Assembly: GCA_947631205.1 (NCBI GenBank)
Contig: CANRKL010000001.1
Coordinates: 4,802-68,801, forward strand
Direction of reading: 5' to 3'
From: an uncultured Bacilli bacterium
Lineage (GTDB): Bacteria > Bacillota_I > Bacilli_A > RF39 > UBA660
Length of the DNA stretch: 64,000 bases
How positions within the stretch are numbered: the first letter of the stretch is position 1; each line of letters opens with the position of its first letter. Position numbers and translations under genes: made by a program. Under the pieces are notes generated by a model, which worked only from the letters and a program-made list of their open reading frames with translations, ran no database searches and had not been told where the DNA came from. Below are positions 1-64,000 of this stretch, piece by piece.

Positions 1-1230
1 AAACTAGATGAAACATTAAGTAAACTAAAAGAAGAAGAAAAAACTCTAAGAGAAAGATGGACTTTGGAACAAGAAAATAAACAAGCTATTAATCGTAAGA
101 AAGAAGAATTAGACAAAGCTCGATTCTCATTATCTCAAGCTGAAAATAACTACGATTTAGAAACAGTTGCTCGTCTAAAACATGGAGAAATACCAGCCCT
201 AGAACAAGAATTAAAAGACTTACAAAATAAGATTTCTAATACTATGTTAAAAGATATTGTTGATGAAGAAAGTATAGCTTCAATTATATCTCGTTGGACT
301 AATATACCTATTGCTAAATTAGTAAGTGGTGAAAAAGAAAAACTTTTAAATTTACAAGCAAACTTACAAAAAAGAGTCAAAGGCCAAGATGAAGCACTTC
401 ATTTAGTTAGTGAAGCCATCCTTAGAGCTAGAAGTGGAATAAAAGACCCTAAAAGACCAATTGGCTCATTTATTTTCCTAGGTCCTACTGGTGTAGGTAA
501 AACAGAAGTAGCCAAAAGCCTAGCTTATGAATTATTTGATGATGAAAGACATATTATTAGAATTGATTGTTCAGAATATATGGAAGCCTTTAATGTATCA
601 AGACTTATTGGTTCGCCTCCAGGATATGTTGGATATGATGAGGGTGGTGAATTAACTGAAGCTGTAAGAAGAAACCCTTATAGTATAGTTTTATTTGATG
701 AAATAGAAAAAGCCCACAAAGATGTATTTAATATTCTTTTACAAATATTAGATGATGGACGACTTACTGATAGTCAAGGAAGAACTGTTGATTTTAAAAA
801 TACAATTATAATTATGACAAGTAATTTAGGCAGTGAATACATATTAGATAATGAAAGCAATGCTCATGAATTAGTTATGCAAGAATTAAAATCAGCCTTT
901 CGTCCAGAATTTATCAATCGAATTGATGAAATAATTATTTTTAATTCTTTAAGTAAAGATGTTGTAAAAGATATCTTACAAAAAATAATTACAGAATTAG
1001 AAAGTCGTTTATCTAATATAAATATTAAAATAGAATTAACTAATGAAGCTAAAACAAAAATAATAGATGAATCATATGACCCAAATTATGGAGCAAGGCC
1101 AATAAAAAGATATGTTACTAAAAATATTGAGTCTTTAATAGCCCATGAATTAATAAAAGAAGATATTAAAATGAATACTAAATTATTAATAGATGTTAAA
1201 AATGATAATTTTGTAGTAAATAAAATATAA
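1..1230 (+). CDS. clpB: ClpB-type AAA+ disaggregase, C-terminal part. The gene is cut off at its 5' end by the window edge; the ORF track starts it at 64. It includes the middle-domain coiled coil and the D2 ATPase module.
   Basis: The in-frame translation runs from window start and contains a long coiled-coil M-domain. The Walker A reads GPTGVGKT, Walker B reads VLFDEIEKAH, and the sensor-2/ClpB_D2-small C-terminus is present. These are hallmarks of Hsp100. Confidence 0.85.
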   Translation, partial: KLDETLSKLKEEEKTLRERWTLEQENKQAINRKKEELDKARFSLSQAENNYDLETVARLKHGEIPALEQELKDLQNKISNTMLKDIVDEESIASIISRWTNIPIAKLVSGEKEKLLNLQANLQKRVKGQDEALHLVSEAILRARSGIKDPKRPIGSFIFLGPTGVGKTEVAKSLAYELFDDERHIIRIDCSEYMEAFNVSRLIGSPPGYVGYDEGGELTEAVRRNPYSIVLFDEIEKAHKDVFNILLQILDDGRLTDSQGRTVDFKNTIIIMTSNLGSEYILDNESNAHELVMQELKSAFRPEFINRIDEIIIFNSLSKDVVKDILQKIITELESRLSNINIKIELTNEAKTKIIDESYDPNYGARPIKRYVTKNIESLIAHELIKEDIKMNTKLLIDVKNDNFVVNKI

Positions 1231-1334
1231 AAAATGAATAGAAGTGTAAATTAATAAAAAAAGTTTATGCTTCTTTTCTATTTTGTGTTAAGATGTATAT
1301 AGAAAGTAGGAGATAAAAATGGATAAAAAGACAA

Positions 1335-2933
1335 TTGGGGGGGGGGTTATTAAATAAGAAAATAGTAATCATACTACTAATTCTTACAATAACCATAACA
1401 ATAGGAGGAAGTTATGCCTTTTGGCAAATAACAAAAAGTCAAACAGGAGATAATGTGATAACTTCAGGGTGTGTAGACTTAACTATAGATAATCAAACAA
1501 ATAATATACAACTTAATAATGCTTATCCCACAGAAGATAGTGAAGGACAAAATTTAGACCCATTTATATTTACAGTAACCAATCATTGTAATGTTAAAAT
1601 GGATTATGAGATAGGATTAGAAACGTTAAGTGATACAAATTTAGAAAGTAAATATGTTAAAGTATTAATAAATGAACAAGGAAAAACTGGTAGTTCTAAA
1701 TTATTAAGTACATATGAAAATGAAAGTAAAACTATAATAGATGGAGCTAAAGAAGGAAGAATACTCTTAGAAGGAAAATTAGAACCGACAACAGATAATA
1801 ATAATCCTAGTAAAAAAGATTATGAACTAAGACTATGGTTAGATTATGACGCGGATAAAGGAGCAATGAGTAAAACATTTAGAAGTAAGATAGTATTAAG
1901 TGGAGTAGAAAATACACCCAAACGTTCTGATGAAGTATGTGATACAAATCCTGATAGTGTAGATTGTAAGTTATTAAAAAATGATGATAAAAATGAAGAA
2001 GCTCAATTAGCATATGATGGAACAGAAGAAAATAATTTAAGATATATTGGAGCAACTCCAAATAATTATATTGATATTGGGGATAGGGATTTAGATGGAC
2101 AACCAATCTTATGGCGAATAATAGGAGTTATGAATAATATGACGATTGTAGGTGATGATGATAGTGAAAGTGCATGGCAAAGTTTAGTAAAAATAATCAG
2201 AGCAGATAGCATAGGGAATTGGAGTTGGGACTCATCAGCAAGTGGAGTAAACTATGGATATGGGGTAAACGAATGGAGTGAGTCTGATTTAATGACAACC
2301 TTAAACTCTGGAGCATACTGGAGCAAGACCAGTGGACAATGTTACAGTGGTTCAAATGATAGTCAGAAAGCATGCGATTTTAGTAGTATAGGACTAACTA
2401 AGGAAGTAAGAAACAAAATAGCTAAAGTAAGATGGAATACAGGAACAATGCCAGATGAATATTCAAGTAATACGAGTAAAACAACAGCAAGTTATATGTA
2501 TCAAGGAGAGAGAAGCGATAATCACAGAAAAAAATTTTGCAGTAGTGGAAGTTACTGTAATGACATAGTAGAACGAACATCAACATGGGATGGATATATA
2601 GGACTAATGTATCCATCTGACTATGGATATGCGGTCGGCGGAGAGGTACGAAATAGTTGCTTAGCAAAAACAATGTACAACTGGAATGGAAGTAGTCCAG
2701 ATTGTAAAGGAAATGATTGGTTATTACCAACGTCATCTTATGAATGGACCCTAACTCCTGACCCTGATTCGTCGTATGCTACTTATGTGTTCAATGTGTA
2801 TTCTTCTGGATACTTGAATGAAAGTAATGTTGGACCTACTTATTCCGTTCGTCCTGTCGCTTATCTAACGCCTGGTACACAGATTGTAGTCGGTGAGGGA
2901 ACAAAAGAAAATCCGCATACCTTAAAAGCGTAA
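1335..2933 (+). CDS. TasA/camelysin-like secreted protein, 532 aa, with a SipW-type signal peptide and a ~330-aa Cys-containing C-terminal domain of unknown function. Relative to the RBS-associated ATG at 1319, the reading frame is broken by a poly-G(10) tract.
   Basis: The N-terminus has an n-region, an h-region, then SYAFWQ (compare the TasA signal-peptide motif AxFxD). Next comes VITSGCVDLTID, resembling TasA ASGTLDLSA. It is a paralog of 47926-49524, 16358-16966 and 4509-5072. Confidence 0.6.
   Translation: MGGGLLNKKIVIILLILTITITIGGSYAFWQITKSQTGDNVITSGCVDLTIDNQTNNIQLNNAYPTEDSEGQNLDPFIFTVTNHCNVKMDYEIGLETLSDTNLESKYVKVLINEQGKTGSSKLLSTYENESKTIIDGAKEGRILLEGKLEPTTDNNNPSKKDYELRLWLDYDADKGAMSKTFRSKIVLSGVENTPKRSDEVCDTNPDSVDCKLLKNDDKNEEAQLAYDGTEENNLRYIGATPNNYIDIGDRDLDGQPILWRIIGVMNNMTIVGDDDSESAWQSLVKIIRADSIGNWSWDSSASGVNYGYGVNEWSESDLMTTLNSGAYWSKTSGQCYSGSNDSQKACDFSSIGLTKEVRNKIAKVRWNTGTMPDEYSSNTSKTTASYMYQGERSDNHRKKFCSSGSYCNDIVERTSTWDGYIGLMYPSDYGYAVGGEVRNSCLAKTMYNWNGSSPDCKGNDWLLPTSSYEWTLTPDPDSSYATYVFNVYSSGYLNESNVGPTYSVRPVAYLTPGTQIVVGEGTKENPHTLKA
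1337..1346 (+). repeat. Homopolymeric G(10) tract lying between the RBS-ATG (1319) and the long tasA-like ORF.
   Basis: Counted directly as 10 consecutive G. The ATG at 1319 has an AGGAG RBS 6 nt upstream but, with 10 G, reaches a stop after 12 codons. With 9 or 12 G it reads in frame through the 532-aa ORF. Confidence 0.9.
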
Positions 2934-3004
2934 GCAAATTAGTACTTGCATATTTAAAAAAATTTTCATATAATTTTAGTAGAAAAGTGATGAATTAAAT
3001 AATT

Positions 3005-3054
3005 CTTCTAGGAGAAGTAAGGTAAGGTCCTTACAAATTACACTAGAAGTTTTT
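3005..3054 (+). terminator. Possible rho-independent terminator or structured element downstream of the tasA-like gene: CTTCTAG...CTAGAAG + TTTTT with a nested hairpin.
   Basis: A 7-bp inverted repeat is followed by a T-run. The loop is long (31 nt) and contains an inner GTAAGG/CTTAC hairpin. Confidence 0.3.
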
Positions 3055-3078
3055 CAATTTATAGGAAGGAATAAGATT

Positions 3079-4446
3079 ATGAATATTAAAATGGAAGAAA
3101 TAGTAAATTATTGTAAACAATATGGTTTTATATTTCAAGGAAGTGAAATATATGGTGGACTTTCTAATACATGGGATTATGGACCTTTAGGAAAAGAATT
3201 AAAAGAAAATATTAGAAAATCTTGGTGGAAAAAATTTATTCAAGAAAATCCTTATAATTATGGACTAGACTCAGCTATTCTTATGAATCCAGAAGTTTGG
3301 GTTGCCTCTGGTCATGTTTCAAGTTTTGCTGACCCATTAATAGATTGTAAAAAATGTAAAAGTCGTCATCGAGCTGATAAATTAATTGAAGATAGCATGG
3401 GTATTTCTGCAGATGGGTGGACTAATGAAGAAATAGAAAACTATATTAATGAAAACCAAATTAAATGTCCTATATGTGGTTCAACATCTTTTACAGGAAT
3501 AAGACAATTTAACTTATTATTTGAAACCCATCAAGGTGTTACAGAAGATACAAAAAGCAAAGTTTATTTAAGAGGTGAGACGGCCCAAGGAATATTTGTT
3601 AATTTTTTAAATGTTCAAAGAAGTATGCGTGCTAAAGTTCCTTTTGGAATTGGCCAAACAGGAAAAAGTTTTCGAAATGAAATAACTCCAGGTAATTTTA
3701 TTTTTAGAACAAGAGAATTTGAACAAATGGAATTAGAGTTTTTTTGTAAGCCTAATACTGATTTAGAATGGTTTGGTTATTGGAAAAGTTTTTGCCTTAA
3801 CTTTTTAAAAGATTTAGGAATTAATAAAGATAATTTACGTTTTAGAGACCATCAAAAAGAAGAATTAGCCTTTTATAGTAAAGCTACAACTGATATTGAA
3901 TATTTATATCCAATTGGTTGGGGAGAATTGTGGGGAATAGCTGATAGAACTGACTATGATTTATCTGTTCATGAAAAACATTCTAAACAAGAATTAAAAT
4001 ATTTAGACCCTGAGACTAATGAAAGATATATTCCTTATGTTATTGAGCCTTCTGTAGGATTAGACCGTCTTTTATTATGTGTTTTATGTGACGCCTATAA
4101 AAAAGAAAATATTAACTCGGAAGAAAGATTAGTATTAAAAATTCATCCAGCCCTAGCGCCTTATAAAGTTACAATACTACCATTAGTAAAGAAAATTCAT
4201 AGTAAAAAAGCTAAAGAAATATATGGTGATTTATCTAAATATTTTATGTGTAGTTATGATGAAGCAGGAAGTATTGGTAAAAGATATCGTCGAAGTGATG
4301 CAATTGGAACTCCTTTTGCTATTACAATCGATGATGATACCCTAAATAACAAAACAGTAACAATTAGGTATCGTGATTCCATGGAGCAACAAACAATAGA
4401 TTTAAAAGACTTAAAAGATTTTATTGTCAATAAAACAACATTTTAA
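3079..4446 (+). CDS. glyQS: Glycyl-tRNA synthetase, alpha2 (GlyQS) type.
   Basis: It contains the class II aaRS motifs and the sequence [18 protein letters not shown] typical of dimeric GlyRS. An AGGAAGGA RBS sits 8 nt upstream. Confidence 0.9.
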
Positions 4447-4508
4447 ATTTAAGAGATTGAAATAAGTTAAATAATTTGTTAAAATGGTTATAGAATAGAG
4501 GAATGAAT

Positions 4509-5072
4509 ATGGATAAAAAAATTTTTTGGTCAGTTATTGTTGTAACTGTTAGTGCTTTAGTTATATTACTTTCTTTAACTTATAATACCACTTTTTCTTA
4601 TTTTACAACTACCATTGATACTTCTGGTTATAGTGGTGCTGGTAATGGTAAGACTGGACTTACAGCTGGTGAAATTACTGGAGATGTAGTATTAAGTGGG
4701 AGTACTGATATTTTTGGTGATAAAATATATCCAGGGACTAGCCTAAATTACACTTTTACTATATCAAATCCTAATACAATAGATGTGCCAGTAAATCTAT
4801 ATTGGACTAATGTTACAAATAGTTTTATTAATAAAAATGATTTACAAATAACTTTAAAAGATAGCCATCAAAAAGAAATTATTACAGCAGCGAATAACAA
4901 AACGTTTCCTAAAAGCAATAATGAGGACTTAGTTACGAATTTAGTAGTTCCTAAAGGTGGTTCAACGACATATACATTAACAATAAATTACATAAATACT
5001 AACCAAAATCAATTTGGTGATATGGGTAAAGCATTTAAAGGAACGATAAATATTAAGAGTTATGAAGAATAA
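4509..5072 (+). CDS. Short TasA/camelysin-like secreted protein with a SipW-cognate-type signal peptide.
   Basis: The signal peptide is followed by FSYFTTT (compare TasA A-F-x-D). The segment GDKIYPGTSLNYTFTISNPN resembles TasA PGDKLTKDFQFENNG. Start chosen at the second ATG (4509; the track ORF starts at 4503), which is 7 nt from a GAGG RBS. Confidence 0.6.
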   Translation: MDKKIFWSVIVVTVSALVILLSLTYNTTFSYFTTTIDTSGYSGAGNGKTGLTAGEITGDVVLSGSTDIFGDKIYPGTSLNYTFTISNPNTIDVPVNLYWTNVTNSFINKNDLQITLKDSHQKEIITAANNKTFPKSNNEDLVTNLVVPKGGSTTYTLTINYINTNQNQFGDMGKAFKGTINIKSYEE

Positions 5073-5095
5073 AAGAAAGGTTGATTGGTGATTAG

Positions 5096-6259
5096 ATGTT
5101 AAGCTTAAGTATAGGGAAATGTACCTACGATATAACTGTACCAGTAGATAATTATCCTGTTGAAAACTCCAAAATGGTTTTAAAAGAAAAATTTGAAAGT
5201 AGTGGAGGGGCAGCTTGTAATGTTTCTGTTTTAATGGGAAGATGGAATAATGAAGCATATTATATGGGAGCTATTGGTTATGATGATTATGGTTCTAGCG
5301 TTAAAAAAGAGTTAGAAGGCTTAAAAATTAATACTAATTTCATGGAAACAAACTATGAAAAAAAGACCGCAATTCGTTATATAATTGTTAATAAAGCTAA
5401 CACATCAAGAACAATAATGATGATAGAACCTGAAGTTTTTCATTTAAAAAAAGTTGATACAGATATTAATCCAGATATAATTTATAGTGATGGTTATGAG
5501 TATTCTGCTTCTATCGCCGCTTTTCAAAAATATTCTAATGCTGTTACCGTACTTGGAGCAAGCTTAGATAGTGGTTGTGACGCCAAAGAAGTATTAGCGC
5601 TAGCTAAATATGCTAAATATGTCGTTTTCTCCCTTGATTTTGCGGAAGCCCTAACAAGATTAAAAGCAGATTTTAATAATCCTCAAACTTTATTAAATAT
5701 ATATAAAGAAATAAAAGATAAATATTCTGACCAAACTATTGTCGTTACATTAAAAAATATGGGCGCAATGTATGAAGTTAATAATGAAGTTAAAGTTATG
5801 CCAACTATCTCCGTTACTGAAATAGATAGAACAGGGGCTGGAGATATATTTGATGGAGCATTTACTTATGCTTTAGGAAAAGGGTATGATATTGAAAAAT
5901 CAATTAGAATTGCTAATATATCTGCTGGATTATCTACTACAAAATATGGTTCAAAAGATTCAATTCCATTATTATCTGATGTTATAAGCTACTATGAAGA
6001 TAAGTTTGGACCAATAGAAACAACTGAAGCTCCTAATCAAAATGTTCCAAATAATCAAGCCCAACCAGTAGCAAATAATAATCCTAATGTTGTAAATAAT
6101 GTAAATAATGCTGTAAATCAAAATGTTAATCCAGGAGTTGTACCCAATAATCAAGTCCCACCAATGCCAAATAATCCTTTAAATAATCAAGTACCTCCTG
6201 TAACTAATCAGATAAATCAACCTAATCAAGTAAATCCTCCAAGTAATCCTCAAGTATGA
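5096..6259 (+). CDS. PfkB-family carbohydrate/nucleoside kinase with a ~90-aa N/Q/P-rich low-complexity C-terminal tail.
   Basis: It has the GAGDIFDGAF...ANISAGLSTTKYG pattern (PfkB anion hole and DTxGAGD-like motif). The tail consists of PNNQ/VNN repeats. Confidence 0.8.
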   Translation: MLSLSIGKCTYDITVPVDNYPVENSKMVLKEKFESSGGAACNVSVLMGRWNNEAYYMGAIGYDDYGSSVKKELEGLKINTNFMETNYEKKTAIRYIIVNKANTSRTIMMIEPEVFHLKKVDTDINPDIIYSDGYEYSASIAAFQKYSNAVTVLGASLDSGCDAKEVLALAKYAKYVVFSLDFAEALTRLKADFNNPQTLLNIYKEIKDKYSDQTIVVTLKNMGAMYEVNNEVKVMPTISVTEIDRTGAGDIFDGAFTYALGKGYDIEKSIRIANISAGLSTTKYGSKDSIPLLSDVISYYEDKFGPIETTEAPNQNVPNNQAQPVANNNPNVVNNVNNAVNQNVNPGVVPNNQVPPMPNNPLNNQVPPVTNQINQPNQVNPPSNPQV

Positions 6260-6510
6260 TAGTATATAATTTTTATCCTAAATTAGATTTACATGGAGAA
6301 TATACAACTACAGCTTATACGGTAATTCATGAGTTTATCAAAGATAATATCAAATTAAAAAATGAGTTTATAGTGTTAATTCATGGAAAAGGAACTGGTA
6401 AATTAAAAAAAGAAGTTCATTATATTTTAGACCATGAAAAAAAAGTCCTATCTTATCAATTAGACCCATATAATCTAGGACAAACTATCGTACATTTAAA
6501 AATTAATTAA
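6256..6510 (+). CDS. Smr-domain protein (small MutS-related).
   Basis: The spacing LDLHG...IHGKGTGKLK matches the Smr signature. It is translationally coupled to the upstream kinase. Confidence 0.65.
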   Translation: MIVYNFYPKLDLHGEYTTTAYTVIHEFIKDNIKLKNEFIVLIHGKGTGKLKKEVHYILDHEKKVLSYQLDPYNLGQTIVHLKIN

Positions 6511-7354
6511 TATATCTTTTATACTTTTTTAAAATTTGTTCAACACTTTCTTTTGAACAATTTTTTATTTGACAGTATTTTTCAATATAAGAATTTAAAA
6601 AATAATCATACATTTCTTGATAATTAAAATCTAAATTATAATCATTATTAAAACTATTTAAATCTTTCATTTGATTTAAGTCAAGATAATTGCAATAACT
6701 ATGAAAAGTATAATCATATCCATACATTTTTTCTAACTTTTGAAAATGATTTACTAAATTTATAATAGAGTACTTTTCAGCATAAAATTCATCAGGTATC
6801 ATTTTATATTTATATATTTTATTAAAAATTTGTTCTTGATTCCATTTTAAATAATCTTTTTCACTTATTGTATTTAAAAATATTAAATATTCAATGTGTT
6901 CTAAATAAAAGTCATTTTTATCTAAAAAGTTATTAGTCGTGGCATGGTAACCCTCATGCAAAATGTTGTGAAGGAGAGACATATTTAAAGCATTTTGATA
7001 TTTATTAATAATTTTTATTTTTCCATTTTGAATAATTTGACCATATCCTTTTTCAATCATTTCTTTTCTAACCCAAAATTCTTTTTGATTATAATTACAG
7101 CAAAAATCAAAAATTAAATCATTATGTTGAAAATCATTATCTTTAATAACTAATTTATAAGGACTTCTCTTTTGTTTAATCGCTAAAACATTTTCTAATT
7201 CTTCAAGTAATAAATGTCTTTCACTGCTATCAATAAATTGCCAAAAATTAATATGAAATAAAGTAAATAAAGAGTTTTCTTTAGCTAAATAATCTTGTTC
7301 TCTGTATTTTTGACTACTTAGATATTTTTCTAAATTAATAAAATTATTTTTCAT
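6503..7354 (-). CDS. Hypothetical cytoplasmic protein with an HExxH motif (HEGYH); possible metallopeptidase-like fold.
   Basis: The ORF is 283 aa. No family was recognised beyond the HExxH motif. Confidence 0.5.
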   Translation of the reverse strand: MKNNFINLEKYLSSQKYREQDYLAKENSLFTLFHINFWQFIDSSERHLLLEELENVLAIKQKRSPYKLVIKDNDFQHNDLIFDFCCNYNQKEFWVRKEMIEKGYGQIIQNGKIKIINKYQNALNMSLLHNILHEGYHATTNNFLDKNDFYLEHIEYLIFLNTISEKDYLKWNQEQIFNKIYKYKMIPDEFYAEKYSIINLVNHFQKLEKMYGYDYTFHSYCNYLDLNQMKDLNSFNNDYNLDFNYQEMYDYFLNSYIEKYCQIKNCSKESVEQILKKYKRYIN

Positions 7355-7471
7355 AGCTTTCTCCTTATTAGCTATTATAAAACAATTTATAGCTATTTTA
7401 AAGTAAGAGAGTACAAAATTGATTGACTAATGACTATTTATTGTAGTAAAATTAAGAAGTAAATTTAATTT

Positions 7472-7547
7472 GTCTCCTTAGCTCAGTTGGTAGAGCAACT
7501 GACTCTTAATCAGTGGGTCTGGGGTTCGAGCCCCCAAGGGGACACCA
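7472..7547 (+). tRNA. tRNA-Lys (anticodon CTT).
   Basis: A 76-nt cloverleaf was folded by hand. It has a 7-bp acceptor stem, a GCTC/GAGC D-stem, an ACTGA/TCAGT anticodon stem with loop CTCTTAA, a GGTTCGAGCCCC T-arm, and an encoded CCA. Confidence 0.85.
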
Positions 7548-7561
7548 AATATGTATTTTAT

Positions 7562-7584
7562 CCCTTTATTTAAGGGTTTTTTAT
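7562..7584 (+). terminator. Rho-independent terminator after tRNA-Lys.
   Basis: CCCTT-tattt-AAGGG hairpin followed by TTTTTT. Confidence 0.6.
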
Positions 7585-7629
7585 TTGTTTTAAAACACAC
7601 TCTGGTCTTGTTCTGGTCTTGTTTTTTAT

Positions 7630-7722
7630 TTAATATTTTTTAGCTAATTTAGCAAGTTCACTAAAAAAGGTTAGCACAGCAATTAATACAATTCCAAAGA
7701 AGCCAACTTTATTTTTTTTCAT
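7630..7722 (-). CDS. Small ORF (30 aa) not in the ORF track; predicted single-TM micro-protein.
   Basis: Translation reads MKKNKVGFFGIVLIAVLTFFSELAKLAKKY, with a hydrophobic core. It lies between two tRNA genes. The evidence is weak. Confidence 0.2.
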   Translation of the reverse strand: MKKNKVGFFGIVLIAVLTFFSELAKLAKKY

Positions 7723-7821
7723 ATTTTATTAATTCACTTTCTAAATAAATATCATGCAAAGTTTCACCATTGATATTTAAGCAAAATAAAAAAGCCATTG
7801 TAACAAGACTTATTTTAAAAA

Positions 7822-7912
7822 TGGCGGAGCAGGAGAGATTTGAACTCTCGCGCCGGTTGCCCGACCTACACCCTTAGCAGGGGCGCCTCTTCAGCCTCTT
7901 GAGTACTACTCC
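7822..7912 (-). tRNA. tRNA-Ser (anticodon GCT), long variable arm.
   Basis: The reverse complement folds with a GGAGTAG/CTGCTCC acceptor stem and anticodon loop CTGCTAA. It has a long extra arm, a GAGTTCAAATCTC T-arm and an encoded CCA. Confidence 0.85.
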
Positions 7913-8010
7913 ATACCAAAAGCACAATTAAATTGTACTATATTTATAAGCACTAGTCAATACTAAATTTTGGGTTGCTTTTCTAACTAAATATTTATAT
8001 ACTTATTCTA

Positions 8011-9048
8011 GTGGTGAATATGAAAAAATATTTTTTATCAGCAATGCTCTTTGTTGCTTTAGTTATTTTAACTTATATCTTTGTTTTAAAAGATTGTGAT
8101 TTTAATTTATTATTTACATCAATTAAAAATACTAATCATTTTTATGTGTTTTTAAGTGCCTTAGCTGTCTTTGGGTATGTTTTCTTTGGTAGTTTATTTT
8201 TAAAAAGAATTTTGTATCATTTTAAAACTAATATTAGCTTTTATCATGCCCTAGGCTATATTTTTACTGAAATATATTTTTCAGCTATTACTCCAAGTAA
8301 TATGGGTGGTCAACCAGTTCAAATGATAGAAATGAAAAAAGATAATATCAAATATCAAACTAGTAGTGTAATCGTTTTATTTAATACCATGATGAATCGT
8401 TTAGTTTTAATATTAATAGCTACTATCTTTTTTATTCTTTTTGCTAAAGATATTTTTGGAATAAGTACTTTCTATAATTGGGTAGTAATAATAGGTTATA
8501 TTACAACTATCTTAGTTATTTTGTTATTTGCAGCCTTAATTTATTCTAAGACCATAGCTAATATATTATTAAAGATTAGTAATTATTTAATAGACCATTT
8601 AAAAATAATTAAGAAAAAAGATAAATTAAAAAATAAATTAAATAAATCATTACAAGAATATCAATCATGTGCCAAAATAACCAAAGAAAATCCTCAAATT
8701 GTTTGGGAATCTTTTGGAATTTTATTACTTCAAAGACTATCATTATTACTAGCAAGTTATACTATATATCGTTCTTTTGGCTTGCAAGAATATGGTCTTT
8801 TCTTAGTTATGGCTTTTCAAACATGTGTAACACTTGGTTCTGATTTAATGCCAACACCTGGAGGAGTAATGATTAATGAAGGTCTTCTTTTAGCCGTCAA
8901 TAAATTATTATATGGAGATTCTCTTGCTTTATCTGGTATGTTATTACTTCGTAGTTTTAATTTTTATTTCTTAGTTATCATAAGTGCTATCTTATATTTT
9001 ATATTTCATTATCGCAAAAGAAGTAAAGCTAAAATATTAGAAAGTTAA
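8011..9048 (+). CDS. Polytopic membrane protein of the lysyl-phosphatidylglycerol-synthase-TM / UPF0104 flippase-like family.
   Basis: It has 8 or more predicted TM helices. An N-terminal GG-containing motif (TPSNMGGQP) is typical of the family. Confidence 0.5.
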   Translation: MVNMKKYFLSAMLFVALVILTYIFVLKDCDFNLLFTSIKNTNHFYVFLSALAVFGYVFFGSLFLKRILYHFKTNISFYHALGYIFTEIYFSAITPSNMGGQPVQMIEMKKDNIKYQTSSVIVLFNTMMNRLVLILIATIFFILFAKDIFGISTFYNWVVIIGYITTILVILLFAALIYSKTIANILLKISNYLIDHLKIIKKKDKLKNKLNKSLQEYQSCAKITKENPQIVWESFGILLLQRLSLLLASYTIYRSFGLQEYGLFLVMAFQTCVTLGSDLMPTPGGVMINEGLLLAVNKLLYGDSLALSGMLLLRSFNFYFLVIISAILYFIFHYRKRSKAKILES

Positions 9049-9789
9049 ATCTTTTTTAATACTTCTAATTAAAGGCTTTCTTTTTTTTATAAATTGATAG
9101 CTAGTATTTTTGTATAACCTAATTTTTTGACCAATATACTTTATTTTTTGAGCAGTTAAATCATTATCATCATCAAGGTAGTCAATTATCCCAAACAAAA
9201 ATAAACGATTAACTTGGGCATTTAAAGGCTTTTTAAACTTTAAATTAATTTGAAATAATTGTAAAATGATTATCATATTTTTCATTTCTCTTAAAATATT
9301 TTTATTAGTAAAATCAGGATATTTATTATAAAATATATGATATGCCTTAATTAAAGATTGGTCTTCCTCACTCAAAGTTAAAGGTTTAAGATTACTTATA
9401 TTTTTTATTACTTGAAAAACATCTTCTAATTCACAGACTTTAGGATAACCATTAACTTTAAAATTTAAAATATTATTTTCATAAGTATATTCATTATTAT
9501 TTCTATTTTCCTTATAATAAACTAAATTATCATTATCCAAAGTAAGACTAAAACTTACGTTATCTTTAAAATAAGAAATAGATAATAACCTTTTTTCAAA
9601 AGAAGCCAAAATAGTTTTTAAAAAAATAATATTTTTTTTAATATCTTGATGACTTTTTAAATTCATAAAGACATCTAATCTTTCTTTTAATTTATTAGGA
9701 AAAGTTTGATATTCTCCCACAAAACTAATTTTAATTATTCCCATATCTTCATCTAATTTATCTTGATTAAAAGTAAATGTCTTAACCAT
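9037..9789 (-). CDS. Hypothetical protein.
   Basis: The ORF is 250 aa and is convergent with, and slightly overlaps, the upstream gene. No motif was recognised. Confidence 0.45.
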   Translation of the reverse strand: MVKTFTFNQDKLDEDMGIIKISFVGEYQTFPNKLKERLDVFMNLKSHQDIKKNIIFLKTILASFEKRLLSISYFKDNVSFSLTLDNDNLVYYKENRNNNEYTYENNILNFKVNGYPKVCELEDVFQVIKNISNLKPLTLSEEDQSLIKAYHIFYNKYPDFTNKNILREMKNMIIILQLFQINLKFKKPLNAQVNRLFLFGIIDYLDDDNDLTAQKIKYIGQKIRLYKNTSYQFIKKRKPLIRSIKKDLTF

Positions 9790-9890
9790 AGTATCACCTT
9801 GCTAATATATTATATTTCTAATAAAAACATTTGACCTTCTAAACTTGTCATAACTTAATTTTTATTTTATAATGGATTTAGGTGGTTATT

Positions 9891-10445
9891 ATGTATAGTT
9901 ATTTAATCGGAAATGTTACAGGTTATGAAAGCAATTCAATTATTTTAGAAGTAAACAAGATTGGTTATCATATATTTGTTCCAAATCCTTTTAGTTTTAA
10001 AGAAAGTAATGAAGAAAAAGTTTATCTATATCATCATATAAGAGAAGATGAACAAGCCTTTTATGGTTTTAAAACAGTAGAAGAAAAAGATTTGTTCATG
10101 CGTTTAATAAGTGTTAAAGGAGTAGGGCCTAAACTTGTTTTACCAATGCTTGCAACTGGAAGTGTAAAAGGAATAGTTGATGCCATAGATAGAGGAAATA
10201 TTTTATATTTAAAAAAGTTTCCGAAAGTAGGAGATAAAGTTGCTAGACAAATTATTTTAGATTTAAAAGGCAAATTAGCTAGTAGTGAAGATGTAATTAG
10301 TAATAATCATAATGAAGAATTAGCTAGTGTTTTAGAGGGATTAGGTTATAAAAATAATGATATTAAAAAAGTTATTCCAGAAGTAAATGGAGATTTGCCA
10401 ATTGAGTCACAAGTTAAAGAAGCCTTAAAATTACTATTAAAATAG
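9891..10445 (+). CDS. ruvA: Holliday junction branch-migration protein RuvA.
   Basis: It has an OB-fold N-terminus plus a GVGPK helix-hairpin-helix. An AGGTGG RBS sits 6 nt upstream of the ATG at 9891 (the track ORF starts at 9882). Confidence 0.9.
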   Translation: MYSYLIGNVTGYESNSIILEVNKIGYHIFVPNPFSFKESNEEKVYLYHHIREDEQAFYGFKTVEEKDLFMRLISVKGVGPKLVLPMLATGSVKGIVDAIDRGNILYLKKFPKVGDKVARQIILDLKGKLASSEDVISNNHNEELASVLEGLGYKNNDIKKVIPEVNGDLPIESQVKEALKLLLK

Positions 10446-10457
10446 AAAGGAAGTACT

Positions 10458-11465
10458 ATGGAAGAAAGAATTGTAGATGCGTGCAGTAATGAAGAAGAAA
10501 ACAACTTTGAATTATCAATTAGACCTCAAAGTTTAAAAGAATATGTTGGTCAAAAAGAAATAACTGAGAATTTAAGTGTTTTTATTAAAGCCGCGAAAAT
10601 AAGAAATGAGCCATTAGACCATGTTTTACTATATGGTCCTCCAGGACTAGGTAAGACAACCTTATCCCATATTATTGCTAATGAACTGGGAACTAATATT
10701 AAAACAGCTTCTGGTCCATCAATTGAAAAAAGTGGTGACTTAGCAGCCATTTTATCTACGCTAGAACCAGGTGATGTTTTATTTATCGATGAAATCCATC
10801 GAATGCCTAAATATATTGAAGAAATATTGTATCCAGCGATGGAAGATTTTGTAATTGATTTAGTATTAAATAATGATGGAAAATCCCGAACTATTAAAAT
10901 TGATTTACCACCATTTACTTTAGTTGGTGCAACAACACGAGCTGGTGATATTTCAAGTCCTTTAAGAGACCGTTTTGGAATTGTTTCTAAATTAAATTAT
11001 TATAGTGATGATGAATTACTTCAAATAGTTAAAAGAACTAGTAAAGTGCTTGGAATGCCTATTACTGATGAAGCTGGAATGCTTATTGCTACTAGATGTC
11101 GCAAAACGCCAAGAATAGCTAATCGTTTATTTAAAAGAGTAAGAGATTTTGCTCTTGTTAATAATTTAGAAGAAATAGATGCCTCACTAACTGAAGAATC
11201 ATTGCAAAAACTAAAAGTCGATGAAAGTGGCCTTGATGCTATTGATATTGAATATTTAACTAGTTTAATTAAAAAATTTAATGGGGGTCCCGTTGGAGTT
11301 GAAACAATCGCAACAAGTATCGGAGAAGAAGTATCAACTATTGAAGATGTTGTGGAGCCATTTTTATTACAAGAAGGATTTATTAAGCGAACATCAAGAG
11401 GAAGAATGGCTACTGAAAAAAGTTATGAGCACTTAAAAATTGCCCATAATAGTAGTTTATTTTAG
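10458..11465 (+). CDS. ruvB: Holliday junction helicase RuvB.
   Basis: Walker A reads GPPGLGKTT and Walker B reads LFIDEIHR, and the RuvB C-terminal winged helix is present. It lies directly downstream of ruvA. Confidence 0.95.
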
Positions 11466-11479
11466 GGAGGTATACATAC

Positions 11480-12520
11480 ATGAGTACAGAAGATTTTGAT
11501 TATGAATTGCCTGAAAAATTAATTGCCCAAACACCATTAAAAAATCGTAGTTCATCAAAATTACTAGTGTTAGATAAAGACACTGGTGAAATTAATCATG
11601 AACAATTTAGTGATATTACTAAATATTTACATAGTGGTGATGTTTTAGTTTTAAATAATACTAAAGTTATTCCAGCTAGAATAATTGGGGAAAAAGAAGA
11701 TACAAAAGCTGTCATTGAATTATTATTACTAAAAGATTTAGGAGATGATACTTGGGAATGTTTATCAAGGCCTTTTAAAAGATTACATATTGGCACCAAA
11801 ATTTTATTTAAACATAACCTAGCGGCGACTGTCATTCAAAAAAAAGAAGAAGGAATTGTTTTAGTTAAACTAGAATACAATGGAATATTAATGGAAATAT
11901 TAGATAAATTAGGAGAAATGCCTCTTCCCCCATATATTCATGAAAAATTAGAAGATAAAAATCGTTATCAAACAGTTTATGCTAAGTATTTTGGAAGTGC
12001 CGCAGCTCCCACAGCGGGACTTCACTTTACAAATGAATTACTAGAAAAAATCAAAAATATGAATGTTACTATTCTTTATGTAACATTACACGTTGGACTT
12101 GGAACATTTAGACCTGTTACAGTAAGTGATGTTACAAAACATAATATGCACAGTGAATATTATGAAATAAATGCCCAAACGGCTGATTTACTAAATAAAG
12201 CTAAAGAAGAAAATAGAAGAATAATTGCCGTAGGAACAACATCTACTAGAACCCTAGAAGCTAATATAAGTAAATATCATACTTTTAAAGAAGCTAAAGA
12301 AACAACTAATATTTTTATCTATCCAGGATATAAATTTAAAGCTATAGATTGTTTAATTACTAATTTTCATTTACCAAAAAGTACTTTAATAATGCTTGTA
12401 AGTGCTCTAGCTGGTAAAGATAATATAATGCGTTCATATAAAGAAGCAATTAAAAATAATTATCGTTTTTTCTCATTTGGCGATGCTATGTTTATTAAAA
12501 GTGAAAGGAATGTTAAATAA
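11480..12520 (+). CDS. queA: S-adenosylmethionine:tRNA ribosyltransferase-isomerase QueA.
   Basis: The N-terminal [15 protein letters not shown] matches QueA, and it sits in the ruvAB-queA synteny. Confidence 0.9.
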
Positions 12521-13488
12521 TGTTAATAAAAGAATTTAAAAGAGAATTAGACAAATACAATAAAAAAGAAATTATTGAAATAGCTTCTTTCTTATATAAA
12601 AAAATTCCTAAGAAACTTAAAGAAGAAAGTGAAATAGATAATTATATAATTGATATTAATAATAAAAATGTTAAAAGTAGTGAAGAAGAACTAACAATGG
12701 AAGATTTACAAAAAAAATTAGATTACTTTTTAGAGTGTGTTGATAATGGTTATTATGCTTCTCCTAACCGAATTATTCCCAAAAGTGCCCGAAGCAAATG
12801 GAGGTTTCAAGTTAAAAAATATTATAAAATGCTAAATAAATATCCTATAGATTCTTCTGATGGACTAATAGCAACTTATTATTTAATTCAATTGTTTAAA
12901 AAATTAAGTATTGGAACAGGAAGGTTACTTTTTTCTTCACGGAATACTTTTGGGGCTGTCGGAGTAAATCAAACATTATTTTATGAAAATATAGTTAAAC
13001 GCATTTTATACCAAGTTAAAAATGAAAATAATATTAAAAAATGTATAAGTTTACTATATGTTCCAAGGGACATTGATGAATTTGAAAGTTTCATGTATGA
13101 TGTTTTAATATCATCATTAAATACTAACGAAGAAAGACAAATAGCTATTAAATTATTAAGTGAAAATGTAGATTTAAATACTAATAAAATGGTTAAAGTT
13201 AAAACATATCAAGATGAATATAATTTAAAAACACAAATAAATAGCGATACTTATGGAATAGTTTCTCTATATTTTGATATGGGAAAAATAGAAGAAGGAT
13301 TAAAATATTATCATAAACATAGTATAGAAAATAATGAAGAAGAAAAAGAATACATTATTTTGGAAATATTAGAGATAAGAGAAGAGTATGAATGGTGGAT
13401 AAAAGAATATGATTCTCATAAAATTGTTTATCGAAAGTCCTTAAAAGAAAATTATATAAAATTTAAAAAATTGTTAGAAAATGAATAA
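12520..13488 (+). CDS. Hypothetical protein, start-stop coupled to queA.
   Basis: The ORF is 322 aa and no motif was recognised. Its ATG overlaps the queA stop (ATAATG). Confidence 0.5.
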   Translation: MLIKEFKRELDKYNKKEIIEIASFLYKKIPKKLKEESEIDNYIIDINNKNVKSSEEELTMEDLQKKLDYFLECVDNGYYASPNRIIPKSARSKWRFQVKKYYKMLNKYPIDSSDGLIATYYLIQLFKKLSIGTGRLLFSSRNTFGAVGVNQTLFYENIVKRILYQVKNENNIKKCISLLYVPRDIDEFESFMYDVLISSLNTNEERQIAIKLLSENVDLNTNKMVKVKTYQDEYNLKTQINSDTYGIVSLYFDMGKIEEGLKYYHKHSIENNEEEKEYIILEILEIREEYEWWIKEYDSHKIVYRKSLKENYIKFKKLLENE

Positions 13489-13547
13489 TTTTAGTTTATC
13501 TTTTTAGATAAGATATGTTACAATGTAAAGCAGAAAGTAGAGTATAT

Positions 13548-14417
13548 ATGGAAAATAAAGAATGTCTAAAATTGTTAATCCAAAAATATCCTAATTTGAG
13601 TGCTTTAAAAGTTAGCAATCATTTTTTGACATGGCAAGATAAAACAGTAAACTTAGAAATGATTAATGTATATTCCTTTTTAAAAGCTAATAAAAATTTA
13701 GTTTCTAATTTAAGTAAAATAACTAGTGAAGACTTTATAAATATATTAAATATTCATCATAAATCTCTTGAACTTCAAAATGACTTAAGTCAAATTAAAC
13801 TTTTTGAAAATAATTTTTTAATTAAAAATATTCGTCTAATATCTCGCTTTGCCGAAGATGGATTATTAAAAAATTATATCTATATAATAGATGTTGAAGA
13901 TAAATCATATATTATTTTAAATAATTCTACGGTTGATATAAATAAAATATATGATTATTTAGCTAAGAAAAATTTTGGCAATGTATTAATTAATAACTTG
14001 ATTAAGGAAATTAATAATGAAGAAGACTTAAAAAAATCCTTATCTATAGATAAATATTTTGCCATGCTTAAAAGTGATAATCTAACTGTAGAAGAGTTAA
14101 ATAAAATGCAAGAATTAGAAAGTTTATTAAAAGATATGTATTATTACCAAGATTGCCTGCTTTCAAGTAACTATCAATTAGTCGAGTATTATTTTAATAC
14201 ATTAGACCAAATAAATAAAGAGTATTATAAGACTGATAATGAAATAAATGCCTTAAATAGAGTGTATAATAATTTATCAAGATTAAAACTAGAAAGACCA
14301 TTAGAACTAACTAGAAAAAAATCTCAAAACAGCGGTTTTTTAAATATTGTATTACTCATATTATTAGTTATAATTTTAACAATTAGTTTATGTTGTTGGT
14401 TATGGAGGAGCAAATGA
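13548..14417 (+). CDS. Hypothetical tail-anchored membrane protein.
   Basis: There is a C-terminal hydrophobic helix (LLILLVIILTISLCCWLW). The start was set at the second ATG because TGTTACAAT at 13516-13524 looks like an extended -10 that overlaps the first ATG. Confidence 0.45.
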   Translation: MENKECLKLLIQKYPNLSALKVSNHFLTWQDKTVNLEMINVYSFLKANKNLVSNLSKITSEDFINILNIHHKSLELQNDLSQIKLFENNFLIKNIRLISRFAEDGLLKNYIYIIDVEDKSYIILNNSTVDINKIYDYLAKKNFGNVLINNLIKEINNEEDLKKSLSIDKYFAMLKSDNLTVEELNKMQELESLLKDMYYYQDCLLSSNYQLVEYYFNTLDQINKEYYKTDNEINALNRVYNNLSRLKLERPLELTRKKSQNSGFLNIVLLILLVIILTISLCCWLWRSK

Positions 14418-15421
14418 AAAAAGTTTTAATTATAATTATTTGTTTATGTTGTCTAACAGCTTGTAAGAAAAATGAAGAAGTAAAAAATGAAATTACAGAA
14501 AATAATTCATCATATACTTTAGAATTACAAGGATTAGATAAAATTGAACTTGCCTATGGTGAAAAATATGAAGAACCAGGATTTATTGCCAAAGATAGTG
14601 ATGGTAATGATATAACTGACCAAGTTATTGTAAATAGTGATATTAAAAAAACACCAGGCGAATATAAAGTAACATATCAAATTACAGATACCGATATTAC
14701 TAAAACCAGAATTGTTACTGTAAATCCCGTAGAAGTAAGCGAAAATGCCACATATATTCCTGTCTTAATGTACCACTACTTTTATGATGATGAAAATGGT
14801 GAGGTTGCAAGTGATGCCAATCATCTAGCTAAGAGTGATTTTATTGCTCAATTAGAATATCTTAAAGAAAATAATTATTACTATCCAACAATGCAAGAAT
14901 TAAAAGATTATCTTGATGGTAAAATAATGTTGCCTAAAAAAAGTATTATTTTAACAATGGATGATGGCAATGAAAGTAATTACCGAATTGCCTATCCTTT
15001 AGCGCTTAAATATGAAATACCAATAGTTTGGTTTGTTGTAACTAGTTGGACAGACCCTAATTTACCATACCAACAAGAAATAATTAATTCTGGATATGTA
15101 ACTATGGAAAGTCACACGCATGATATGCACAAATCCGGTTGTAGTGGAATGGGGCATGGAGGATATTTTCAATGCGTTGATGATGAAACTGGCCTAAAAG
15201 ACCTTCAAACTTCTAAAGAAATGCTTAAAACAGCTATTAGTTTAGCTTATCCTTTTGGCGATTACAATGACCACACCAAAGACTTATTAAAAAAAGCTGG
15301 ATATTCACTAGCTTTCACAACAGAATGGGGAGTAGTAAAAAGAGGAATGGACCCATATCAATTACCACGAATAAGAATCAGTGCTGGCTCCTCACTACAA
15401 ACATTTATTGATTCTATTTAA
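14414..15421 (+). CDS. Polysaccharide deacetylase (NodB-homology, CE4) lipoprotein.
   Basis: The lipobox LTAC follows a signal peptide. The TMDDG motif and the His-containing NodB motifs are present. Confidence 0.75.
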   Translation: MKKVLIIIICLCCLTACKKNEEVKNEITENNSSYTLELQGLDKIELAYGEKYEEPGFIAKDSDGNDITDQVIVNSDIKKTPGEYKVTYQITDTDITKTRIVTVNPVEVSENATYIPVLMYHYFYDDENGEVASDANHLAKSDFIAQLEYLKENNYYYPTMQELKDYLDGKIMLPKKSIILTMDDGNESNYRIAYPLALKYEIPIVWFVVTSWTDPNLPYQQEIINSGYVTMESHTHDMHKSGCSGMGHGGYFQCVDDETGLKDLQTSKEMLKTAISLAYPFGDYNDHTKDLLKKAGYSLAFTTEWGVVKRGMDPYQLPRIRISAGSSLQTFIDSI

Positions 15422-15494
15422 AATACAAATTCCGACATATTATGTATATTTTTCCAAAAATTCTCCAAACTATTACTGGAAAGGAGAATTTTTT

Positions 15495-16226
15495 ATGTTA
15501 AAAAACTTAAAAATGACTATGTTAGTTATGCTAGTCTTATCAATATTTACTATTTTTAATGTTAATGCTGAATCAAAAACAGTTACCAGTGAAACTGAAT
15601 TAAAAGAAGCATTACAAAATGAAAGTATTGATGAAATTATTTTAGGAAATGACATTGAAACTACTTCTAAAATCAATGTTTTGCGTCCCGTAACTATTGA
15701 TGGAAAAAATCATACAATAAAATACGTTGGAACTTTTAAAGGTGGTAAAGATAACACAGTTTGGGATGGTATTTATGTAATCCAAGTTTATAAAACCACT
15801 GCGACAATCAAAGATATTAAACTAACTGGTGGTAATGCTGCTTTATTAATTAATGGTTCTAATGTCCGCTTAGAGGGAACTATTGATGTTTCTGGAAATG
15901 GTTTTGGTGGAATTGAACTTGGTCGTGGTAGTGGAGTAGAAACAGTACCAGAAGTTGAAATGAATGATGATACAAATTTAGTAAATGATACTGAAACCGC
16001 TTCTAAACCATCACTTTGGGTACCAAGTGACACTGAAGAAGCTATAGTAGAATACAATGGAGTAGAACATAAATTTGAAGCTGGTGAAGAATTTTCTTTA
16101 ACTGTTTTAGAAAATATATTAGACCCAGTAAATCCTGCAACTAGTGATTCTATTACAATAAGTATTATTCTATCATTAATTAGTTTGATGACTATTATCT
16201 ATGGCTATCAAAAAATTCATAATTAG
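15495..16226 (+). CDS. Secreted right-handed beta-helix-like surface protein with a C-terminal membrane anchor.
   Basis: It has a signal peptide. The segment ELKEALQN..IILGNDI..VTIDGKNHTI is typical of pectate-lyase-fold adhesins. The C-terminal TM is ISIILSLISLMTIIYG. The AAGGAG RBS is 8 nt from the ATG at 15495. Confidence 0.5.
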   Translation: MLKNLKMTMLVMLVLSIFTIFNVNAESKTVTSETELKEALQNESIDEIILGNDIETTSKINVLRPVTIDGKNHTIKYVGTFKGGKDNTVWDGIYVIQVYKTTATIKDIKLTGGNAALLINGSNVRLEGTIDVSGNGFGGIELGRGSGVETVPEVEMNDDTNLVNDTETASKPSLWVPSDTEEAIVEYNGVEHKFEAGEEFSLTVLENILDPVNPATSDSITISIILSLISLMTIIYGYQKIHN

Positions 16227-16249
16227 CAAGTGTTAATCACTTGTTTTTT
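16227..16249 (+). terminator. Rho-independent terminator.
   Basis: CAAGTG-ttaat-CACTTG followed by TTTTTT. Confidence 0.6.
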
Positions 16250-16253
16250 AAAC

Positions 16254-16270
16254 TGTCAAAAATGTGTCAA
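16254..16270 (+). promoter_or_regulatory. Direct-repeat box TGTCAA-N5-TGTCAA (OmpR/WalR-type response-regulator site geometry) upstream of a tasA-like gene.
   Basis: The hexamers are spaced 11 bp centre to centre. A near-identical copy lies at 17000-17016. Confidence 0.35.
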
Positions 16271-16357
16271 TTTTTATTAAAAACTTCAGAATAAATTGAA
16301 CTACTACCTCATTATGCGATATCATTGTAGTAAATAAAATGGAGAGGAAAAGATAAA

Positions 16358-16966
16358 ATGGAAAAAGAAAATAAATCAAATGAAAGTATTAAAAATGTAA
16401 CCATAGGAATAATTGGAGTCATTGCTTTAGTAATAACAACTGTAGGTATTACTTATGCAGTATGGACATCTAATGCCTCTCAAGTAACTCAAAATGCTAT
16501 TACTGTTGGTTGTGTTAATGTAACCTTAGCTGATGAAAGTGATGACATAACAATTAGTGAAGCTTATCCTATTAGTGATGGACAAGGAAAACAGCTTAAG
16601 CCTTACAAATTTACTGTAAAAAATAATTGTAAGTTTAGTGCAACTTATAAAGTAACCTTAGAAAAGTTAAGTGGTTCAAATTTAGACCCAAAATATGTAA
16701 AAGTCTTATTAAGTAATCAAGGGGAAGCAACAACTAATTTAGAAGCCAAAGCATTAATAACTTCGAATTATCCATCATCAGAGCCATATGTTACCGCTGG
16801 AGCCACAGCTGGTTTTCAGTTATTAACAAATCAAACATTAGAAGCAAGTGCTACCAAAGCTTATGATTTACGTTTATGGCTTGATACTTCTGCTCCATCA
16901 TCAATTGGTAATCAAGTATTTAATTCTAAAATTGTTGTTAAAGCTGTCCCAACTAATCAAAAATAA
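16358..16966 (+). CDS. Short TasA/camelysin-like secreted protein with a SipW-cognate-type signal peptide.
   Basis: The TM is followed by TYAVWTSNAS, then ITVGCVNVTL, AYPISDGQGKQLKP and YDLRLWLD. These motifs are shared with the other three paralogs. Confidence 0.6.
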   Translation: MEKENKSNESIKNVTIGIIGVIALVITTVGITYAVWTSNASQVTQNAITVGCVNVTLADESDDITISEAYPISDGQGKQLKPYKFTVKNNCKFSATYKVTLEKLSGSNLDPKYVKVLLSNQGEATTNLEAKALITSNYPSSEPYVTAGATAGFQLLTNQTLEASATKAYDLRLWLDTSAPSSIGNQVFNSKIVVKAVPTNQK

Positions 16967-16973
16967 AATATGA

Positions 16974-16998
16974 CTATTACTTCGGTAATAGTTTTTAA
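16974..16998 (+). terminator. Rho-independent terminator.
   Basis: ACTATTAC-ttcg-GTAATAGT followed by TTTTT. Confidence 0.6.
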
Positions 16999-16999
16999 A

Positions 17000-17016
17000 T
17001 GTCAAAAATATGTCAA
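17000..17016 (+). promoter_or_regulatory. Second copy of the TGTCAA-N5-TGTCAA box, abutting the putative -35 of the next gene.
   Basis: TGTCAAAAATATGTCAA differs by one base from the copy at 16254-16270. A putative extended -10 TGTTACAAT lies at 17036-17044. Confidence 0.35.
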
Positions 17017-17072
17017 CTAGACAATATCTTAAAAAAATGTTACAATTAATTCTTCTATAGGAGCTGATAAAA

Positions 17073-17606
17073 ATGGAAGAAACATATGGATTAGTTATTA
17101 AAAGAAAAAAAGAGGAAATATATGGTTTTCCAATGCCTTTAAAAGAAATAGACAAACTAACTACTACTTATTCGGAAAATGAATTATTAAAACAAATTGA
17201 AGAAGCTAATATTATACCTAATTTAAAAGAAAGTAATCCAGAATTTGCTATTGCAATTAAAAAAAATAATAAATGGTTAGTTGTTAAAAAAACACCAATT
17301 ATTACTGATTCATTTATAATTAACTATAATCCTCTTGATGTAATAAAAACAAATCCTCTATATTATATGAGTTTTTTATATAGCTCACTAAATTACTATT
17401 TGCAAAAAGATTATCCCAAAGAAACATTTAAAAAAGCAATAAACTCCTTAAAAAGTACTTTCCAAGATTTTAGTAATAACTATCAAAATCTAAGCTATGA
17501 AGAAAAAAGAATTATCAAGTGTGAATTAGCAAATAAATTTGATATTAAACAAATCCTTATAAATAATGAGACATTAAAACTTACTAAAGAAGAAGAACTA
17601 AAATAA
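17073..17606 (+). CDS. Hypothetical protein.
   Basis: The ORF is 177 aa and no motif was recognised. Confidence 0.45.
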   Translation: MEETYGLVIKRKKEEIYGFPMPLKEIDKLTTTYSENELLKQIEEANIIPNLKESNPEFAIAIKKNNKWLVVKKTPIITDSFIINYNPLDVIKTNPLYYMSFLYSSLNYYLQKDYPKETFKKAINSLKSTFQDFSNNYQNLSYEEKRIIKCELANKFDIKQILINNETLKLTKEEELK

Positions 17607-17644
17607 TCTTTTTCTTTTTTCATATAATTTTATAGGTGATTTAA

Positions 17645-17887
17645 GTGAATCTTTATCAAACTATGCAAAAATTTTTATTAGATAAAAATTATTATTTAGA
17701 TATATGGGATACTTATATTCATGTCTATAATTTTATTGATATTGAAACATTAAATGAAAAATTAATTGTTCTAAATATGGAAAATTTTAAATTAGAAATA
17801 ACAGGTGAAGATTTTCGTGTTTTAAAACTAACTAAAAAAGAAATTTTAATTGAAGGCATCTTAAACAATGTGAGGATAAATAGATGA
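17645..17887 (+). CDS. yqfC: Sporulation protein YqfC.
   Basis: The LEITGEDFRVLKLTKKEILIEGILNNVRI pattern matches the YqfC family, and the yqfC-yqfD synteny is preserved. Confidence 0.7.
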   Translation: MNLYQTMQKFLLDKNYYLDIWDTYIHVYNFIDIETLNEKLIVLNMENFKLEITGEDFRVLKLTKKEILIEGILNNVRINR

Positions 17888-19002
17888 ATTATTTATGGTT
17901 AAAAATTAATAAAAAGTATAAAAATCGTCTCTTAATTAAATGTTATAAGAAAAAAATTACAGTATATGATACCAAAGAAGATAATAGTTTTATATATCTT
18001 AAAATTAGTAGTGAGGACTATAAAACATTTCAAAAATCAATAATATTTAAATACCAAGTTATTGGAGGGTGTGGTCCTAATAAAATTAAAAGTATTTTAA
18101 AAAAATACCATATCTTTTTCTTTTCTCTAATAGTTGTTTTCATTATTTTCTTTTTTCTTACCCATATAATGACTAAAGTAATTGTTATTCATTCTAATAA
18201 AGAAATAAGAGAACTAGTTACAAAATCTTTAAAAGAAAAAGGAATTAAAGAAAATAGTTTTAAAAAAAGCTATCAAGAAATTCAAAAAATTAAAGAAGAA
18301 ATATTAAATCTTTATCCAACTAAACTTGAATGGTTAGAAATAGAAGTAAAAGGAATGAATTATATTGTACGAGTAGAAGAAAGAAAAATAAAAGAAGAAG
18401 AAGTAGAAAAAGATAGATGTAATATAATTGCTACCAAAGATGCCATAATAAAAAAAATAATTTATTCAAAAGGAGAAGCTATTGTTGAAGCTAATGATTA
18501 TGTTAAAAAAGGTGATATTTTAATATCTGGAGTTTTAAAAAAAGATGAAGAAGAAAAAGGAGTAGTATGCGCAAGTGGAAAAGTATTAGGAGAAGTTTGG
18601 TATAAAATAACTTTAAATATTCCTAAAGTAAAAGAAATAACAGAACCTACTGGTAAAAAAAGATGGAATTTAAAACTTAGCAATAATACATATAATGATT
18701 TAATATTTAAAAGTAGACTAGATAATTATCAAACAGAAGAACACCATTTATTTACTCTATTTGGAAGTACTTTATCTTTTGTAGTCCAAAAAGAAATTAC
18801 AAAAAAAACAGTTACACTTTCTAATGAAGAATTAAAACAAATTGCCGAAGATGAAATTAAAGATAAACTAAATATTAAAGATGATGAAGATAAAGAAATA
18901 ATTGATAAAAAAATTTTAACTGAAGAAATTAATGATGATAATTTAACTATGGAGTTTTTTGTGGTCGTCTTAGAAAAAATTAGTCAAAGTATTGAATTTT
19001 AA
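17884..19002 (+). CDS. yqfD: Sporulation protein YqfD-like (stage IV).
   Basis: It has the expected size and a single TM near residues 75-95. It is translationally coupled after yqfC and lies in the yqfCD-ybeY-era-recO synteny. Confidence 0.6.
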   Translation: MNYLWLKINKKYKNRLLIKCYKKKITVYDTKEDNSFIYLKISSEDYKTFQKSIIFKYQVIGGCGPNKIKSILKKYHIFFFSLIVVFIIFFFLTHIMTKVIVIHSNKEIRELVTKSLKEKGIKENSFKKSYQEIQKIKEEILNLYPTKLEWLEIEVKGMNYIVRVEERKIKEEEVEKDRCNIIATKDAIIKKIIYSKGEAIVEANDYVKKGDILISGVLKKDEEEKGVVCASGKVLGEVWYKITLNIPKVKEITEPTGKKRWNLKLSNNTYNDLIFKSRLDNYQTEEHHLFTLFGSTLSFVVQKEITKKTVTLSNEELKQIAEDEIKDKLNIKDDEDKEIIDKKILTEEINDDNLTMEFFVVVLEKISQSIEF

Positions 19003-19070
19003 ATTTGCCAAAACTAAGAATTAATAGTACAATATAAATTAAGAAACAAAAGAATAGAAGTGGTGATAAA

Positions 19071-19688
19071 ATGGAAATAAAGATTTTAACTGAGACATTA
19101 GAAAATATTTGGCCTATGCTTACTATCTTTTTAGTTGTTATAATAGCTATGCGTATTACATCTATCAAAGTTAAAAATGAAAAATTTGTTTTCTATCGTG
19201 AATTTATGAATTTAATATTCATTATCTATGCAATGCTTTTATTCCAATTACTTACTGATACAGAGCTAAATACTTCTAGTGGAATTAATTTAGTTCCATT
19301 TACCGAAATAATGCGTTATAAAATGGGTACAGATGCCTTTAAATTAAATGTAATTGGCAATATATTAATCTTTTTACCATTTGGTTACTTTGTTTCTAAT
19401 TATGTAAAAGCCAATAAAATAAGCCATATTTTAATTATAAGTGTCATAACTTCTTTTACTGTTGAGTTTGTTCAGCATTACATCGGAAGAAGTTTTGACA
19501 TTGATGATATTTTGCTAAATGTTGTTGGTTCTATTTTAGGATTTTTACTTTACATTGCCTTAAATGCTATAGAAAAACATTTACCAAGATTTTTTAGAAG
19601 TGAAATGTTTTATAATATAATTTGTATTGTTTTATTTGCAGTATTTATGGTATACTTTACAAGAATTATTGGTTTAGGGTGGTTTTAA
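19071..19688 (+). CDS. VanZ-like membrane protein.
   Basis: It has multiple TM helices and a VanZ-family-like composition. The identification is weak. Confidence 0.5.
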   Translation: MEIKILTETLENIWPMLTIFLVVIIAMRITSIKVKNEKFVFYREFMNLIFIIYAMLLFQLLTDTELNTSSGINLVPFTEIMRYKMGTDAFKLNVIGNILIFLPFGYFVSNYVKANKISHILIISVITSFTVEFVQHYIGRSFDIDDILLNVVGSILGFLLYIALNAIEKHLPRFFRSEMFYNIICIVLFAVFMVYFTRIIGLGWF

Positions 19689-20128
19689 TGAATTATAGTA
19701 TTAATAATAATTATGGTTATAATAAAGATTTTAGCTATTTAGATGAGGTTATCCAAGAAACATTAATAAAAGAACATTGTCAAAATGCTGTTTTTTCCAT
19801 AATTTTTGTTAATGAAGAAGAAATAAAAAAAATTAATAAAATGTATAGAAATATTGATAAAATAACTGATGTTATTAGTTTTGCTTTAGAAGATGGAGAA
19901 AGTATTTTAAGCGATTTAAGAGTTTTAGGAGATATTTATATATGTATTCCCAAAATGATTAATCAAGCTATAGAATATAATCATAGCGAAAAAAGAGAAT
20001 TATCATTCTTAACAGTTCATGGGCTTTTGCATCTTTTAGGCTATGACCATACAAAAAGTGTTGAAGAAGAAAAAATTATGTTTAAAAAGCAAAATGACAT
20101 ATTAGAAAATTTAAACATCATAGAATAG
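19688..20128 (+). CDS. ybeY: rRNA maturation endoribonuclease YbeY.
   Basis: The HGLLHLLGYDH zinc-binding motif is present. The start was placed at the ATG overlapping the upstream stop (TAATG). The track ORF begins earlier, at 19622. Confidence 0.85.
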   Translation: MNYSINNNYGYNKDFSYLDEVIQETLIKEHCQNAVFSIIFVNEEEIKKINKMYRNIDKITDVISFALEDGESILSDLRVLGDIYICIPKMINQAIEYNHSEKRELSFLTVHGLLHLLGYDHTKSVEEEKIMFKKQNDILENLNIIE

Positions 20129-20138
20129 GAAGTGAAAT

Positions 20139-21017
20139 ATGAAAAGTGGATTTGTAAGTATAGTTGGAAGACCTAATGTGGGAAAATCAACCTTATTGAA
20201 TGCTATTTTAAAATATAAAGTAGCTATAACTTCAAATAAGGCTCAAACAACAAGAAATATCATTGAGGGAATCTATAATGAAAAAGATTGTCAAATTGTC
20301 TTTGTTGACACTCCTGGTATTCATAAGCCTCAAAATAAACTAGGCAGGATTTTAAACAAAGAATCTTTTACCTTTACTAAAGATGTTGATGTTATTTTAT
20401 TTGTTATTGATGCTAAAACAGGAATGGGTAAAGGAGATAAATTTATTTTAGAAACACTTACTAAAAGCTCATCACCCGTATTTTTAATCTTAAATAAAAT
20501 AGATATGACTTCTACTGAAAAATTAATGGCTATGATAAATGAATATCAAACATATTTTCCATTTGCCGAAATCATTCCCACTAGTGCTTTAAAAAGAGAT
20601 AATATTGAACACTTAATAGAAGTCGTAAAAGGCTATCTCACTGATAATGTCCGTTATTTTAGTGAAGATATGATTACCAGTAATTCTAAAAACTTTATGG
20701 TTAGTGAAATAGTTAGAGAAAAATTACTTCACTTAACTGTTGAAGAAGTTCCTCATAGCCTAACTTGCCTAACTACAAGTTTTGAAGAAAAAGCTAAAAT
20801 TATTAATATCACTGTTGATATAATAGTAGACCGTGATTCAATCAAAAAAATTGTCATAGGAAAACATGGCGAAAGACTAAAAGAAGTAGGAATTTTAGCT
20901 AGAAAAGACATGGAAAGCATGTTAGGGAAACAAGTTTATTTAGAACTATATGTCAAAACAATTAAAAATTGGCGAGAAAAAGTTCGTTATTTAAAAGAAT
21001 TAGGCTTTAATGAATAA
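20139..21017 (+). CDS. era: GTPase Era.
   Basis: The GTPase motifs are G1 GRPNVGKST and G3 DTPG, and there is a C-terminal KH domain. Confidence 0.95.
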   Translation: MKSGFVSIVGRPNVGKSTLLNAILKYKVAITSNKAQTTRNIIEGIYNEKDCQIVFVDTPGIHKPQNKLGRILNKESFTFTKDVDVILFVIDAKTGMGKGDKFILETLTKSSSPVFLILNKIDMTSTEKLMAMINEYQTYFPFAEIIPTSALKRDNIEHLIEVVKGYLTDNVRYFSEDMITSNSKNFMVSEIVREKLLHLTVEEVPHSLTCLTTSFEEKAKIINITVDIIVDRDSIKKIVIGKHGERLKEVGILARKDMESMLGKQVYLELYVKTIKNWREKVRYLKELGFNE

Positions 21018-21061
21018 AAATTTTAAAAACAATCCATGATAATAATAGAAAGAGGGATAAT

Positions 21062-21142
21062 CATGGATAAAAAAGAAGCTTGGAAGTTATTTAAAGAAAC
21101 AGGAAAAATTGAATATTATTTAATGTATAAAGGAAAGTTGTG
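21062..21142 (+). CDS. yqzL: YqzL-like micro-protein (26 aa), not in the ORF track.
   Basis: Translation reads MDKKEAWKLFKETGKIEYYLMYKGKL. It occupies the position that holds yqzL between era and recO in Bacillus. The W..F..TG.I..YL pattern fits, and an AAGAGGG RBS is present. Confidence 0.45.
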
Positions 21143-21147
21143 ATAGT

Positions 21148-21873
21148 ATGCTAACCAAAGTTGAGGGATTTATTTTAAGTACAGTAGATTATGGCGAATC
21201 TTCTTTGGTTTTAAATCTTCTTACAAAAGAATATGGAACAATAGGAATAATGGCTAAAGGAGTAAAAAGTATGAAAAATAAAATGCGTCCTTTAGTTCAA
21301 AAATATACCTATGGTTTTTTTTATATTTATTATAAAGAAGACAAATTATCTATCTTAAAAGATGTTGATATAATAAATCCATTAAAAAATATTCACAATG
21401 ATTTACTAAAAATATCTTATTTAGCCTATATAAGCGATTTAACAAAACAAGTAACTAAAGAAAATAATGATAGAGAAATATATAGTTTGTTTATATCTAC
21501 CATTTTAAAAATAGAAAATGATTTAAATCCTTTAATTTTAACTAATATCTTAGAAGTAAAATATTTAAAATATTTAGGAGTAGGACTATCATTAGATTGT
21601 TGTAGTAAATGTGGAGGAACTAATAATATAGTAACTATTAATGGGGGAGGACTAATTTGTCAAAAATGTTATAATAATGAAGCAATTATCAATAAAAATA
21701 TAATTAAACTTTTAAGAATGTATAATCATGTAGAAATAAAAAGTATCACCAAACTTAATATTGATAATCAATTAGTAGACCAAATTAATTTATTTCTAAA
21801 TGACTATTATAATCGATATACAGGAATTTATTTAAAAAGTAAAAATTTTTTAGAAAAAATTAAAAACATCTAA
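21148..21873 (+). CDS. recO: DNA repair protein RecO.
   Basis: It has an OB-fold N-terminus and a C-x2-C...C-x2-C zinc motif (CCSKCGG...CQKC). It lies in era-recO synteny. Confidence 0.85.
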   Translation: MLTKVEGFILSTVDYGESSLVLNLLTKEYGTIGIMAKGVKSMKNKMRPLVQKYTYGFFYIYYKEDKLSILKDVDIINPLKNIHNDLLKISYLAYISDLTKQVTKENNDREIYSLFISTILKIENDLNPLILTNILEVKYLKYLGVGLSLDCCSKCGGTNNIVTINGGGLICQKCYNNEAIINKNIIKLLRMYNHVEIKSITKLNIDNQLVDQINLFLNDYYNRYTGIYLKSKNFLEKIKNI

Positions 21874-21970
21874 AAAATTAATTCGACAAAATAAGCTAAA
21901 ATATACCTCTTGTCTAATATCAAAACTAAAATTAAAATAAAGAGCTATAAAAAAAAGAGGTGTATTTTAT

Positions 21971-22957
21971 ATGATTAATGAAAATGAAAAAAATGAATAT
22001 TTGTTAAATGATAAAGTAGTAAAAAAATTATTTACAAGTAGTAAAGTTGGAAATGAACTAATGCTTACGATAACAAGTTTGATAACAGGAATATCCCTAG
22101 AAAATTTAAAAAGAGACTTTGAACTCATTCACCCAGATATTGGCGTAAATAAAAATATTATAAATAGTGAAGCAGATGTAGCTTTTGAAAACCAAGAAGG
22201 AATATTTTCTTTTGAGTTTAATTATACTCCTTATAGAGGACTAACTGAGAAAAGCATGAGTTATGTATGCCAGTTTTATCTAAGACAAATAAATCATAAA
22301 GAAGATTATAAAAAACTAAAGAAAGTATACTCTATTAATGTCAATAATTTTGATTATTTTAAATTAAATAGATTTGTATATATAAGTGAAATGAGGGAAA
22401 GAAAAAGTGGATTATCAAGAAATGTTGGAATATATTATATAGATATAAATCTGGACTATTTAAGAAAAATAGGTTATGATAAAGATAACAAAAGTTGTTT
22501 AGAGAAAATATTATACATGTTTGTGTGTAATGACCTAGATGAGTTAAAAGAAATATATAAGGGTGATGAGCTAATGAGTAAAGTAATCAAAGAAGCAGAA
22601 TTAATAGTTAAAGATTTAGATTTATTAATGTATTATGATAAGAAAAAATTAGATGAAGAATGTTCTTATTATAATGGACAAGTTGATGGTTTTAATTCTG
22701 GAGTTGAAAAGGGAATTGACATTGGAATACAGCAACTAGCCAAAAAAATGTTAGATAAAAAAATTGATATAGAAACTATTCAAGAAGTCACAGGTTTAAG
22801 TGAAAAAGAAATAAAAGAGTTAGATAAAAATGATATAACTACATTTGTAGAAGAAAGAAAAAAAGAATTAAAAAAACAAATAGGAGAAGAAATAACTAAA
22901 TCTACTACCTTATCTGAAGAAGAAAAAGATTGGTTAAAAGAAAAACATGATTTATAA
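21971..22957 (+). CDS. Rpn/YhgA-like PD-(D/E)XK nuclease family protein (recombination-promoting nuclease / putative transposase family).
   Basis: The N-terminal PDDEXK_2-like region includes ..DVAFENQEGIFSFEF. A characteristic C-terminal helix motif reads KGIDIGIQQLAKKMLDKKIDIETIQEVTGLSEKEIKEL. Confidence 0.6.
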   Translation: MINENEKNEYLLNDKVVKKLFTSSKVGNELMLTITSLITGISLENLKRDFELIHPDIGVNKNIINSEADVAFENQEGIFSFEFNYTPYRGLTEKSMSYVCQFYLRQINHKEDYKKLKKVYSINVNNFDYFKLNRFVYISEMRERKSGLSRNVGIYYIDINLDYLRKIGYDKDNKSCLEKILYMFVCNDLDELKEIYKGDELMSKVIKEAELIVKDLDLLMYYDKKKLDEECSYYNGQVDGFNSGVEKGIDIGIQQLAKKMLDKKIDIETIQEVTGLSEKEIKELDKNDITTFVEERKKELKKQIGEEITKSTTLSEEEKDWLKEKHDL

Positions 22958-23072
22958 AAATAGATTTTTTGAAGGAAAATGCTACCAATAATTATTAATG
23001 CCAAGTAACTTTTAATTGTCATCTTTCTTTTTTTTTGCTATAATTTTTAAAGAATAGGAAAGTGGGTTAGAC

Positions 23073-23834
23073 ATGAAAAAGAGTATTGCAATATTTTCAA
23101 CTAAAGGTGGAGTAGGGAAAACAGTTTTCACTCTTAATCTAGCAGGAATATATGAAACTTTAGGTAAAAAAGTATTAATTATTGATTATGATTTAACTAA
23201 TGGTGGAATTGCTTTATCCCTTAATAAAGAATTTAATAAAACAATCCATGATTATGCTTATGACATTTTTGCTAATCAAAAAAAGAGTTTAAAAGAATAC
23301 ACAACTAAATATGATGAATATATTGATTTTATAGCTAGCCCTAAAGACCCTAGATTAGTAAGTCAAATAGATAACTATGCAATTATTTCATTAATAAATG
23401 AAGCTAGTCACAATTATGATGTTATACTAATTGATACAAATCATGTTTTAACCGCGTCCAATTTAGTTTTACTTGATGGAGTAGATGAGATTTTGTTTTT
23501 AGCAACCAATGACCCAATTGATTTAAAAAATCTTAAAAATCTTTTAGTTATTTTCAAAAATAATCAAAAAACAAACTATAAAATTTTACTAAACGATTCT
23601 TATAATCCTTATAAAAATTATTTTTCATTATATGATATTAAAAATATTATTAAAGCTAATATCGATTATACTTTAACTAACAACTTTTTTGTTAAAAATA
23701 TTGACCAATACATTATGAATGGAGAAATCTTAACTTTACAAAAAGATGCTCCTAAAGTATTTGACAAAGATTATGCTAATCTCCTTAAATTAGCGGTTGA
23801 TTATATGGAAAAGGATGATAATAATGGCAAATAA
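23073..23834 (+). CDS. ParA/MinD-superfamily ATPase, CpaE/TadZ-like.
   Basis: It carries the deviant Walker A STKGGVGKT. It lies immediately upstream of, and overlaps, a CpaF-like gene. Confidence 0.65.
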   Translation: MKKSIAIFSTKGGVGKTVFTLNLAGIYETLGKKVLIIDYDLTNGGIALSLNKEFNKTIHDYAYDIFANQKKSLKEYTTKYDEYIDFIASPKDPRLVSQIDNYAIISLINEASHNYDVILIDTNHVLTASNLVLLDGVDEILFLATNDPIDLKNLKNLLVIFKNNQKTNYKILLNDSYNPYKNYFSLYDIKNIIKANIDYTLTNNFFVKNIDQYIMNGEILTLQKDAPKVFDKDYANLLKLAVDYMEKDDNNGK

Positions 23835-25107
23835 AAAATTAATAGAAATATTTGGAATGGATAAAGAAAAGAATAGCAATAAAACTAGTTATACTTTCCC
23901 CAAAGAAGAACTCCTAGAAGAATTACGAAAAAAAATAATTAATATCCTTTTAAGTGATAGTAGTAAAAAAATAGATGAAGGAATTAAAGAAGCTACTGAA
24001 GGATTAGAACTAACCAACATGGAATTAAACTACTTATCTAATTTAATCGAAAATGAATTACTTGGACAAGGCCCATTATTTTCTGTCCTAAAAGATGAAC
24101 TAGTTAAAACTATTATGATAAATGGTAAAGATGAAGTCTATATTGAAACTAATAATCAAATTATTAAAGATGATTCAATTAAGTTTATTGATGAATCTCA
24201 TATTATTAGAACAATTACTAATCTTTTAAAAGAAAGTAACCAAAATCTTAATTTAGATGAAAAAATAATCGATACCAGACTAGATGATGGGACAAGAATT
24301 AATGGAATTTTGCCACCCCTAGCTAAAAAAGGCCCAGTCTTTACTATTCATAAGTTTCAAAAAAATATCAATACGATGGAAGATTATGTTAGACTTGGTT
24401 CCCTAACAACAGATATGGCTAACTTTTTAGAAGCTACCCTTAAAGCTAAAGCTAACATTTTAATAACGGGACTTACTGGTTCTGGTGCAACATCTATACT
24501 AAGAACCTTAGGAAATTCCTTAGATGATGATAAAAGAATAATTACTTTAGAAGAAATTAGTGAATTAAATTTAATTAAGCCTAACTTAGTATCTTTAGAA
24601 TTACATAACAATCATATCCCCATAAAAGAAATCTTAAAAAAAGTTATCCGAATGAATCCCAATTATCTTTTAGTTAATGATTTATTTGCAAGTGACTTCC
24701 TGAGTTTTTTAGAAATAATGAATTTAGGAGTCGATGGTATAGTTGCAACCATGCACGCTAGAGATATCAAAGATGCTTTAAAAAGAATAGAATTAGAGCC
24801 ATCAATTAAAGGCTTAAATATTCCCCTTAATATTATGCGAGAAAATATTGTCAATGCCCTTAATATTATCATTAATGTTGAAAAAATGAACGACAATAAA
24901 CAAAAAATTACCTCTATTAGTGAATTAAAATATCTAAATGGAGAAATTAAAATTGAAGAAATATTTTCTTTTCAAAAAAAATCAATTAATCAAAATGAAG
25001 AAGTGATAGGAGAATATACTTTTTATCCTAAAAACTGTCAAATTGTCAATATATTTAGAAAAAAAGGTATTCATGATATAGATTATCTATTTAATAATAA
25101 AAAATAA
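23797..25107 (+). CDS. CpaF/TadA-family secretion ATPase homolog with degenerate catalytic motifs; predicted pseudo-ATPase.
   Basis: The CpaF-diagnostic segments IMINGKDEVYIE and DTRLDDGTRINGILPPLAKKGPVFTIHKF are present. However, the Walker A is GLTGSGATS (the lysine is replaced by Ala). The GEVRG catalytic Glu segment is replaced by NDLFA. The His-box TGH is replaced by LGV. Confidence 0.7.
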   Translation: MIIWKRMIIMANKKLIEIFGMDKEKNSNKTSYTFPKEELLEELRKKIINILLSDSSKKIDEGIKEATEGLELTNMELNYLSNLIENELLGQGPLFSVLKDELVKTIMINGKDEVYIETNNQIIKDDSIKFIDESHIIRTITNLLKESNQNLNLDEKIIDTRLDDGTRINGILPPLAKKGPVFTIHKFQKNINTMEDYVRLGSLTTDMANFLEATLKAKANILITGLTGSGATSILRTLGNSLDDDKRIITLEEISELNLIKPNLVSLELHNNHIPIKEILKKVIRMNPNYLLVNDLFASDFLSFLEIMNLGVDGIVATMHARDIKDALKRIELEPSIKGLNIPLNIMRENIVNALNIIINVEKMNDNKQKITSISELKYLNGEIKIEEIFSFQKKSINQNEEVIGEYTFYPKNCQIVNIFRKKGIHDIDYLFNNKK

Positions 25108-25121
25108 AAGGAAGTGATATT

Positions 25122-25814
25122 GTGCAAACAATTATTATAACTCAAATAATATCTAGTTTTGTTTTAGTTATTTTATTTGTTATTTTAATTAAACAAAAAA
25201 GAATTAAAAGTTTTGATGAAAGATTTGCAAATTTTACACTTAAAGAAAATCCTTTAATAAATCCTAAAAGTGATGCTTTAATAACTATTAAAGAAGAAGA
25301 TTTACACTCTTTTCTAACCGTACTATATAATCATTTAAATAATGGCTTATCAGTTACCTCATCCCTTAAAAAAATGCAAAATGATAATCTTAGTTTTATT
25401 GCCGATATTTTATTAGAAAAATTAAATGAAGGCTTAAATATTTCCATGGCTTTTACTTATTTAGCTAAAAAAACAAATTTATCACTTTTATCCGACATCA
25501 GTCATTTTTTAACAGTTACAGAAAAAATTAATGGTAAAGAAGAACTAGCTTTAATGACCATTATTCAAAATATTAAAGATAAAATCTATCAAAACAAAGA
25601 AAAAGACATTTTAAGAAGCATTATTAAATTTGTTTCCTATATAATTTTATTTATACCTATTTTAACACTAGGAATTATTATTCTAATTAATAATACTTTC
25701 TTTTTTCAAATTTTAACTACTTTAAAAGGAATAATTTACTTTATTTTAATAATCTTAATTTATCTTATTTATTTATTAATAGTAAAATTTATATTGGGAG
25801 TGAGTAAGTTATGA
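25122..25814 (+). CDS. TadB/GspF-like inner-membrane platform protein (tentative).
   Basis: It has an N-terminal TM, a cytoplasmic helical domain, then two or three TM helices. Its position after a CpaF-like gene also fits. Confidence 0.4.
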   Translation: MQTIIITQIISSFVLVILFVILIKQKRIKSFDERFANFTLKENPLINPKSDALITIKEEDLHSFLTVLYNHLNNGLSVTSSLKKMQNDNLSFIADILLEKLNEGLNISMAFTYLAKKTNLSLLSDISHFLTVTEKINGKEELALMTIIQNIKDKIYQNKEKDILRSIIKFVSYIILFIPILTLGIIILINNTFFFQILTTLKGIIYFILIILIYLIYLLIVKFILGVSKL

Positions 25815-26437
25815 AGAAAGCCAAAGAAAGATTAAATGCCAAGCAAAATCTTATCCATTTAAAAATTAAAGTAAATACATTTATTTATCTTCGTTTAATG
25901 ATTATTTTAGTCTTGCTAATTTTTTGTGCATCTCTAAAAAAACCTGGAATTTTTATTTTTATTATATTAGGTTCAATTATTTATTTTGGAAGTGAAGCTA
26001 TATTCTATGATTATCCTCTTTTTACTAAAAGAAAAAAAGAGTATGATGAGTTTATAGAGTTTCTTTCCTTCTTAAAACTAGAGCCAAATTTAAAAGAAAA
26101 TGTAATAGACAGTATTATAAATGTCTTAAATGAAGTAAATTATTCTTTCAGCGATACTTTACGGAGTATTGCCCAAAAAAGAAAATATGGCGAAAAAGAA
26201 AAAATAGATAATTTTTTTATTAATCAAGATATTAAAAATGGATTAGAACTTATTTTAAGTAATGATTTTCTAAAAAATCCTTATCTTATTGATGAAGTAA
26301 GTAATAAAATAAGCCAAAATGAGCTATTAAGAACTAAAAAACAAATGGCTTCTATTCCCATCATTCTATTTATTGTCTCCTTAATATTTACTTTAACTAT
26401 TAGTTACTTATTTTACTATATTAGTACTATTTTATAA
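25811..26437 (+). CDS. TadC-like membrane protein (tentative).
   Basis: Its topology is similar to the preceding gene, to which it is translationally coupled. Confidence 0.35.
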   Translation: MKKAKERLNAKQNLIHLKIKVNTFIYLRLMIILVLLIFCASLKKPGIFIFIILGSIIYFGSEAIFYDYPLFTKRKKEYDEFIEFLSFLKLEPNLKENVIDSIINVLNEVNYSFSDTLRSIAQKRKYGEKEKIDNFFINQDIKNGLELILSNDFLKNPYLIDEVSNKISQNELLRTKKQMASIPIILFIVSLIFTLTISYLFYYISTIL

Positions 26438-26484
26438 TCTAAATTTAAAATAATTAAAAAAATAAAATAAATTAGCAAATTATC

Positions 26485-26512
26485 TTGACAAGTGCTAATT
26501 TTTTAGTATAAT
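26485..26512 (+). promoter_or_regulatory. Sigma-A-type promoter of the hrcA operon.
   Basis: The -35 is TTGACA (26485-26490), followed by a 16-bp spacer and the -10 TATAAT (26507-26512). Confidence 0.55.
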
Positions 26513-26516
26513 TAAT

Positions 26517-26543
26517 TTAGCACTTGAATATAATAGGTGCTAG
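26517..26543 (+). promoter_or_regulatory. CIRCE-like HrcA operator.
   Basis: The sequence is TTAGCACTT-N9-AGGTGCTAG, against the consensus TTAGCACTC-N9-GAGTGCTAA. An extra half-site AGTGCTAA lies at 26491-26498 overlapping the promoter. Confidence 0.6.
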
Positions 26544-26557
26544 AGGGAAGTGTTTAG

Positions 26558-27562
26558 ATGAACAATCGACAAGAAAATATTTTAAAAAGTATTGTTGAGT
26601 CTTATATCAAAACAGTTAAACCTGTAGGTAGTAAGTCTTTATGTAAGAAACTCAATTGTTCTTCAGCAACTATTAGAAATGAGATGGCTAAACTAGAAGA
26701 AGCAGGGCTCTTAGAAAAGAATCATATTTCTTCTGGAAGAATTCCATCCGAAGCTGGATATAAATATTATGTCGAACATCTAATGAAGCCAAAAGAATTA
26801 ACAGGAGAAGATGTCTTAAAATTACAAACAATATTCCAAAACCATGAACTGCAATTATCAGATGCAATTAATAAATGTGTCGAAATAATTAGTGAGATGA
26901 CCAATTATACAAGCATTGTTCTAGGGAAAAAATCATATGATAATAAATTACAACAAGTATCAATTATTCCCTTAAAAGATAATAAAATAGTGGCTCTTGT
27001 ATGTACAGACCATGGAATAGTTGAAAATAAGCAATTTAATCTTCCAAATAACACTAGTATTAATGAAATTGTTAAAACTTGTGAAATAATCAATAAAATG
27101 TTAATAGGAACACCAATAACTAAAGTAGCAGAACGACTTGAATATGAAATTAAACCTATTATTGCTGAAAAAATAGAACAATATGAAACAGTCTATAACA
27201 TATTTTCTAAAACATTTTATGATTTTGCACATCAAATGCATGACAATGTTCATATGAGTGGAAAAAATCTTTTATTAGAAGCTCCAGAATATAATAATTT
27301 AGAAGAAGTAAAAGCTATTCTTTCTAAGTTTGATGATGATGACTTTATTAAAAAGATTGAAGCTAGTGACACCGAAGAAGGCGTAAATGTCTATATTGGT
27401 GGTGAAAATGATTTTGACCCCAATGTCACAATTATTAAAACAACTTTTCACCGAAATGGCGAAGATGGAACTATTGCTATAATTGGACCTAAAAGAATGG
27501 AATATGCTAAAGTTGTAGGTCTCTTATCCTATATTAATGAAGAGTTAAACAAGGAGGAATAA
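26558..27562 (+). CDS. hrcA: Heat-inducible transcription repressor HrcA.
   Basis: It has an N-terminal winged helix. It lies in the hrcA-grpE-dnaK context and has CIRCE upstream. Confidence 0.9.
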   Translation: MNNRQENILKSIVESYIKTVKPVGSKSLCKKLNCSSATIRNEMAKLEEAGLLEKNHISSGRIPSEAGYKYYVEHLMKPKELTGEDVLKLQTIFQNHELQLSDAINKCVEIISEMTNYTSIVLGKKSYDNKLQQVSIIPLKDNKIVALVCTDHGIVENKQFNLPNNTSINEIVKTCEIINKMLIGTPITKVAERLEYEIKPIIAEKIEQYETVYNIFSKTFYDFAHQMHDNVHMSGKNLLLEAPEYNNLEEVKAILSKFDDDDFIKKIEASDTEEGVNVYIGGENDFDPNVTIIKTTFHRNGEDGTIAIIGPKRMEYAKVVGLLSYINEELNKEE

Positions 27563-27567
27563 ATTAA

Positions 27568-28134
27568 ATGAATGAACAAGAATTACCTAAGAAAAATAAT
27601 CATAAAAATGACCAAGTACCAGTAAAAGAAAAAAAGAAAAAAGATGGGAAAGTTCATAAATTATTAGAACAAAATGAATTATTACAAAAACAAAACGAAG
27701 CTTTGAATGAAAAAGTTTTAAGACTATCTGCCGAAATGCAAAATATGCGTCGTCACTTTGATGAAGATAAAATGCGTTTATTAAAATACGATGGTGAAAA
27801 AGTTATTATGGAACTTTTACCAATAATCGATAATTTTGAAAGAGCTTTTATTCAAGATGATAGCAATTTGACTGATGAAGTAAGCAAATTCTTAAGTGGC
27901 TTTAAAATGATATATAGTAATTTTCTAGATTTATTAAAAAATTTAGAAGTTAAAGAAATTGAATGTATCGGTAAACCTTTTGATTCGGCCGTTTGCAATG
28001 CTGTTTTAGTTGACCATGAAAATGACAAAGAAGATAACATTGTTCTTGACTGTATGCAAAAAGGTTACCTATATAAAGATAAATTAATAAGACCAGCCAT
28101 GGTTAAAGTAAATAATAAGGAGAGTGATAAATAA
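27568..28134 (+). CDS. grpE: Nucleotide exchange factor GrpE.
   Basis: It has a coiled-coil followed by a C-terminal beta domain, with the RR..E and DNFRKR-like motif (DNFERAF). Synteny also supports the call. Confidence 0.9.
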
Positions 28135-29963
28135 TGGCAAAAATTATTGGTATCGATTTAGGTACAACAAATAGTTGTGTAGCAATTATGGAAGGAGGAA
28201 GTTCAGTTGTCATTCCAAACGATGAGGGAGGAAGAACAACTCCAAGTGTTGTCGCATTTACTAAAGATGGTGAAACACTAGTTGGAGATAGAGCTAAAAG
28301 ACAAGCTGTAACTAATCCAAAAAATACCATATCTTCTATTAAAAGAAAAATGGGAACTGCTGAAAAAACTAAAGCTGATGGTAAAGATTGGACAGCTGTT
28401 GAAATATCAGCTAAGATTTTATCTAAATTAAAAGCTGATGCTGAAAGTTATTTAGGAAGTACTGTAAAAGAAGCAGTTATTACTGTTCCAGCATACTTTA
28501 ATGATGCCCAAAGACAAGCAACTAAAGACGCTGGTAAAATTGCCGGATTAGACGTTAAAAGAATTATTAATGAACCAACTGCAGCTGCTCTAGCTTATGG
28601 ATTAGATAAACAAGATAAATTACAAAAAATCTTAGTTTATGACCTAGGTGGTGGAACATTTGACGTATCTATTTTGGAAATAGGTGATGGCGTATATGAT
28701 GTTAAATCAACTTCTGGAAATAACCATTTAGGTGGTGATGACTTTGACCAAAGAATTATTGATTGGTTAGCTGATAACTTCAAAAAAGAAAATGGTATTG
28801 ACTTAACTAAAGATTCAATGGCCATGCAAAGATTAAAAGAAGCTGCTGAAAAAGCTAAAAAAGATTTATCTGGTATGAGTAAAACTCAAATTAATTTACC
28901 ATTTATATCTCAAAGTAGTGATGGACCAGTTCATTTAGATGTCGAAATTACTAAAGCTAAATTTGAAGACTTATGTCGTGATTTATTTGATTCAACACTA
29001 GAGCCTGTTCGTAATGCCTTAAAAGATGCTAAATTAAAATCTAGTGATATTGATGAAGTAATCTTAGTTGGTGGTTCAACTCGTATTCCATATATTCAAG
29101 AATTAGTTAAAAAAGAATTAGGAAAAGAACCACATAAAGGAGTAAACCCTGATGAAGTAGTAGCAATGGGTGCAGCTATTCAAGGTGGTGTCTTAACTGG
29201 TGAAGTAGAAGACCTTGTTTTACTAGATGTTACACCTTTATCACTAGGACTTGAAACATTAGGTGGTGTAATGACTGTCTTAATTCCAAGAAATACCACT
29301 ATTCCAACAAGTAAAAGTCAAGTATTTAGTACAGCAGCCGATAACCAACCAGCCGTTGATATTCATGTTTTACAAGGTGAAAGACCAATGGCAGCCGATA
29401 ATAAAACCTTAGGAAACTTCCAACTAGCCAATATTCCACCAGCACCAAGAGGAGTACCACAAATCGAAGTTAAATTTGATATTGACGCAAACGGAATCGT
29501 TAATGTTACAGCTAAAGATTTAGGAACAAATAAAGAACAATCTATTACAATTACTTCAAATACTAATCTTTCTGATGAAGAAATAGATAGAATGATGAAG
29601 GAAGCTGAAGAAAACAAAGAAAAAGATGAAAAACGTAAAGAAGAAGCTAATGTTCGTAATGATGCTGATAGTATGATTTTTGCTACTGAAAAAGCTCTTA
29701 AAGATTTAGGCGATAAAGTAGAAGAAAATGACAAAAAAGAAGCAGAAGAAAAAATTAAAGATTTAAAAGAAGCTATGGAAAAAGATGACATTGATAGTAT
29801 TAAAAAGAAGACTGAAAACTTAAATGAAATAGCTATGAAACTAGCAACTAAAGTTTACGAAAATGAAGCTAAAAAGAATCAAACTGAAGAGACCTCTTCA
29901 AGTGAAGACGCTTCTAATTCTAAAGATGATACCGTAGAAGAAGCTAACTATGAAGAAAAATAA
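28134..29963 (+). CDS. dnaK: Chaperone DnaK (Hsp70).
   Basis: It carries the Hsp70 signatures [18 protein letters not shown] and [11 protein letters not shown]. Confidence 0.97.
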
Positions 29964-30031
29964 AACTATAGATAAGGTTCTAGGAAACTAGAACTTTTCT
30001 ATGGTTAATAAATAAATGAAAGGAGTTTACA

Positions 30032-31834
30032 ATGGTTACTTATCAAAACCGCAGTGAAGTACCAGAAAAATACAAATGGGATTTAACAAGTTTTTTCACT
30101 GATGAAGAAGATTATCAAAAAAATTTTAAATGTGCTAAAGAAAAAATTCATAACTTAGAGAAATATAAAGGATGTACTAAAAACCCTCAAAAATTATTTG
30201 AATTTTTAGAAAGTGAAATTGCAACAATTGCTTTATGTGAAGATTTATATGTTTATTCATTTTTAATAAATGACCAAGAATTAGGAGTATCTAAAAGCAT
30301 TGAAAGAATGAATGAAGCTAGTAATTTATATGGCACATTAGATGTAACATTAAGTTTCTTTGCTCCAGAGCTATTAAAACTTAGTCAAGATGAATATGAA
30401 AAACTATTTAAAGACAATGCTAAATTACTTGAATATAAAGCTTTATTAGATGATATTTATAGAGAAAAAGACCATATATTAAATGAACAAGAAGAAAGTA
30501 TCATCTCAACTTTAGTAAATTCTATGAACCATTATGAAGAAATATCATCAACAATGCTAAATAAAGAACATAATTATGGAAAAATAAAGATTAATGAAGA
30601 AGAAATAACTATCTCTTCTACCAACTATCGTAAATTAATGAAAAACGAAGATAAAAAAATAAGACAAAAAGTCTATAATTCCTATCAAAAAGTATTAAGT
30701 AACTATGCTGATACAAGTGCGTCCTTATTAAATTCTTATGTAAATATGTGTCAAAAATTAGCTTTACTTCATCATTATGAAAGCTCTTGGGAAGAAAAAT
30801 TATTTGATTTAAAATTAAGTAATAAAGTATTTCAAACATTAGTTACAACTGTTGAAAAAAATTTGTCAGTACTACATGACTTTTATAAATTAAAAGCCCA
30901 AGTTTTACAAACTAAAAAATTAAAAATGAGCGACTTATTTTTAAACATGACCAATAATTCTAAAGAATACACAATTGAAGATGCCCAAGATATTATCAGA
31001 AAATCTTTAAAACCTTTAGGAAGTGATTATTTATCTAAATATGAAAAAATAATTACTAATCATTACATAGATTATTGTCAATATAAAGGTAAATGTAGTG
31101 GAGGATATTCTTGTAATACCATGAGACAAGACTCCAGAATTCTTCTAAGCTTTAATGGTGAATTAGATTCAGTCTCTACAATCGCCCATGAAGCAGGACA
31201 CAATGTTCACAGCCAGTATTTAAAAGAAAATAATCCAATTTATTATGCTAATGCCCCTCACGTTGTCTGTGAAGTTGCCTCTTTAACCAATGAATTTTTA
31301 TTATCTTATTATATTGAAAAAAATAGTCATAATAAAAATGAACGTTTGAATGGTATTGAAAATATCTTAAATGTTATGATATCTAACCTTTTTGGAGCTG
31401 TAAGAGAAGGGGTATTAGAACAACATATGTATGATACAGTAAAAAACGAAAAAACTATTACTAAAGAATACTTAAATAACCTAGCTTTAAAGTCCTTAAA
31501 AAAGTATTATGGACCAAGTGTAGTTACAGATAAATATGCTCAAAATAACTGGATTACTAGAAGTCATTATTATATGAATTTCTATCTTTATAGTTATGCT
31601 ATATGTGTTACAGCCGCTTCTAATTTAGCTTTAGAAATATTTAATGGAAATAAAGAAGTTACTAATAAATATATCGAATTTTTAAAAACTGGTTCTTCTA
31701 AAGACCCTATGGAAATATTTAATATTTTAGGTATTAATTTAGAAGATGAAAAATTTTATGAAACAGCAATTAATAATTTTGCTAGTTTAGTAAAGAAATA
31801 TAAAGAAATATTTGAAGGTGATGAAGATGAATAA
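30032..31834 (+). CDS. pepF: Oligoendopeptidase F (M3B family).
   Basis: The HEAGH zinc motif ([11 protein letters not shown]) and M3B-family architecture are present. It is unusually located between dnaK and dnaJ. Confidence 0.85.
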
Positions 31835-32957
31835 AAAAGATTATTATGAAGTATTAGGTGTTAGTAAAGACGCTAGTGAAGATGACATCAAAAGAGCATT
31901 TAGAAAACTAGCTAAACAATATCACCCCGATATAAATAAAGAACCTGGTGCCGAAGAAAAATTTAAAGAAATAGGAGAAGCTTATGCGGTATTATCAGAC
32001 CCTCAAAAAAGAAGTCAATACGACCAATTTGGACATGCGGCATTTGATGGTGGAGCAGGCGGCTTTGGTGGCTTTAATGCCAGTGACATAGATTTAGGTG
32101 AAATATTGCGAGCTGCTTTTGGTGATTCTTTTGGTGGCTTTGGCGGATTTTCTGATTTTTTTGGAGGTGGAGGAAGAAGTTCTAACACGCGTGCTAGAAA
32201 AGGAAGAGATACCTTACTTAGAGTTGATTTAACCTTTGAAGAAGCTGTCTTTGGAAGCGATAAAGATTTTGATTTAACTTTAAATGAAACCTGTGATAAC
32301 TGCCATGGTAAAGGAGGATTTGATGAAGTTACTTGTGATTATTGTCACGGTAATGGATATGTAGTAACCGAACAAAGAAGCATATTTGGTGTAATTCAAA
32401 GTCAAAGTACTTGTCCTAAATGCCATGGTAAAGGTAAAAGTTTTAAAAATACTTGTAGTGATTGTAATGGAACTGGTAAAGTAAAAAAGAAAAAAACTAT
32501 TTCTATCCATATTCCAGAAGGAGTTGATAATGGTTATCAATTAAGAATCTCTGGCAAAGGAGAGTCTGGAGTAAATGGTGGCCCTAATGGAGATATTTAC
32601 TTAGAATGTTATGTTAAACCAAGTAACTTCTATGAAAGAGATGGACAAGATTTATATATTGAGGTCCCTATTACCATTCCCGAAGCTGTTTTAGGATGTA
32701 AAAAAGAAATACCAACCATTTATGGTAATGTTATTATGGAAATTAAAGCTGGAACTCAAAATAATACTAAATATAAATTAAAAGGAAAAGGTATAAAAAG
32801 TCCTAATTCTCTTAGAAAAGGTGATGAATATGTCATCGTAAAAGTTATCATTCCTAACAAAATAACACGTGACCAAAAGAAATTATTTGAAAGTTTAGCT
32901 AAAACTGATTTAGATAATAGTAGTGAATTTAAAGAATTTACTAGAAATTTAAAATAA
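31827..32957 (+). CDS. dnaJ: Co-chaperone DnaJ.
   Basis: It has a J domain (KDYYEVLGV...HPD), a G/F-rich region and four CxxCxGxG zinc-finger repeats. The start is at the ATG 6 nt after a GAAGGTG RBS (the track ORF starts at 31812) and overlaps the pepF stop. Confidence 0.95.
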
Positions 32958-33062
32958 ACTTCTACATAAACCTAGAAGTTTTTCTTATGCCTTAAAAATA
33001 ATTTAAAAGACTCTAGTCAATATTAGATATTTTTGATAAAATATTTAAAGGAGTTGAATGTT

Positions 33063-33455
33063 ATGTTAAGTAGAACAAAATTAAGAAGTATAGCAATAAC
33101 TATTCTTTATCAAATAAATATTCAAAAAGAAAATAACCTTTCCTATGATGTTGATGAAATAATTAAAGACAATTTAAAAATTGATAATCAGTTTGTTAAA
33201 GAATTAGTTCATGGAGTAATAAATCATGAACAAGAATTAATAGATTTAGCTAATAAATACTTAAGTAATTGGAAAGTTAATCGTATAAATAAAGTTGGAG
33301 CAGTTATCTTATTAAGTGCTTTATATGAACTAAAATACATGGATACTCCGTCAATAGTTGTGATAAATGAAGCTGTTAATTTAGCTAAAGAATATAGTGA
33401 TGAAGAATTAGCTAAAATGATTAATGCAGTCTTAGACCGTTATATAAAAGAATAA
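33063..33455 (+). CDS. nusB: Transcription antitermination factor NusB.
   Basis: The NusB family N-terminus (SRTKLRSIAITILYQ) is present. The start was chosen 9 nt after an AAGGAG RBS (the track ORF starts at 33033). Confidence 0.8.
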   Translation: MLSRTKLRSIAITILYQINIQKENNLSYDVDEIIKDNLKIDNQFVKELVHGVINHEQELIDLANKYLSNWKVNRINKVGAVILLSALYELKYMDTPSIVVINEAVNLAKEYSDEELAKMINAVLDRYIKE

Positions 33456-33468
33456 AATAAGAAAGTAG

Positions 33469-34818
33469 GTGATATTAATGATGAATACCAAATATCTATC
33501 TATTGCTCAAATAAATAATTATATAAAAGTAATGTTTGATGAAAATATTCATTTAAAAAAAGTTTATTTAAAAGGTGAAATAAGCAATTTTAAAAGACAT
33601 ACAACAGGACATCTTTATTTAACTTTAAAAGATGATAATTCAAGAATAAGTGCAATTATGTTTCGCAGTAGTGCAAGCACCCTAACATTTACTCCACAAG
33701 ATGGAATGAATGTCTTAGTTGAGGGTAGAATAAGTGTTTATCCTATGGGTGGAACATATCAAATATATATTGATAAAATGGAGCAAGATGGACTAGGTAA
33801 TCTTTATATAAAATTTGAAGAATTAAAAAGAAAACTCCAAATGGAAGGCTTATTTGCCCAAAGTCATAAAAGACCAATTCCTAAATATCCCAAAAGAATA
33901 GGTATTGTAACAGCACCAACCGGAGCAGCTATTAGAGATATATTAAGTACTATAAAAAGAAGATTCCCAGTATGTGAAACCATTTTATTTCCAGCCTTAG
34001 TTCAAGGAGTTTCTGCTTCCCCAAGTGTTGCCAAACAAATAGAAGTAGCTAACAAATATGATATTGATTTATTAATTGTTGGTAGGGGCGGTGGTTCTAT
34101 TGAAGACTTGTGGGCTTTTAATGAAGAAATTGTTGCAAGAGCAATATATAACTCCAGAGTTCCTGTAATAAGTGCAGTTGGTCATGAAGTAGATTTTACA
34201 ATCGCTGATTATGTTGCGGATTTAAGAGCTCCAACCCCCACAGGAGCTGCTGAAATGGCTGTTCCAACTATTTTAGAAGTTAAAAATGATTTAAAAACCA
34301 TTGAAATAAAATGTTTAAATGCTATTAACTCTAAAATAGAAAACTTAAAACACAAGTTAAAACAACAAAAAGAAAATTATATCTTAAAAAATCCGACTGT
34401 CTTATATGATATAAAAGCTCAAAAATTAATAAATATTGAAGATAGTTTAAATAAAAACATCATGAAAAAACTAGAAACTAGCAAGTTAGCTTTAGAAAAA
34501 TATCAAACCAATTATTTATTAAACAATCCTCAAAAAATTTTAGAACTTAAAAAAAGCGATTTAGAAAAACTAACAGAATCTCTTTATAATGCTCAGAAAT
34601 ATTACCTAGAAAAAAAAGAAAATAATATCGAAATGATTATCCAAACCCTAAAACTATTAAATCCCTTAAATATTTTAGATAAAGGATACTCATTAGTTAA
34701 AAAAGATGATAAAATAATTAAAGATATTGCTGATGTTAAAGAAAATGATAATTTAAATATTATATTAAGTAAAGGAAAATTAAATGTTATAGTAAAGGAG
34801 AAGATTTATGAAAAATAG
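33469..34818 (+). CDS. xseA: Exodeoxyribonuclease VII large subunit.
   Basis: It has an OB-fold N-terminus and the XseA catalytic core, and it overlaps xseB. Confidence 0.9.
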   Translation: MILMMNTKYLSIAQINNYIKVMFDENIHLKKVYLKGEISNFKRHTTGHLYLTLKDDNSRISAIMFRSSASTLTFTPQDGMNVLVEGRISVYPMGGTYQIYIDKMEQDGLGNLYIKFEELKRKLQMEGLFAQSHKRPIPKYPKRIGIVTAPTGAAIRDILSTIKRRFPVCETILFPALVQGVSASPSVAKQIEVANKYDIDLLIVGRGGGSIEDLWAFNEEIVARAIYNSRVPVISAVGHEVDFTIADYVADLRAPTPTGAAEMAVPTILEVKNDLKTIEIKCLNAINSKIENLKHKLKQQKENYILKNPTVLYDIKAQKLINIEDSLNKNIMKKLETSKLALEKYQTNYLLNNPQKILELKKSDLEKLTESLYNAQKYYLEKKENNIEMIIQTLKLLNPLNILDKGYSLVKKDDKIIKDIADVKENDNLNIILSKGKLNVIVKEKIYEK

Positions 34819-35059
34819 TGAAAAAACATTTGAAAGTGCCCTAGAAGAATTAGAGGTAATAGTTAAAGATTTAGAAAGTGGTAATATTGCTTTAGAAGAA
34901 GCTATGAATAAATATACTACAGCTATGAATTTAATTAAATTATGTCAAGATAAATTAGATAAAGCTACTAAAAAAGTAAATAAAATTCTAACTGAAAACA
35001 ATGAGTTAGTTGATTTTGAAGTAAGTGAGAGTGAAGACAATGGCGAAAGTGCTGGATAA
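34808..35059 (+). CDS. xseB: Exodeoxyribonuclease VII small subunit.
   Basis: It is a small helical protein with FEEAL..LE.IV..LE.G...LEE, and it is coupled to xseA. Confidence 0.8.
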   Translation: MKNSEKTFESALEELEVIVKDLESGNIALEEAMNKYTTAMNLIKLCQDKLDKATKKVNKILTENNELVDFEVSESEDNGESAG

Positions 35060-36455
35060 AATTACCCCAAGAGATGTTGATTTTGCTAAATGGTATACAG
35101 ATGTCATTACTGCTGCTAAATTAGTTAGTTATTCAAATACTAAAGGAAGTATGATAATTTGTCCTAATGGTTATGCTATATGGGAAGAGATTGTCCGTCA
35201 TTTAGATAAATCTTTTAAAGAAACAAACCATCAAAATGTCCAAATGCCTATGTTTATTCCAGAGTCCCTTTTAAATATCGAAAAAGAACACGTTAAAGGC
35301 TTTGCACCCGAAGTTGCCTGGGTTACCCATGGAGGAGAAGAAAAACTAGAAGAAAGACTTTGTGTAAGACCAACAAGTGAAGTTCTTTTCTGTGATCACT
35401 TTAAAAATATCATCAAGTCTTATCGGGACTTACCAGTTTTATACAATCAGTGGTGTACGATAGTTCGTTGGGAAAAAACAACCAGACCATTTCTAAGAAG
35501 TAGAGAAATCCTTTGGCAAGAAGGACATACTATGCACAAAACAGCCGAAAGTGCCTTAGAAGAAACATTAAAAATGTTAAAAATTTATGAAGATTTTCAA
35601 AGAAATATTTTAGCATTACCAGTTATAGTTGGCGAAAAAACTGAAAAAGAAAAATTTGCTGGTGCTATAAAAACTTATACCATTGAAGCTATGATGTATG
35701 ATGGAGTAGCCCTTCAAAATGGAACTAGTCATTATTTTGGAGATAATTTTGCTAAAGCTTTTGGAATAACTTACTTAGATGAAGATAATACCTACAAAAC
35801 ACCATTTCAAACTAGTTGGGGTTGTACAACCAGAATGATTGGAGCAATTATAATGACCCATGGTGATGATAGAGGTCTTGTATTACCCCCAAATATTGCC
35901 CCAACAAAAGTCATTATTATTCCAATAGGAGAAGATGAAAGAATAACAAAGACTGTTAAAGAAATAACTAAAAACATTCAGGGTATTTCCTACCGCGTTG
36001 ATGATTCTAAAAAAAGTCCTGGATTTAAATTTGCGGAAGCTGAGGTTCTAGGAATTCCTATTCGAATTGAAATAGGCTTAAGAGATTTAGAAAAAGAAGA
36101 AGTTACTCTAGTAAGAAGAGATACCTTAGAAAAAATTCCTGTAAGTATTTCTCAAGTAAAAGATAAAATAACTGAGATTCTAACAGTTATACAAAAAGAT
36201 ATGTATAATAAAGCTTTAGAAAGAAGAAATACAATGCTTCATCAAGCTAAAGACTATGAAGAAATGAAAAATATTGCTCAAAACTTACCTGGATTTATTA
36301 AAATAAATTGGTGTGGTAATGTTGAATGTGAAGATAAAGTTAAAGATGAATTAAACATTAAAAGCCGTTGTATAATTGATGAAGAAGTTGATGGTCCATG
36401 TGCTATATGTGGTAAAAAAGCAACAAAAAAAATATATTTTGGTAAACAATATTAA
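35025..36455 (+). CDS. proS: Prolyl-tRNA synthetase, archaeal/eukaryotic-like type with a C-terminal zinc-binding domain.
   Basis: The class II motifs are present. It lacks the bacterial INS editing domain. The C-terminal cysteine cluster reads CGNVEC...C..CG. The start is either 35025 or the in-frame ATG at 35040. Confidence 0.9.
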   Translation: MRVKTMAKVLDKITPRDVDFAKWYTDVITAAKLVSYSNTKGSMIICPNGYAIWEEIVRHLDKSFKETNHQNVQMPMFIPESLLNIEKEHVKGFAPEVAWVTHGGEEKLEERLCVRPTSEVLFCDHFKNIIKSYRDLPVLYNQWCTIVRWEKTTRPFLRSREILWQEGHTMHKTAESALEETLKMLKIYEDFQRNILALPVIVGEKTEKEKFAGAIKTYTIEAMMYDGVALQNGTSHYFGDNFAKAFGITYLDEDNTYKTPFQTSWGCTTRMIGAIIMTHGDDRGLVLPPNIAPTKVIIIPIGEDERITKTVKEITKNIQGISYRVDDSKKSPGFKFAEAEVLGIPIRIEIGLRDLEKEEVTLVRRDTLEKIPVSISQVKDKITEILTVIQKDMYNKALERRNTMLHQAKDYEEMKNIAQNLPGFIKINWCGNVECEDKVKDELNIKSRCIIDEEVDGPCAICGKKATKKIYFGKQY

Positions 36456-36488
36456 TAACTTTTTATTAATATTGTTTTTATAAAGGAA

Positions 36489-37358
36489 GTGTCATACGTG
36501 AATAAAAGATATAAAAATGCTAAAAAAATTAGCTTCTTAAGCTTACTTGCTAATATTTTTTTATTAATCATTAAATTAGTTGTGGGAGTACTTTCTAATA
36601 GTCAATCAATGATTGGGGACGCCTTAAACAGTGGGGGAGACATCTTTTCCTCAATGCTATCTTATGTAGGAAATAAAATTGCTTTAAAACCTCGAGATGA
36701 CGAACATAATTTAGGTTATGGAAAAGCCGAATACATCTATGCTATTTTAATTGCTGTAGTAATGATTTATATAGCTTTTAAATTATTTATTTCTTCCCTA
36801 AAATCATTAATTTGGCCTAATAATTATCTTTTTTCGTGGTACTTAATTTTAGTATGTCTTATAACCATCTTAGTTAAATTAATTCTATTTTTTTACACCA
36901 AAAAAGAAGAAGCCAAAAATCACAACATATTACTTAAAGCTGCAATGAATGACCATCGTAACGATATTTTCTTAACCCTATTAAACCTAGTTGCTTGTCT
37001 TTTTAGCTATTATAAAATTACTATAATTGATTCTTTAGTTGGAACATTTATAGCTATTTGGATTTTTTATACAGCATATAAAATTTATAAAGAAGCTTAT
37101 TTTATTTTAATGGACCGTTCAATAGATGAAGAGTCTAAAAAACAAGTCTTAGAAATAATTAAAAAACATCCTGAAGTAATCAAAATTAATCATTTTAATT
37201 CCACACCCGTTGGTTATCAATATCAAATTAATTTAACTATCTTTGTTGATGGTAATTTAACCACATTTGCCAGTCACGAAATAGCTAATCAACTAGAAAA
37301 AGAAATAGATGAAATAGATAATATTTGTTTAACAGTTATCCATGTAAATCCCATATAA
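36489..37358 (+). CDS. Cation diffusion facilitator (CDF) family divalent-cation efflux transporter.
   Basis: It has six TM helices followed by a C-terminal cytoplasmic domain, with CDF signature residues in TM2 and TM5 (e.g. HNLGYG). It probably starts at a GTG (36489 or 36498). Confidence 0.8.
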   Translation: MSYVNKRYKNAKKISFLSLLANIFLLIIKLVVGVLSNSQSMIGDALNSGGDIFSSMLSYVGNKIALKPRDDEHNLGYGKAEYIYAILIAVVMIYIAFKLFISSLKSLIWPNNYLFSWYLILVCLITILVKLILFFYTKKEEAKNHNILLKAAMNDHRNDIFLTLLNLVACLFSYYKITIIDSLVGTFIAIWIFYTAYKIYKEAYFILMDRSIDEESKKQVLEIIKKHPEVIKINHFNSTPVGYQYQINLTIFVDGNLTTFASHEIANQLEKEIDEIDNICLTVIHVNPI

Positions 37359-37385
37359 AAACCCCATAATAGGGATTTTTTTAAT
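37359..37385. terminator. Bidirectional terminator between convergent genes.
   Basis: AAAAACCC-cataata-GGGATTTTTTT. Confidence 0.4.
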
Positions 37386-38349
37386 TTAATAATTCATCGC
37401 CTTTACTTAACATACTACTTATAAAAATAGCATATCCTGAAAGAGGATTATCGACAATTACATGAGTAACTGCTCCAATAATTTTATTATTTTGAACGAT
37501 AGGTGAACCACTCATTCCCTGAATAATTCCCCCTGATTGTTTAATTAAATCATTATCTATTATTTCAAAAGTCATATTTTTAGTATCATTATAATCTTGA
37601 ATTGAAGTAATTTTTATATCAAATTCTTGTTTATCTTGCCCTTTTAAAACCGTATATATTTTCGCATCTCCAATTTTTATTTCATCATTACTAGCAACTT
37701 CTATTTTATTTCCACTTATATCATCTTCCCACTTTCCATAAATACCTTTTGAAGTATTTTCTACAATATTACCATATACATGATTATAGTTAAAGAAAGC
37801 ATTTTTTTCACCAGCTTCACCAGTAACACTTTTCTTAATACTAGTAACAGTACTTTCATATATCTTACCTGTTTTAACTTCTACCATTTTAGTAGATTTA
37901 CTCTCTAAAATCTCATGTCCTAAAGCCCCATAAATTTTCGTTTCTGGGTCAATATAAGTAAGAGTTCCAATTCCATTTATATTATCTTTAACATATAAAC
38001 CTGTCTTATATATTCCATCAACTTGCTCAAGTTCCATAGCAATATCTATTTCTTCATTATTTCTCTTAACTGTTAAATTAACATTTTTATCAAGATTTTT
38101 TTCAATTTCCTTAGTTAAATCATCTATCGTATTTACAGTAAAACCATTAACTTTAATAATTTCATCACCAATCTTTATTTCAGGATTTCCCTTTAAAGTT
38201 TTCCCATTAACATTATAAAATCCAATAACTAATATACCATTAGTATCAATATGAATTCCAATATTCTCGCCACCTAAAATAACTTCATTTGAATAAGCTA
38301 AAACATTAATAGGTAACAATAGAATAAATAATATCAATAACTTTTTCAT
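37381..38349 (-). CDS. spoIVB: SpoIVB-like S55 serine peptidase with a PDZ domain.
   Basis: It has a signal peptide, a PDZ-like region, and a C-terminal GGIIQGMSGSPIV (catalytic Ser in GxSGSPI) typical of peptidase S55. Confidence 0.7.
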   Translation of the reverse strand: MKKLLILFILLLPINVLAYSNEVILGGENIGIHIDTNGILVIGFYNVNGKTLKGNPEIKIGDEIIKVNGFTVNTIDDLTKEIEKNLDKNVNLTVKRNNEEIDIAMELEQVDGIYKTGLYVKDNINGIGTLTYIDPETKIYGALGHEILESKSTKMVEVKTGKIYESTVTSIKKSVTGEAGEKNAFFNYNHVYGNIVENTSKGIYGKWEDDISGNKIEVASNDEIKIGDAKIYTVLKGQDKQEFDIKITSIQDYNDTKNMTFEIIDNDLIKQSGGIIQGMSGSPIVQNNKIIGAVTHVIVDNPLSGYAIFISSMLSKGDELLN

Positions 38350-38418
38350 GACTAAATCACCTTACCTAATAATAGTATGGATAAAATAGCAAAAAAAAAG
38401 ATGGTAATTTACGGTAAA

Positions 38419-38514
38419 TTAAGATATTGCATAAGCCACAATACTTGCCACAATTCCACCAACCATTATAATTAATGTTACCCAAGTAACAGCCAGTCTA
38501 ACTTTTTTATTCAT
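38419..38514 (-). CDS. Small ORF (31 aa, single TM) not in the ORF track, immediately upstream of the spoIVB-like gene.
   Basis: Translation reads MNKKVRLAVTWVTLIIMVGGIVASIVAYAIS. The evidence is weak. Confidence 0.2.
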   Translation of the reverse strand: MNKKVRLAVTWVTLIIMVGGIVASIVAYAIS

Positions 38515-38575
38515 AGTCTTTCCTCCAACAAATAATTTATCATATTTTAAAGTAAAAGTAAATATAATTAAATGG

Positions 38576-39163
38576 GTGAATACAGTGAATACACTAAAAA
38601 ATTATATTAAAAAACGTAGTAACATCTATTTATTTCTAAGTATTATTTTAATAATAGGCTTTATTTTAGGAATTATTTTAGGTTCATTTAACTCTCAAAA
38701 TATGCAAAGTAGTTTAATATCTTTTAGTAATAATCTAAAAGGACCCAATATATCTATTTTCTTCATTAATTTTGGCATAATTACTTTTTTAATCATCTTA
38801 TCTTTATTTATTATAAGTATTCCTATCTTTGTAATTTATACCTTTTATAAAGGCTTAGAAATAGGCTTTATAGTCTCTTTATTTATGTTTACCTTTAATT
38901 TTAAAGGCTTAATATTTATCATAATATATGCCATATTATTTAATTTAAGTGAAATAATTCTTTTATTTTTACTATTTCCTAAATGTTTAGAAATGACAAG
39001 ATTAACTATTGGTAAATTAATATATCATCATGAAAATGAATTAAAAATATTAAAACTTTTAAAAAATAGCTTAACACTTATTGTACTCATTAATATTTAT
39101 AATTTATTTATGTGTTTATGTGGAAGTCCAATTTTAAACATTTTTCATTTTCTTCTTAACTAA
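38576..39163 (+). CDS. spoIIM: SpoIIM-like (DUF95) membrane protein.
   Basis: The N-terminus LKNYIKKRSNIYLFLSIILIIGFILGIIL resembles the B. subtilis SpoIIM N-terminus. It has about five TM helices. Confidence 0.5.
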   Translation: MNTVNTLKNYIKKRSNIYLFLSIILIIGFILGIILGSFNSQNMQSSLISFSNNLKGPNISIFFINFGIITFLIILSLFIISIPIFVIYTFYKGLEIGFIVSLFMFTFNFKGLIFIIIYAILFNLSEIILLFLLFPKCLEMTRLTIGKLIYHHENELKILKLLKNSLTLIVLINIYNLFMCLCGSPILNIFHFLLN

Positions 39164-39199
39164 TATTTGATATAATATCATCAATTAGGAGTTGATGTT

Positions 39200-40312
39200 A
39201 TGGCTAAAAAAGTAATTGTAGGGATGAGTGGGGGAGTAGATTCAGCAGTAAGTGCTGCCATATTAAAAGAACAAGGATACATTGTTGAAGGACTTTTCAT
39301 GCGCAACTGGGATGCACTTCTAAATAATGATACCCTAGGTAATCCCACTTTAAATAATGATATATGTCCTCAAGAACAAGATTATAATGACGCTTTAAAG
39401 ACTTGTGAAATATTAGGTATTCCCTTACACCGTGTTTTATTTATTAAAGAATATTGGGATAATGTTTTTACTTATTTTTTAAAAGAATTAGAGAAGGGTA
39501 GAACCCCTAATCCAGATGTTTTATGTAATAAATATATAAAATTTGATGTTTTTAAAAAAGAAGCAATTAAATTAGGAGCTGACTATATTGCAACAGGACA
39601 TTATGCCCGAATAGAAGGTTCAAAACTATTAAGAGGAGTAGATTTAAATAAAGACCAAACTTATTTTCTAGCTCAAGTCACTCCCAATCAACTATCTAAT
39701 GTGTTATTTCCAGTCGGTAATATGACTAAAGAAGAAGTTCGCAAAAAAGCTCAAGAATTAGGCTTAAATGTTGCGAATAAAAAAGATTCTACAGGTATAT
39801 GTTTTATTGGTGAGAGAAACTATCAAAAATTTATTAAAAACTATCTTAAACCAAATCCTGGAGATATCATAGATGTTAAAACTAAAAAAGTAATTGGTAA
39901 GCATACTGGCCTTATGAATTACACCATTGGCCAAAGAAGAAACGTTGGCATTTCTGGTTATGAAGAACGTCATTATGTATGTGGTAAAGATGTTAAAAAT
40001 AATATATTATATGTTTCTTTTGATGAAAATAATGAATATTTAATGAGCAATTCTTGTTTAATAGAAGATGTCAATTTTATTAGTAGTACTAAACCAACTT
40101 TTTGCACCGCTAAGTTTCGTTATCGTAGTGAAGATGTCCCTGTTGAATTAAACTACTTAGAAAATAATGAAATATTAGTTAAATATCCGGGAGGATTTAA
40201 AGCAGTTACCCCTGGACAATTTTGTGTCCTTTATTTAGGAGAAGAATGCCTTGGCAGTGGCGTAATAAAAAAAGTATACAAAGATAATAAAGAATTGTGG
40301 TATTTAAAATGA
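39200..40312 (+). CDS. mnmA: tRNA-specific 2-thiouridylase MnmA.
   Basis: The PP-loop SGGVDS and the catalytic cysteines are present in the MnmA family arrangement. Confidence 0.92.
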   Translation: MAKKVIVGMSGGVDSAVSAAILKEQGYIVEGLFMRNWDALLNNDTLGNPTLNNDICPQEQDYNDALKTCEILGIPLHRVLFIKEYWDNVFTYFLKELEKGRTPNPDVLCNKYIKFDVFKKEAIKLGADYIATGHYARIEGSKLLRGVDLNKDQTYFLAQVTPNQLSNVLFPVGNMTKEEVRKKAQELGLNVANKKDSTGICFIGERNYQKFIKNYLKPNPGDIIDVKTKKVIGKHTGLMNYTIGQRRNVGISGYEERHYVCGKDVKNNILYVSFDENNEYLMSNSCLIEDVNFISSTKPTFCTAKFRYRSEDVPVELNYLENNEILVKYPGGFKAVTPGQFCVLYLGEECLGSGVIKKVYKDNKELWYLK

Positions 40313-41133
40313 AAAATTTTTACAGTCAAAAACAAATTAAACAGTTTTTATTAAAAATAAAAGATGAATTTGTTAAAAAGAACCATCTAAATGTCGTCTT
40401 ATCTTTTAAAGATATTAATAATGGAGTATATGCTGAAACAGAGCTTTATATTAATGATGAAGAACAAAAAATCTTAAGTGTAATTAATTATAATTTAAAA
40501 GCTATTTATTTTCCAACCAAAGAACAGTATATATATGAACTATTAGTTACTTTATATCATGAATTATATCATTGCTTAATAAATGAACAATATTATAATC
40601 AAGATAATTTTAGCATTACAGCTTTTCAAAAATATTTGCTTGATTTATCTGATATAGATGATTATCAAGGATTTTATGACGCAAACTACGACCTTATAAA
40701 AGAAGAGTGGAAAGCTCAAATTTATAGTATGTACATGGCTTATTTTTATTTAAAAAATAATATTCCTAATTTTTCTTTTTCTAAAATCAAATATATAAAA
40801 AAAGAATTTACAAACTGTCAAAATCATTTAAAAGAATGCAACTACTTATGGGAAAACAACTCTTTATATGATACATCTACTATGTATGCTAAATTATTAA
40901 CTAAAATTGATATTGAGTCATCTAGTAAATGTTTAAATTTATCTAAAATTATTAATGTTGAAAAACAAAAAATAAAAACATTAGAAGAAATTGAAAATGA
41001 CTATCAATCTTATCTTTTAAAATATGCTTCTAATAGTAAAAAAATTAAAGTAATTAATAAATATTATAATTACATAAAAAATATCATTTATTTATATGAA
41101 AAAAAGGAATTTAACCCAGTTCTTAAAAGGTAA
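40297..41133 (+). CDS. Hypothetical protein with an HExxH motif (HELYH).
   Basis: The ORF is 278 aa and overlaps the mnmA end. No family was recognised. Confidence 0.45.
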   Translation: MVFKMKNFYSQKQIKQFLLKIKDEFVKKNHLNVVLSFKDINNGVYAETELYINDEEQKILSVINYNLKAIYFPTKEQYIYELLVTLYHELYHCLINEQYYNQDNFSITAFQKYLLDLSDIDDYQGFYDANYDLIKEEWKAQIYSMYMAYFYLKNNIPNFSFSKIKYIKKEFTNCQNHLKECNYLWENNSLYDTSTMYAKLLTKIDIESSSKCLNLSKIINVEKQKIKTLEEIENDYQSYLLKYASNSKKIKVINKYYNYIKNIIYLYEKKEFNPVLKR

Positions 41134-41154
41134 TTATAAAATAAATAAAATCTT

Positions 41155-41183
41155 ATACTTGACAGTAAAGTGTTAAGTGACTT
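41155..41183 (+). promoter_or_regulatory. Sigma-A-type promoter.
   Basis: TTGACA, an approximately 18-bp spacer, then TATAAT, upstream of the gene at 41222. Confidence 0.45.
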
Positions 41184-41221
41184 ATAATTATAATGTAAAT
41201 TAAAGGAGAGTAGGGTTCTTT

Positions 41222-41998
41222 ATGAAAAAATTAAATGAACTATTACAAGAACTAGGAATATCCAAAGTTCGTTTAGCCAAATATTTAGGAGTATCTAGAC
41301 AAATGGTCTATAACTATTTAGATTTAGATGACATCAATAAATGGCCCAAAGAAAAAAAATTATTATTATTACAATTATTAGATATTGAAGATGGCGATGA
41401 ATCTACTATCAATAATATTGCCATTACAACTGATTATTTAATGAATATTGAAAATCGTTTAAATCAAACAATTAAAACTGGTAATACAAGTGATACATAT
41501 TTAGATTTTAAAAATCTTGATAAAGAATCACAAACATTATTAACTAGTATAATTAATATAATAAAAGAAAAGTTGACTGATGAACGTCATCATGAAGAAA
41601 ATCTATATACATTTACTTATTTAAATAATTTATTACAATCATTAGATAATGTTCCAGAAATAAAATATATTTTTGGTTATATGTCTAAAACAACTGGATT
41701 TACTAAAGTTAATGAATTTAAATTTAATGAAGATAAGCAATATATTTTTGAAGGCATTTTATTTACCGCTTTGACTTTATATAATAATGGGGGAGCCTCA
41801 AGAAGTCGTTTAACTGAGTCACATCGTCGTTGGGAACAAGAAATAGAGCAGAAGAATGAAGATAAACTTAGTCGAACAGAGCAACTTAATACTTTAAAAA
41901 TTCAAGCTTTAAAAGAATTAGGATATAATAAAATGACTACAGAAAATGCTGAAGAATTATTAGAAAAAATAGCTGAGATAGAATCTCGAAAAGTATAA
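41222..41998 (+). CDS. Hypothetical protein with an N-terminal XRE-like helix-turn-helix.
   Basis: The HTH reads LLQELGISKVRLAKYLGVSRQMVYNY. The C-terminal half is unknown. Confidence 0.5.
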   Translation: MKKLNELLQELGISKVRLAKYLGVSRQMVYNYLDLDDINKWPKEKKLLLLQLLDIEDGDESTINNIAITTDYLMNIENRLNQTIKTGNTSDTYLDFKNLDKESQTLLTSIINIIKEKLTDERHHEENLYTFTYLNNLLQSLDNVPEIKYIFGYMSKTTGFTKVNEFKFNEDKQYIFEGILFTALTLYNNGGASRSRLTESHRRWEQEIEQKNEDKLSRTEQLNTLKIQALKELGYNKMTTENAEELLEKIAEIESRKV

Positions 41999-42005
41999 GC
42001 AAAGT

Positions 42006-42027
42006 AGGGGAGCAACTCCCCTATTTT
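42006..42027 (+). terminator. Rho-independent terminator.
   Basis: AGGGGAG-caa-CTCCCCT followed by ATTTT. Confidence 0.55.
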
Positions 42028-42525
42028 CATTTTTAAAAAATCATTATCAAATATTTTGCTTTATAACATTATCTCCTATATTTAAATAATTGCATTTATA
42101 ATATACTATATATATAAAATATAATTTGCATTCAAATATAATAATTATTAAAAACATATCATTCAATTTAATTTAATTTTAACTAATTTTTATTATCACT
42201 TAATTTTTGATATTTTTAATTTGCATTATAATTATCTTATATGGATAATTCCTTTATTGATGGTAATTTTTTATTAAATATAAATTTGAAATGAGATGGA
42301 TAATTAATCATCTTTAATTATTTCGATGCAAATTATCAAAGAGTAAAATAACTACAAAATATCTAATAAATACAATAAATAAAAAAATATTTGAATTTTA
42401 ATAATTTAATAAATTTATATATAACTAACTATAACTATATATAATAGATAATAATTCTATTAATTCAATATAATCTATTATTGATATTTTCTTATATTTT
42501 TTAATCTATTTATATTATTATTTAT

Positions 42526-42553
42526 CAATTACATAATATATATTATGTTAACC
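42526..42553. other. dif: Chromosome dimer resolution site dif (Xer recombination site).
   Basis: The site reads CAATTACATAA-TATATA-TTATGTTAACC. The central region is identical to B. subtilis dif (TATATA). The XerD arm matches both E. coli (TTATGTTAAAT) and B. subtilis (TTATGTAAACT) at 9 of 11 positions, and the XerC arm ends ...CATAA as in E. coli. Confidence 0.7.
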
Positions 42554-42564
42554 GCGATATTTTA

Positions 42565-43323
42565 TTAGAATACAAAATGATTAATTAATAAGATTAATAT
42601 ACCTACTCCAATTCCTATTAAAAGCCAATTATCTTCATGATATTCTTTAGCTTTTGGTAATATCTCATGAATAGCTAATGTTATCATAATTCCAGCTACA
42701 AAAATTAAAATCATTCCAATCATGGCTTCAGTTATGAATTTTCTTAATAAAATAAAAGCTAAAACAGCTCCTAAAGGTTCAGCTAATCCCGATAAAAATG
42801 TTTTTTTAATTGCCTCTTTCTTCTTCCCTGTTGCATAATAAATGGGCACAGCAATACTTATCCCCTCAGGAATATTATGAAGCATAATAGCTAAACTTAA
42901 TTTGAGTCCTAAATAAATATTTTGATAACTACTTAAAAAAGTAACAATTCCCTCAGGAAAATTATGGAGCATTAAAGCAAGCATAGACAAAACCCCTACC
43001 CTATACAAGTCATTATTATAAGATGTAATTTTTTTATTAAGATAATAAATAAGAATTACACCTAAACAAAAAATAAAAATAGAAATTAGAAAACCTTTAA
43101 AAAGCTTAAATTCAGTAAGAATAGCATAAGAGGCTTCTGGGATTAATTCACTAACTGAAATACCAATCATAATAGTTAAAGAAAAAGCCAAAGAAAAAAC
43201 AATAAATTTATTAATGTTTTCTCTTTGCCATTTAAAAAATATTACTAAAGAACCTAAAACAGTTGATAGACCAGCGATAGAAGATATTAATAATGGAATT
43301 AAAAAGTGCATATTATCACCCAT
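42565..43323 (-). CDS. zupT: ZIP-family zinc transporter ZupT.
   Basis: It has eight TM helices and the HNFPEG / HNIPEG motifs. Confidence 0.85.
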   Translation of the reverse strand: MGDNMHFLIPLLISSIAGLSTVLGSLVIFFKWQRENINKFIVFSLAFSLTIMIGISVSELIPEASYAILTEFKLFKGFLISIFIFCLGVILIYYLNKKITSYNNDLYRVGVLSMLALMLHNFPEGIVTFLSSYQNIYLGLKLSLAIMLHNIPEGISIAVPIYYATGKKKEAIKKTFLSGLAEPLGAVLAFILLRKFITEAMIGMILIFVAGIMITLAIHEILPKAKEYHEDNWLLIGIGVGILILLINHFVF

Positions 43324-43362
43324 TAAAAATATATTCTAAATAATTTTTTTTAGAACAAATTA

Positions 43363-44271
43363 TTATTTTTTTCTCTTTAATGTTTGCTTGCGTTCTAAAT
43401 AATAATCTTCACTTATAACTTTTAATTTTAATAAATCATCTAAAGATAAATCATAAATACTATCCATATCATATGATTCTAATACTTTTTCACTACCATA
43501 TTTTTTTACTAATTCCCCAACTTCTTCATTATCATAAGGCTTATTATATCCCCTACTCAAATAACGTGCTTTTTCTTCTTCATCAAAAATAAATGGATTA
43601 TCATCACTTATTTTTTCCGGCATAAAATATTTTTCTTCTCCATGTAAATTTAATCTATTCATATCTAAATTAAATGAAGATAAATACTCGACAATAAAAC
43701 CCCTTAGTTTCATATAAGATTCTAATATATGAATAGCTCTATCTAACCAAAAATTATAATCACTACCATACATCTTTAATAAATGTTCTTTAACTTTAGA
43801 ATCAACTACTGAATTATATCTTGTTACATAATTTTTAACATCTTCATTGCACAAAATATCACTAGTAACTTCATCAATAAATCTTTTAAATTTTGAACTT
43901 CTGTTTATTCTAATATCTTTTTCATGATTTTCTACTTTAGCTAATCTTTCCTGCATAATATTTTGTAAATATATAATAAAATTAGGATTAAAATCTTTTG
44001 AAGGCTTAAATAATCCATTATAAAATTTATTTTCATAAGTTCCTTTTATCTTATTATATTTAGAACGAACTACATATATATTTTTTTGAGTTAAATCAAT
44101 ATTACTATTTTCTTTAATCATCTTAACAAATTCATCTTTAGTATAAGAAATTGTTTCTAAATCAATTGCTGTAATATCTTTAAATCCTAAGTCATACCCC
44201 GGAACAAAACTAAATAAATAAGAATCATCTAAATACATTAAATAATAATTATATGTTTGCATTAATATCAC
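43363..44271 (-). CDS. Hypothetical protein.
   Basis: The ORF is 302 aa and no motif was recognised. Confidence 0.45.
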   Translation of the reverse strand: MILMQTYNYYLMYLDDSYLFSFVPGYDLGFKDITAIDLETISYTKDEFVKMIKENSNIDLTQKNIYVVRSKYNKIKGTYENKFYNGLFKPSKDFNPNFIIYLQNIMQERLAKVENHEKDIRINRSSKFKRFIDEVTSDILCNEDVKNYVTRYNSVVDSKVKEHLLKMYGSDYNFWLDRAIHILESYMKLRGFIVEYLSSFNLDMNRLNLHGEEKYFMPEKISDDNPFIFDEEEKARYLSRGYNKPYDNEEVGELVKKYGSEKVLESYDMDSIYDLSLDDLLKLKVISEDYYLERKQTLKRKK

Positions 44272-44368
44272 CTGAATAGTATTTTACTAAAAATACCAAA
44301 CATTGGCAACCAATTTTTAAGTATGTAATTTAATTTATTACTCATAATACTACTGGGAGGTAAAAGAA

Positions 44369-44491
44369 ATGAAAAAGAATAATCAAAATCGTTCTAACAA
44401 CTCTAGTAGAAACAACAACCAAAGAAATAACAACAACAATAGAAACAATTCTAGTAGAAAAGAAGAACAAAAAGAAAACAATAATCGTTAA
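44369..44491 (+). CDS. Small, highly basic, Asn/Arg/Ser-rich protein (40 aa), not in the ORF track.
   Basis: Translation reads MKKNNQNRSNNSSRNNNQRNNNNNRNNSSRKEEQKENNNR. A strong GGGAGG RBS lies 8 nt upstream of the ATG. Confidence 0.4.
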   Translation: MKKNNQNRSNNSSRNNNQRNNNNNRNNSSRKEEQKENNNR

Positions 44492-44521
44492 TTAAATGAC
44501 AATATTTAAGAGGAAAATGAT

Positions 44522-45430
44522 TTATTTTTCCTCCTTTTTTTGGGCTCTAGGATGGGTATTTAAATATTCATCATGTGTGTGTTCACTAGATAAATGAGTA
44601 TAAATTTGAGTTGTTGCAATATCACTATGACCTAGTAATTCTTGAATAATTCGTAAATCTGCACCATTTTGTAATAAATGAGTAGCAAAAGAATGTCTTA
44701 AAGTGTGAGGTGAGATATTTTTCTTGATTGAAGCTTTTTGACACAAAGATTTAAGAATTTTAAAAAAACCTTGTCTTGTAATAACTAACCCTCGATTATT
44801 CAAAAAAATATTATCCGTATTCTTACCTTTTTTTATTAATAATGGACGATACTTATCCATATATAAACTTAAATATTTCTTACTTGTTTCATTTATTGGA
44901 ACTATTCTTTCTTTAGACCCCTTCCCTAAAATTCTTATTGAATCATTTTTAAAATCAATATTATTAAATTTTAAATTAATTAACTCACTAACCCGAAGAC
45001 CGCTTCCATACATTAATTCTAACATAGCCTTTGTCCTAAAATCATAAGGTGTATTTAAAGGAATATTAAGAAGCCTATCAGTTTCTTCATAAGTTAAAAC
45101 TTCAGGTAATTTTTTATTAACTTTTGGTAATAAAATATTCTCACAAGGATTTTTAGTAATATAATCTTCTTTTAAACAAAAATGATAAAAACTATTAATT
45201 ACTGTTAAATAATGTGACCTAGTATTAGATGTTAGTTCTAAGTTATCTAAATTTTCTAAAAATTTTTTAATATCATCTTCTCTTAATTCTAATAAGTTTT
45301 TTTTAGAAAAGTAGCTCTCAAAAACATCTAATTCTTTAGCATAAGAAATTAAAGTATTTTCACTTAGTTTTTTAGCATATTTTAAGTATTCTATATATTC
45401 AGTTACTTTACTATTCACTACTATCACCAT
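44522..45430 (-). CDS. xerD: XerC/XerD-type tyrosine site-specific recombinase.
   Basis: The R..HxxR..Y catalytic signature is present (LRHSFATHLL...LGHSDIATTQIYTHL). The size of 302 aa is typical of Xer. A dif site lies 2 kb away. The XerC-versus-XerD assignment is not resolved. Confidence 0.75.
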   Translation of the reverse strand: MVIVVNSKVTEYIEYLKYAKKLSENTLISYAKELDVFESYFSKKNLLELREDDIKKFLENLDNLELTSNTRSHYLTVINSFYHFCLKEDYITKNPCENILLPKVNKKLPEVLTYEETDRLLNIPLNTPYDFRTKAMLELMYGSGLRVSELINLKFNNIDFKNDSIRILGKGSKERIVPINETSKKYLSLYMDKYRPLLIKKGKNTDNIFLNNRGLVITRQGFFKILKSLCQKASIKKNISPHTLRHSFATHLLQNGADLRIIQELLGHSDIATTQIYTHLSSEHTHDEYLNTHPRAQKKEEK

Positions 45431-45504
45431 AAATTTAGTATATATTTTATTTCTTTATTTGTCAAACAATTGGGCTTTTGGTATACTTATATAAGGTGAT
45501 GTCT

Positions 45505-46704
45505 ATGGAGAACTTAGCAAGTATTATGCGACCAGAAAAATTAGAAGATATAATAGGTCAAAAACACTTAATTGGTAAAGATAAAGTATTATATAACTTA
45601 GTTAAAAATGGTAAATTATTTTCCATGATTTTATATGGCAAACCAGGAATTGGTAAAACATCCATTGCTCATGTATTAGTTAATAGCCTAAATTTAAAAT
45701 ATCGTATGTTAAATGCTGTAATAAATAAAAAAGAAGATTTTATAATTGCCATTGAAGAAGCTAAACTAAATGATGGAATGATTTTAGTAGTCGATGAAAT
45801 ACACCGAATGAATAAAGATAAACAAGACATCTTACTTCCCTATTTAGAAAGTGGACTTATTACTTTAATTGGCCTTACTACATCTAATCCTTATCACTCT
45901 ATTAATCCAGCTATTAGAAGTCGTGTTCAATTATTTGAATTAAAAGAGTTAACCAAAGATGATATCTTAGAAGGTCTTAAAAAAGCTTCTACTTACCTAA
46001 AAGATATAAATATTGATGATGAAGCCTTAAATTATATAATTAATTCAAGCTCTGGAGACTTAAGAAGCGCTATATCGTTATTAGAAGTTGCCTATTATGG
46101 TTCAAATAGCCATCATATCACTAAAGATTTATTAATAACTATGGGGGCTAAACCAATATTTTTCCATGATAAAAATGCTGATGGTTATTATGATGTTTTA
46201 TCAGCATTTCAAAAATCAATTCGTGGAAGTGATGTTGATGCTTCTCTTCATTATTTAGCTAGATTAATTGAAGCTGGTGATTTAGATAGTATCTATAGAA
46301 GAATGAGTGTAATTGCATATGAAGATATTGGCCTTGCTAATCCAAGTATTGGACCCAAAGTCGCCGCGGCAATTGCAGCTGCTAACTTAGTTGGCCTTCC
46401 TGAAGCCAGAATTCCCCTAGGAACTATAGTAACAGAAATGGCCTTATCTCCCAAATCTAATTCAGCTCACCTAGCCTTAGATGAAGCCTTAAATGATATT
46501 CATAAAGGATTTACCGGAAATGTTCCCAATCATATTAAAACAACTTCACAAGACTACCTATATCCTCATAATTATCCTAATAGTTATGTCAAACAAGAAT
46601 ACTTACCTAAAGAGCTTAAAGGGAAAAAATACTATCAACCTAAAAGAAATAAATACGAAGACAATTTAAATAAATTACATCAAGAAATGAAAGGAGAAAA
46701 ATAA
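45505..46704 (+). CDS. rarA: Replication-associated recombination protein A (RarA/MgsA).
   Basis: Walker A reads GKPGIGKTS and Walker B reads VVDEIHR, and the MgsA C-terminal helical domains are present. The start was placed at the ATG after an AAGGTG RBS (the track ORF starts at 45478). Confidence 0.88.
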   Translation: MENLASIMRPEKLEDIIGQKHLIGKDKVLYNLVKNGKLFSMILYGKPGIGKTSIAHVLVNSLNLKYRMLNAVINKKEDFIIAIEEAKLNDGMILVVDEIHRMNKDKQDILLPYLESGLITLIGLTTSNPYHSINPAIRSRVQLFELKELTKDDILEGLKKASTYLKDINIDDEALNYIINSSSGDLRSAISLLEVAYYGSNSHHITKDLLITMGAKPIFFHDKNADGYYDVLSAFQKSIRGSDVDASLHYLARLIEAGDLDSIYRRMSVIAYEDIGLANPSIGPKVAAAIAAANLVGLPEARIPLGTIVTEMALSPKSNSAHLALDEALNDIHKGFTGNVPNHIKTTSQDYLYPHNYPNSYVKQEYLPKELKGKKYYQPKRNKYEDNLNKLHQEMKGEK

Positions 46705-46705
46705 T

Positions 46706-47593
46706 ATGCAATTTGCTTTAATTGGCTGTGGTGTATACAGTTTAGGAATATCTAAAATCATAAAAGATAATATTAAAATTAAAATGTGGGTTCATGATGA
46801 GACAATAATCCCTAGTTTACCTAAAGAATCAAATATAACCTATAGTAATAATCTTGATGAAATAAAAAATGATGTATCAGCGATATTTATTTTAGTATCA
46901 TCAAATTTTTATAAAGACATAATTAATAATTTAAAAGATAATCTAAATCATGATATTCCCATTTATATAGGAACCAAAGGAATGATTAACGATGAAACTC
47001 TAATTAATTACACTAAAAAAATTATTCCTAATCCCCTATTCTTTTTTGCAGGACCTACATTTGCTAATGATTTAATGAAAAATACCCCAGCTTCATTTAC
47101 ATTATCTAGTAAAGATAATAATTTATTTAATAATATAACTCTTAATAATATATTAATAGATTATGCCACTAGCGAAGTTTTATTAGAGCTATCAAGTATC
47201 TATAAAAACATAATAGCGATTGGTTCTGGTATGATTATGGGCTTAACAAACTCATACTCTACCCTCTTAACTTATTTAACTAAAGCTTATCAAGAATTTG
47301 TTATTATAGATAAAACAGCCAATTACTTTAGTTATGGAACATTAGGAGACTATTTTTTAACAACAACTTCATCTTCATCAAGAAATTATAACTATGGTAA
47401 ATTACTCATTGAAAATAATGTTAATGATTATTTATTAAAAAATACTGTAGAGGGTTACAATATGTTACCTAACTTTTATAAATATCTTCAAAATAATTCA
47501 TATAATATAACCATAATTAATATTATATATCAGATAATTTATGAAAATAAAGACCCAAAAACAATACTTGAATATTTAAAAAGAACGGAATAA
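46706..47593 (+). CDS. Divergent GpsA-like NAD(P)-dependent glycerol-3-phosphate dehydrogenase homolog (tentative).
   Basis: It has an N-terminal Rossmann-like IGCGVYSLG. The central NIIAIGSGMIMGL resembles GpsA NVIAIAAGI.DGL. The assignment is uncertain. Confidence 0.45.
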   Translation: MQFALIGCGVYSLGISKIIKDNIKIKMWVHDETIIPSLPKESNITYSNNLDEIKNDVSAIFILVSSNFYKDIINNLKDNLNHDIPIYIGTKGMINDETLINYTKKIIPNPLFFFAGPTFANDLMKNTPASFTLSSKDNNLFNNITLNNILIDYATSEVLLELSSIYKNIIAIGSGMIMGLTNSYSTLLTYLTKAYQEFVIIDKTANYFSYGTLGDYFLTTTSSSSRNYNYGKLLIENNVNDYLLKNTVEGYNMLPNFYKYLQNNSYNITIINIIYQIIYENKDPKTILEYLKRTE

Positions 47594-47597
47594 TCCG

Positions 47598-47825
47598 TTA
47601 TTTTTTCTTTTTAGGATATGGAGCTCTCTCATCAGTTCTTCCTACCAAATAATCAATACTAACATTATAAAAATCAGCTAAAATATTTAATTTTTCAATA
47701 CTAATTAAATTTATTCCCATTTCACATCGTGAATATTGAGCTTGAGAAATCTTTAATAATTTAGCTATTTCACTTTGTTTAATATCCCTATCTTCCCTTA
47801 TTTCTTTTAATCTTTCAATATTCAT
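47598..47825 (-). CDS. XRE-family helix-turn-helix transcriptional regulator (SinR-like in size), divergent from a tasA-like gene.
   Basis: The HTH reads LKEIREDRDIKQSEIAKLLKISQAQYSRCE. The protein is 75 aa. Confidence 0.7.
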   Translation of the reverse strand: MNIERLKEIREDRDIKQSEIAKLLKISQAQYSRCEMGINLISIEKLNILADFYNVSIDYLVGRTDERAPYPKKKK

Positions 47826-47874
47826 AGATACCTACTCTTTCTATAAATATTCTAGCTTATATGCAAGTTACGTA

Positions 47875-47903
47875 TTGACATATATGCGTAATGCGTATAA
47901 AAT
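47875..47903 (+). promoter_or_regulatory. Promoter of the tasA-like gene with an embedded tandem ATGCGTA repeat (candidate operator).
   Basis: The -35 is TTGACA (47875-47880) and the -10 is TATAAA/TAAAAT. ATGCGTAATGCGTA lies in the spacer. Palindromic TACGTA lies just upstream. Confidence 0.4.
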
Positions 47904-47925
47904 AAATTAGAAGATAGGTGAAAAT

Positions 47926-49524
47926 ATGAAAAGTAAAAGAAATATAATAATTGTTTTAGTCTTAAGTTTAATAAGCATAATTACAATAGGAATAAGTTAT
48001 GCCTTTTGGCAAGTGACAAAAACTCAGATAGAAGAAAATGTTATAACAACAGGGTGTGTTGATGTAAAAATAGAAAATGAATTAAATCAAATAAATTTAG
48101 GAGAAGCCTATCCTATAGAAGACAGTGATGGATTAGAATTAAAACCATTTACATTTACCATTACTAATAAATGTAATGTATATACTGATTATGAGATAGG
48201 ATTAGAAATGTTAAGTAATACAAATTTAGAAAGTAAATATGTTAAAGTATTAATAAATCAAGTGGGTATAAAAAAGTCACCTAAATTACTCAGTAATTAC
48301 GAAAATGAAAGTAAAACCATAATAGATGGAGCTAAAGAAGGAAGAATACTCTTAAAAGGAAAATTAGACCCAACAACAGATGATAATAAACCTAGTAAAA
48401 AAGATTATGAATTAAGATTATGGTTAGATAATGATTCCCCAAAGTCAATAATGAATCAAACATTTACAAGTAAGATAGTAATTAATGGAAGTCAAGGAAG
48501 TGAACCAAAACCATCATATGAAATATGTAATCAAAATGAAGAAAGCGCGTCTTGCACAATTGCAAAACTAGCAGATGAAGATACAACTAATTTAATTTAT
48601 GATGATACAGATGACAAAAATTTAAGATATATAGGAAAAGAAGTAAATAATTATATTGATATAGGAGATAGAGATTCTGATAATAAACCAATCTTATGGC
48701 AAATTATCGGAATTATGAATAATGTATTAGTAGTCGATGATGAGAATAATGAACATCAAGAAAGTTTAGTAAAAATAATTAGAGCAGAAGATATAGGAAT
48801 ATTAAGCTGGGACACTTCAGCAAATGAAGTAAACGATGGACGTGGTGTAAATGAGTGGAGCGAGGCTGATATAATGTCCAACTTAAATAATGGAGCATAC
48901 TGGAACAAGAAAAGTGGACAATGTTACAATGGTTACAACGATGCTAAAGTAACATGTGATTTTAGTAGTACAGGACTAACTCCTACCGTCAAAGAAAATA
49001 TTGCTAAAGTAAGATGGAATACTGGGACTTTTGAATCATACGATACATCAGAGTGGTTAGCAAATGCGACATACAAAGCCGAACGAAGTGAAAATATTGG
49101 AAAAATATGTAACGGTGGAAACGATTGTAACGATAAAGTAGAAAGGCATACAACCTGGGATGGTTATATAGGACTTATGTATCCATCTGATTATATGTAT
49201 GCCGTTGGAGGTGATGTCCGAAATAATTGTTTAACAACAAGTATGGCCAACTGGAATAATAGCAATCCCAATTGTAAAGGTAATGATTGGTTATATATTT
49301 CTGAAAAAATACTATGGACCATGACTCCTGTTCCTAATTCATCATATGCTTATTATGTGTTCTTTGTCATGCCAGAAGGGCATGTGCTAAGTGGTAGTGC
49401 TCTTGCTGCCCGTGGTATTCGTCCAACCGCCTATTTAAAAGAAAATCTTAAAATTGCCGATAATCCTAATCCAGACAAAACATATGGTTCTAAAGAAAAT
49501 CCATTTCAACTAAAAAACAATTAA
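47926..49524 (+). CDS. TasA/camelysin-like secreted protein, 532 aa, paralog of 1335-2933.
   Basis: The signal peptide is followed by SYAFWQVTKTQ, VITTGCVDVKIEN and YELRLWLD. The C-terminal domain is shared with paralog 1, including TWDGYIGLMYPSDYMYAVGGDVRNNC...CKGNDWL...GIRPTAYL. Confidence 0.65.
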   Translation: MKSKRNIIIVLVLSLISIITIGISYAFWQVTKTQIEENVITTGCVDVKIENELNQINLGEAYPIEDSDGLELKPFTFTITNKCNVYTDYEIGLEMLSNTNLESKYVKVLINQVGIKKSPKLLSNYENESKTIIDGAKEGRILLKGKLDPTTDDNKPSKKDYELRLWLDNDSPKSIMNQTFTSKIVINGSQGSEPKPSYEICNQNEESASCTIAKLADEDTTNLIYDDTDDKNLRYIGKEVNNYIDIGDRDSDNKPILWQIIGIMNNVLVVDDENNEHQESLVKIIRAEDIGILSWDTSANEVNDGRGVNEWSEADIMSNLNNGAYWNKKSGQCYNGYNDAKVTCDFSSTGLTPTVKENIAKVRWNTGTFESYDTSEWLANATYKAERSENIGKICNGGNDCNDKVERHTTWDGYIGLMYPSDYMYAVGGDVRNNCLTTSMANWNNSNPNCKGNDWLYISEKILWTMTPVPNSSYAYYVFFVMPEGHVLSGSALAARGIRPTAYLKENLKIADNPNPDKTYGSKENPFQLKNN

Positions 49525-49542
49525 TAGCAAAAATTTATTCTA

Positions 49543-50205
49543 TTAATTGTTTTTTATAATATCCTCTATAACATACTTAGCTAAAAGAGCGCCTGCCATC
49601 ATTGGAACATAGCAAATAGTTCCAAGTCCTTTATTTTTAATTGGTACTTCCCTACTCCATACAACTTTAGTATTTAAGTATTTCTTAGGTAAAGAAGTTC
49701 TAATTTTTTTAGCTAAAGGGTCATTAGATGTTTTTTCAAGAGAAGTTGTAGTAAGTTCTAAAGGATTTAATCTATTAGCAGTTCCCATACAAGATATTAA
49801 TTTTATTTTATTATCTTTAGCATATTTAATTAAGGCAATCTTTGTTTTAGTATCATCACAGGCATCTATAACATAATCATAACCACCAACTACCTCATTT
49901 ATATTATCTTCATTTAAGGCTATTTTTAAAGCCTTTATTTTACAGTTAGGATTAATTAATAAAGCTCTATTTTTAGCTTCTATTACCTTTTCTTTATTTA
50001 AATTACTAGAATTTGCTAAAATCTGTCTATTAATATTTGTTAATTCAAAATTATCTTTATCAATAACTGTAATATTTATAAATCCACTTCTTACTAATAC
50101 TTCTAAAGTATAACCACCAACTCCCCCTAAGCCAATTAATAATACATTTACTTTAGCTATTTTATCTAAGTTTTCATGCAATAATAATTCTAATCTATCA
50201 AACAT
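49543..50205 (-). CDS. tcdA: ThiF/MoeB/HesA-family E1-like enzyme; likely tRNA threonylcarbamoyladenosine dehydratase (TcdA).
   Basis: It has the GLGGVGGY Rossmann motif near the N-terminus and TcdA-like length and organisation. Confidence 0.7.
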   Translation of the reverse strand: MFDRLELLLHENLDKIAKVNVLLIGLGGVGGYTLEVLVRSGFINITVIDKDNFELTNINRQILANSSNLNKEKVIEAKNRALLINPNCKIKALKIALNEDNINEVVGGYDYVIDACDDTKTKIALIKYAKDNKIKLISCMGTANRLNPLELTTTSLEKTSNDPLAKKIRTSLPKKYLNTKVVWSREVPIKNKGLGTICYVPMMAGALLAKYVIEDIIKNN

Positions 50206-50431
50206 TTAAATCACTCCATTAAAAAATCCAAAAAGTAAGTGTGATAAAATCCCGCTAATTGCAGGTGGGCATCTCATCTATACTTTAGGATTCTAATTCA
50301 CTTAATGGATTAGCCTTCTACACCATATAGAGTTCTGACTCCCAAGTATCACCACAGTCGGTTTTATGCTAAACTTACTCTTTGGTAATTTAATTGTATC
50401 AAAGAATTTCTAATAAAACAATACCAATTTT

Positions 50432-52615
50432 CTAAAAATCGCTACCAATAAATCTTGGAGGTGGTGGATTGTCAACAGCTGGAGTATTTATATTTTCTGT
50501 TTCTAATGTATCTAAAGTATTTCCATCGGCTTTAGGTTCTGTTTGACTTACTTGATTATTACTAGGGCTAGCAAAAGGATTAAAGAAACTATTTGAAGGA
50601 TTATTTACCACTTCTTGTTCACTTATATTAGGTATTTCCATTGGATTTATATTAGAAACTATATTTTCATTATTATTCCCACCTACTTCGCTAGGAATAT
50701 TGTTTGAAGCATTAAGATTATTAGAAACATCTAAATTATTATTAAAGAATGAATTATTTTGTATGTTATCTTGACTATTAATATTATCAGGACTATTTAA
50801 ATCATTATTATCTATATTATTATCACTTGCTACTTGCCCATCATTATAATTTATATCTTTATTCCAACAATTTTTAACATTACAGTTAGAAGAATATGGT
50901 GGTGGATTAGGCATATCCATGCGAATAATCATTGGTATTTTAAAAGCCCCACCAAAGCCTACACAACTACCAGGTTGTAATGTTTTCTGCTTTTCAATAA
51001 CATCAGCTGAAATATTCGGTAACATCTCTTCAATATATTTTAAATCTTTAGGATGGGTCATTTTAAATATTAAGAAGTTAGATACTTGAGCAATTACTGT
51101 ATCACTAATTTCAACTGGTCTTTGAGAGATTATCCCAAGTAAAGTCCCATATTTTCGACCTTCTTTAGCTATTCTATCAAAAATATTATATCCTAATAAA
51201 AATGTATCGTTGTCATTTTGAATATAACGATGGGCTTCTTCTAATACTAAATGACATGGCATACTTGCTCTATCTTTTAATGACTTAGTATAATCAAAAA
51301 TAATTCTTGCGATAATTTTAACAATTACTTTTGCATAAACATCATCAACATCTTCAAGATTTATATTAATTATTTGAGCTTTTTTTCCATTATACATAAT
51401 TAAATTTTGAATAAACTCCGAAGGTGTTGTATATCCTTTATTTGTAAAATAACTTCCTACTTTAGTATTTAAAATAGAACTTATTCTAACTTTAAGAATA
51501 ATTGCATCATCATATACTTTACTATTATTTTGGAATCCCTCACTTATAAGAGTAAACTCTAAAGCTTTAGAAAAATCTAATATAGAATATGAATAAACTT
51601 CTGGTTCTTGCATACTTTCTAATTCTTCATCAATATGTTTTAAGATATAATCAGTTATTAAAACGGATTCTCCAAAATTACCATTAGAATCTATTTCAAA
51701 ACATTCAGAAAAACTTCTAGAATATCCAAGACCCGCAATACGAGAATCAAAATTAAAATCTTTAGTATGACAAGTTTCAATTATCGTAAATATTTCATTT
51801 TTTTTATGAGCTGTTGTTTGGTTACTAAATAAAATAGCTATTAGGGCTTTGGCAATTAAATGGTTCTTATAACGTTCACTTTCTTCAGTATTTTGACTAA
51901 ATATTTTAGCAAGTCTAATAGTTCTTTCAATAATTGGTAATTGACTATGATTACTTGCCTGTAATAATAAAGCCATATCATCTAATTTTAATAGGCAAAC
52001 AGGTATTTCAAGTGGTACATCACTTTCTTCTTGGACATTTGAAGTTATAAATTTATATTGATAATTTGGATTATATTGATTAATACTTTGAAAAGCATTT
52101 TTATATTCTCCATAAGCATCAAATAAGAAAAAATTAGCATTTAGTAAACTAGTTTTATCACTACCAAAAACATTTTGAATTATTCTTGATACTCCATGCG
52201 TTTTACCAGAACCAGAGTTTCCACAAATAAAGAAATGATTAGAAAAAAAGTCATTTATAAATGGATAAACTATATGGTCTTTATATATAGCGCTTGTTCC
52301 TAATTTAAAAGTTGATTCATTATCATCACCAATTAATAATCCTAACTCTTCATCATTAATAATTCTTATTTCGCTAGTAAGAAGTGGTTTTCTAATAACA
52401 CCATTAACATATCTACCATTAACATATTCCCCTAAAAAATTAATTTTAATAGTTTCCGGATTTATTTCTGATATTTCTCCTAATATTCTTTGATTTGGAG
52501 CTTCAAAAACAACGTGCATATTCATTAAATCAGTTGTCTCATCAGCTCTTAAAGTGTTTTCTATATGCGCAGCCGCTTCACTAATATACTTAATTTTTCC
52601 AAACATTTTAATCAC
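50432..52615 (-). CDS. HerA/DUF87-like P-loop ATPase (FtsK-HerA superfamily) with a ~190-aa Asn/Ser-rich disordered C-terminal tail ending in a PPPP motif.
   Basis: Walker A reads GNSGSGKTHGV and Walker B reads LVLEEAHRY, followed by AKEGRKYG...ISQRP, which is typical of HerA/DUF87. The low-complexity tail is NNIDNN...NPPPPRFIGSDF. Confidence 0.6.
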   Translation of the reverse strand: MIKMFGKIKYISEAAAHIENTLRADETTDLMNMHVVFEAPNQRILGEISEINPETIKINFLGEYVNGRYVNGVIRKPLLTSEIRIINDEELGLLIGDDNESTFKLGTSAIYKDHIVYPFINDFFSNHFFICGNSGSGKTHGVSRIIQNVFGSDKTSLLNANFFLFDAYGEYKNAFQSINQYNPNYQYKFITSNVQEESDVPLEIPVCLLKLDDMALLLQASNHSQLPIIERTIRLAKIFSQNTEESERYKNHLIAKALIAILFSNQTTAHKKNEIFTIIETCHTKDFNFDSRIAGLGYSRSFSECFEIDSNGNFGESVLITDYILKHIDEELESMQEPEVYSYSILDFSKALEFTLISEGFQNNSKVYDDAIILKVRISSILNTKVGSYFTNKGYTTPSEFIQNLIMYNGKKAQIININLEDVDDVYAKVIVKIIARIIFDYTKSLKDRASMPCHLVLEEAHRYIQNDNDTFLLGYNIFDRIAKEGRKYGTLLGIISQRPVEISDTVIAQVSNFLIFKMTHPKDLKYIEEMLPNISADVIEKQKTLQPGSCVGFGGAFKIPMIIRMDMPNPPPYSSNCNVKNCWNKDINYNDGQVASDNNIDNNDLNSPDNINSQDNIQNNSFFNNNLDVSNNLNASNNIPSEVGGNNNENIVSNINPMEIPNISEQEVVNNPSNSFFNPFASPSNNQVSQTEPKADGNTLDTLETENINTPAVDNPPPPRFIGSDF

Positions 52616-52739
52616 CTATCTATTCTCTAAAATAAATTATATCATACTATTTCCAATTTTTATAATACTTTTAAAAATGAATGTCAATTCTTTGAATATA
52701 TTTACTTTTTATTAATATACTTTACTAAGGTGATTAAAA

Positions 52740-53057
52740 ATGATATTAAAAATCAACAATAAAAAAATTAATATTAAAGAAGTAAGTACCTTTTATTGTA
52801 AGATATTTGGAACAAAAATTAAAAATGATAATGGTTATTTAGTTAAAAATTGTCAAAAAATTCATACTTATTTTAACAAAACAGAAGTTGATATTATTGG
52901 TTTAAATGATGAAAATCAAGTTATTTATATCTATCGTATGGCTCCTAAAAATAAAGTTATTAAAATAAATCATGATGATAAAAAAACTCATATTTTAGTT
53001 TTACCAAAAAATATGAGTAAGAAAATCTATATTGGTTCTGTTTTACAATTTGAATAA
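52740..53057 (+). CDS. DUF192-like small protein (tentative).
   Basis: It is 105 aa. The pattern TYFNKTEVDIIGLNDENQVIYI resembles the DUF192 core F-M-x-T-x-PLDiiFid. Confidence 0.35.
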   Translation: MILKINNKKINIKEVSTFYCKIFGTKIKNDNGYLVKNCQKIHTYFNKTEVDIIGLNDENQVIYIYRMAPKNKVIKINHDDKKTHILVLPKNMSKKIYIGSVLQFE

Positions 53058-53058
53058 T

Positions 53059-54333
53059 TTAAATTTTAAATTCAAAGATATACCCACTTATTTCTATTTC
53101 ATCATTTTCTTTTGCCCCTAATCTAATCAGTTCATCTTCAATTCCCATACCTCTTAATTTTCTTGCAAATCTTTGAACTGCTTCTTCTTGATTAAATCTT
53201 GTCATAGCAAAAAGTTTTTCTACTTCTTCTCCTTTTATTACCCATACACCATCTTCCTTTGTTATTGTGTATGGTTTTTCATTTTTAAAACGGTAAACAA
53301 TTGTACTTTCATAAAGTGATTCAGGATAAATACTCTCATCTTTAATTGTTTCTAATGTATCTTTTAAATAAACTAAAAGCTCATCTAATCCTTGCTTAGT
53401 AACTGCTGATACTAAAAATATTTCTTTATCTGGATATTTCTTTTTAAAATTTTTTAAATTTTCTTTAGAGTTTGGTAAGTCCATTTTATTAGCTACAATT
53501 ATTTCTTTTTTATTAGCTAATTCATCACTATAAGCAACTATTTCTTTTCTAATTATTTCATAGTCTTCAATTGGATTTCTTCCCTCACTTGCTGACATAT
53601 CAATCACATGAGCAAGTATTTTTGTCCTAGAAGCATGTTTTAAAAATTTATCTCCTAGTCCAACACCTAAAGAAGCCCCTTCAATCATTCCTGGTAAATC
53701 TGCTAAAATGAAAGTCCTTTTATCTTTTAAAGTTATTACTCCTAAATTAGGTGATAAAGTTGTAAAGTGATAAGCCCCAATTTTTGGATTAGATGCTGAT
53801 ACAGCTGCTAAAATAGAAGATTTACCAACACTTGGCATTCCTACTAATCCCACATCAGCTAAAAGCTTTAATTCACACTTAATATACCTAACTTCACCAG
53901 GTTCACCTAATTCAGATATTGTTGGAGCAGGCTTCTCTAAAGTAGCAAAAGCAGCATTTCCTCTTCCCCCTCTTCCACCATGAGCCACAATAGCTTCTTC
54001 CTTATCTTTAGTTAAATCGGCAATTACAAGACCCGTATCATCATCAAATATAGTTGTCCCACAAGGAACTTTTATAATTGTATCACTAGCATTGGCACCC
54101 CGACATTTTTTACCACTGCCATTTGTTCCTTTTAAAGCTTTAATAATCTTACTATATTTTAAATCAATTAAAGTAGTTAAGCCTTTATCAGCTACAAAGA
54201 TAATATCTCCGCCTTTTCCTCCAGACCCCCCATCAGGTCCTCCCATTGGAACATATTTTTCCCTTCGAAAAGAACTACAACCATCTCCCCCTTTACCAGC
54301 AATTAACTTTAATTTAACCTCATCTATAAACAT
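53059..54333 (-). CDS. obg: GTPase Obg.
   Basis: It has the Obg fold N-terminus with glycine-rich repeats, G1 GMPSVGKSS, and a C-terminal OCT domain. Confidence 0.95.
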   Translation of the reverse strand: MFIDEVKLKLIAGKGGDGCSSFRREKYVPMGGPDGGSGGKGGDIIFVADKGLTTLIDLKYSKIIKALKGTNGSGKKCRGANASDTIIKVPCGTTIFDDDTGLVIADLTKDKEEAIVAHGGRGGRGNAAFATLEKPAPTISELGEPGEVRYIKCELKLLADVGLVGMPSVGKSSILAAVSASNPKIGAYHFTTLSPNLGVITLKDKRTFILADLPGMIEGASLGVGLGDKFLKHASRTKILAHVIDMSASEGRNPIEDYEIIRKEIVAYSDELANKKEIIVANKMDLPNSKENLKNFKKKYPDKEIFLVSAVTKQGLDELLVYLKDTLETIKDESIYPESLYESTIVYRFKNEKPYTITKEDGVWVIKGEEVEKLFAMTRFNQEEAVQRFARKLRGMGIEDELIRLGAKENDEIEISGYIFEFKI

Positions 54334-54342
54334 CTAAATCAC

Positions 54343-56463
54343 CTACCTTTTCTTTCCGATATTTAAATTATTTTTAACATTATTTAATTCCTCTAAAGCC
54401 CTTTTATCATCGCTATTTATTAATACTTCTTCAATAGTATTATTATTTCTAATAGCTAAATACCAATCTTCTGCCATAATTACTCTTTGATAATTTTGCC
54501 TATTAAAAGGTACAAATAAATCAAAATCAAAATCTTTTTGTTCTTGTAAACAATATATAACTCTTAATTTATTTATATAATCTTCATCTATATCTTCACT
54601 TACTAAACTTCTAGTTTTATAGTACTCTATAGGATAATTATTAGAAAAATTTAAATTTACATCTTCTATTTTATTATCCGTTATTACTCTTGCTAATTCT
54701 GTTAAATCAGCATGAGGAAAATTAAGTGGTATTTTTGGGTCATATATAGTAGGATATTTAGTTATTTGGTCTATCTGATTAGTCATGCTAGTCATAATAA
54801 CATACTTGATATAATCATTATTTTTAAGTGCTTCTTCTTTTATTTGTCTTGATATTTTATCTAAAAAATTTTCATTGACTAAATCATTTAAAACTTGAGC
54901 ATTTTTAGCAAATATTCTTCCTAATATAACAAAATTTCCTTTGCGAAACATAAGAATTCTTGCCACAAATGAATTAGTATTTTTGTCTCTAATCATTATG
55001 ACATCGCCATCTTTTTCTAATAAAGCTTTCCTATAAGCTGGACGGCCACTTACATTTAATAAATCAATACAACTATTTCCAAATTTACCAATTAATAAAC
55101 GTTCAGGATTTTGATAATCTTTAGATTCATAAACATAATTTTGATATTCTCCATAAACATTAGGAATATAACTACTTCTTTTTTGAAACATTGTTGCATA
55201 AAATGCTGCATATTTATGCCTATTTAATGTAAATATTTGTTGTAAAACATTTTGAGGCAAAAGATAATTTACATATTTATTTTTCCAATTGTTTTGATTA
55301 ACATAAAGTATATATTGATGAAGATTACTTATAAATGTTCCAAATGATATTTCACTTTTATGAAATATTTTGTTTGTAATGGTATTATAATTATTTAAGA
55401 TATTAATAAAATCTTCACTTTGTAATTCTGGAAAAAAATTAACAAACGGAAGAAGCTTAAATAAATCTTGATAAATATTTTGATAATTAGCTATTTCCTC
55501 CCATTTACTTTCATCTTCTCTTAAATAAATATCTATAGCGTTCTCTAAATAATTTTTATTTCTAACTATAGCAAAATTATTATAGTTAAAAGGTAAGCTC
55601 ATTTTATCTTCAAGAGTAATATTTAAATGATATTTTTGAAAGTCCATATTTGGTATTTTATCAATTAATATTTTATTAAATTTTCTAACAATAATTTTAC
55701 TAACCTCATCATTATTAATAATTTTGTTTACTTCATCATAAGTTAACTTTCCATTTAAAAACATTCTCTCTAACTCATCAAATACTTGAGAAGTTATATA
55801 ATAATTTAAATCCCTTATATCTTTTATTGAATTAATATACCCTCTTAAATCACAAGTATCCCTTTTTAACTCTTCTAATGAAGTATTTAAAGCACTATAG
55901 TTTTTAGAAGCAAAATTTTCAACAATAATTTTAATTTTTTTACTATTCATGAGTGAATTATATTTTCTTTTTGATAACTTCATTTTTCTTTTTAATTCAT
56001 TTATAATATTTTCTTTTTCTTTTCGTCTAAAATTATTATCAAAATAATCTAATATTTTAGAAAAAAACTTAGTTATTAAACTATCCGGCAAAAACTCATT
56101 AATTATATATATATTATACATTTTATTTAACTCTTTATATATGACATCATAGCTAATTATTTCTTCTTTTTCAAGTAAGTGAATTTTTTGATAAATATTT
56201 TTAGTTAAATATTTTAAAGATAATCCTTCATCTTCATTAATTTCTTTAAATCCATAACGAATTTCTTCATTAATTACATCAATATTAATAAATGTATTGT
56301 TTTCTCTATAATTAATTAATCTAATAGCTATAATTGAGTCAATTAAACTGTTTAAAATACTTTGCCATTTTTCTTGAACGTCTAAATCATCTTCTACTAC
56401 TGGTCTATAAATAATATTCATAATATCTGTATATTCTAAATGTTTTTTATTTTTGTATTCCAT
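54343..56463 (-). CDS. Large hypothetical cytoplasmic protein (706 aa) embedded in the rplU-prp-rpmA-obg operon.
   Basis: No motif was recognised. Gaps of 10 bp and 30 bp to obg and rpmA imply co-transcription. Confidence 0.55.
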   Translation of the reverse strand: MEYKNKKHLEYTDIMNIIYRPVVEDDLDVQEKWQSILNSLIDSIIAIRLINYRENNTFINIDVINEEIRYGFKEINEDEGLSLKYLTKNIYQKIHLLEKEEIISYDVIYKELNKMYNIYIINEFLPDSLITKFFSKILDYFDNNFRRKEKENIINELKRKMKLSKRKYNSLMNSKKIKIIVENFASKNYSALNTSLEELKRDTCDLRGYINSIKDIRDLNYYITSQVFDELERMFLNGKLTYDEVNKIINNDEVSKIIVRKFNKILIDKIPNMDFQKYHLNITLEDKMSLPFNYNNFAIVRNKNYLENAIDIYLREDESKWEEIANYQNIYQDLFKLLPFVNFFPELQSEDFINILNNYNTITNKIFHKSEISFGTFISNLHQYILYVNQNNWKNKYVNYLLPQNVLQQIFTLNRHKYAAFYATMFQKRSSYIPNVYGEYQNYVYESKDYQNPERLLIGKFGNSCIDLLNVSGRPAYRKALLEKDGDVIMIRDKNTNSFVARILMFRKGNFVILGRIFAKNAQVLNDLVNENFLDKISRQIKEEALKNNDYIKYVIMTSMTNQIDQITKYPTIYDPKIPLNFPHADLTELARVITDNKIEDVNLNFSNNYPIEYYKTRSLVSEDIDEDYINKLRVIYCLQEQKDFDFDLFVPFNRQNYQRVIMAEDWYLAIRNNNTIEEVLINSDDKRALEELNNVKNNLNIGKKR

Positions 56464-56492
56464 AGTATCACCTAATCTTTTAAAAAAAGCGC

Positions 56493-56777
56493 TTAATTTT
56501 CATAAACGCTTGCTTTCTTTTTGTCTTTTCCTAATCTTTCAAAACGAACTATCCCTGATACTTTAGCAAATAAAGTATGGTCTTTACCCATTCCTACATT
56601 AGTTCCTGGATAAATCTTTGTTCCTCTTTGACGATATAAAATGCTTCCAGCATTTACTTTTTCTCCATCGCCAACTTTAGCTCCAAGTCTTCGTCCTGCT
56701 GAATCACGACCATTTTGAGTTGAACCTTGAGCCTTAACGTGAGCGAATAATTGAATATTTAAAGACATTTTATTCAT
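56493..56777 (-). CDS. rpmA: 50S ribosomal protein L27.
   Basis: The sequence [15 protein letters not shown] is classic L27. The N-terminal extension [11 protein letters not shown] follows the Firmicutes pro-L27 pattern. Confidence 0.95.
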
Positions 56778-57087
56778 CGTTATCTTCCTCTCTAATTATA
56801 ATATTTTTTCTATATTGACTTTCTAAATCTTTTAATAAATCTATCATATTATCTAATAAAATATTAATAAATTTATCAGTATATAATACATTTACAACTA
56901 CATTTTTTGATTCATTAACCTCTATTGCTTCACTATTATATTTTAATATAGCATTAACTGTTGTAATTAAAATACTTGATGAAGCCGCACACACAATATC
57001 TTTTCCATAATCATCATACATTGCATGACCTATAAAAGTTACTTTTTTAATCAAATTTTCTTTCTTATTTACAATTATCTTTAACAT
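56770..57087 (-). CDS. prp: Ribosomal-processing cysteine protease Prp.
   Basis: It has the expected position between rplU and rpmA, the expected size, and a His/Cys dyad context ([18 protein letters not shown]). Confidence 0.8.
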
Positions 57088-57383
57088 TATTTTTCAATTT
57101 TCTTAACGACTAATTTAGTATAAGGTTGTCTATGTCCTTGTTTTTTACGATATTTCTTTTTAGGACGATACTTAAAAACAACTATTTTCTTTTGACGACC
57201 ATGTTTTAAAACATTGCAAATAACCTTAGCATTTTTAACTGGATTTCCTACTTTCCCATCAACATATAAAACATTATCAAAAACAACATCACTTCCAACT
57301 TCATTAGCTAACTTTTCAACATAAATGACATCATTTTCACTAACATAGTATTGTTTTCCACCAGTTTCAAATATAGCTTTCAT
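57087..57383 (-). CDS. rplU: 50S ribosomal protein L21.
   Basis: The sequence [25 protein letters not shown] is classic L21. Confidence 0.95.
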
Positions 57384-57493
57384 TTCTTACCTCCTTTATT
57401 ATTTTAAGACGCGCCTAAAAGGTAACTTCTAAAAGTATTTAATAACCTTGTTCGAGCGGTTTTATAAAAGCTAAATATTTATAAAACATTTAA

Positions 57494-57522
57494 ATTTTAC
57501 CAAATAGATATGGCTTTGTCAA
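57494..57522 (-). promoter_or_regulatory. Sigma-A-type promoter of the rplU operon, with a leader of about 100 nt (candidate L21-leader element).
   Basis: On the minus strand it reads TTGACA-N17-TAAAAT. The leader between the promoter and the AGGAGG RBS is about 100 nt. Confidence 0.4.
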
Positions 57523-57540
57523 TCCCATAATTCAAAGAAA

Positions 57541-57570
57541 AATAAGAGCATTTGTCGTATTCTCTTATTT
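57541..57570 (-). terminator. Rho-independent terminator after the 274-aa gene.
   Basis: On the minus strand: AATAAGAG...CTCTTATT hairpin followed by TTTTCTTT. Confidence 0.5.
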
Positions 57571-58395
57571 CTATCTATGATTAGTTGGTCTTTTATCTAA
57601 TGATAATTCAATTGAAGCATTAATACTATCTAATAAGTTCTTTTTCATAGCTTCGTATTCAGCCTTTTTTTGCTCTGCCATCTTCTTTTTTTCTTCTTTT
57701 GAATGAACTTTTTTACCATTAATATTAGTACCTATCCATTCCATATTAATATTGTTTGCTAAATTCTTTTTAAATGTCTCTTTTCCTTCAAAATTTTGAG
57801 GATTCAAATTAATATTAATATTGGTGTTGCAAAGAAAGCAGCCTGATAAATCATTAGAATGTCCCATTATGTAACCTAAAGCATCAATAGTTCTACCTGA
57901 TAAATCAATATCATCAAAACGACTACAATTAGCTTTTAAGATAACATTTTTCGGAATAACTAAATTAGTATTTCCAATATCCGAATCATTAAGAATTACT
58001 TGTTCAATTCCTGATAAATCTAAAGAAGAAAAATCAAGACCTCCAAAATCACAAAAATTAAGAATAATAGCTTTTCTAGTTATAGCTTCAAATGATTTAG
58101 TTAAATCAATTTTAGCATTAGTATCATAAAAATCAGAATTATCACGTGTACTCCATAAAACATTAGTAAAATCAACTTCACTTAAATCAATTTTTTGTAA
58201 AAATTCTCCTGACCATACTGGCACTTTAGCTTTAAGTCCTTTTTCTTTATCCATTGTTTCTTCATCAAATAACAAAAATTCTAATAATTGTTTATCTAAT
58301 TTAATTCTTTTTCCCTTTGCTACTCTTTTTAATTTTGCTTCAACCTTTTCTCTAATTTCTTTTTTATCAGTAAGGCTTATTTTCATAATCAACAA
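57571..58395 (-). CDS. Hypothetical protein with pentapeptide-repeat-like segments.
   Basis: It has a lysine-rich N-terminal helix, then repetitive D/N-L-S-G units (FSSLDLSGIE..., DIDLSGRTID...). Confidence 0.4.
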   Translation of the reverse strand: MLIMKISLTDKKEIREKVEAKLKRVAKGKRIKLDKQLLEFLLFDEETMDKEKGLKAKVPVWSGEFLQKIDLSEVDFTNVLWSTRDNSDFYDTNAKIDLTKSFEAITRKAIILNFCDFGGLDFSSLDLSGIEQVILNDSDIGNTNLVIPKNVILKANCSRFDDIDLSGRTIDALGYIMGHSNDLSGCFLCNTNININLNPQNFEGKETFKKNLANNINMEWIGTNINGKKVHSKEEKKKMAEQKKAEYEAMKKNLLDSINASIELSLDKRPTNHR

Positions 58396-58476
58396 TCCCC
58401 TTTCATGTGTTTTCTACTTTAACAAATTTATTATAAAAAATCAATAAAATAGTATAAATGTTCTATATATTTACGC

Positions 58477-59118
58477 CTATTTTACATTCTTTTTCAATTT
58501 TAAAGCCATACTCTTAAAGTTATTTTCAAACATTTCAATCTTTTCTTTTTCATCAGAATAATCTTTTAAGTACTTAATGACAACGTTTTTAGTATCAATC
58601 CACATTCGAGATGACCCATAAATATCCATCATCGTTTTTCCAACTCCATTTATCTTTAATAAATTTAAATAAGTTACAACATTCCTCAAATTATCCATAC
58701 TTAAATCTTGTCCATTACTTTTAAATAAATACTTATCTTTTATAAAAGGATATTCTAATAAAAGTTCTTTTTCAATTAATAAATAATTATCAATTCTTCT
58801 TCTAAAATTTTCACTTTCTAAAGTCTCTTTCGTAGAATTCCAAGTAAAATTTAAAAGAAAGGCTAAGTCATTATTAATATCTAATACTTCATTAAAAAAA
58901 TTATTAAAATCGAGTTCATCAGTAAATGACATAAATAAACTATTAGCTTCAAATCTTATTAATTTATCTAAAAAAGAATTATTTAAAGATTGTATCATTA
59001 ATAAAGAACTATTATCTATTTTACTTGTATCTAATTTATTTACATAATTTTCATAATATTTAAACATTTTTTCTTCTTCTTCAAGAAATTTAAGAAATAA
59101 ATTAAAAAAATCTTTCAT
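58477..59118 (-). CDS. Hypothetical protein.
   Basis: The ORF is 213 aa and no motif was recognised. Confidence 0.45.
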   Translation of the reverse strand: MKDFFNLFLKFLEEEEKMFKYYENYVNKLDTSKIDNSSLLMIQSLNNSFLDKLIRFEANSLFMSFTDELDFNNFFNEVLDINNDLAFLLNFTWNSTKETLESENFRRRIDNYLLIEKELLLEYPFIKDKYLFKSNGQDLSMDNLRNVVTYLNLLKINGVGKTMMDIYGSSRMWIDTKNVVIKYLKDYSDEKEKIEMFENNFKSMALKLKKNVK

Positions 59119-59167
59119 GTATATAACCTCAATTCCAGTAAATATTATAGTTTTCTTTAAATAATTG

Positions 59168-59932
59168 TCAAGAAAAATATTTTTTTAAAACAGCCTTTTC
59201 ATGATTATATCGATTATTTATCCAAAAGAAATGTAAGGTATTCTTTTTTAAAAGATAAATATTTTCTTTAGAGTGATTTTGAATACTTTGATAAGGAAAC
59301 TGATATAAATATCTTTCTAAAAAAAATCTTTCTTTTAAATACTTTTCTTTTTTAATTACCCATATTAATTGAAAGACTAAAAATAAACATATTGGATAAT
59401 TTCCTAGTTTCATCACCACATTTATGCCAATAAATATTATTAAAGATATAATAGAGATAATATTAGTTATCTTCATTGCTTTTATATAAGCAAATCTTTT
59501 TTCTAATAACAAATTAATAATTTTTGACCCATCTAAAGGATACATTGGTATTATATTAAAGAAAATTATGATGTAATTATAAAACTTCATCATCATATAA
59601 GAGTCATAACTAAAAAAGTTATATTGATATAATATATACCCTAAAACTCCCCATATTAATTGACTTAATATGCCACTAAAAGCAATTAAAAGTTCTTTAT
59701 TTATTGAAGAATTAATCGGCTTATCAATAATAGTTAAGCCCCCAAAAGGATAAATAATAACTTTTTTAATTGGATACTTAAATAATTTTATCATTATAAT
59801 ATGTCCCAACTCATGAATATTAATTAAGAAAAAAATAATGCAGGTATTCTTAAAATATCCACATAAAAAAGTTAAAAGAAAGTAAATATATGTTGAATAA
59901 TTAAGTTTGTACAAGCGTTTTATACTCATCAT
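59168..59932 (-). CDS. spoIVFB: M50-family intramembrane metalloprotease (site-2 protease), SpoIVFB-like.
   Basis: HELGHIIM lies within a TM helix, and there are multiple TM helices. It follows an M23-like gene as in spoIVFA-spoIVFB. Confidence 0.6.
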   Translation of the reverse strand: MMSIKRLYKLNYSTYIYFLLTFLCGYFKNTCIIFFLINIHELGHIIMIKLFKYPIKKVIIYPFGGLTIIDKPINSSINKELLIAFSGILSQLIWGVLGYILYQYNFFSYDSYMMMKFYNYIIIFFNIIPMYPLDGSKIINLLLEKRFAYIKAMKITNIISIISLIIFIGINVVMKLGNYPICLFLVFQLIWVIKKEKYLKERFFLERYLYQFPYQSIQNHSKENIYLLKKNTLHFFWINNRYNHEKAVLKKYFS

Positions 59933-60527
59933 AAGTTAGTTTACTACCCTCTTTCATAAATACATTATAATAATAATTATCTTTAGCATTACCAAGAATT
60001 TGACCCTCTTCAATATAATCATATAATTTATTTGTTGTATCAACTAAATTACCATACCAAATATCTATCCCATCAACCCCTTGTATAATAGCAGTCTTCC
60101 CATAACCTTCCTTCTCATCAAGATAAACTAATATTCCACTAGCAAGAGAAGTAACAATAGGATTATAAGTAGCCTCTATTTTATAACCATCTAAATATTC
60201 CTCTTTTACATCATTATTATTTTCATTAAATGCCATTTGTGACTCTGTAGTACTAATAGTAGGCATAATACTACCAAAAGTATTATGATACCAATTATTT
60301 ATTTTGGCAAAAGTTATATTTGATTCAAAAATATTTTTTTTATAATTAGCCAAATTATTTTCATCTAAATGAATATAAATACAACTAATCAAAATAAAAA
60401 TAATACTTAACAAAACTTTAGAAAATAAATTAGCTTTCCCCCTCTTTTTCTCATTTTTACAAATTCCTTTTGAAGTTCTCATCTTATGTCTTTTAGCTAT
60501 TAATTCTAATTCATCCATTATTCTCAC
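59901..60527 (-). CDS. spoIVFA: Membrane-anchored degenerate M23/LytM-domain protein, SpoIVFA-like.
   Basis: It has an N-terminal TM. The C-terminal GYGKTAIIQGVDGIDIWYGNL resembles the LytM core but lacks the HxxxD/HxH ligands. Confidence 0.45.
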   Translation of the reverse strand: MRIMDELELIAKRHKMRTSKGICKNEKKRGKANLFSKVLLSIIFILISCIYIHLDENNLANYKKNIFESNITFAKINNWYHNTFGSIMPTISTTESQMAFNENNNDVKEEYLDGYKIEATYNPIVTSLASGILVYLDEKEGYGKTAIIQGVDGIDIWYGNLVDTTNKLYDYIEEGQILGNAKDNYYYNVFMKEGSKLTYDEYKTLVQT

Positions 60528-60552
60528 CTAATAAAGTATATGAATTACTAAT

Positions 60553-60915
60553 TTATTTTATTTCTAAAGCTTCATCTTTCATATAATATAAAATAATTGA
60601 TAATAAACTATTAACTAAATAAAAAGGCCAAAGATTAGAAAAATTAATAATTTTTAAATTATATAAAGAATAAATTAGAAAAAAAATTGATAAATTAATA
60701 AGACTTTTAATTAAATAACTAATAACATTAGAACTTTTTTTAACATTTCTATTTAATATATATAAAATAATTGTTAAAAAAGTATTAAGAAAAGGTAAAC
60801 GATAAAGATATATATCTAAAATAAGACTAAATATTAATAAATATTTTAAATCTTTTTGTCTTACATCTGTTAAAAAAGTAATTACTCCCAAATTTAAATA
60901 TCTAATCATTTTCAT
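60553..60915 (-). CDS. mreD: Rod shape-determining protein MreD (by position and topology).
   Basis: It is a small polytopic membrane protein that directly follows mreC and overlaps it by 14 bp. Confidence 0.55.
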   Translation of the reverse strand: MKMIRYLNLGVITFLTDVRQKDLKYLLIFSLILDIYLYRLPFLNTFLTIILYILNRNVKKSSNVISYLIKSLINLSIFFLIYSLYNLKIINFSNLWPFYLVNSLLSIILYYMKDEALEIK

Positions 60916-61555
60916 TCTCCTTAATAACTACATAATTTAAATTGTGAAAATCAACTGCAGGTTCCACAACTATCTCATAACTTAAATTATTATTAGTTCT
61001 TTTTATTTCTCTTACTTTTCCAACTGTTATATCGGGCGCTACTACACCGTAATTAGAAGTAGTTATAACATCATTTATAGAAACTTCTTTAGAACTAGTA
61101 ATATTCTTAATCATAAGAGTCCCATTTTCACTTTCTAAAAGCCCACTTACTTCCCCAATCTTAACTGCAATTTTTGTATCTTTATTACCTAATAACTGAA
61201 CAACACTAGAGTGATTATTAACCCCCTTTATTATGCCTACTAATCCTCTTTCATTAATAACTATACTTCCCTTTGTTATTCCCTCATCACTTCCCTTTAA
61301 AATAATTACTTCATCAAAAAAGAGTAATGGGTCATGAACAACAACCTTACTTATTATATTATCTTCAAAATGACTGTGAAACTCTAATAAGTCATCATAA
61401 GCTTTTTTTAAATTTTGATAATCACTTTCATAATGAATACTCATATTATCTAAATTATTGTTTGTTTTAATTATAATAGAAAATATTGGGTCTACCAACA
61501 AAGATATTAAAACAACTATAAAAATTACTAATGATATTCTTAATTTTTCTTTCAT
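60902..61555 (-). CDS. mreC: Rod shape-determining protein MreC.
   Basis: It has an N-terminal TM, a coiled-coil and beta-rich repeats (GLVGIIKGV...). It lies in radC-mreC synteny. Confidence 0.8.
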   Translation of the reverse strand: MKEKLRISLVIFIVVLISLLVDPIFSIIIKTNNNLDNMSIHYESDYQNLKKAYDDLLEFHSHFEDNIISKVVVHDPLLFFDEVIILKGSDEGITKGSIVINERGLVGIIKGVNNHSSVVQLLGNKDTKIAVKIGEVSGLLESENGTLMIKNITSSKEVSINDVITTSNYGVVAPDITVGKVREIKRTNNNLSYEIVVEPAVDFHNLNYVVIKENEND

Positions 61556-61558
61556 TAC

Positions 61559-62242
61559 TTATTCCTTTCTAAGATAATCAAAAAAAGTAAAATATGAATC
61601 ATTCCCAATAATTAAATGATCCATTAAATGAATATCTAATAAAATACCAATCTCTTTAATTCTATCAGTAATAAAGTAGTCTTCCCGGCTAGGTTCTGGA
61701 TTTCCACTAGGGTGATTGTGCATGACAATTATTCTTGTTGCCCCATTTAAAATAGCTTCTTGAAAAATAAATTTAGGTTCTACTAAACTTTGATTAGAAA
61801 CACCAACAAACATAATTTGATAATTAATAACTAAATTTTGATTATTTAAAAATAAAACTAAAAATTTTTCTTGAAGACTATTCTCTAACAAATATTTAAA
61901 ATTATCATAAACATCATCCGTTTTTCTAATTTTAATAAAAGACTTCTTATCTTCATTTTTTAATCGATAACCTAACTCTAAAGCTGAAAGTATTGTAATT
62001 GCCTTAACTTCTCCAACTCCCTTTATTTTAGCTAAACTATTTAATTTACTATTTTTTAATCCCTTTAAACTTTCCATTTCCCTTAAAATATCTTGAGCCA
62101 CTTCTAAAGCACTTTTATCTTTAGTCCCACATCTTAAAAGAATAGCTAAAAGTTCACTGTTAGATAATGCTTCAATTCCCCTTTTTTTAGCTTTTTCTCT
62201 AGGCTTTTCTTCTTTAGGTAAATCTTTAATTAGATAACTCAT
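61559..62242 (-). CDS. radC: RadC-like JAB-domain protein.
   Basis: It has a helix-hairpin-helix N-terminus. The JAMM motif HNHPSG and an upstream E are present. Confidence 0.9.
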   Translation of the reverse strand: MSYLIKDLPKEEKPREKAKKRGIEALSNSELLAILLRCGTKDKSALEVAQDILREMESLKGLKNSKLNSLAKIKGVGEVKAITILSALELGYRLKNEDKKSFIKIRKTDDVYDNFKYLLENSLQEKFLVLFLNNQNLVINYQIMFVGVSNQSLVEPKFIFQEAILNGATRIIVMHNHPSGNPEPSREDYFITDRIKEIGILLDIHLMDHLIIGNDSYFTFFDYLRKE

Positions 62243-62243
62243 A

Positions 62244-62684
62244 TTATCCCTCCTTCAAAATAGCTTTTAAAAGTTCTTGATTAATTAATTCTAAAGTATC
62301 CGCATTATCAGCTTTTTCCATTAATAACTCATAATTTTCAACCATTTTAGTATCTTCTTCATTTAACATAATTTTTTTCTTATAATAAGTTATATTTTCT
62401 TCACTAAGCAATTCTTCAATTTTTTTGGCACATGCCTCTGATTTAACTATTGCCCCAATAACTTGATACATATTATCTTTATTAACAACTAAAGACCCAG
62501 TAAAACTCTCTTTCTTTGCTAAAGCATTTTCATAAGACTCATATACTCCTAACTGATAAAGAGTTACATCACCTAATATTTCTCCATCAAACCCCTTAAA
62601 TTTCTGATAAGTTATAAAAGCCATTATTCCCCCTAAAAATAAAGCAAAAACAATTAAAATTAATTTCTTTTTCATATTCATCAC
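62244..62684 (-). CDS. Membrane-anchored hypothetical protein, possibly SPOR-like.
   Basis: It has a signal/TM segment. LYQLGVYESYENALAKK...MYQVIGAIV has a SPOR-like alternating pattern. The identification is weak. Confidence 0.35.
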   Translation of the reverse strand: MMNMKKKLILIVFALFLGGIMAFITYQKFKGFDGEILGDVTLYQLGVYESYENALAKKESFTGSLVVNKDNMYQVIGAIVKSEACAKKIEELLSEENITYYKKKIMLNEEDTKMVENYELLMEKADNADTLELINQELLKAILKEG

Positions 62685-62724
62685 ACTAAAGTTATAACAT
62701 ATTAATTTTTATAAATTTGTCGAA

Positions 62725-63372
62725 TTAAAGTTCCTTATAAGTAATTATATATATTTTATTTTTTTTATAAAAAGCATAAAAAATATCTTTTACTTGATAA
62801 CTCTTTTTAGCTAATTCTTTTTCTAACCAATAGCGGTCTTTTTTTAAAAAATCTAAAGTTTTTTTATTAACATCGCCATCTAATATTAAAGGCATAGGAT
62901 ACATAGAACTTGTTTTTAAAAAATTATATTTAAAAATTGATAGCTTGCCATTTGGCTCTAAAAAAGCATATTCTACCTCAGCAATATCTTTAATTTCTTG
63001 TTGTCTTAAAGCAAGAAGTAAATCATCCATATTATATCTTTGACTCATCATTTCTCGGTAATTAACTATTCCATTACAAATAATTAAAGAAGGCTTACCT
63101 CCAAAAAATGCCCTAAACTTTCGTGACTTTACTGATATATAAGCTAAAAGCACCTCAAGCCCTCCTAATAAAAATAAAGGAACAATAGTCATCCACACCG
63201 TCTTTTCAACATCTTCAATCGAAATAGCCACCAATTCTGCCATTAATATTGAAATAATTAAATCAATAACCCCTAACTGAGCTATTTCTCTTTTTCCCAT
63301 AATTCGGTAAAGAAAAACAATAAAAAAATAAAATAAAATAGTTCTTAAAGCCACACTGATAATCTCTTGCAT
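62725..63372 (-). CDS. DUF421 (YetF/YdfS-like) membrane protein.
   Basis: It has an N-terminal two-TM segment plus a C-terminal DUF421-like soluble domain. Confidence 0.6.
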   Translation of the reverse strand: MQEIISVALRTILFYFFIVFLYRIMGKREIAQLGVIDLIISILMAELVAISIEDVEKTVWMTIVPLFLLGGLEVLLAYISVKSRKFRAFFGGKPSLIICNGIVNYREMMSQRYNMDDLLLALRQQEIKDIAEVEYAFLEPNGKLSIFKYNFLKTSSMYPMPLILDGDVNKKTLDFLKKDRYWLEKELAKKSYQVKDIFYAFYKKNKIYIITYKEL

Positions 63373-63436
63373 ATCATCACCTATATTTATTATGGAAAAA
63401 CTTCTATTTTTTTAAACATTACATATTATTAATTAG

Positions 63437-63811
63437 GTGAAGTTTATGAAAATATTAAAAAAGTATGGTCTTAGTATTTTATATTTTATTGGGGTCATCT
63501 TAATTTTATCTTTAGTTATTTCTCTTTTTAACTTATTTAATTTATTTACAACCAAAACTGTTGATTTAATATTTATGATTTCCCTTTTAATAACATTTTT
63601 AATTTTTGGTTATCGTTTTGGCTTAAAAGCTTCTAAAAAAGGTTATTTAGAAGGCATAAAAATTGGACTTTCACTTATATTTACTTTAATTATAATTAAT
63701 CTAATTCTCTATCAAAGTCCAATTAGCCTAGAACGTATCTTATACTATGTTATCCTTATATCATCAAGCATTTTATCCTCCATGTTTGGTATTAACCGTC
63801 AAAAAAAGTAA
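63437..63811 (+). CDS. Small polytopic membrane protein.
   Basis: It has four predicted TM helices. No motif was recognised. Confidence 0.45.
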   Translation: MKFMKILKKYGLSILYFIGVILILSLVISLFNLFNLFTTKTVDLIFMISLLITFLIFGYRFGLKASKKGYLEGIKIGLSLIFTLIIINLILYQSPISLERILYYVILISSSILSSMFGINRQKK

Positions 63812-64000
63812 GGCTTTAAAAAAGTCTCACTAATTTTTTTCTTCTAAAAAAACATTTTGAATCCCTATTACTCCATCATAATAATTATCCATGATTTCTT
63901 TACAAAGATTCATTTTATCTTGTAATATTTGTTTATTATTTTTGTATTCGCTAATAATTTGTTTAAACAAAATATCATAATAACAAGTAAGAGAACCATA

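Follow-up and report, generated by a model that had tools for sequence, protein, structure and literature searches.

A run of ten G in the 5' coding region of a gene for a predicted secreted protein is probably (with a probability of about two in three) a translational phase switch that works by slipped-strand mispairing; the gene would belong to a multigene family whose secreted products have a TasA-like N-terminal domain and a lectin-like C-terminal domain. For the copy in the window (the whole 64 kb stretch of DNA analysed), the best reading is that it is OFF or expressed at a low level. The original prediction had left the choice between a phase switch and a homopolymer error, and the comparative data support the switch, since tracts of nine and ten G (G9 and G10) coexist in single samples, the G10 genes retain intact, constrained reading frames, and the tract itself is kept.

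The G10 tract and its reading frames

Direct reading of the sequence gave exactly ten G at positions 1337-1346. This is the only G/C homopolymer of at least 7 nt in the window, the runner-up being a C6 at 54226-54231, and at a window GC content of 26.1% the expected number of runs of ten or more G is between about 1e-4 (iid model) and 5e-4 (first-order Markov model). The original prediction was thus right both in calling such runs very rare and in finding no other one here.

The frame that opens at ATG 1319 reads ATG GAT AAA AAG ACA ATT before the run, GGG GGG GGG across it and GTT ATT AAA TAA after it, which gives the product MDKKTIGGGVIK* with its stop at 1355-1357. The long ORF lies in the +1 frame relative to this ATG. 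Counting from the stop at 1314-1316, past which that frame opens, the earliest canonical start is TTG 1335; its upstream 20 nt contain no GGAG-like motif, and it lies 22 nt from the AGGAG. When the tract length was changed in silico, G9 and G12 joined ATG 1319 to the ORF (537 and 538 aa, respectively, starting MDKKTIGGG(G)LLNKK...), and G8, G10 and G11 gave peptides of only 10-12 aa; the same frame logic holds at three homologous loci (L006, L007 and L008). The position of the ATG 6 nt 3' of the AGGAG, the frame break caused by exactly ten G and its repair by nine or twelve had all been proposed beforehand and were reproduced.

The further claim that the ORF could begin solely at a TTG lacking a Shine-Dalgarno (SD) sequence stood only in part: there is indeed no SD at TTG 1335, but a second in-frame start, GTG 1455, follows an AGGAG located 5 nt upstream (1445-1449). 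The database gene call P0001 (492 aa) starts at this GTG, its product would have no signal peptide, and the call is probably a gene-caller artefact that results from the frame break. For the AGGAG in front of ATG 1319, the motif alone is not proof of a start, because 12 of the 22 AGGAG-N4-9-ATG motifs in the window open ORFs of at least 80 aa.

Concerning other signals, a promoter and terminator scan of 1150-1500 returned no + strand promoter and no terminator, and Rfam gave no match near the locus, with a tRNA and an L21 leader found elsewhere only. The block TTGTG(T/G)TA(A/T)GATGTA.ATA..AGAAAG precedes the SD in the window and in L007, and it is near-identical in L008, L009, L010 and L012 and more divergent in L006 (TGaTAGAAT). 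Its conservation is consistent with a promoter just upstream of the SD; the candidate -10 element listed in Table 1 remains unconfirmed, as the consensus scan gave no + strand -35/-10 pair. RNA folding around the tract found no significant structure: no fold forms in the RNA 5' of the run (MFE 0 kcal/mol), and the hairpin 3' of it has a z of -1.66, with 13 of 200 shuffles folding equally well. A G-quadruplex was rejected because a single G run is unable to form one. A non-slippery recoding of the tract that keeps the same +1 frame is GGAGGTGGCG.

Table 1. Features of the locus, with positions in the window
Feature	Position	Strand	Basis and remarks
Candidate extended -10 element TGtTAAGAT	1286..1294	+	inferred; 13 nt 5' of SD
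Shine-Dalgarno AGGAG	1308..1312	+	direct read; 6 nt 5' of ATG 1319; kept in L006 and L007
Leader frame from ATG 1319	1319..1357	+	in the G10 state ends after 12 codons (MDKKTIGGGVIK*)
G10 homopolymer, proposed switch element	1337..1346	+	G9/G12 in frame; G8/G10/G11 truncated
Main ORF, 532 codons from TTG 1335, predicted secreted two-domain protein	1335..2933	+	homologues, AlphaFold model
Signal-peptide coding region (LLNKKIVIILLILTITITIGGSYA)	1347..1418	+	3' of the tract; model helix, weak Pfam match
Internal AGGAG-N5-GTG	1445..1457	+	start of public gene call P0001
Predicted N-terminal beta-sandwich domain, TasA-like, ~residues 37-195	1443..1919	+	
C-terminal Cys-rich domain, resembles the Thomasclavelia ramosa IgA peptidase N-terminal (expanded C-type-lectin-like) domain	1992..2930	+	
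Tract-free paralogue, 59-60% aa identity	47926..49524	+	5' cassette unlike that of the window gene: TTGACA-N17-TATAAA promoter, MKSKRN... start

Homologous tracts in sister genes

Nine tract-region sequences were compared. They come from three metagenome samples, with the ENA analyses ERZ27249118, ERZ27249329 and ERZ27249603, and cover seven homologous loci besides that of the window. The related DNA consists of low-coverage SPAdes-style contigs (k-mer coverage about 4-6), apparently all from one ENA study. The sequences fall into two gene families that have a common C-terminal domain and different N-terminal architectures. Six loci carry G10 and are out of frame (the window, L006, L007, L008, L010 and L012), one locus, found in two samples (L009 and L014), carries G9 and is in frame and full length, and L011 has an interrupted tract, GGTGGGGGA, that is also in frame. 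Neither G8 nor G11 occurs among the eight uninterrupted tracts read.

In family 1, to which the window gene belongs, L006 (sample ERZ27249118) and L007 (ERZ27249329) have different genomic surroundings, and each shows the AGGAG, a leader that opens with ATG, a G10 tract and the +1 offset seen in the window. Their leader equivalents are MK(MK)DKKTIGGGVIK* and ...KKVLGGGVIK*, and between these and the window leader there is an indel of 3 nt (one codon) that preserves the ATG frame. G10 was therefore found in all three family-1 loci read as DNA, and P0003 and P0005 would also be G10, judging from their gene-call starts (MGGGLL...). The original prediction had named a 10-G tract fixed in all reads and all related strains, with the protein expressed from TTG 1335, as one outcome that would speak against a switch, and the uniform G10 of family 1 comes close to this unless TTG 1335 is unused.

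In family 2 the tract lies inside the signal peptide. L008, L010 and L012 have G10 and a premature stop. With G10 a family-2 gene has no usable start 5' of the signal peptide, and in L008 the main frame shows TAA and TAG immediately 5' of the run; the G9 allele of L009 and L014 encodes the full-length 457-aa protein P0036. Furthermore, 25 of the 29 proteins in the family-2 homologue list were called from an internal Met just past the signal peptide, which reads as the signature of a broken upstream frame. The excess of G10 over G9 is 6 loci to 1 by DNA and about 26 to 1 by family-2 gene calls.

Both lengths coexist within single samples, in ERZ27249329 (G9 in L009; G10 in L007, L008 and L012) and in ERZ27249118 (G9 in L014; G10 in L006), and a systematic sequencing artefact is unlikely for this reason. 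The comparison of tract length across relatives, which had been suggested as a check, hence bore out a difference between paralogous loci (G9 or G10), but showed no variation at the window locus or in its closest relatives. Length polymorphism was not found at any single locus, and the G9 locus stays G9 in both samples.

Other routes to additional alleles were followed. The G9 and G12 products of the six G10 loci had no exact match among about 15 billion proteins, a weak negative given that the organism is rare there, and none of ten hypothetical products, either ON-state or begun at the TTG, turned up in the protein collection by exact look-up. Scans of JGI metagenomes with the tract and its 3' flank (one per family) and of viral contigs for the tract gave no match, and exact look-ups of P0001, P0002 and P0003 (NCBI-derived orthologues) returned no contigs on record. 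The product of the neighbouring glyS gene was located on four ENA contigs, all of which end inside the tasA-like gene before the tract. On the 5' side of the locus, the search through ClpB reached a best homologue 77% identical and no usable contigs, and a GTDB genome scan with the full protein, in a collection where the species is apparently missing or masked, gave a single relative at 30% identity.

Selection on the tract and on the genes behind it

The ORFs behind every G10 tract are uninterrupted for 415-528 codons, and their pairwise dN/dS ranges from 0.26 to 0.46. Between L006 and L007, both G10, dS is 0.19 and dN/dS 0.30, with no stops. By these values, purifying selection acts on the G10 genes, which are intact.

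Regarding the tract, GGG accounts for only 8.6% of the Gly codons, so the chance of an all-GGG Gly-Gly-Gly is about 6e-4; the tract is therefore kept in spite of codon bias. Mixed codons are used at the remaining five Gly-Gly-Gly sites of the window's long ORFs, and the tract is perfect at seven loci despite diverged flanks. Over the 90 nt 3' of the tract the window is 94-98% identical to L006 and L007, and over the next 90 nt 66-68%. The 5' cassette (SD, leader, tract and signal peptide) is far better conserved than the gene bodies.

The encoded protein

The AlphaFold model of the main ORF product has a mean pLDDT of 82.6, and its residues 6-23 form a helix whose low pLDDT is what a signal or transmembrane segment would be expected to show. 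By analogy with TasA, cleavage is predicted after SYA. The Pfam profile PF12389 (Peptidase_M73) matched residues 12-66 only, with 15.1 bits (E = 0.022) against a curated cutoff of 22.5, which is below the score for membership of the TasA/camelysin family. NCBIfam gave no match for this product, and in sequence searches of the PDB neither the family profile nor the C-terminal domain had a true match to any chain. Compared with TasA/camelysin (PF12389; fibre PDB 8AUR), the window protein differs not only in its sub-cutoff score but also in an additional domain of about 310 aa at its C terminus and in its surroundings, where no signal-peptidase domain and no sipW-like gene was found in the 20 neighbouring ORFs scanned.

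The C-terminal domain resembles the N-terminal domain of the T. ramosa IgA peptidase (PDB 9QA6; PMC12237041), the only solved relative of this lectin-like domain, although no match was obtained at the sequence level and the window protein does not have the M64 catalytic domain. That N-terminal domain has no known function, and cleavage by the peptidase proceeds without it (PMC12237041). Peptidase activity was rejected for the window protein because it has no HExxH motif, and the catalytic HExxHxxxGxxD metzincin domain that marks M64 IgA peptidases is likewise absent. The protein may be surface-exposed or adhesive.

Proposed mechanism

In the mechanism proposed, transcription would start just 5' of the leader, and AGGAG/ATG 1319 would be the site where ribosomes load. 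A tract of 9 (or 12) G would let them read MDKKTIGGG-LLNKK... through the signal peptide into the secreted TasA-like and lectin-like protein; with the 10 G of the assembly they would stop after 12 codons, and the gene would be OFF or at most weakly expressed. Slippage during replication would gain or lose one G and so flip the state in a heritable and reversible way, and this switching may occur on short time scales at the window locus. The window gene would be a member of a multigene set with two N-terminal architectures and a common C-terminal domain, each member with its own tract in the signal-peptide region, and in any population most copies would be OFF and one or few ON. Host antibody or phage, for example, may select for most copies being OFF.

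On the other hand, the G10 skew goes beyond that of textbook contingency loci, and it needs either selection for the OFF state or some expression in the G10 state. G10 could be leaky, through initiation at TTG 1335 or through transcriptional or ribosomal slippage. An unlikely extension of this idea is that selection keeps the whole family in G10 as its resting state, from which a low, fixed amount of protein is made because RNA polymerase slips, because ribosomes slip by +1, or because they re-initiate at the TTG that adjoins the run. If this were true, every copy would deliver a constitutive trickle, with rare heritable jumps to G9 and high expression, which would amount to a graded two-layer control of the secreted TasA-like/lectin-like repertoire in an uncultured gut-type Firmicute.

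Alternative explanations

A sequencing or assembly error, with a true tract of G9 and a gene that is simply intact, is suggested by the error-prone nature of homopolymers and by the low k-mer coverage of the contigs from which the relatives come. Nevertheless, G10 was read at six independently assembled loci from three samples and the window, the same samples give G9 elsewhere in a manner reproducible across two samples, and errors would scatter the lengths instead of tracking locus identity, all of which makes an error very improbable. The gene could also be a dead pseudogene, permanently inactivated by the additional G and with a tract of no regulatory role, as it is out of frame in the assembly and the protein collection contains no ON form of exactly this gene. 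This is hardly credible for a gene with no second lesion in 528 codons, whose single-lesion state is identical at five other loci; L006 and L007, moreover, have diverged to the dS given above with both still G10 and free of stops, and the tract and its 5' cassette are the best-conserved parts of these genes.

Two further explanations grant G10 a function. G10 might be a fixed state with constitutive synthesis of the protein from TTG 1335 (MGGGLLNKK...), in which the ATG 1319 frame is a 12-codon upstream ORF that might feed the TTG by termination and re-initiation, TAA 1355 being 20 nt 3' of it. The G10 of the three family-1 loci and of the two deduced from gene calls would agree with this, as would purifying selection on ORFs in the G10 state and the family-1 TTG, which abuts the run although the preceding 6 nt vary (ACAATTG vs GTGCTTG). 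The TTG product also retains a complete signal peptide (NKK n-region and hydrophobic core), because the family-1 tract lies upstream of the h-region. However, use of this start is improbable when it has no SD within 20 nt, and three plain glycines would not keep a perfect GGG-GGG-GGG at the GGG usage observed. In addition, the whole-codon indel between the window leader and those of L006 and L007 fits coding in the ATG frame, and G10 in family 2 leaves no start 5' of the signal peptide, where G9 yields the full-length protein. Non-standard decoding would set a low full-length level per G10 copy with no DNA change, either by RNA polymerase slipping to G9 transcripts or by ribosomes shifting +1 on GGG_GGG_GGG_G, where the GGG_G permits perfect re-pairing of the P-site tRNA after the shift and the first G's could take the role that the SD-like stimulator has in prfB. 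This would account for the heavy bias towards G10 over G9, the lack of G8 and G11 among the eight uninterrupted tracts and the purifying selection on G10 genes. Against it, the features of a prfB-type +1 frameshift were not found at the tract, which has no separate SD-like element and no significant RNA structure (neither upstream nor in the downstream hairpin), and the shift site has no stop or rare codon, the stop coming three codons later. RNA polymerase slips efficiently on A/T runs, but much less readily on G/C runs. As G9 and interrupted in-frame alleles exist, frameshifting is not required for expression, and this type of decoding seems a rather poor candidate too.

Significance

Homopolymer contingency loci are textbook knowledge in Campylobacter, Neisseria, Haemophilus and Helicobacter, and recent work has added Bifidobacterium and Gardnerella. 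For uncultured low-GC Bacillota that are known from metagenomes only, they have hardly been documented. Under the phase-switch reading, following up the one G run of the window uncovers an entire family of secreted proteins, in which every copy has its own tract and most are probably OFF. Gene callers systematically mis-start or truncate the tract genes, as in P0001 and most family-2 calls, and the family is under-represented in catalogues because of these mis-started genes and because assemblies break inside them. If switching were confirmed, the tracts would be easy markers of ON/OFF selection on surface antigens in metagenomic reads, host IgA and phage being the candidate selective agents.

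Comparison with known systems

The opa genes of Neisseria carry CTCTT pentamer repeats in the signal-peptide coding region and form a multigene set of surface adhesins, in which the translation of each copy is switched independently and the majority are OFF at any given moment. The family described here shares with them a repeat in each copy within the leader-peptide coding sequence, and a conserved 5' region followed by variable bodies; under the proposed mechanism it would also share the independent switching and the OFF majority. In contrast, the repeat is here a mononucleotide G run, the host is Gram-positive and the proteins are unrelated.

Poly-G/C contingency loci are also found in the AT-rich genomes of Campylobacter jejuni, Helicobacter and Haemophilus. 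A poly-C tract has been described in nanH3 of Gardnerella (bioRxiv 10.1101/2020.09.16.300947). All these loci have in common with the present one a G/C run of 8-11 nt in the 5' coding region of genes for surface or secreted products, where a one-base change toggles between full-length and truncated protein. They differ in that length variation was measured there within populations, whereas here lengths were compared between loci, and the skew towards OFF is stronger here than usually reported.

The sortase-dependent pilus genes of Bifidobacterium breve UCC2003 (bbr_0113a/b and bbr_1889a/b) contain an intragenic G-tract subject to replication slippage; they are OFF in the reference genome and turn ON upon slippage (PMC9187656). 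There, a short upstream ORF supplies the promoter and the SD, and a G tract separates it from a long ORF that lacks an SD of its own (PMC9187656). The window shows the same arrangement, with a putative promoter, and both cases concern a Gram-positive commensal, surface products, tracts in related genes and a gene that is OFF as sequenced, which in the window remains the preferred reading. B. breve is, however, a high-GC actinobacterium, and in the low-GC (26%) Bacillota host studied here the tract stands out far more from its background. The product also differs, with predicted TasA-like and lectin-like domains instead of an LPXTG pilin, and the tract, which is carried by many paralogues, is located either ahead of the signal peptide or within it.

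Tract and reading frames

The G+C content of the window is 26.1%, and apart from the tract of exactly ten G no G or C run within its 64 kb reaches a length of 7, the second longest being C6 (54226-54231). The expected count of G runs of at least 10 in the window lies between 1e-4 (independent bases) and 5e-4 (first-order Markov), which agrees with the original prediction that the tract is unique and that long G/C runs are rare at this base composition. The short frame that it described behind an AGGAG was also recovered: the frame of ATG 1319 encodes MDKKTIGGGVIK and ends at TAA 1355-1357. The tasA-like ORF lies in the +1 frame, which opens only at 1317, and TTG 1335 is its earliest canonical start. 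The claim that this RBS-less TTG is the sole possible start holds in part, as no GGAG-like motif is present in the 20 nt preceding it, but GTG 1455, with its own AGGAG, had been overlooked. In silico, G9 or G12 restored the frame from ATG 1319, as anticipated (537 or 538 aa), and G8 and G11 caused the same truncation as G10.

The public call of the window gene, P0001 (492 aa, 100% identical), lacks a signal peptide because it starts at GTG 1455. The homologous proteins P0002 and P0004 are cut short at the same GTG, and in all three cases the gene callers were probably misled by the frame break.

Coordinates and layout of the features in the window and at related loci (L006-L014, metagenome loci; positions in the respective contig)
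Feature	Position	Strand	Remarks
AGGAG	1308-1312	+	Six bases 5' of ATG 1319
Long ORF, 532 codons	1335-2933	+	+1 frame relative to ATG 1319
G10 homopolymer	1337-1346	+	Read in sequence
Internal AGGAG-N5-GTG (GTG 1455)	1445-1457	+	In frame with the long ORF, inside the coding sequence
tRNA	7472-7544
Tract-less paralogue	47926-49524		59-60% aa identity
Ribosomal protein L21 leader	57397-57471	-	Rfam RF00559, 51 bits
L006, family 1 (sample ERZ27249118, protein P0241)			AGGAG; ATG leader MKDKKTIGGGVIK, then stop; exactly G10; main ORF at +1
L007, family 1 (sample ERZ27249329, protein P0242)			Layout as L006; leader MKDKKVLGGGVIK, then stop
L008, family 2 (P0012)	211-220		G10; premature stop from ATG
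L010, family 2 (P0016)	1102-1111		G10; premature stop from ATG
L012, family 2 (P0029)	3937-3946		G10; premature stop from ATG
L009, family 2 (P0036)	5082-5090		G9; 457-aa protein in frame from ATG
L014, family 2 (orthologous to L009, other sample)	23-31		G9; in frame from ATG
L011, family 2 (P0039)	146-154		Interrupted tract GGTGGGGGA; in frame from ATG

Tract states among relatives

The host is an uncultured low-GC Bacillota. Relatives of its ClpB carry the names Firmicutes/Bacillota, and the YqfD stage-IV sporulation protein encoded at 17884-19002 places it among the spore-former-derived Bacillota. The species was not found in GTDB representatives, JGI metagenomes or viral contigs. Four independent ENA contigs with identical glyS (L001-L004) all stop within the tasA-like gene, at distances of 30 to 395 codons from the 3' end of the gene. 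This is presumably due to the repetition of its N-terminal part among paralogues, which breaks the assembly graph; the tract region of the window locus is thus missing from those assemblies.

Concerning family 1, which has the TasA-like N-domain, P0003 and P0005 are 71% and 68% identical overall to the window protein and nearly identical at the N-terminus. Both begin MGGGLLNKK..., that is, TTG and then nine G's, the G10 state of the window, and the start MDKKTIGGGLLNKK appears in none of the closest database proteins. L006, L007 (both cluster members taken from ENA) and the window each have a different genomic neighbourhood. G10 was found at every family 1 locus where the tract is readable.

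Many matches in the homologue list span just the C-terminal 58% of the query, starting MEGTV.YEGSGD.... The full-length proteins of family 2 start MRIDKFKEKNNKK...AGGGYLINKSYA; they have the C-terminal domain in common with family 1, a different N-terminal part (MRIDKFKEK...) and a G tract of their own within the signal peptide. Since the hydrophobic core lies upstream of the tract, G10 in this family is not rescuable by a nearby start, and at L008 two stops, TAA and TAG, interrupt the main frame directly 5' of the run. Among the 29 family 2 proteins listed, 25 are mis-called from an internal Met, three have GGG in frame (one at a G10 locus through an alternative GTG start, one with G9 and one with an interrupted tract) and one lacks the motif. 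Next to these loci, mutS (L012 1255-3798) lies directly upstream of one G10 gene and a DDE transposase (L014 2943-4382) adjoins the G9 locus, both probably by coincidence.

Overall, the uninterrupted tracts read in DNA are G10 at six loci, the window's included, and G9 at one locus in two samples, a large excess of G10, with neither G8 nor G11 among them. The DNA of the relatives apparently derives from a single ENA study. The comparison of tract lengths across relatives thus revealed G9 versus G10 between sister loci, but no family 1 or family 2 locus in two states.

Probable selection on the tract and possible exchange of 5' regions

GGG is the rarest Gly codon (8.6%), the chance of an all-GGG Gly-Gly-Gly is ~6e-4, and at the other five such sites, within long ORFs of the window, different Gly codons are combined. 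Seven loci have a perfect tract despite diverged flanks; between L006 and L007, five of the six bases just 5' of it differ. Identity between the window and L006/L007 is 94-98% in the first 90 nt 3' of the tract and 66-68% in the following 90 nt.

The tract-less paralogue has a body of the L006/L007 type, and its DNA is essentially identical to that type starting at the region where the signal peptide is cleaved. Its 5' region (47860-47925) carries a canonical TTGACA-N17-TATAAA promoter, and promoter, SD and N-terminus (MKSKRN...) are completely different from those of the tract-bearing genes. The arrangement resembles a replacement of one paralogue's 5' expression cassette by that of another, and such a body behind different 5' elements suggests that these cassettes are exchanged or homogenised between paralogues. 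A tyrosine recombinase (Phage_integrase and SAM-like N-domain; 44522-45430, minus strand) is encoded 2.5 kb upstream of the paralogue and may simply be XerC/D.

The encoded protein

Pfam found no more than a Peptidase_M73 (camelysin/TasA) match below threshold, covering residues 12-66, and NCBIfam found none. The label "tasA-like" is fair for the predicted fold but not for family membership. The C-terminal domain resembles the N-terminal domain of the Thomasclavelia ramosa IgA peptidase. According to PMC12237041, the latter is not needed for catalysis and has an expanded C-type-lectin-like fold with 8Q4E as a relative, and the identity of the common domain follows from that description. The window protein has no HExxH motif and no PDB relative at sequence level. 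We infer a secreted protein combining a TasA-like, possibly fibre-forming, module with a lectin-like binding module.

Two small ORFs with TasA-type signal peptides, 4503-5072 (189 aa) and 16358-16966 (202 aa), look like N-domain-only relatives; the latter is 35-40% identical to the family's N-terminal domain (tblastn), and neither has a tract or a Pfam match. Searching with a profile built from 83 alignment columns of repaired N-termini gave 0 matches and missed even P0003, P0005 and P0241 (~70 identical residues); this was put down to how the search tool handles low-complexity signal peptides and not to biology.

Interpretation of the tract

The most economical account is that slipped-strand mispairing on the G run would change its length, G9 or G12 turning translation from ATG 1319 ON and G10 turning it OFF, across a multigene family with most copies OFF. 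The comparison of tracts in relatives supports this phase-variation reading, already put forward in the original prediction, with a probability of about 0.65. The homopolymer error offered there as the other option, with G9 as the true tract, is unlikely because G9 and G10 coexist within single samples: ERZ27249329 holds G9 (L009) together with G10 (L007, L008, L012), and ERZ27249118 holds G9 (L014) with G10 (L006). Decay into dead pseudogenes is also unlikely, since all G10 genes are open over 415-528 codons, their pairwise dN/dS is low (0.26-0.46, not above comparisons with G9 or tract-less copies) and L006 and L007, both G10, show no lesions (dS 0.19, dN/dS 0.30).

On the other hand, G10 could be leaky in family 1. 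Initiation at TTG 1335, to which ribosomes that terminate at TAA 1355 may contribute, would give a product with its signal peptide intact. The frame could also be restored by transcriptional slippage to G9 or by a +1 ribosomal shift on GGG_G; however, no stimulatory signals for either were found (upstream of the run the RNA lacks structure, and the hairpin downstream of it does not reach significance), and frameshifting is not required because in-frame alleles exist.

Comparison with known systems

Read as a phase-variation switch, the G10 tract is a further case of a well-known type. Its interest is moderate and lies in bringing to light an entire family of genes for putative surface proteins, gated by such tracts and mishandled by gene callers and assemblers alike. 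As in the Neisseria opa genes, where every member of an adhesin family has a repeat in its leader-peptide region, the repeat is placed in that region of each family member. Gardnerella nanH3 offers a poly-C example in a 5' region. The Bifidobacterium breve pilus genes, in which replication slippage has been demonstrated, present the same layout of a short SD-led upstream ORF, a G tract and an SD-less long ORF, with the reference OFF (PMC9187656).

Follow-up and report, generated by a model that had tools for sequence, protein, structure and literature searches.

In the 64-kb stretch of DNA analysed here (the window), we found two full-length paralogous genes, A and B, and on balance we lean towards reading their products as Sec-exported surface proteins of two modules, a TasA-type module and a lectin head, that belong to a switched, multi-copy adhesin repertoire. 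In the mechanism we propose, module 1 (the signal peptide and about 165 residues) would polymerise, or would plug into a filament of paralogues that have the N-terminal module only (16358–16966 and 4509–5072), and joining would proceed through TasA-style donor-strand exchange. Module 2 (about 310 residues) would be displayed as an adhesin for a ligand on a host or microbial surface, and slippage of poly-G tracts in the 5′ coding region or the promoter spacer would make the adhesin repertoire variable.

Two full-length genes and two shorter paralogues in the window

Gene A (1335–2933, forward strand) is the 532-aa frame flagged in an earlier note on this DNA; its translation, pairwise comparison and an AF2 model indicate a signal peptide, a TasA-like module, a linker and a lectin-like head. 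Gene B (47926–49524, forward strand) was recognised by pairwise comparison and by an HMM of the N-terminal domain as a full-length paralogue of A, also 532 aa long and with the same two modules, and the two proteins are 59% identical over their full length. A third ORF (16358–16966, forward strand; 202 aa) was recovered by BLAST and the N-domain HMM; it has the N module only, shares 37% identity with the first 196 residues of A (E 8e-37) and could serve as a shaft subunit. For the fourth ORF (4509–5072, forward strand; 187 aa), we found no BLAST similarity to A. When the window was scanned with the N-domain HMM, this ORF ranked fourth at E 1.4e-3, with the next match at 0.2, and when the profile of its family was compared with the N-domain profile by hhalign, 168 columns aligned with 99.3% probability (E 4e-20). 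Together with the PF12389 matches of its homologues, these comparisons make it a distant paralogue that sits in the TasA/camelysin (PF12389) family proper.

All four ORFs are present as the earlier note had described them, and their translations agree with it. In these translations we also confirmed the motifs that it had listed: SYAFWQ, TYAVWT, FSYFTT, the V/I-T-x-G-C-V-D/N start, AYP..D..G and YxLRLWLD, as well as NLRYIG..NNYIDIGDRD, TWDGYIGLMYPSDY, CKGNDWL and RP.AYL. The kinship proposed for the four stands: three are clear paralogues, the fourth (4509–5072) is a distant one, and the family extends far beyond four members.

The C-terminal module has a predicted C-type-lectin-like fold

The C-terminal module had seemed impossible to place in a known family, and AF2 together with Foldseek now places it. 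In the structure model (pLDDT 86, pTM 0.88 for the head), residues 225–531 (2007–2927, forward strand), which carry six invariant cysteines, form what is by its predicted structure a C-type-lectin fold like that of DUF6273, enlarged and divergent. The best solved fold match by Foldseek is the Thomasclavelia ramosa IgA protease's N-terminal domain (9qa6; E 9e-8, prob 1.0, 331 columns), followed by weaker matches to Lcl (DUF1566) and to canonical C-type lectins. Phage proteins in BFVD gave 19 matches at E <= 1e-3, most of them named as DUF6273, receptor-binding or tail-fibre proteins, and gut-phage DUF6273 proteins match the head at E of about 1e-5. At the sequence level, PF19789 scores 10.2 bits on gene A (E 0.7) and 16.2 on the best relative, below its cut-off of 23.5; these weak matches are recurrent and are all confined to the profile's C-terminal third (positions 109–172 of 172). 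PDB sequence searches returned nothing relevant, whether the query was the protein or the family profile.

The most variable segment of the head is at residues 481–505 (2775–2849, forward strand), where column entropy is 2.2–2.6 bits as compared to a domain mean of 1.4. This segment coincides with the weak DUF6273 matches and lies at the canonical variable face. The variable regions that diversity-generating retroelements (DGRs) act on in phage DUF6273 proteins likewise map to the C-terminal part of the fold, so that in gut-phage DUF6273 proteins and DGR targets (tentaclins, Faecalibacterium prophage targets) and in the head described here the same C-type-lectin fold is most variable in its C-terminal part. 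The two groups differ in how they diversify, by mutagenic retrohoming in the phage proteins and by paralogue expansion and putative on/off switching here, and A and B are cellular genes with signal peptides.

In the IgA protease (IgAse/ThomasA, 9QA6), the N-terminal domain is a DUF6273 domain (PMC12402451). It is enlarged and C-type-lectin-like, about twice the canonical size, lacks a long loop and is dispensable for IgA cleavage. It shares the fold of the head, and T. ramosa is, too, a gut member of the Bacilli; however, sequence identity is about 15% and there is no match at the HMM level. The Zn ligands of IgAse (Asp, His, Cys) have no counterpart in the head, which has no invariant histidine and has six invariant cysteines instead. 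The partners differ as well: an M64 peptidase in the protease, a TasA-like module in A and B.

The N-terminal module is linked to TasA through a distant paralogue

The predicted signal peptide of gene A (residues 1–28; 1335–1418, forward strand), which we delimited from the sequence, from conservation among homologues and from alignment with TasA, ends in S-Y-A, and cleavage is predicted before F29-W30. Y27, A28 and W30 are invariant across 44 homologues. Variation is absent or nearly so from the motif [ST]-[YF]-A-x-[FWY], which aligns with TWA/AF of TasA, and the whole signal-peptide segment of A aligns with the TasA signal peptide and its TWA/AFND site. On the question of a SipW-cognate signal peptide (the T-x-A-x-F-x-D region of the TIGR04088 kind), a scan with NCBIfam models gave zero matches at E <= 1. 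A type IV pilin or prepilin was considered and rejected, since the conserved motif comes after the hydrophobic core, the junction of charged leader and core has no Gly, and position +5 lacks a conserved Glu.

Residues 29–192 (1419–1910, forward strand) form a TasA-superfamily beta-sandwich module according to AF2, Foldseek, a chain of hhalign comparisons and conservation; it includes a conserved N-terminal strand (29–46) that is unstructured in the monomer model. The single-chain AF2 model is all-beta over residues 42–192, with pLDDT of about 60–87, and residues 1–43 have pLDDT below 50 although residues 21–46 are conserved. A segment after the predicted cleavage site that is conserved yet unstructured in the monomer suits an intermolecular strand. 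The top PDB match of the full model was CanA (9hdi), a weak one (Foldseek prob 0.96, E 1.8e-3, TM 0.36), and TasA itself was absent among the top 50 Foldseek matches.

Direct comparison of the N domain with TasA failed, both as a single sequence and as a family profile. PF12389 gave gene A 15.1 bits (E 0.022), below its cut-off of 22.5 and over residues 12–66 only; it gave no match to gene B, ORF 16358 or ORF 4509, and at E < 0.1 it matched only 1 of 44 full-length homologues. When we aligned the N-domain profile directly to TasA with hhalign, probability was 24% and alignment extended only over the signal peptide plus the initial strand; no alignment was left once the signal peptides had been taken out. 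We therefore routed the link through the family of ORF 4509, whose homologues were found by an exhaustive representative search (a word-indexed search returned ORF 4509 alone). PF12389 matches 43 of the 67 stand-alone ORF 4509 homologues at E <= 0.01 (best E 4e-10), and one homologue carries a precomputed M73 match. Against a TasA/CalY profile of 111 proteins, the ORF 4509 family aligns with 97% probability (E 8e-11) and, once signal peptides are removed, with 92% probability (E 8e-7); reversed-profile controls for the comparison of this family with the N-domain profile gave P of at least 0.08. The relationship to TasA/M73 that the earlier note had suggested is thus missed by direct tests, where the 532-aa proteins fall short of the Pfam cut-off and NCBIfam is silent, but it holds transitively: by profile comparison, the N module of A and B is a divergent member of the TasA superfamily. 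Metalloprotease ("camelysin") activity was rejected, as there is neither an HExxH motif nor an invariant histidine.

The family is large and modular

What had been described as a four-member family is instead a modular, multi-copy one of more than 5,800 sequence clusters at E <= 1e-3, all in uncultured gut Bacilli, from human (Hadza), rabbit, mouse and chicken samples. There are many family copies per genome, some in tandem arrays, and C-terminal modules are swapped between them. In related loci, the commonest architecture joins one N and one C module (NC, 67), followed by C-only (38) and N-only (13), and NCC, NCCC and CC also occur. In relatives, fusions also join the N module to repeats of the DUF285 and Ig-like types and to further heads.

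Poly-G tracts mark family genes and may switch them

Upstream of the signal peptide of gene A lie a Shine-Dalgarno sequence, AGGAG (1308–1312), and an ATG (1319–1321), which together (1308–1321, forward strand) are the probable true start of the gene. The TTG start at 1335 reaches into a run of ten G (G10; 1337–1346, forward strand), and ATG 1319 is out of frame with gene A as assembled: its frame reads MDKKTIGGGVIK and meets a stop at 1355–1357. With G9 or G12 at the tract, it would read MDKKTIGGGLLNKKIVII... instead. From this arrangement, ATG 1319, not TTG 1335, is likely the real start of gene A, and the G10 in place of G9 could be an assembly miscount. Placed after the ATG and ahead of the signal peptide, the tract is by its sequence and by its recurrence in relatives a candidate on/off switch of the slipped-strand type, and it is the only run of at least seven G or C in the window. 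The earlier note had overlooked it. The public record gives gene A a length of 492 aa. Looking for variants in the length of its tract turned up none: four close homologues are absent from the record, gene A is cut off at the ends of contigs from other samples, and a metagenome scan for the exact pattern of the tract gave no match. Gene B is without a poly-G tract and has a canonical-looking promoter (TTGACA, 17 nt, TAAAAT).

To see how such tracts are distributed, we turn to the related loci, where 42 runs of at least eight G are present in 1.03 Mb of DNA with a GC content of about 26–30%. All 42 are on the gene strand, and there is no poly-C. Tracts are carried by 29 of 101 family genes as compared to 3 of 624 other ORFs. 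Many of the tracts lie between the –35 and –10 boxes (TTGACA, G8–11, TATAAT), and tracts are also found at the 5′ ends of family genes; variation in their length (8–11) is seen only between paralogues and genomes. Promoter spacers with tracts are 19–21 nt as assembled, so no ON state was seen. From these sequence patterns, it appears that slipped-strand changes of poly-G length switch individual family copies, A included, and the G10 run probably lets cells switch gene A on and off.

Homopolymer contingency loci are known from the poly-G genes of Campylobacter, the porA and opc promoter tracts of Neisseria and the vlp/vsa genes of Mycoplasma. As here, these have G8–11 tracts, in low-GC genomes, in the 5′ coding region or the –35/–10 spacer of multigene families of surface proteins. 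They differ in lineage and in protein family, and switching in the A/B family is predicted from sequence.

Genomic neighbourhood and alternative readings

Domain scans of the ORFs and a motif search agree with the earlier observation that the window has no sipW and no tapA: there is no S24/S26 peptidase among the scanned window ORFs, and the SM.P active-site motif is missing from the window. Beside family genes in 80 related loci (1.03 Mb), we found no sipW-like peptidase or tapA-like gene, and an S26 motif search of these loci returned a single LepB-like gene, in L061. The family genes of the window are scattered singly among housekeeping genes. This lack of assembly genes nearby and this scatter would suit monomeric secreted or wall-associated lectin-like adhesins, processed by signal peptidase I, in which the TasA-like module is a stalk or spacer and no filament forms. 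S-Y-A is compatible with an ordinary signal-peptidase-I site, and the many unrelated C-terminal domains that follow the N module are what a general-purpose module for export or for a stalk might show. We regard a monomer as possible though not probable, since it would leave a strongly conserved post-cleavage segment unstructured, the N-only paralogues are separate conserved genes, and the homologous TasA, CanA and AbpX are all donor-strand polymers. The synteny of ORF 16358 is kept in other samples, and the placement of ORF 4509 between an aaRS gene and pfkB-smr is kept in another species.

Membrane-anchored surface lectins, with the N-terminal hydrophobic segment as an uncleaved signal anchor, are improbable. 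The segment is long (about 16–20 residues after a Lys-rich start), and neither a sortase motif nor a wall-binding domain turned up; both observations would fit an anchor. However, the invariant small-x-Ala motif that immediately follows the hydrophobic core lines up with the site of cleavage in TasA, and this motif is seen again in N-terminal modules of three different types.

The first description of TasA was as spore coat-associated protein N, and a spore-coat annotation is attached to many of its homologues. ORF 16358 lies just upstream of yabP-yqfD with a polysaccharide deacetylase gene adjoining, and SpoIVB and an M50 peptidase are also encoded in the window, which could suggest components of the spore surface or of a spore appendage. 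We consider this very improbable: yqfC-yqfD-ybeY-era-recO is ordinary Firmicute synteny, genes A and B are distant from sporulation genes, and sigma-70-type –35/–10 promoters precede family genes. That A and B are prophage-derived receptor-binding proteins or DGR targets is hardly credible, for although DUF6273, receptor-binding and tail-fibre proteins of phages are among the structural matches of the head and DUF6273 is a known DGR target, the genes encode Sec signal peptides amid housekeeping genes and we found no phage genes in the window. A DGR target was rejected on the window itself: its long repeats are confined to A against B, with no template/variable pair, and the ORFs scanned yielded no reverse-transcriptase domain.

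Relation to known fibres and implications

Returning to the two-module adhesin reading, we compared the A/B family with known systems. In common with TasA/CalY (PF12389), its members have a signal peptide ending in [ST]-[YFW]-A-x-[FWY] and then a strand that aligns with TasA AFND...GTLDL; the ORF 4509 type, whose homologues PF12389 detects, also has PG(D/T)S..F.V.N.G, QN.(F/Y).G and the beta-sandwich. In contrast, A and B lack a neighbouring sipW or tapA, have diverged beyond what the Pfam model recognises and carry a 310-residue lectin-like head without counterpart in TasA; and where TasA/CalY is a single operon, the A/B family has many, apparently phase-variable copies per genome. Among archaeal filaments of the TasA superfamily, the subunits of CanA/CanX cannulae, AbpX and AbpA are divergent TasA-like jelly-rolls that polymerise by donor-strand complementation, some without dedicated machinery. 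CanA is the best solved, if weak, match of the N module; these subunits are single-domain, unlike the two-module A and B.

FimH-type chaperone-usher adhesins combine a target-binding lectin domain with a pilin-like domain through which they enter a fibre built by donor-strand exchange. By analogy, the same working logic may apply to A and B, although FimH has unrelated folds and the reverse order of domains, belongs to diderm bacteria and needs a chaperone and an usher. A more specific proposal, which we regard as rather doubtful, is a monoderm, chaperone-free donor-strand fibre with a shaft of N-only TasA-like subunits and interchangeable two-domain plug-in subunits, in which a TasA-like module carries a DUF6273 lectin, LRR or Ig head, each independently poly-G-switched, that would work without SipW or TapA and would bind host glycans or immunoglobulin.

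Among unannotated protein families in a widespread uncultured gut lineage, this one is of the largest, and its members are without a name or a Pfam domain. Known TasA-type fibres are single-domain matrix scaffolds, and a TasA-like carrier for lectin, LRR and Ig heads would widen that family to adhesin display. The fold that the head has in common with a gut IgA protease domain and with phage receptor-binding proteins points to a common class of ligand on mucosal or microbial surfaces. The poly-G tracts predict phase variation in a Gram-positive commensal lineage, and they are a warning that gene callers mis-start or truncate genes of this family, as with the 492-aa record of gene A. If the fibre reading is true, the adhesin logic of FimH would have been reinvented on a TasA scaffold, with a contingency repertoire of binding specificities.

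The N-terminal module and its relation to TasA

The four predicted ORFs that an earlier note had grouped as a TasA/camelysin-like family are present in the window, with translations as quoted there. Proteins A (1335–2933) and B (47926–49524), which join an N-terminal module to a C-terminal head, are 59% identical across their full 532 residues, and ORF 16358–16966, which has the N module only, is 37% identical to residues 1–196 of A (E 8e-37). BLAST found no similarity between A and ORF 4509–5072 (ORF 4509); among all window ORFs, ORF 4509 ranks fourth for the N-domain HMM (E 1.4e-3; next 0.2). At the DNA level, genes A and B are 91% identical in one block (1696–1849 versus 48281–48434), a part of the N module at about residues 121–172, and 74–78% identical elsewhere; either gene conversion or a strong constraint acting there could account for the block.

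We found that the proposed TasA/camelysin relationship fails in a direct profile search and holds through the relatives of ORF 4509. Protein A scored 15.1 bits over residues 12–66 against PF12389 (Peptidase_M73, the TasA/camelysin family), below the Pfam cut-off of 22.5 bits; an NCBIfam scan of A gave no match, and only 1 of 44 full-length homologues showed this PF12389 hit. For profile comparison we used a TasA/CalY reference set of 111 PF12389-annotated proteins; the TasA reference sequence was 100% identical to PDB 8AUR over residues 28–261. The N-domain profile aligned to the TasA/CalY profile at the signal peptide and first strand only (24% probability), and gave no alignment once signal peptides were removed.

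An exhaustive HMMER search with ORF 4509 retrieved 511 representatives (E ≤ 1e-3), and the domain is N-terminal in every one, in host proteins of 172 to 1,254 residues. The profile of these relatives matched the TasA/CalY profile with 97% probability (E 8e-11), or 92% (E 8e-7) with signal peptides removed, in a match that spans GTLDL and PGD..F.v.N.G and, when the alignment is relaxed, the QN.(F/Y).G strand at the C-terminus. This profile also matched the N-domain of A, with 99.3% probability (E 4e-20, 168 columns), and it is by way of ORF 4509 that the N module is connected to TasA; reversed-profile controls gave P ≥ 0.08. PF12389 itself matched 43 of 67 stand-alone ORF 4509 homologues at E ≤ 0.01 (best 4e-10), one of which has a precomputed M73 match. 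An AF2 model of A (pLDDT 80) predicts an all-beta sandwich at residues 42–192, and the model's best PDB match is CanA of Pyrodictium (probability 0.96, E 1.8e-3), a protein that a 2024 preprint assigns to the TasA superfamily of donor-strand polymers. We therefore assign a TasA-superfamily module to each of the four ORFs, with ORF 4509 as a divergent true PF12389 member and the A/B/16358 type as a new, more distant subfamily.

The absence of a SipW-type peptidase from the window was borne out, as no S24/S26 signal peptidase was found among the scanned ORFs. The SM.P active-site motif is likewise absent from the window, and 1.03 Mb of related loci hold only one signal peptidase gene, LepB-like; thus, there is no tapA-sipW-tasA-like operon in the sequence searched.

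The C-terminal head

The C-terminal module, which had been thought unplaceable, can be assigned from its predicted structure. Modelled alone (pLDDT 86, pTM 0.88), the head of A has one outstanding Foldseek match in the PDB, 9QA6 (E 9e-8, probability 1.0, 331 columns), a cryo-EM structure of the Thomasclavelia ramosa IgA peptidase; the next matches, the Legionella Lcl C-terminal domain and classical C-type lectins, lie at E about 0.5–3. Since protein A lacks an HExxH motif and has no invariant histidine when homologues are aligned, the match concerns the IgA peptidase's N-terminal domain. This domain has been reported to have an irregular alpha/beta fold whose core is C-type-lectin-like, and to be twice the usual size, not needed for IgA cleavage and of unknown function according to its source; another paper labels it DUF6273. 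In agreement with this placement, PF19789 gives weak recurrent matches in the last third of the module, and 19 BFVD models match the head (E ≤ 1e-3); most of these are gut-phage proteins named as "DUF6273 domain-containing", receptor-binding or tail-fibre. Diversity-generating retroelements target DUF6273, which has the C-type-lectin fold, and the variable regions lie at the C-terminal end of that domain; the most variable stretch of our family (residues 481–505) falls in the same part of the fold. The window holds no such retroelement; its only long repeats are A versus B.

Family size and modularity

Protein A matches more than 5,800 clusters (90% identity) at E ≤ 1e-3, none of which carries a name or Pfam domain. 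A scan of species-representative genomes gave at least 538 family loci. Almost all lie in MAGs that bear the label uncultured Bacilli, Firmicutes or Tenericutes and come from the guts of rabbits, Hadza people, mice and chickens. Among the best 80 loci, to which a single MAG contributes up to nine, the architectures (N, N module; C, head) are NC (67), C-only (38), N-only (13), NCC/NCCC (5) and CC (2), sometimes in tandem arrays. C-only proteins have another short N-terminal module with a similar signal-peptide motif; N-only proteins frequently have a C-terminal part of another kind, such as DUF285 or Ig-like repeats or a different lectin-like head. At four related loci (L076:14233–16281, L068:17322–19166, L050:3–1832 and L011:5828–9918), the partners fused to the N module are DUF285 repeats of the Mycoplasma type (E 3.5e-55), arrays of Ig-like repeats, a domain whose terminal GFRVV motif recalls FGE-sulfatase/C-lectin folds, and another head, in which WRI..IN and RPVI motifs occur. 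Because it is seen with many C-terminal parts, the TasA-like module is a general N-terminal carrier of variable binding heads.

In three other assemblies of the same species (L084–L086), the contig at this place stops within gene A, at about 1.1 kb upstream of the aaRS gene. Short-read assembly seems to be interrupted by this repeated family, and MAG copy numbers are therefore probably underestimates.

Poly-G tracts

The earlier note made no mention of a poly-G tract at gene A. A G10 run (1337–1346), the sole G or C run of at least 7 in the window, contains the TTG start region (TTG at 1335). An ATG lies 16 bases upstream, at 1319, behind a Shine-Dalgarno AGGAG (1308–1312); as assembled, its frame reads MDKKTIGGGVIK and then stops. 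Since G9 or G12 would fuse this ATG to the signal peptide (MDKKTIGGGLLNKK...), gene A as assembled is one G away from an ATG-initiated frame. Public annotation shortens it to 492 aa. Gene B has an ordinary promoter, TTGACA-N17-TAAAAT, without a tract.

The 80 related loci together span 1.03 Mb and hold 42 runs of G ≥ 8, without exception on the gene strand, and no poly-C. Such a run falls in the interval from –260 to +150 around the ORF start in 29 of 101 family genes, as compared to 3 of 624 other ORFs (≥ 150 aa), all three of them related secreted proteins. Many tracts sit between perfect TTGACA and TATAAT boxes; others follow a Shine-Dalgarno and ATG, the gene A layout. Tract lengths are 8–11 and promoter spacers 19–21 nt as assembled, where homopolymer miscounts are possible. 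Judged from sequence, this layout has the anatomy of slipped-strand phase variation.

A promoter cassette, CTTGACA-GTC-G(9-11)-TATCTGTTATAAT, is conserved in the related loci L010:9784–9960, L012, L016, L018, L077, L088 and L090. Directly 3' of it there is a hairpin, formed by CATCATAGG...CTATGGTGA, together with a T-run, and a second TGnTATAAT box lies about 100 nt farther along, upstream of the family gene; the arrangement may be a leader terminator or attenuator on top of the putative poly-G switch.

Genomic neighbourhood

The window (GC ~26%) otherwise holds housekeeping and sporulation genes, including ClpB-like, aaRS, RuvAB, QueA, YabP, YqfD, YbeY, Era, RecO, HrcA-GrpE-DnaK-DnaJ, SpoIVB and MreC. 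Upstream of ORF 16358–16966 lie two probable surface proteins, a polysaccharide deacetylase (14390–15421) that includes a bacterial surface Ig-like domain and a protein with a Pectate_lyase_5 'adhesive' domain (15381–16226); the order deacetylase, Pectate_lyase_5 protein, ORF 16358, 177-aa ORF, yabP, yqfD is kept in three other samples (L081–L083). ORF 4509 has a class II aaRS gene on one side and pfkB-smr on the other (window 3079–6510), and L091–L093 show the same arrangement in a species where the orthologue shares only 41% identity. This suggests that ORF 4509 is a stable single-copy core gene, in contrast to the expanding NC genes.

A cluster resembling a Tad/type IV pilus-like secretion system comprises a ParA/CpaE-like AAA_31 ATPase (23073–23834), a T2SSE ATPase (23797–25107), a T2SSF membrane protein (25122–25814) and another ORF about as long as the last (25811–26437); we found no connection of this cluster to the TasA-like genes. 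Neither a PD-(D/E)XK transposase-family ORF (21971–22957) nor a tyrosine recombinase that may be XerC/D (44522–45430; Phage_integrase plus a SAM-like N-terminal domain) adjoins a family gene. The sole Rfam matches at gathering score are a tRNA gene (7472–7544, plus strand) and a ribosomal protein L21 leader (57397–57471, minus strand). Several ORFs of 177–322 aa in 12520–14417, 17073–17606, 40297–41998 and 57571–59118 have no Pfam match.

Proposed mechanism

These proteins form a modular, multi-copy family with a TasA-superfamily sandwich, a DUF6273 lectin-fold head and 5' poly-G tracts; our confidence in the domain identities is high. They have a signal peptide of the Sec type, in which a small-x-Ala site is invariant, and we propose that cleavage would follow S-Y-A. 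The N-terminal strand (residues 29–46), conserved yet unstructured in the monomer model, would then serve as donor strand, so that two-domain proteins would polymerise, or else be built into a shaft made of N-only subunits. Filament formation is tentative, at best an even call. The main rival to the mechanism as a whole is less likely: an adhesin, secreted or wall-associated, that stays monomeric and for which the TasA-like module serves only as a stalk. Minor rivals are an uncleaved membrane anchor, a spore-surface role and a prophage origin. In the proposed assembly, the lectin head would be displayed as an adhesin and poly-G slippage would switch individual copies; such phase variation is likely, and the whole chain, from cleavage through donor-strand assembly and display to switching, is one we favour slightly.

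The working logic would resemble that of FimH-type two-domain pilus adhesins, although A/B-type proteins are not members of that family. Each part is of a known kind: a TasA-superfamily module, a head of the DUF6273 C-type-lectin fold, and homopolymer contingency loci. The literature searched gave no example of their combination: a TasA-like carrier with lectin heads, without SipW or TapA nearby, in a huge and probably phase-variable repertoire of an uncultured gut lineage.

Follow-up and report, generated by a model that had tools for sequence, protein, structure and literature searches.

A Tad pilus-like operon of uncultured gut Bacilli with a predicted pseudo-ATPase and no adjacent pilin genes

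Introduction

ATPases of the secretion superfamily are treated as obligatory engines of type IV filaments. In actinobacteria, CpaE homologues called Ssd have been linked to septation, and we know of no degenerate ATPase in the Ssd/TadA-like loci of that phylum. The best sequence and fold match of the ATPase studied here is CpaF (TadA) of Caulobacter crescentus, the bifunctional motor of the Tad pilus (PDB 8RKD, 8RJF and 9E24). The K287A substitution abolishes the ATPase activity of that protein (PMC12019362). Closer to the host studied here, related uncultured Bacilli carry canonical Tad operons with the gene order flp-tadE-tadE-cpaE-cpaF-tadB-tadC. In these operons, flp and two tadE-like genes lie directly upstream of cpaE, and Pfam recognizes the pilin genes (Flp, 1.5e-6; TadE, 8e-12). 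Our literature searches turned up neither degenerate CpaF proteins nor any Tad locus described from these lineages. Here we analyze a Tad-like locus in a 64-kb stretch of DNA (64,000 nucleotides; the window) from an uncultured member of the Bacilli.

Results

Organization of the locus

The locus (positions 23073-26437 of the window) comprises four ORFs, all on the forward strand. The first (23073..23834, 253 aa) encodes a CpaE/TadZ-like ATPase of the ParA/MinD type (Pfam AAA_31/CbiA/ParA, 3.8e-15; KGGVGKT motif). The second (23824..25107, 427 aa; Pfam T2SSE, 1.6e-26) encodes a CpaF/TadA-like protein that we predict to be a pseudo-ATPase and refer to as CpaF*. A TadB-like platform protein (25122..25814, 230 aa; Pfam T2SSF, 1.2e-6) and a TadC-like platform protein (25811..26437, 208 aa) follow. 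The TadC-like protein has no Pfam match and was identified by its profile match to canonical TadC (hhalign probability 99.9%, E = 2e-34), which itself belongs to T2SSF (1e-16).

Consecutive genes are separated by an 11-nt overlap (cpaE/cpaF), a 14-nt gap (cpaF/tadB) and a 4-nt ATGA overlap (tadB/tadC), and ribosome-binding sites and coupled starts were found. The mechanically called cpaF-like ORF begins at TTG 23797; we prefer ATG 23824, which is backed by an AAGGA ribosome-binding site and by the public gene call P0001. A promoter-like site (TTGTCA-17-TATAAT with a TG extension, 11 of 12 matches) lies 29 nt upstream of cpaE (23016..23044, forward strand). It is only suggestive, as the number of such sites in the region equals the expectation from shuffled sequence. 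Between recO and cpaE is a gene for an Rpn-family PD-(D/E)XK nuclease/transposase-like protein (21971..22957, forward strand). The ORF coordinates, Pfam hits and profile matches thus agree with the sequence-only reading of this DNA, which had proposed a Tad/Cpa-like order of four overlapping or coupled genes.

Of the four proteins, CpaE is the most conserved, with 50-57% identity to its homologues in pilin-less and canonical relatives alike. Its deviant Walker A (KGGVGKT) and Walker B (VILIDT) motifs are intact, as they are in all loci, and it has no N-terminal receiver-like domain. TadB and TadC are both shortened. Compared to its orthologs (297-335 aa), TadB is short by about 100 residues, and the alignment shows an in-frame deletion that includes a whole transmembrane hairpin.

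The catalytic site of CpaF* is degenerate

In a phmmer search of the PDB, the CpaF-like protein matched Caulobacter CpaF with E = 9e-53 (8RKD/9E24). The AlphaFold2 model is confident and CpaF-like (pLDDT 82), and its top Foldseek matches are CpaF. Three motifs on the forward strand deviate from the Caulobacter protein: GLTGSGATS (24469..24495) aligns with the Walker A GGTGSGKTT, LLVNDLFA (24667..24690) with the Walker B IIVGEVRG, and LGVDGIVATMHA (24724..24759), in which the first His is gone, with the His box TGHDGSMGTLHA (canonical form TGHDGS.TT.HA). The corresponding substitutions, in Caulobacter numbering, are K287A in Walker A, G356N, E357D and R359F in Walker B, H374V in the His box, and R241H and R339K. 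The losses are coherent, covering five residues that contact phosphate or take part in catalysis, and no lysine or arginine aligns inside the P-loop. The protein therefore has no catalytically competent set of Walker A (GxxGxGK[ST]), Walker B (GE) and His-box motifs. D215, T288, E308, E312 and H381 are kept, and so are the Asp box and the three arginine fingers (R217, R223 and R347). The fold and the majority of the other conserved positions are preserved. The ATPase site of CpaF* is degenerate at residues that are essential in a homologue.

Realignment did not rescue the lysine: Ala occupies the K287 position in the phmmer alignment to the PDB, in MAFFT alignments of 120 and of 40 homologues, and in hmmalign. 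An artefact of sequencing or assembly was also rejected, since the motifs are identical in an independent assembly (L005, 99.5% nucleotide identity) and the losses recur in relatives. The sequence-only reading had claimed that all three motifs were lost. Its Walker A claim withstood the realignment that it had itself named as the test, and its replacement of the GEVRG catalytic-Glu segment by NDLFA is what the CpaF alignment gives. For the His box it was right about the first His (H374V) but not about the second, which is kept (TMHA). A recent pseudogene, which it had named as another refuting outcome, is rejected too: about six lineages, at 40-48% identity, share these losses while their ORFs are intact, and three of them show a dN/dS of about 0.15.

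These lineages with Walker A lysine loss are uncultured Bacilli, mostly MAGs from rabbit gut. When 103 positions that are invariant in canonical relatives are compared, 58% are conserved in CpaF* of the window and 61-78% in its sister proteins; the window protein is the most degenerate copy of its clade and has the longest branch. Residues lost in at least five of the six lysine-less proteins include K287, R241, R339, R359, H374 and the Walker A residues G282 and N292. All six share R241H and a Gln-to-Lys change at query position 252 as fixed differences, a pattern that suggests a new constraint on these proteins. A similarly degenerate ATPase (K287R, E357K) is encoded in L046, where two classical pilin-like genes (KG|FxxxE) follow. 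We also observed a wider, long-branched group of CpaF homologues in which His-box, Walker B or Walker A residues are lost.

The locus is orthologous to canonical Tad operons

The canonical relative L025 is syntenic with the window over yqfD-ybeY-era-recO-tadE-tadE-cpaE, and the recO-cpaE interval holds two tadE-like genes in L025 versus the rpn-family gene in the window. Because this is the position of the only Tad operon detected in L025, the window locus is an ortholog of the canonical operon rather than an extra paralog. Downstream, two of the lysine-less lineages (L042 and L044) share the window's order cpaE-cpaF*-tadB-tadC-hrcA-grpE-dnaK-pepF-dnaJ. Homology and synteny with Tad operons thus uphold the Tad derivation assigned from the sequence alone. 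The pilin-less four-gene operon is conserved with intact ORFs in at least eight related lineages, at identities of 34-53% (CpaF) and 20-31% (TadB and TadC). Two others (L041 and L048) have no tadB or tadC, and only cpaE-cpaF* is left. An HD-domain gene upstream of cpaE in L006, L042, L044 and L046 was considered as a fifth member and rejected, as it has no homologue in the window. A link to proteins with TasA/SipW signals was also considered, but these adjoin Tad loci in only 3 of about 45 loci.

We searched all frames of the 64 kb with HMMs built from relatives and with a class-III signal-peptide pattern, and found no ORF for Flp, TadE or another prepilin-type protein. This agrees with the earlier observation that no Flp-type pilin gene lies in or beside the locus. 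The same tests recovered the pilins of a canonical relative (L017) at 1e-39 and 8e-38, and gave no match in the flanks of L006, L040, L042, L044, L045, L048 and L049. The window holds no second CpaF homologue, and a pattern-based, non-exhaustive genome scan returned no assembly with two CpaF loci. No Peptidase_A24 match was found among the window's membrane proteins scanned against Pfam (a subset of the ORFs). This is uninformative, because the prepilin peptidase is unlinked to the Tad loci of canonical relatives too.

The best NCBIfam match of CpaF* is the TadA-family conjugal-transfer-associated ATPase TIGR03819 (1e-49; 169.6 bits versus a cut-off of 373), and the protein is likewise below the cut-offs for VirB11 (141.5 versus 250) and TrbB (131.4 versus 304.6). 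The comparison with SpoIIIAA, also suggested from the sequence alone, failed: CpaF* matches TIGR02858 with 15.6 bits (E = 0.007) versus a cut-off of 281.3. PADLOC has no specific anti-phage model for the four proteins and returned only a generic P-loop match (CpaE residues 3-53 to PDC-M28B). A mobile element is probably not involved, as the housekeeping synteny across species argues against it.

Selection on the operon

Purifying selection acts on the dead ATPase in sister species. By the NG86 method, cpaF* dN/dS is 0.14-0.17 among the sister species L001, L006 and L008 and 0.02-0.06 between close strains, and that of cpaE in the sister trio is 0.08-0.13. Compared with canonical cpaF at equal divergence, the dead ATPase shows a roughly doubled dN/dS. 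Between the window and its relatives dS is saturated, so omega for those pairs is unreliable. Between the window and the independent assembly, pN/pS is 0.37, which is not significantly below 1 (one-sided p = 0.058). In neutral simulations, only 2% of sequences had escaped stop codons when amino-acid divergence reached 10%, and all 300 had acquired at least one at 20%.

The operon evolves quickly, with a dN about five times that of neighboring genes. Identities of the window to L042 and L044 are 87-89% for DnaK and 79-87% for HrcA, versus about 50% for CpaE, 40% for CpaF, 30% for TadB and 23% for TadC. TadB and TadC are near saturation in this comparison (dN 0.7-0.9).

Discussion

The reading that we consider most likely is a retained pseudo-ATPase complex. 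We give about even credence to its full form, in which the core of a Tad (type IVc) pilus operon was inherited vertically while its pilins and the hydrolysis residues of CpaF were lost. Related species kept the operon intact despite the dead ATPase and the absent pilins, and a role other than pilus building is therefore probable. Under such a scenario, the upstream flp/tadE pilin genes would have been lost in a lineage of uncultured low-GC gut Bacilli, and the CpaF motor would have lost its ATP-hydrolysis residues. CpaF* would no longer power pilin polymerization and would persist as a ring without motor function that sits on a reduced TadB/TadC platform in the membrane. With its arginine fingers, Walker A Thr and Asp-box Glu still in place, CpaF* may be able to bind nucleotide. 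The intact ParA/MinD-like CpaE would be the sole competent NTPase of the module, and positioning, scaffolding or sensing are candidate roles of the complex. Retention of the genes makes a scaffold role, as proposed from the sequence alone, one candidate; no positive evidence of a new function emerged. As a tentative generalization, in which we place limited confidence, the Tad motor of gut Bacilli with reduced genomes may have become a stable, pilus-independent complex of a hexameric CpaF pseudo-ATPase, an active CpaE and a minimized TadB/TadC, used for positioning, scaffolding or sensing.

Slow decay is a real rival, because the operon outpaces its neighbors and some relatives have lost tadB and tadC. 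The locus could be a non-functional relic, with its pilins gone and selection strongly relaxed, whose four genes are heading for deletion and whose ORFs are intact through incomplete decay. We regard this as somewhat doubtful. The fivefold dN, the near-saturated TadB and TadC, the degeneracy and long branch of the window CpaF, the 100-aa deletion in TadB and the nonsignificant recent pN/pS would all fit a relic, and the reduction of L041 and L048 to cpaE-cpaF* is what a stepwise decay series predicts. However, at 25% GC neutral drift brings stop codons within about 10% amino-acid divergence, and yet at least eight lineages, at identities down to 34-53% for CpaF and 20-31% for TadB and TadC, carry all four ORFs unbroken. 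The low dN/dS of cpaF* and cpaE in the sister trio and the fixed clade-specific substitutions also speak against decay, the TadB deletion is in frame and takes out a hairpin in full, and the coupled starts and the promoter-like site are retained.

It is unlikely that the locus instead encodes a working filament or secretion machine, with pilins and peptidase elsewhere and energy from residual CpaF* activity or from another ATPase (a second CpaF, or one of the ComGA/PilB type), an option that the sequence-only reading had also raised. The window covers about 64 kb of the genome, the peptidase is unlinked in canonical loci as well, nucleotide may still bind through R217, R223, R347, T288 and E312, and L046 combines a degenerate ATPase with adjacent pilin-like genes. 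Against this, K287A alone kills CpaF activity (PMC12019362), and here E357, R359, H374 and R241 are changed too. Pilin genes are adjacent in canonical relatives but were found in none of the seven pilin-less flanks that we examined. By position the locus is orthologous to the canonical operon and not an accessory copy, and the non-exhaustive pattern scan found no assembly with two CpaF loci. Far less probable still is a sporulation channel of the SpoIIIAA/AB type or an Ssd-like cell-division module in place of a Tad derivative. The window does contain sporulation-type genes (yqfD, a SpoIVB peptidase and an M50 protease), and NCBIfam gives the name Ssd to actinobacterial CpaE homologues tied to septation. 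Nevertheless, the spore_III_AA score is far below its cut-off, as is that of the CpaE_hom_Actino/Ssd model (21.8 versus 154), and the operons most closely related to it are genuine Tad operons that include Flp and TadE genes.

If selection does keep the ATPase, its ParA-like partner and the platform without pilins or a catalytic site, then their function can be separated from the assembly of filaments. The retained-complex reading, if true, would document a transition from motor to pseudoenzyme within the type IV filament superfamily, and the long-branched CpaF homologues with lost motif residues would be a family of such devices. The loci would form a natural series of machine dismantling or repurposing in genome reduction, from the full operon through the pilin-less form with a dead motor to cpaE-cpaF* alone. 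The automatic label "CpaF family protein" would wrongly suggest piliation in these gut MAGs.

Among described systems, the actinobacterial Ssd/TadA-like "helicase-secretion neighborhood" loci (TIGR03815, TIGR03819) resemble the window in pairing a CpaE-like with a TadA-like protein, and their CpaE homologue bears a non-pilus (septation) name. They belong to a different phylum, and the window proteins score well below the cut-offs of both models. Unlike Caulobacter CpaF, CpaF* has K287, E357, R359, H374, R241 and R339 replaced, has no intrinsically disordered N-terminal extension and is encoded without a pilin substrate. The two proteins share the three-helix bundle, the N-terminal domain and the C-terminal ATPase domain, together with the Asp box, the arginine fingers, T288 and E312. 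In related uncultured Bacilli, the canonical monoderm Tad operons (for example L013, L017 and L025) have Flp and TadE genes and invariant ATPase motifs, both missing from the window, where TadB and TadC are also reduced in length and much more divergent. Nevertheless, these operons match the window in their core gene order and short, receiver-less CpaE, and canonical loci share its neighborhood: L025 has recO upstream, and in L033 the dnaK operon is close by.

Gene content and transcription of the Tad-like operon

Four ORFs lie on one strand at window positions 23073-26437, in a window with a GC content of ~25%. The cpaE-like gene (23073-23834) encodes a short ParA/MinD-type ATPase with a deviant Walker A motif, KGGVGKT, and matches to the Pfam families AAA_31 (3.8e-15), CbiA and ParA. 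The cpaF-like gene encodes a 427-aa protein (P0001) that matches T2SSE (1.6e-26); its top NCBIfam matches are TadA-family, VirB11/TrbB and FlaI models, each under its cut-off. Its start, ATG 23824, is backed by the public gene call and an AAGGA ribosome-binding site and results in an 11-nt overlap with cpaE. The tadB-like gene (25122-25814) matches T2SSF at 1.2e-6. The tadC-like product (25811-26437) has no Pfam match; TadC of canonical relatives, which have intact ATPase motifs and pilin genes, matches T2SSF at 1e-16. A profile built from the tadC-like protein and its orthologs aligned to the canonical TadC profile with an hhalign probability of 99.9% (E = 2e-34). Given these family matches and the overlap, the gene order and coupling described in the sequence-only reading are real.

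A near-consensus, promoter-like extended -10 element is located 29 nt 5' of cpaE. On the 3' side of the operon, hrcA has its own consensus promoter (a 12/12 sigma-70 match, TTGACA-16-TATAAT) and a CIRCE-like inverted repeat, TTAGCACTT-N9-AGGTGCTAG, both within 26485-26540. These elements are predicted to separate the heat-shock operon from the Tad-like operon in transcription. Within the heat-shock operon, pepF (M3-family oligoendopeptidase F, 30032-31834) sits between dnaK and dnaJ, an arrangement kept in the relatives' loci L033, L042 and L044.

The CpaF active site is degenerate

A phmmer search of all PDB chains matched the window CpaF to Caulobacter CpaF at E = 9e-53. Numbered after Yen et al. 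2025 (PMC12019362), the replacements are K287A in Walker A; G356N, E357D and R359F in the Walker B segment; H374V at the first histidine of the His box; and R241H and R339K elsewhere. K287A is reported to abolish CpaF ATPase activity (PMC12019362). The window protein keeps D215, the arginine fingers R217, R223 and R347, Walker A T288, Asp-box E308/E312 and the second His-box histidine. Three independent alignment methods placed no lysine in its P-loop. The proposed losses of the Walker A lysine and the Walker B glutamate segment therefore hold, and that of the His box holds for its first histidine but not its second. AlphaFold2 gave a confident model (pLDDT 82) whose best PDB matches are CpaF and then FlaI. 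Taken with the replacements, this model indicates an intact fold but a disrupted active site. Because the arginine fingers, Walker A threonine and Asp-box glutamates are retained, the protein might bind nucleotide without hydrolysing it.

Pilin genes are absent from the window and the locus is a positional ortholog

We searched six-frame stop-to-stop translations of the whole window with Flp and TadE HMMs made from relatives' genes (segments of at least 25 aa) and with a class-III signal-peptide pattern (at least 30 aa). Neither approach found such pilins in any frame of the 64 kb, and in the canonical control locus L017 the HMMs scored 1e-39 and 8e-38. This supports the earlier claim that no pilin gene lies in or beside the locus. 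No second CpaF homologue occurs in the window, and the subset of its membrane-protein ORFs that was scanned gave no Peptidase_A24 match.

Some 150 of the nearest homologues, at 37-41% identity, belong to gut MAGs of uncultured 'Bacilli' or 'Tenericutes', and the canonical motifs are invariant among them. All canonical loci with upstream sequence available are ordered flp, tadE-like, tadE-like, cpaE, cpaF, tadB, tadC, and Pfam confirms their Flp and TadE genes. Canonical locus L025 shares the upstream synteny yqfD-ybeY-era-recO with the window, so the window locus is the positional ortholog of a canonical Tad operon and not an extra paralog. The recO-cpaE interval holds two tadE-like genes in L025 versus one rpn-family PD-(D/E)XK nuclease/transposase-like gene (21971-22957) in the window, and this gene may mark a pilin-gene removal event.

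Other features of the window

Sporulation-type genes, comprising YqfD (1.9e-61), a SpoIVB S55 peptidase (3.6e-71) and an M50 and M23 peptidase pair, occur together with mreC (17884-19002, 37381-38349, 59168-60527 and 60902-61555), suggesting a walled, possibly spore-forming organism, even though public records class its relatives as Tenericutes or Mycoplasma sp. One family of secreted proteins carries an N-terminal signal of the TasA/SipW type, in which a hydrophobic stretch precedes G(G/I)SYAFWQ, GITYAVW or TFSYFTT. It is found in the window (1335-2933, 47926-49524, 16358-16966 and 4503-5072), with homologues immediately beside the Tad loci L017 (6761-8167) and L046 (14991-15533 and 16177-17676), although this adjacency is inconsistent across loci. 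It includes two paralogs of 532 aa, and no member has a Pfam match. On the minus strand, a HerA/DUF87-type ATPase (50432-52615, Pfam 1.3e-14) has a long, low-complexity, Asn/Gln/Pro-rich C-terminal tail.

An old, shared degeneracy: relatives lacking the Walker A lysine

The lysine is absent from all closest relatives of the window CpaF, namely P0002 and P0003/P0270 (L001-L008), P0127 (L042/L043) and P0130 (L044), with G, G, S and S in its place (A in the window). All share R241H and have lost R359 and H374. Loci L042 and L044 have the window's order, cpaE-cpaF-tadB-tadC-hrcA-grpE-dnaK-pepF-dnaJ-(nusB-xseA-xseB-proS), and no pilin genes in their flanks. The lysine-less type is rare: a profile searched against 5.8 billion proteins recovered only ~5 such clusters, most of them from a single ENA sample series and from MAGs with isolate names starting 'Lapin' (rabbit).

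In an NJ tree, this group is nested in a larger long-branched set of CpaF homologues, none of which retains H374 and in which R359, E357 or K287 is missing in varying combinations. Among long-branched members with contigs retrieved, L040, L045 and L049 are four-gene operons without pilins. In L046, two classical type IV pilin-like genes (12944-13609, KG/FVFIE; 13578-14321, KG/LTIIE) directly follow tadC, beside a similarly degenerate CpaF (K287R, E357K). Only cpaE and a degenerate cpaF are left in L048 (2553-4656), where tadB/tadC are absent, and L041 (9175-11775), where they have shrunk to a 107-aa remnant; yebC follows both. These two loci could represent a later stage of decay, or a CpaE-CpaF pair with its own role. 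An HD-domain gene lies just 5' of cpaE in four loci classed as pilin-less (L006 1313-1810, L042 404-901, L044 2302-2799 and L046 8656-9174), and tblastn found no homologue of it in the window.

Selection on the operon

In a trio of sister species (L001, L006 and L008; 85% amino-acid identity, unsaturated dS of ~0.6), dN/dS was 0.14-0.17 for the degenerate cpaF and 0.08-0.13 for cpaE; between near-identical strains, the cpaF value was 0.02-0.06. Canonical cpaF at equal amino-acid divergence gave 0.04-0.10 in three groups and reached ~0.19 in a fourth. Purifying selection therefore acts on the dead ATPase, though relaxed about two-fold compared with canonical cpaF. When neutral evolution was simulated at the base composition of the window, only 2% of sequences were stop-free at 10% amino-acid divergence and 0/300 at 20%; the window branch has accumulated ~34%. 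Lysine-less proteins keep 58-78% of the 103 canonical-invariant positions. Nearly all have lost, among others, the nucleotide-site residues K287, R241, R339, R359 and H374 and Walker A G282 and N292, and some replacements are fixed (R241H, Q to K at position 252).

Compared with L042/L044, identity is 87-89% for DnaK and 79-87% for HrcA (dN 0.08-0.15), versus ~50% for CpaE (0.4), 40% for CpaF (0.55), and 30% for TadB and 23% for TadC (0.7-0.9), so the operon's rate of evolution is several times that of the adjacent genes. The window TadB has lost ~100 residues in frame, including a transmembrane hairpin. Against the independent assembly L005, 15 sites differ (9 non-synonymous, 6 synonymous); the pN/pS of 0.37 is suggestive but short of significance (one-sided p = 0.058). 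Among the four proteins, CpaE shows the strongest conservation (50-57% identity to pilin-less and canonical relatives alike), with all motifs intact.

Interpretation

One conclusion is secure: the operon derives from a Tad system, its locus lacks pilin genes, its motor is catalytically degenerate, and a small clade has conserved it. The degenerate CpaF is most likely unable to drive pilin polymerisation. We give about an even chance to repurposing, whereby CpaF would probably persist as a ring without motor function, seated on a reduced TadB/TadC platform, leaving CpaE as the module's only competent NTPase. Slow decay, to which the fast evolution of the operon and the end states in L041 and L048 point, is a possibility that we consider distinctly less probable. 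A machine that still works, drawing on pilins and an ATPase from elsewhere in the genome, seems unlikely, even though the 64 kb covered would leave room for such genes and L046 places pilin-like genes beside a degenerate ATPase. A SpoIIIA- or Ssd-like role is disfavoured by the family-model scores and is highly improbable.

A full-text literature search returned no account of degenerate CpaF homologues, nor of Tad loci from these lineages, which does not prove that none exists, and we know of no precedent for such a locus. It is a clear-cut natural case of a predicted secretion-ATPase pseudoenzyme kept with its partners, with decay as a plausible alternative. The locus descends from a monoderm Tad system, whose mode of working it would share, but it lacks two defining features of that system, namely ATPase motifs that are competent and pilins encoded alongside.

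Follow-up and report, generated by a model that had tools for sequence, protein, structure and literature searches.

Gene neighbourhood of the ORF-free gap

The window (i.e., the whole 64-kb stretch of DNA that was analysed) carries the housekeeping genes hrcA-grpE-dnaK-dnaJ, nusB, xseA, proS, and obg, and is chromosomal, not a plasmid. Within it, two convergent genes border an ORF-free gap of 566 bp (41999–42564; GC 0.15), for which an earlier reading of the letters alone (further referred to as the sequence-only reading) had given about 560 bp and near 15% GC. The left-hand gene (41222–41998, + strand) encodes HTH258, a 258-aa protein that begins with an Xre-type HTH and is helical in its C-terminal part, while the right-hand gene is zupT (42565–43323, – strand), encoding a ZIP zinc transporter. 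Both are transcribed towards a probable dif site at 42526–42553, which ends 11 nt from the zupT stop codon. An intrinsic terminator hairpin of the HTH258 gene (42001–42027, + strand; TAGGGGAG-CAA-CTCCCCTA and then a T run) is kept in the related locus L005; its stem was also flagged as terminator-like on the – strand, but has no T run there. The AT-rich spacer between the HTH258 gene and the XerC arm of dif (41999–42525, 527 bp, 15% GC) is non-coding, with no ORF of substance, and no Rfam match attained its gathering score (the best hit, sraA, had E = 0.36 and 24 of the 56 bits required).

HTH258 has more than 5000 unnamed, uncharacterised homologues. No sequence match was found in the PDB, Pfam and PHROGs returned weak Xre-type matches only, and an AlphaFold model (pLDDT 64) retrieved XRE HTH domains only with Foldseek, all at E > 0.3. 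On the other side of dif, zupT is followed by a gene for a 302-aa protein without family match (43363–44271, – strand) and by a gene for a tyrosine recombinase (44522–45430, – strand), located 1968 bp from dif. This is indeed the XerC/D-type recombinase that the earlier reading had placed some 2 kb away, and it is of the XerD type, scoring 336.8 bits against the XerD equivalog TIGR02225 (cut-off 329.6) vs. 111.5 bits against the XerS model (cut-off 267). No paralogue of it was found in the window by tblastn, and neither xerC nor ftsK (or a FtsK_SpoIIIE domain) was encountered among the ca. 30 of ca. 60 window ORFs scanned against protein families (Pfam).

A 28-bp site with a Firmicutes dif core

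The 28-mer at 42526–42553 (+ strand), whose letters and coordinates had been given exactly by the sequence-only reading, was assigned on the basis of an exact core match and of orthologous sites in the same syntenic slot of relatives. It has the 11-6-11 layout of a dif site, with an XerC-type arm (42526–42536, CAATTACATAA), a TATATA centre (42537–42542), and an XerD-type arm (42543–42553, TTATGTTAACC). The arms are imperfectly inverted, their six innermost positions being palindromic (ACATAA/TTATGT). The earlier wording of its likeness to known dif sites was slightly generous: the XerD arm does match 9/11 positions of both the E. coli and the B. subtilis site and the centre matches 6/6 positions of the latter, but only 5/6 of the former. 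The XerD arm comes closer still (10/11) to the predicted dif of B. cereus/anthracis (ACTGCCTATAATATATATTATGTTAACT; Kono 2011, supplement), and the 20-nt core of the window (ATAATATATATTATGTTAAC) is identical to that of the B. cereus-group dif.

The 28-mer occurs once in the 64-kb window, even with up to 3 mismatches allowed. The Firmicutes core ATAATATATATTATGTWAAC likewise has one exact match in the window, whereas none of 100 shuffles contained it at ≤2 mismatches, and by our estimate the 20-nt core is expected by chance ca. 4e-5 times per window. An independent full-length PWM built from Kono's list of Firmicutes dif sites scored the site at 10.6 bits, a value that random windows can also reach (their maxima averaging 6.5 and going up to 16.2). 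This low score stems from an atypical outer XerC arm (i.e., CAATTAC vs. the clade consensus ACTTCCT), and the statistical case is therefore carried by the 20-nt core together with the comparative evidence. The PWM runner-up (63416–63443, – strand; ACTTCACCTAATTAATAATATGTAATGT) was dismissed as a dif site for lacking the invariant ATAA/TTATG, and no second dif-like site was found in the 64-kb window.

Orthologous sites in relatives

The comparative set consisted of loci from MAGs of uncultured small-genome gut "Bacilli"/Mycoplasmatota, collected via two independent anchors (i.e., xerD and the HTH gene). NCBI files these relatives under Mycoplasmatota or Firmicutes, "Bacilli" being the GTDB-style name. 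In about 130 of the 169 related loci, the corresponding slot (mnmA > HTH gene > dif < zupT < xerD) is occupied by a canonical Firmicutes dif, and this syntenic conservation is the strongest evidence for the identity of the site. The relatives' sites show the outer arm ACTTCCT, although it lay outside the search pattern; in 47 aligned sites (46 relatives plus the window), positions outside that pattern agreed with the Firmicutes consensus at T4 (91%), C5 (87%), C6 (77%), and T28 (98%). Among the closest relatives, L086 (TTATCACATAA) and L169 (AAATAACATAA) have XerC arms of the same type as that of the window, and the arm types nnATnnCATAA and ...AACC are common to the dif sites of the window and these relatives. 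Four same-species contigs (L001–L004) were uninformative because their gap is identical.

In this DNA of 15% GC, rich in TA repeats, a palindrome might arise by chance without having a function, and the unexceptional full-length PWM score could be read that way. Nevertheless, the rarity of the 20-nt core in expectation and in shuffled sequence speaks against such an origin, and the orthologous conservation in ca. 130 loci refutes it, leaving it a practically negligible probability. The HTH258 gene adjoins dif in every locus, and the recombinase gene is found 2–6 kb from dif throughout the clade. The xerD–dif–HTH arrangement is fixed across this large unstudied clade.

Convergence of gene orientation at dif

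The strand-bias switch described earlier was borne out, since, of the 61 window ORFs with a length of 120 aa or more, 54 are directed towards dif. The same holds for 1222 of the 1413 genes in the comparative set, and nearly all of ca. 60 relatives' loci show a switch in both GC skew and gene orientation at dif. That the window spans a replichore junction, as the sequence-only reading had supposed, is thus upheld by the convergent genes here and in relatives, the decisive evidence being different from that proposed there.

The proposed GC-skew check turned out only partly informative. Cumulative skew does have its peak at 36774 and a second, lower maximum near 42000, after which it declines, but this is almost wholly a coding-strand effect. 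Since the coding-strand component dominates the decomposition of the skew (0.17, vs. 0.02–0.04 for the replication-only component), the skew switch mostly restates the switch in gene orientation. Among the KOPS-type motifs checked, GAAGAAG is polar (37:0 left of dif and 2:13 right of it), but tracks coding strands and not replichores, and in head-on genes of relatives it was found 6 times on the leading vs. 79 times on the lagging strand. It was consequently rejected as a KOPS, its polarity being explained by gene strand. Two further candidates, GGGNAGGG (0:0 left and 0:2 right of dif) and GAGAAGGG (2:0 in the window; 19:0 on the leading strand in relatives), were too rare. A de novo search for skewed k-mers in relatives returned AGGGGAG (132:9), which in the window is confined to the terminator hairpin (42006/42016, one per strand); it was set aside since it contains an SD-like GGAG and its occurrences at orthologous positions do not count as independent. 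Thus, none of these motifs amounted to an independent KOPS/SRS signal.

Taken together, 42526–42553 is very probably the chromosomal dif of a low-GC, small-genome gut bacterium, situated where the gene orientations of both replichores converge. By itself, this identification is routine. Going by what is established for XerCD/dif, the invariant arm TTATGTTAAC would be bound by the XerD-type recombinase whose gene lies 2 kb away, and the variable arm by a partner, i.e., XerC or possibly the same XerD-type protein. Crossover across the TATATA spacer would then resolve dimeric chromosomes when the cell divides, with an FtsK/SpoIIIE translocase presumably licensing the reaction.

Xer-exploiting elements and the AT-rich spacer

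Two of the related loci (L020 and L008) carry inserts of 6.4 kb and 6.9 kb, respectively, between two direct dif-like sites, exactly at the dif locus. Both inserts are inovirus-like prophages with genes for a rolling-circle Rep and a Zot-like ATPase, and as judged from this arrangement they are cases of CTXphi-style integration by Xer at the dif sites of this clade. The presence of an inovirus-like prophage between direct dif copies is, in turn, indirect evidence that Xer uses these sites in nature.

[quoted passage not shown] The atypical outer XerC arm would fit this scenario, as would ATCTCCTATAT at 42071–42081, which resembles the clade XerC arm at 8/11 positions. However, the window has no second site with an XerD arm or a central region, the flank holds no ORFs, and the XerC arm is of a sub-clade type shared with L086 and L169. 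Moreover, the dif-proximal half of the flank is colinear with relatives (window 42266–42605 with L100 and 42300–42552 with L171), including the segment between dif and the conserved unit described below, a unit whose pattern is absent from IMG/VR. The half-site at 42071 has an estimated chance probability of ca. 0.03–0.07 (our estimate from base composition) and was judged to be a chance match. An IMEX scar is therefore very unlikely here, and the insertion suspected in the sequence-only reading did not hold up. Long AT-rich ORF-free flanks beside dif are the rule in relatives, and the 527-bp flank is the local form of the dif-side spacer found throughout the clade, not an inserted element.

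A bipartite unit restricted to the surroundings of dif

The spacer contains a bipartite unit of ca. 45 bp, composed of GCATCGAGA, an A-tract, and the palindrome GATGAATAATTATTCATC. The best copy in the window lies at 42285–42335 on the – strand (TTTGCATCGAAATAATTAAAGATGATTAATTATCCATCTCATTTCAA; nhmmer profile E = 3e-11), with box 1 (GCATCGA) at 42331–42325 and the palindrome (AGATGATTAATTATCCATCT) at 42313–42294, centred ca. 219 bp from the XerC arm. Homologous units are present in L085, L086, L100, L005, and L165–L171, among others, and the best copy is colinear with L100 and L171 up to dif. A degenerate second unit in the opposite orientation (42216–42266, + strand; AATTTGCATTATAATTATCTTATATGGATAATTCCTTTATTGATGGTAA) falls below the profile threshold and is indicated by the direct repeats D1 and D2, and a possible third one (42118–42170, + strand; TAATTTGCATTCAAAT...) is strongly decayed, a weak call made from repeats only. 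Within the 64-kb window, ATGCAAATTA occurs three times (at 42122, 42217, and 42326), each time in the spacer.

Searching 1.98 Mb of DNA yielded 69–83 matches to the unit, none of which was more than 593 bp from dif. These were distributed over 43 dif-bearing loci, whose dif sites comprise 29 different 28-mers (i.e., ca. 29 lineages), at one to five units per site. Seventy of 75 units were on the XerC-arm side, and the dif-proximal unit had a median distance of –228 bp from the XerC arm (IQR –260 to –210). Conservation is seen in the units but does not extend to the spacer around them. The orientation of the units varies between lineages (36 opposite, 21 same), and one lineage comprises genomes that differ in dif orientation but not in the side on which the units lie. 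Units are lacking in many lineages, in some of which the HTH stop codon abuts the XerC arm, from which it follows that dif works without them. Parts of the unit were compared by eye with the DnaA box, Fur box, cre, and CodY box, none of which was compelling. The unit is a clade-specific conserved motif that is most likely bound by a protein.

Possible roles of the unit

The plasmid sites cer and psi offer one model for such a motif: an accessory sequence of ca. 180 bp adjoins their XerC arm and is needed for recombination, with a site for ArgR or ArcA plus PepA. By analogy, the units may be accessory sequences of dif, at which a bound accessory protein would give the synapse its shape or permit strand exchange, in addition to or instead of control by FtsK. 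Candidate binders would be an ArgR-like protein, given the ARG-box-like palindrome, or the Xre-type HTH258. The confinement of the units to within 593 bp of dif in ca. 29 lineages, their preferred distance, and their conservation amid unconserved spacer would agree with this role, as would their placement on the XerC-arm side, where the accessory sequences of cer are found as well (PMC2699498, PMC2409434). Furthermore, the family consensus GATGAATAATTATTCATC matches the ARG-box consensus TNTGAATWWWWATTCANW at 16/18 positions, and cer, too, makes use of one Arg box only (PMC2409434).

Nevertheless, we consider this role unlikely. Dif works in the many unit-less lineages, the units keep their side where dif flips, and they lie ca. 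220 bp from the core vs. 98 bp in cer. The window's own copy agrees with the ARG-box consensus at 14/18 positions, and its palindrome fits the 14-bp ARG core with 2 mismatches, no better than expected by chance in DNA so rich in AT (32 matches found vs. 44 expected); the ARG-box identity of this copy was therefore discarded and kept as a lead for the family consensus only. Neither argR nor pepA was present among the window ORFs scanned (about half), and an Arg-box look-alike next to loxP proved to be non-functional (PMC2409434).

Alternatively, the units could serve terminus biology other than Xer catalysis, in which case they would be found beside dif only because dif marks the terminus. Their ligand would then be a terminus-organising, SMC-unloading, or fork-arrest protein, possibly HTH258. 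This idea, which we rate as unlikely, is served by the same evidence of location and preferred distance, and the finding that, in one lineage, the side of the units does not depend on which way dif points would suit a function that is not linked to either dif arm in particular. HTH258 is of a DNA-binding type and is encoded next to dif in every locus. In B. subtilis and E. coli, the rtp and tus genes are likewise found beside their own Ter sites. On the other hand, a fork trap would need opposed orientations on both sides of dif, whereas the units are one-sided and inconsistently oriented between lineages. HTH258 is also present in unit-less lineages, and its low-confidence model leaves only the Xre HTH recognisable.

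Finally, the units might have nothing to do with dif, being promoters/operators or a small structured RNA located here because this is the longest intergenic gap. One strand does read TTGCAT-N17-GATAAT/AATAAT, which looks like a sigma-70 promoter over a palindromic operator, and the arms show some covariation (column pair 10–49 with AU:12 and CG:10). However, the unit faces the 3′ end of a convergent gene in both orientations, and the lack of a downstream gene in either orientation led us to reject the promoter. The supposed –10 box is, moreover, poor in many lineages (e.g., GATTAG). As for an RNA, RNAalifold returned no consensus structure, the named hairpin pairs in 68% of cells vs. 65% in shuffles, and no Rfam match was obtained in the spacer or in relatives. 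This account, which would explain neither why the units occur only beside dif in 1.98 Mb nor why they keep a preferred distance, is distinctly improbable.

As a tentative proposal that is less likely than not to hold, dif in this clade may come with a dedicated cis accessory element of one to five units (each with an ARG-box-like palindrome of 18–20 bp) located ca. 230 bp from the core, which would be bound by a protein and would control dimer resolution or terminus handling. Its binder could be a member of the ArgR family or the Xre-type protein encoded beside dif.

Significance

The dif call fixes the terminus of an uncultured chromosome, which helps the scaffolding of MAGs and the estimation of growth rates from the ratio of sequencing coverage at origin and terminus. 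Its by-products (i.e., the fixed xerD–dif–HTH arrangement, the inovirus-like prophages, and the dif-only unit) are worth more than the call itself. The prophages between dif repeats extend CTXphi-type exploitation of Xer to gut Bacilli. Chromosomal dif sites are not known to require accessory DNA, and a dif-linked protein-binding element would hence raise a directly testable question about dimer resolution or terminus organisation in reduced-genome bacteria. If the proposal of an accessory element is true, it would be the first chromosomal counterpart of the cer/psi accessory sequences, or a new terminus-marking system.

Comparison with known systems

The site shares its 28-bp 11-6-11 layout and TATATA centre with the XerCD/dif systems of Firmicutes (e.g., CodV/RipX of B. 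subtilis with dif ACTTCCTAGAATATATATTATGTAAACT, and the site predicted for the B. cereus group), as well as its position at the convergence of gene orientations and the presence of an XerD-type recombinase in the genome. It differs from them in its outer XerC arm (CAATTAC vs. ACTKCCT), in having an HTH gene and a non-coding unit as conserved neighbours, and in the conserved proximity of xerD (2–6 kb), which is usually distant from dif (Kono 2011).

Linkage of the recombinase gene to its presumed site across a clade is reminiscent of XerS/difSL of streptococci and XerH/difH of Helicobacter. Unlike in these single-recombinase modules, one or two genes separate the recombinase gene from the site, which is a classical 28-bp site and not a 31-bp difSL, and the recombinase scores as XerD and far below the XerS cut-off. 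With regard to IMEX integrated at dif, such as CTXphi, VGJphi, and TLCphi of Vibrio or the gonococcal GGI, the elements of L020 and L008 are similar in lying between direct dif-like sites, whereas only one site and no element are present in the window, and the hosts are uncultured gut Bacilli and not Proteobacteria.

In comparison with cer (ColE1) and psi (pSC101), the locus is chromosomal instead of being carried by a multicopy plasmid, its element is more distant from the core (ca. 220 vs. 98 bp) with one to five repeats, and the element is absent from many relatives and not absolutely bound to one side with respect to the dif arms. Nonetheless, as in cer and psi, a core Xer site is accompanied within a few hundred bp on its XerC side by a conserved element of the protein-binding type, and the family consensus palindrome fits the consensus of the ARG box, of which cer has a single copy.

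The dif site and its genetic context

The 28-mer CAATTACATAA TATATA TTATGTTAACC (42526–42553, + strand), whose letters and coordinates agreed exactly with those of the sequence-only reading, has no other copy within the 64-kb window. It lies in a gap of 566 bp (41999–42564) that is, as previously described, AT-rich (GC 0.15) and ORF-free. The gap is bordered on one side by the gene for the 258-aa protein HTH258 (41222–41998, + strand), with a clear hairpin terminator at 42001–42027, and on the other side by zupT (42565–43323, – strand). The XerC/D-type recombinase predicted some 2 kb away was found at 1968 bp from the 28-mer (44522–45430, – strand). It is a tyrosine recombinase of the xerD type, with 336.8 bits against an NCBIfam equivalog cut-off of 329.6 bits for XerD, but falls short of that for XerC (308.4 vs. 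335.15 bits).

The Firmicutes dif core ATAATATATATTATGTWAAC was matched exactly once in the window and in none of 100 shuffled controls, even when two mismatches were allowed. Of the 11 positions of the XerD arm, 9 agree with dif of E. coli and 9 with that of B. subtilis, as claimed before, and the central TATATA is identical to that of B. subtilis (6/6), but agrees with that of E. coli at only 5 of 6 positions. When scored with a full-length PWM made from the published dif sites of Kono et al. (PMC3025954), the site reached 10.6 bits, which is not above random-window maxima, so that the case from the 28-mer itself leans on the core. The second-best PWM match (ACTTCACCTAATTAATAATATGTAATGT; 63416–63443, – strand) has a good outer XerC arm but lacks the invariant ATAA/TTATG. 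Its flanking genes are divergent, and we took it for a chance match. Clostridial dif sites are poorly resolved by the Kono method, since its predictions for Clostridium botulinum strains are 137–175 degrees off the shift point of the skew, and it failed to predict a site in C. perfringens and C. beijerinckii (PMC3025954, supplement 2).

The window genes include hrcA-grpE-dnaK-dnaJ, nusB, xseA, proS, obg, recO, mnmA, rarA/mgsA and spoIVB, and this housekeeping content identifies the DNA as chromosomal. Identical proteins were found on metagenome contigs only, the gap sequence of which is identical as well. The genomes nearest to the window are MAGs of uncultured gut "Bacilli", "Tenericutes" or "Mollicutes", their chromosomes measuring 1.2–1.5 Mb; one named genus among the relatives is filed under Mycoplasmatota. 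A PDDEXK_2 (PD-(D/E)XK nuclease-family transposase-like) protein is encoded amid housekeeping genes (21971–22957, + strand), followed at 23073–26437 (+ strand) by a row of a ParA/AAA_31-like ATPase, a T2SSE-type secretion ATPase and a T2SSF-type membrane protein; together they form a cluster of the Tad/Flp pilus type, or a competence-like one, in an organism with a reduced genome. At 8–14 kb from dif, a 727-aa HerA-like (DUF87) ATPase and a 706-aa protein without family match are encoded (50432–52615 and 54343–56463, both – strand); HerA is a member of the FtsK-HerA superfamily, and no FtsK_SpoIIIE domain was detected in this pair.

Conservation of dif among relatives

A genome-collection scan anchored on xerD yielded 80 loci (XerD identity 47–59%), about 60 of which carry a 28-mer with at most 2–3 mismatches to the window core, 2–6 kb downstream of xerD. 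In an alignment of 47 sites (that of the window and those of 46 relatives), positions outside the search pattern read ACTTCCT...T, i.e., the canonical Firmicutes outer arm, and the clade gene order according to tblastn is mgsA, xerD, (zupT), dif, HTH258, mnmA. Moreover, dif was again located immediately downstream of HTH258 in 80 further loci from an independent, HTH258-anchored metagenome scan, and likewise in eight closer relatives (HTH258 identity 75–80%). Overall, dif was present in 130 of 169 loci, as 78 different 28-mers. The window's outer XerC arm (CAATTAC) differs from ACTTCCT; since the closest relatives have the same type of arm (TTATCACATAA, AAATAACATAA and ATATTGCATAA), several of them sharing the terminal ...AACC with the window, this atypical arm was inherited rather than foreign. 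This comparative evidence provides the decisive support for dif.

In a lineage with dif ACTTCCTATAATTGATATTATGTTAACT, the flanking genes and conserved units (see below) are the same throughout, but the site lies one way round in loci L007, L038, L043, L050, L055, L063 and L084, and the other way round in L025, L033, L040, L049, L051 and L052. This implies that dif itself, or a very small segment, was flipped in place.

Gene orientation, skew and orienting motifs

The strand-bias switch previously noted at dif was borne out, with 54 of the 61 window ORFs of at least 120 aa and 1222 of 1413 genes in relatives directed towards the site. Such a gene-orientation switch is the usual replichore signature in Firmicutes. 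GC skew is positive left and negative right of dif in the window and almost every relative, in line with the anticipated change of sign near 42.5 kb. However, separating genes co-oriented with the inferred fork from head-on genes attributed 0.17–0.18 to the coding strand and only 0.02 (third codon positions: 0.04) to replication, so that the "skew switch" is essentially the gene-orientation switch. The cumulative maximum lies at 36774 instead of 42500, displaced because of the – strand spoIVB gene.

The suggested KOPS-type orienting motifs yielded no independent signal. GAAGAAG is polarized in the window (37:0 left and 2:13 right of dif), but adds nothing because head-on genes of relatives carry it on the coding, and thus lagging, strand (6:79). 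GAGAAGGG is rare in relatives (19:0, leading strand). AGGGGAG is ca. 18-fold over-represented in relatives on the strand reading towards dif (132:9, and 22:0 inside head-on genes) and is found in the window in the terminator hairpin only (42005–42023); either a role in orientation or a bias from SD-like sequences and orthologous repeats could account for this. Separately, the conserved intergenic sequence TTTAGATCTATGACATTTT occurs in about 39 relatives' loci, invariably on the strand that runs towards dif, and is absent from the 64-kb window.

A conserved unit beside dif

The unexpected result was the association of dif with a non-coding bipartite unit of ca. 45 bp. The sequence ATGCAAATTA has three copies in the window, all within 42122–42335, and recurs in the HTH258–dif spacers of relatives. 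A profile derived from 16 clear copies gave, after one iteration, 69 matches in 38 loci (E < 0.001), and 83 matches in 50 loci (E < 0.01) after closer relatives were added. All matches lie within 593 bp of dif, a zone making up 8.3% of the 1.98 Mb searched, and a single inherited accident does not explain the association, as 29 different dif 28-mers are represented among the loci with a unit. In the consensus (GCATCGAGATATAAAAAGATGAATAATTATTCATCTCAATT), conservation is highest at ATCGA.A and at the symmetric positions G...A..T...CA.CT of a 20-bp palindrome. Units are on the XerC-arm side in 70 of 75 cases. In the unit nearest to dif, the palindrome centre lies at –228 bp (median; IQR –260 to –210; –219 bp in the window), and when the whole module was aligned, conservation was confined to the unit and dif, the roughly 190 bp in between not being conserved. 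The window's best copy (42285–42335, – strand; E = 3e-11) is accompanied by a decayed copy in opposite orientation (42216–42266) and possibly by a weakly supported, more strongly decayed third one (about 42118–42170).

While the linkage of the unit to dif is established, its function can at best be inferred. A structured RNA was not convincing, as RNAalifold found no pairs and a hand-drawn hairpin paired in 68% of cells vs. 65% in shuffles; Rfam identified no known RNA among the units of the window or relatives. Nor does the unit act as a promoter for any gene, because whichever way it is read, the next gene is convergent and presents its 3′ end. The unit was not found in IMG/VR viral contigs.

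It is attractive to regard the unit as a cer-like accessory sequence for Xer at dif, since 16 of 18 positions of its palindrome agree with the ARG-box consensus TNTGAATWWWWATTCANW (PMC5291005) and plasmid cer itself has about 180 bp of accessory DNA adjoining the XerC arm with a single Arg box (PMC2409434, PMC2699498). Nevertheless, such a role seems rather unlikely, because many lineages have no units (and in eight loci the HTH258 stop codon directly abuts the XerC arm), the units keep the same side in the ACTTCCTATAATTGATATTATGTTAACT lineage while dif lies both ways round, the window's own palindrome fits the ARG core at chance level for AT-rich DNA, and an Arg-box look-alike beside loxP was shown to be inert (PMC2409434). 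The Arg box of cer, a ColE1-type plasmid site, is moreover 98 bp away, in contrast to the clade's median of –228 bp. Alternatively, HTH258 might bind the unit. It has an Xre-type HTH at its N-terminus (followed by a helical C-terminal part), its orthologues adjoin dif in about 130 loci and are always its neighbour, and none of its 5219 homologues in the protein collection is named. Its structure model is poor, the HTH being the sole recognisable part.

The AT-rich flank and phage-like inserts

The flank had been proposed as a possible insertion, which was ruled out for the window. Long AT-rich, ORF-free flanks beside dif are typical of relatives (with an ORF threshold of 90 aa, the median gap is about 700 bp). 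The window lacks a second dif-like site, and its flank contains no ORFs or Rfam match. Beyond low-complexity matches, no spacer copies were found elsewhere in the window or in relatives' loci, and 42266–42605 is colinear with relative locus L100 (68% over 386 nt), while 42300–42552 aligned with L171.

The proposal did apply to two relatives. L020 has direct dif-like sites ACTTCCTATAATATATGTTATGTTAACT and AACTCCGATAGTATATGTTATGTTAACT 6.4 kb apart (L020:12658–19046), enclosing genes for a Rep_trans initiator and a Zot-like ATPase, whereas its sisters L016 and L019 have a single dif, with HTH258 beginning about 0.6–1.0 kb beyond. Similarly, L008 carries a 6.9-kb insert (L008:13414–20300) with direct dif-like sites at both ends and genes for a G2P-type Rep and a Zot-like protein. 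Both inserts are inovirus-like (filamentous-phage-like) prophages, i.e., Xer-exploiting mobile elements (IMEXs) integrated at dif in uncultured gut Bacilli, and provide indirect, natural evidence that the dif sites of this clade recombine. The 20-nt core ATAATATATATTATGTTAAC also occurs in 27 IMG/VR viral contigs (L173–L199), at least nine of which are whole contigs of only 4–9 kb; given this filamentous-phage size, these cores are possibly IMEX attP sites or prophage–host junctions.

The sequence-only reading was thus right, and the 28-mer is an ordinary dif site, a new member of a familiar class in a clade that has not been studied. Its 20-nt core is identical to that of the dif which Kono et al. 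(PMC3025954, supplement 2) predicted for B. cereus/anthracis. The inovirus-like elements of L020 and L008 resemble CTXphi of Vibrio in being integrated at dif.
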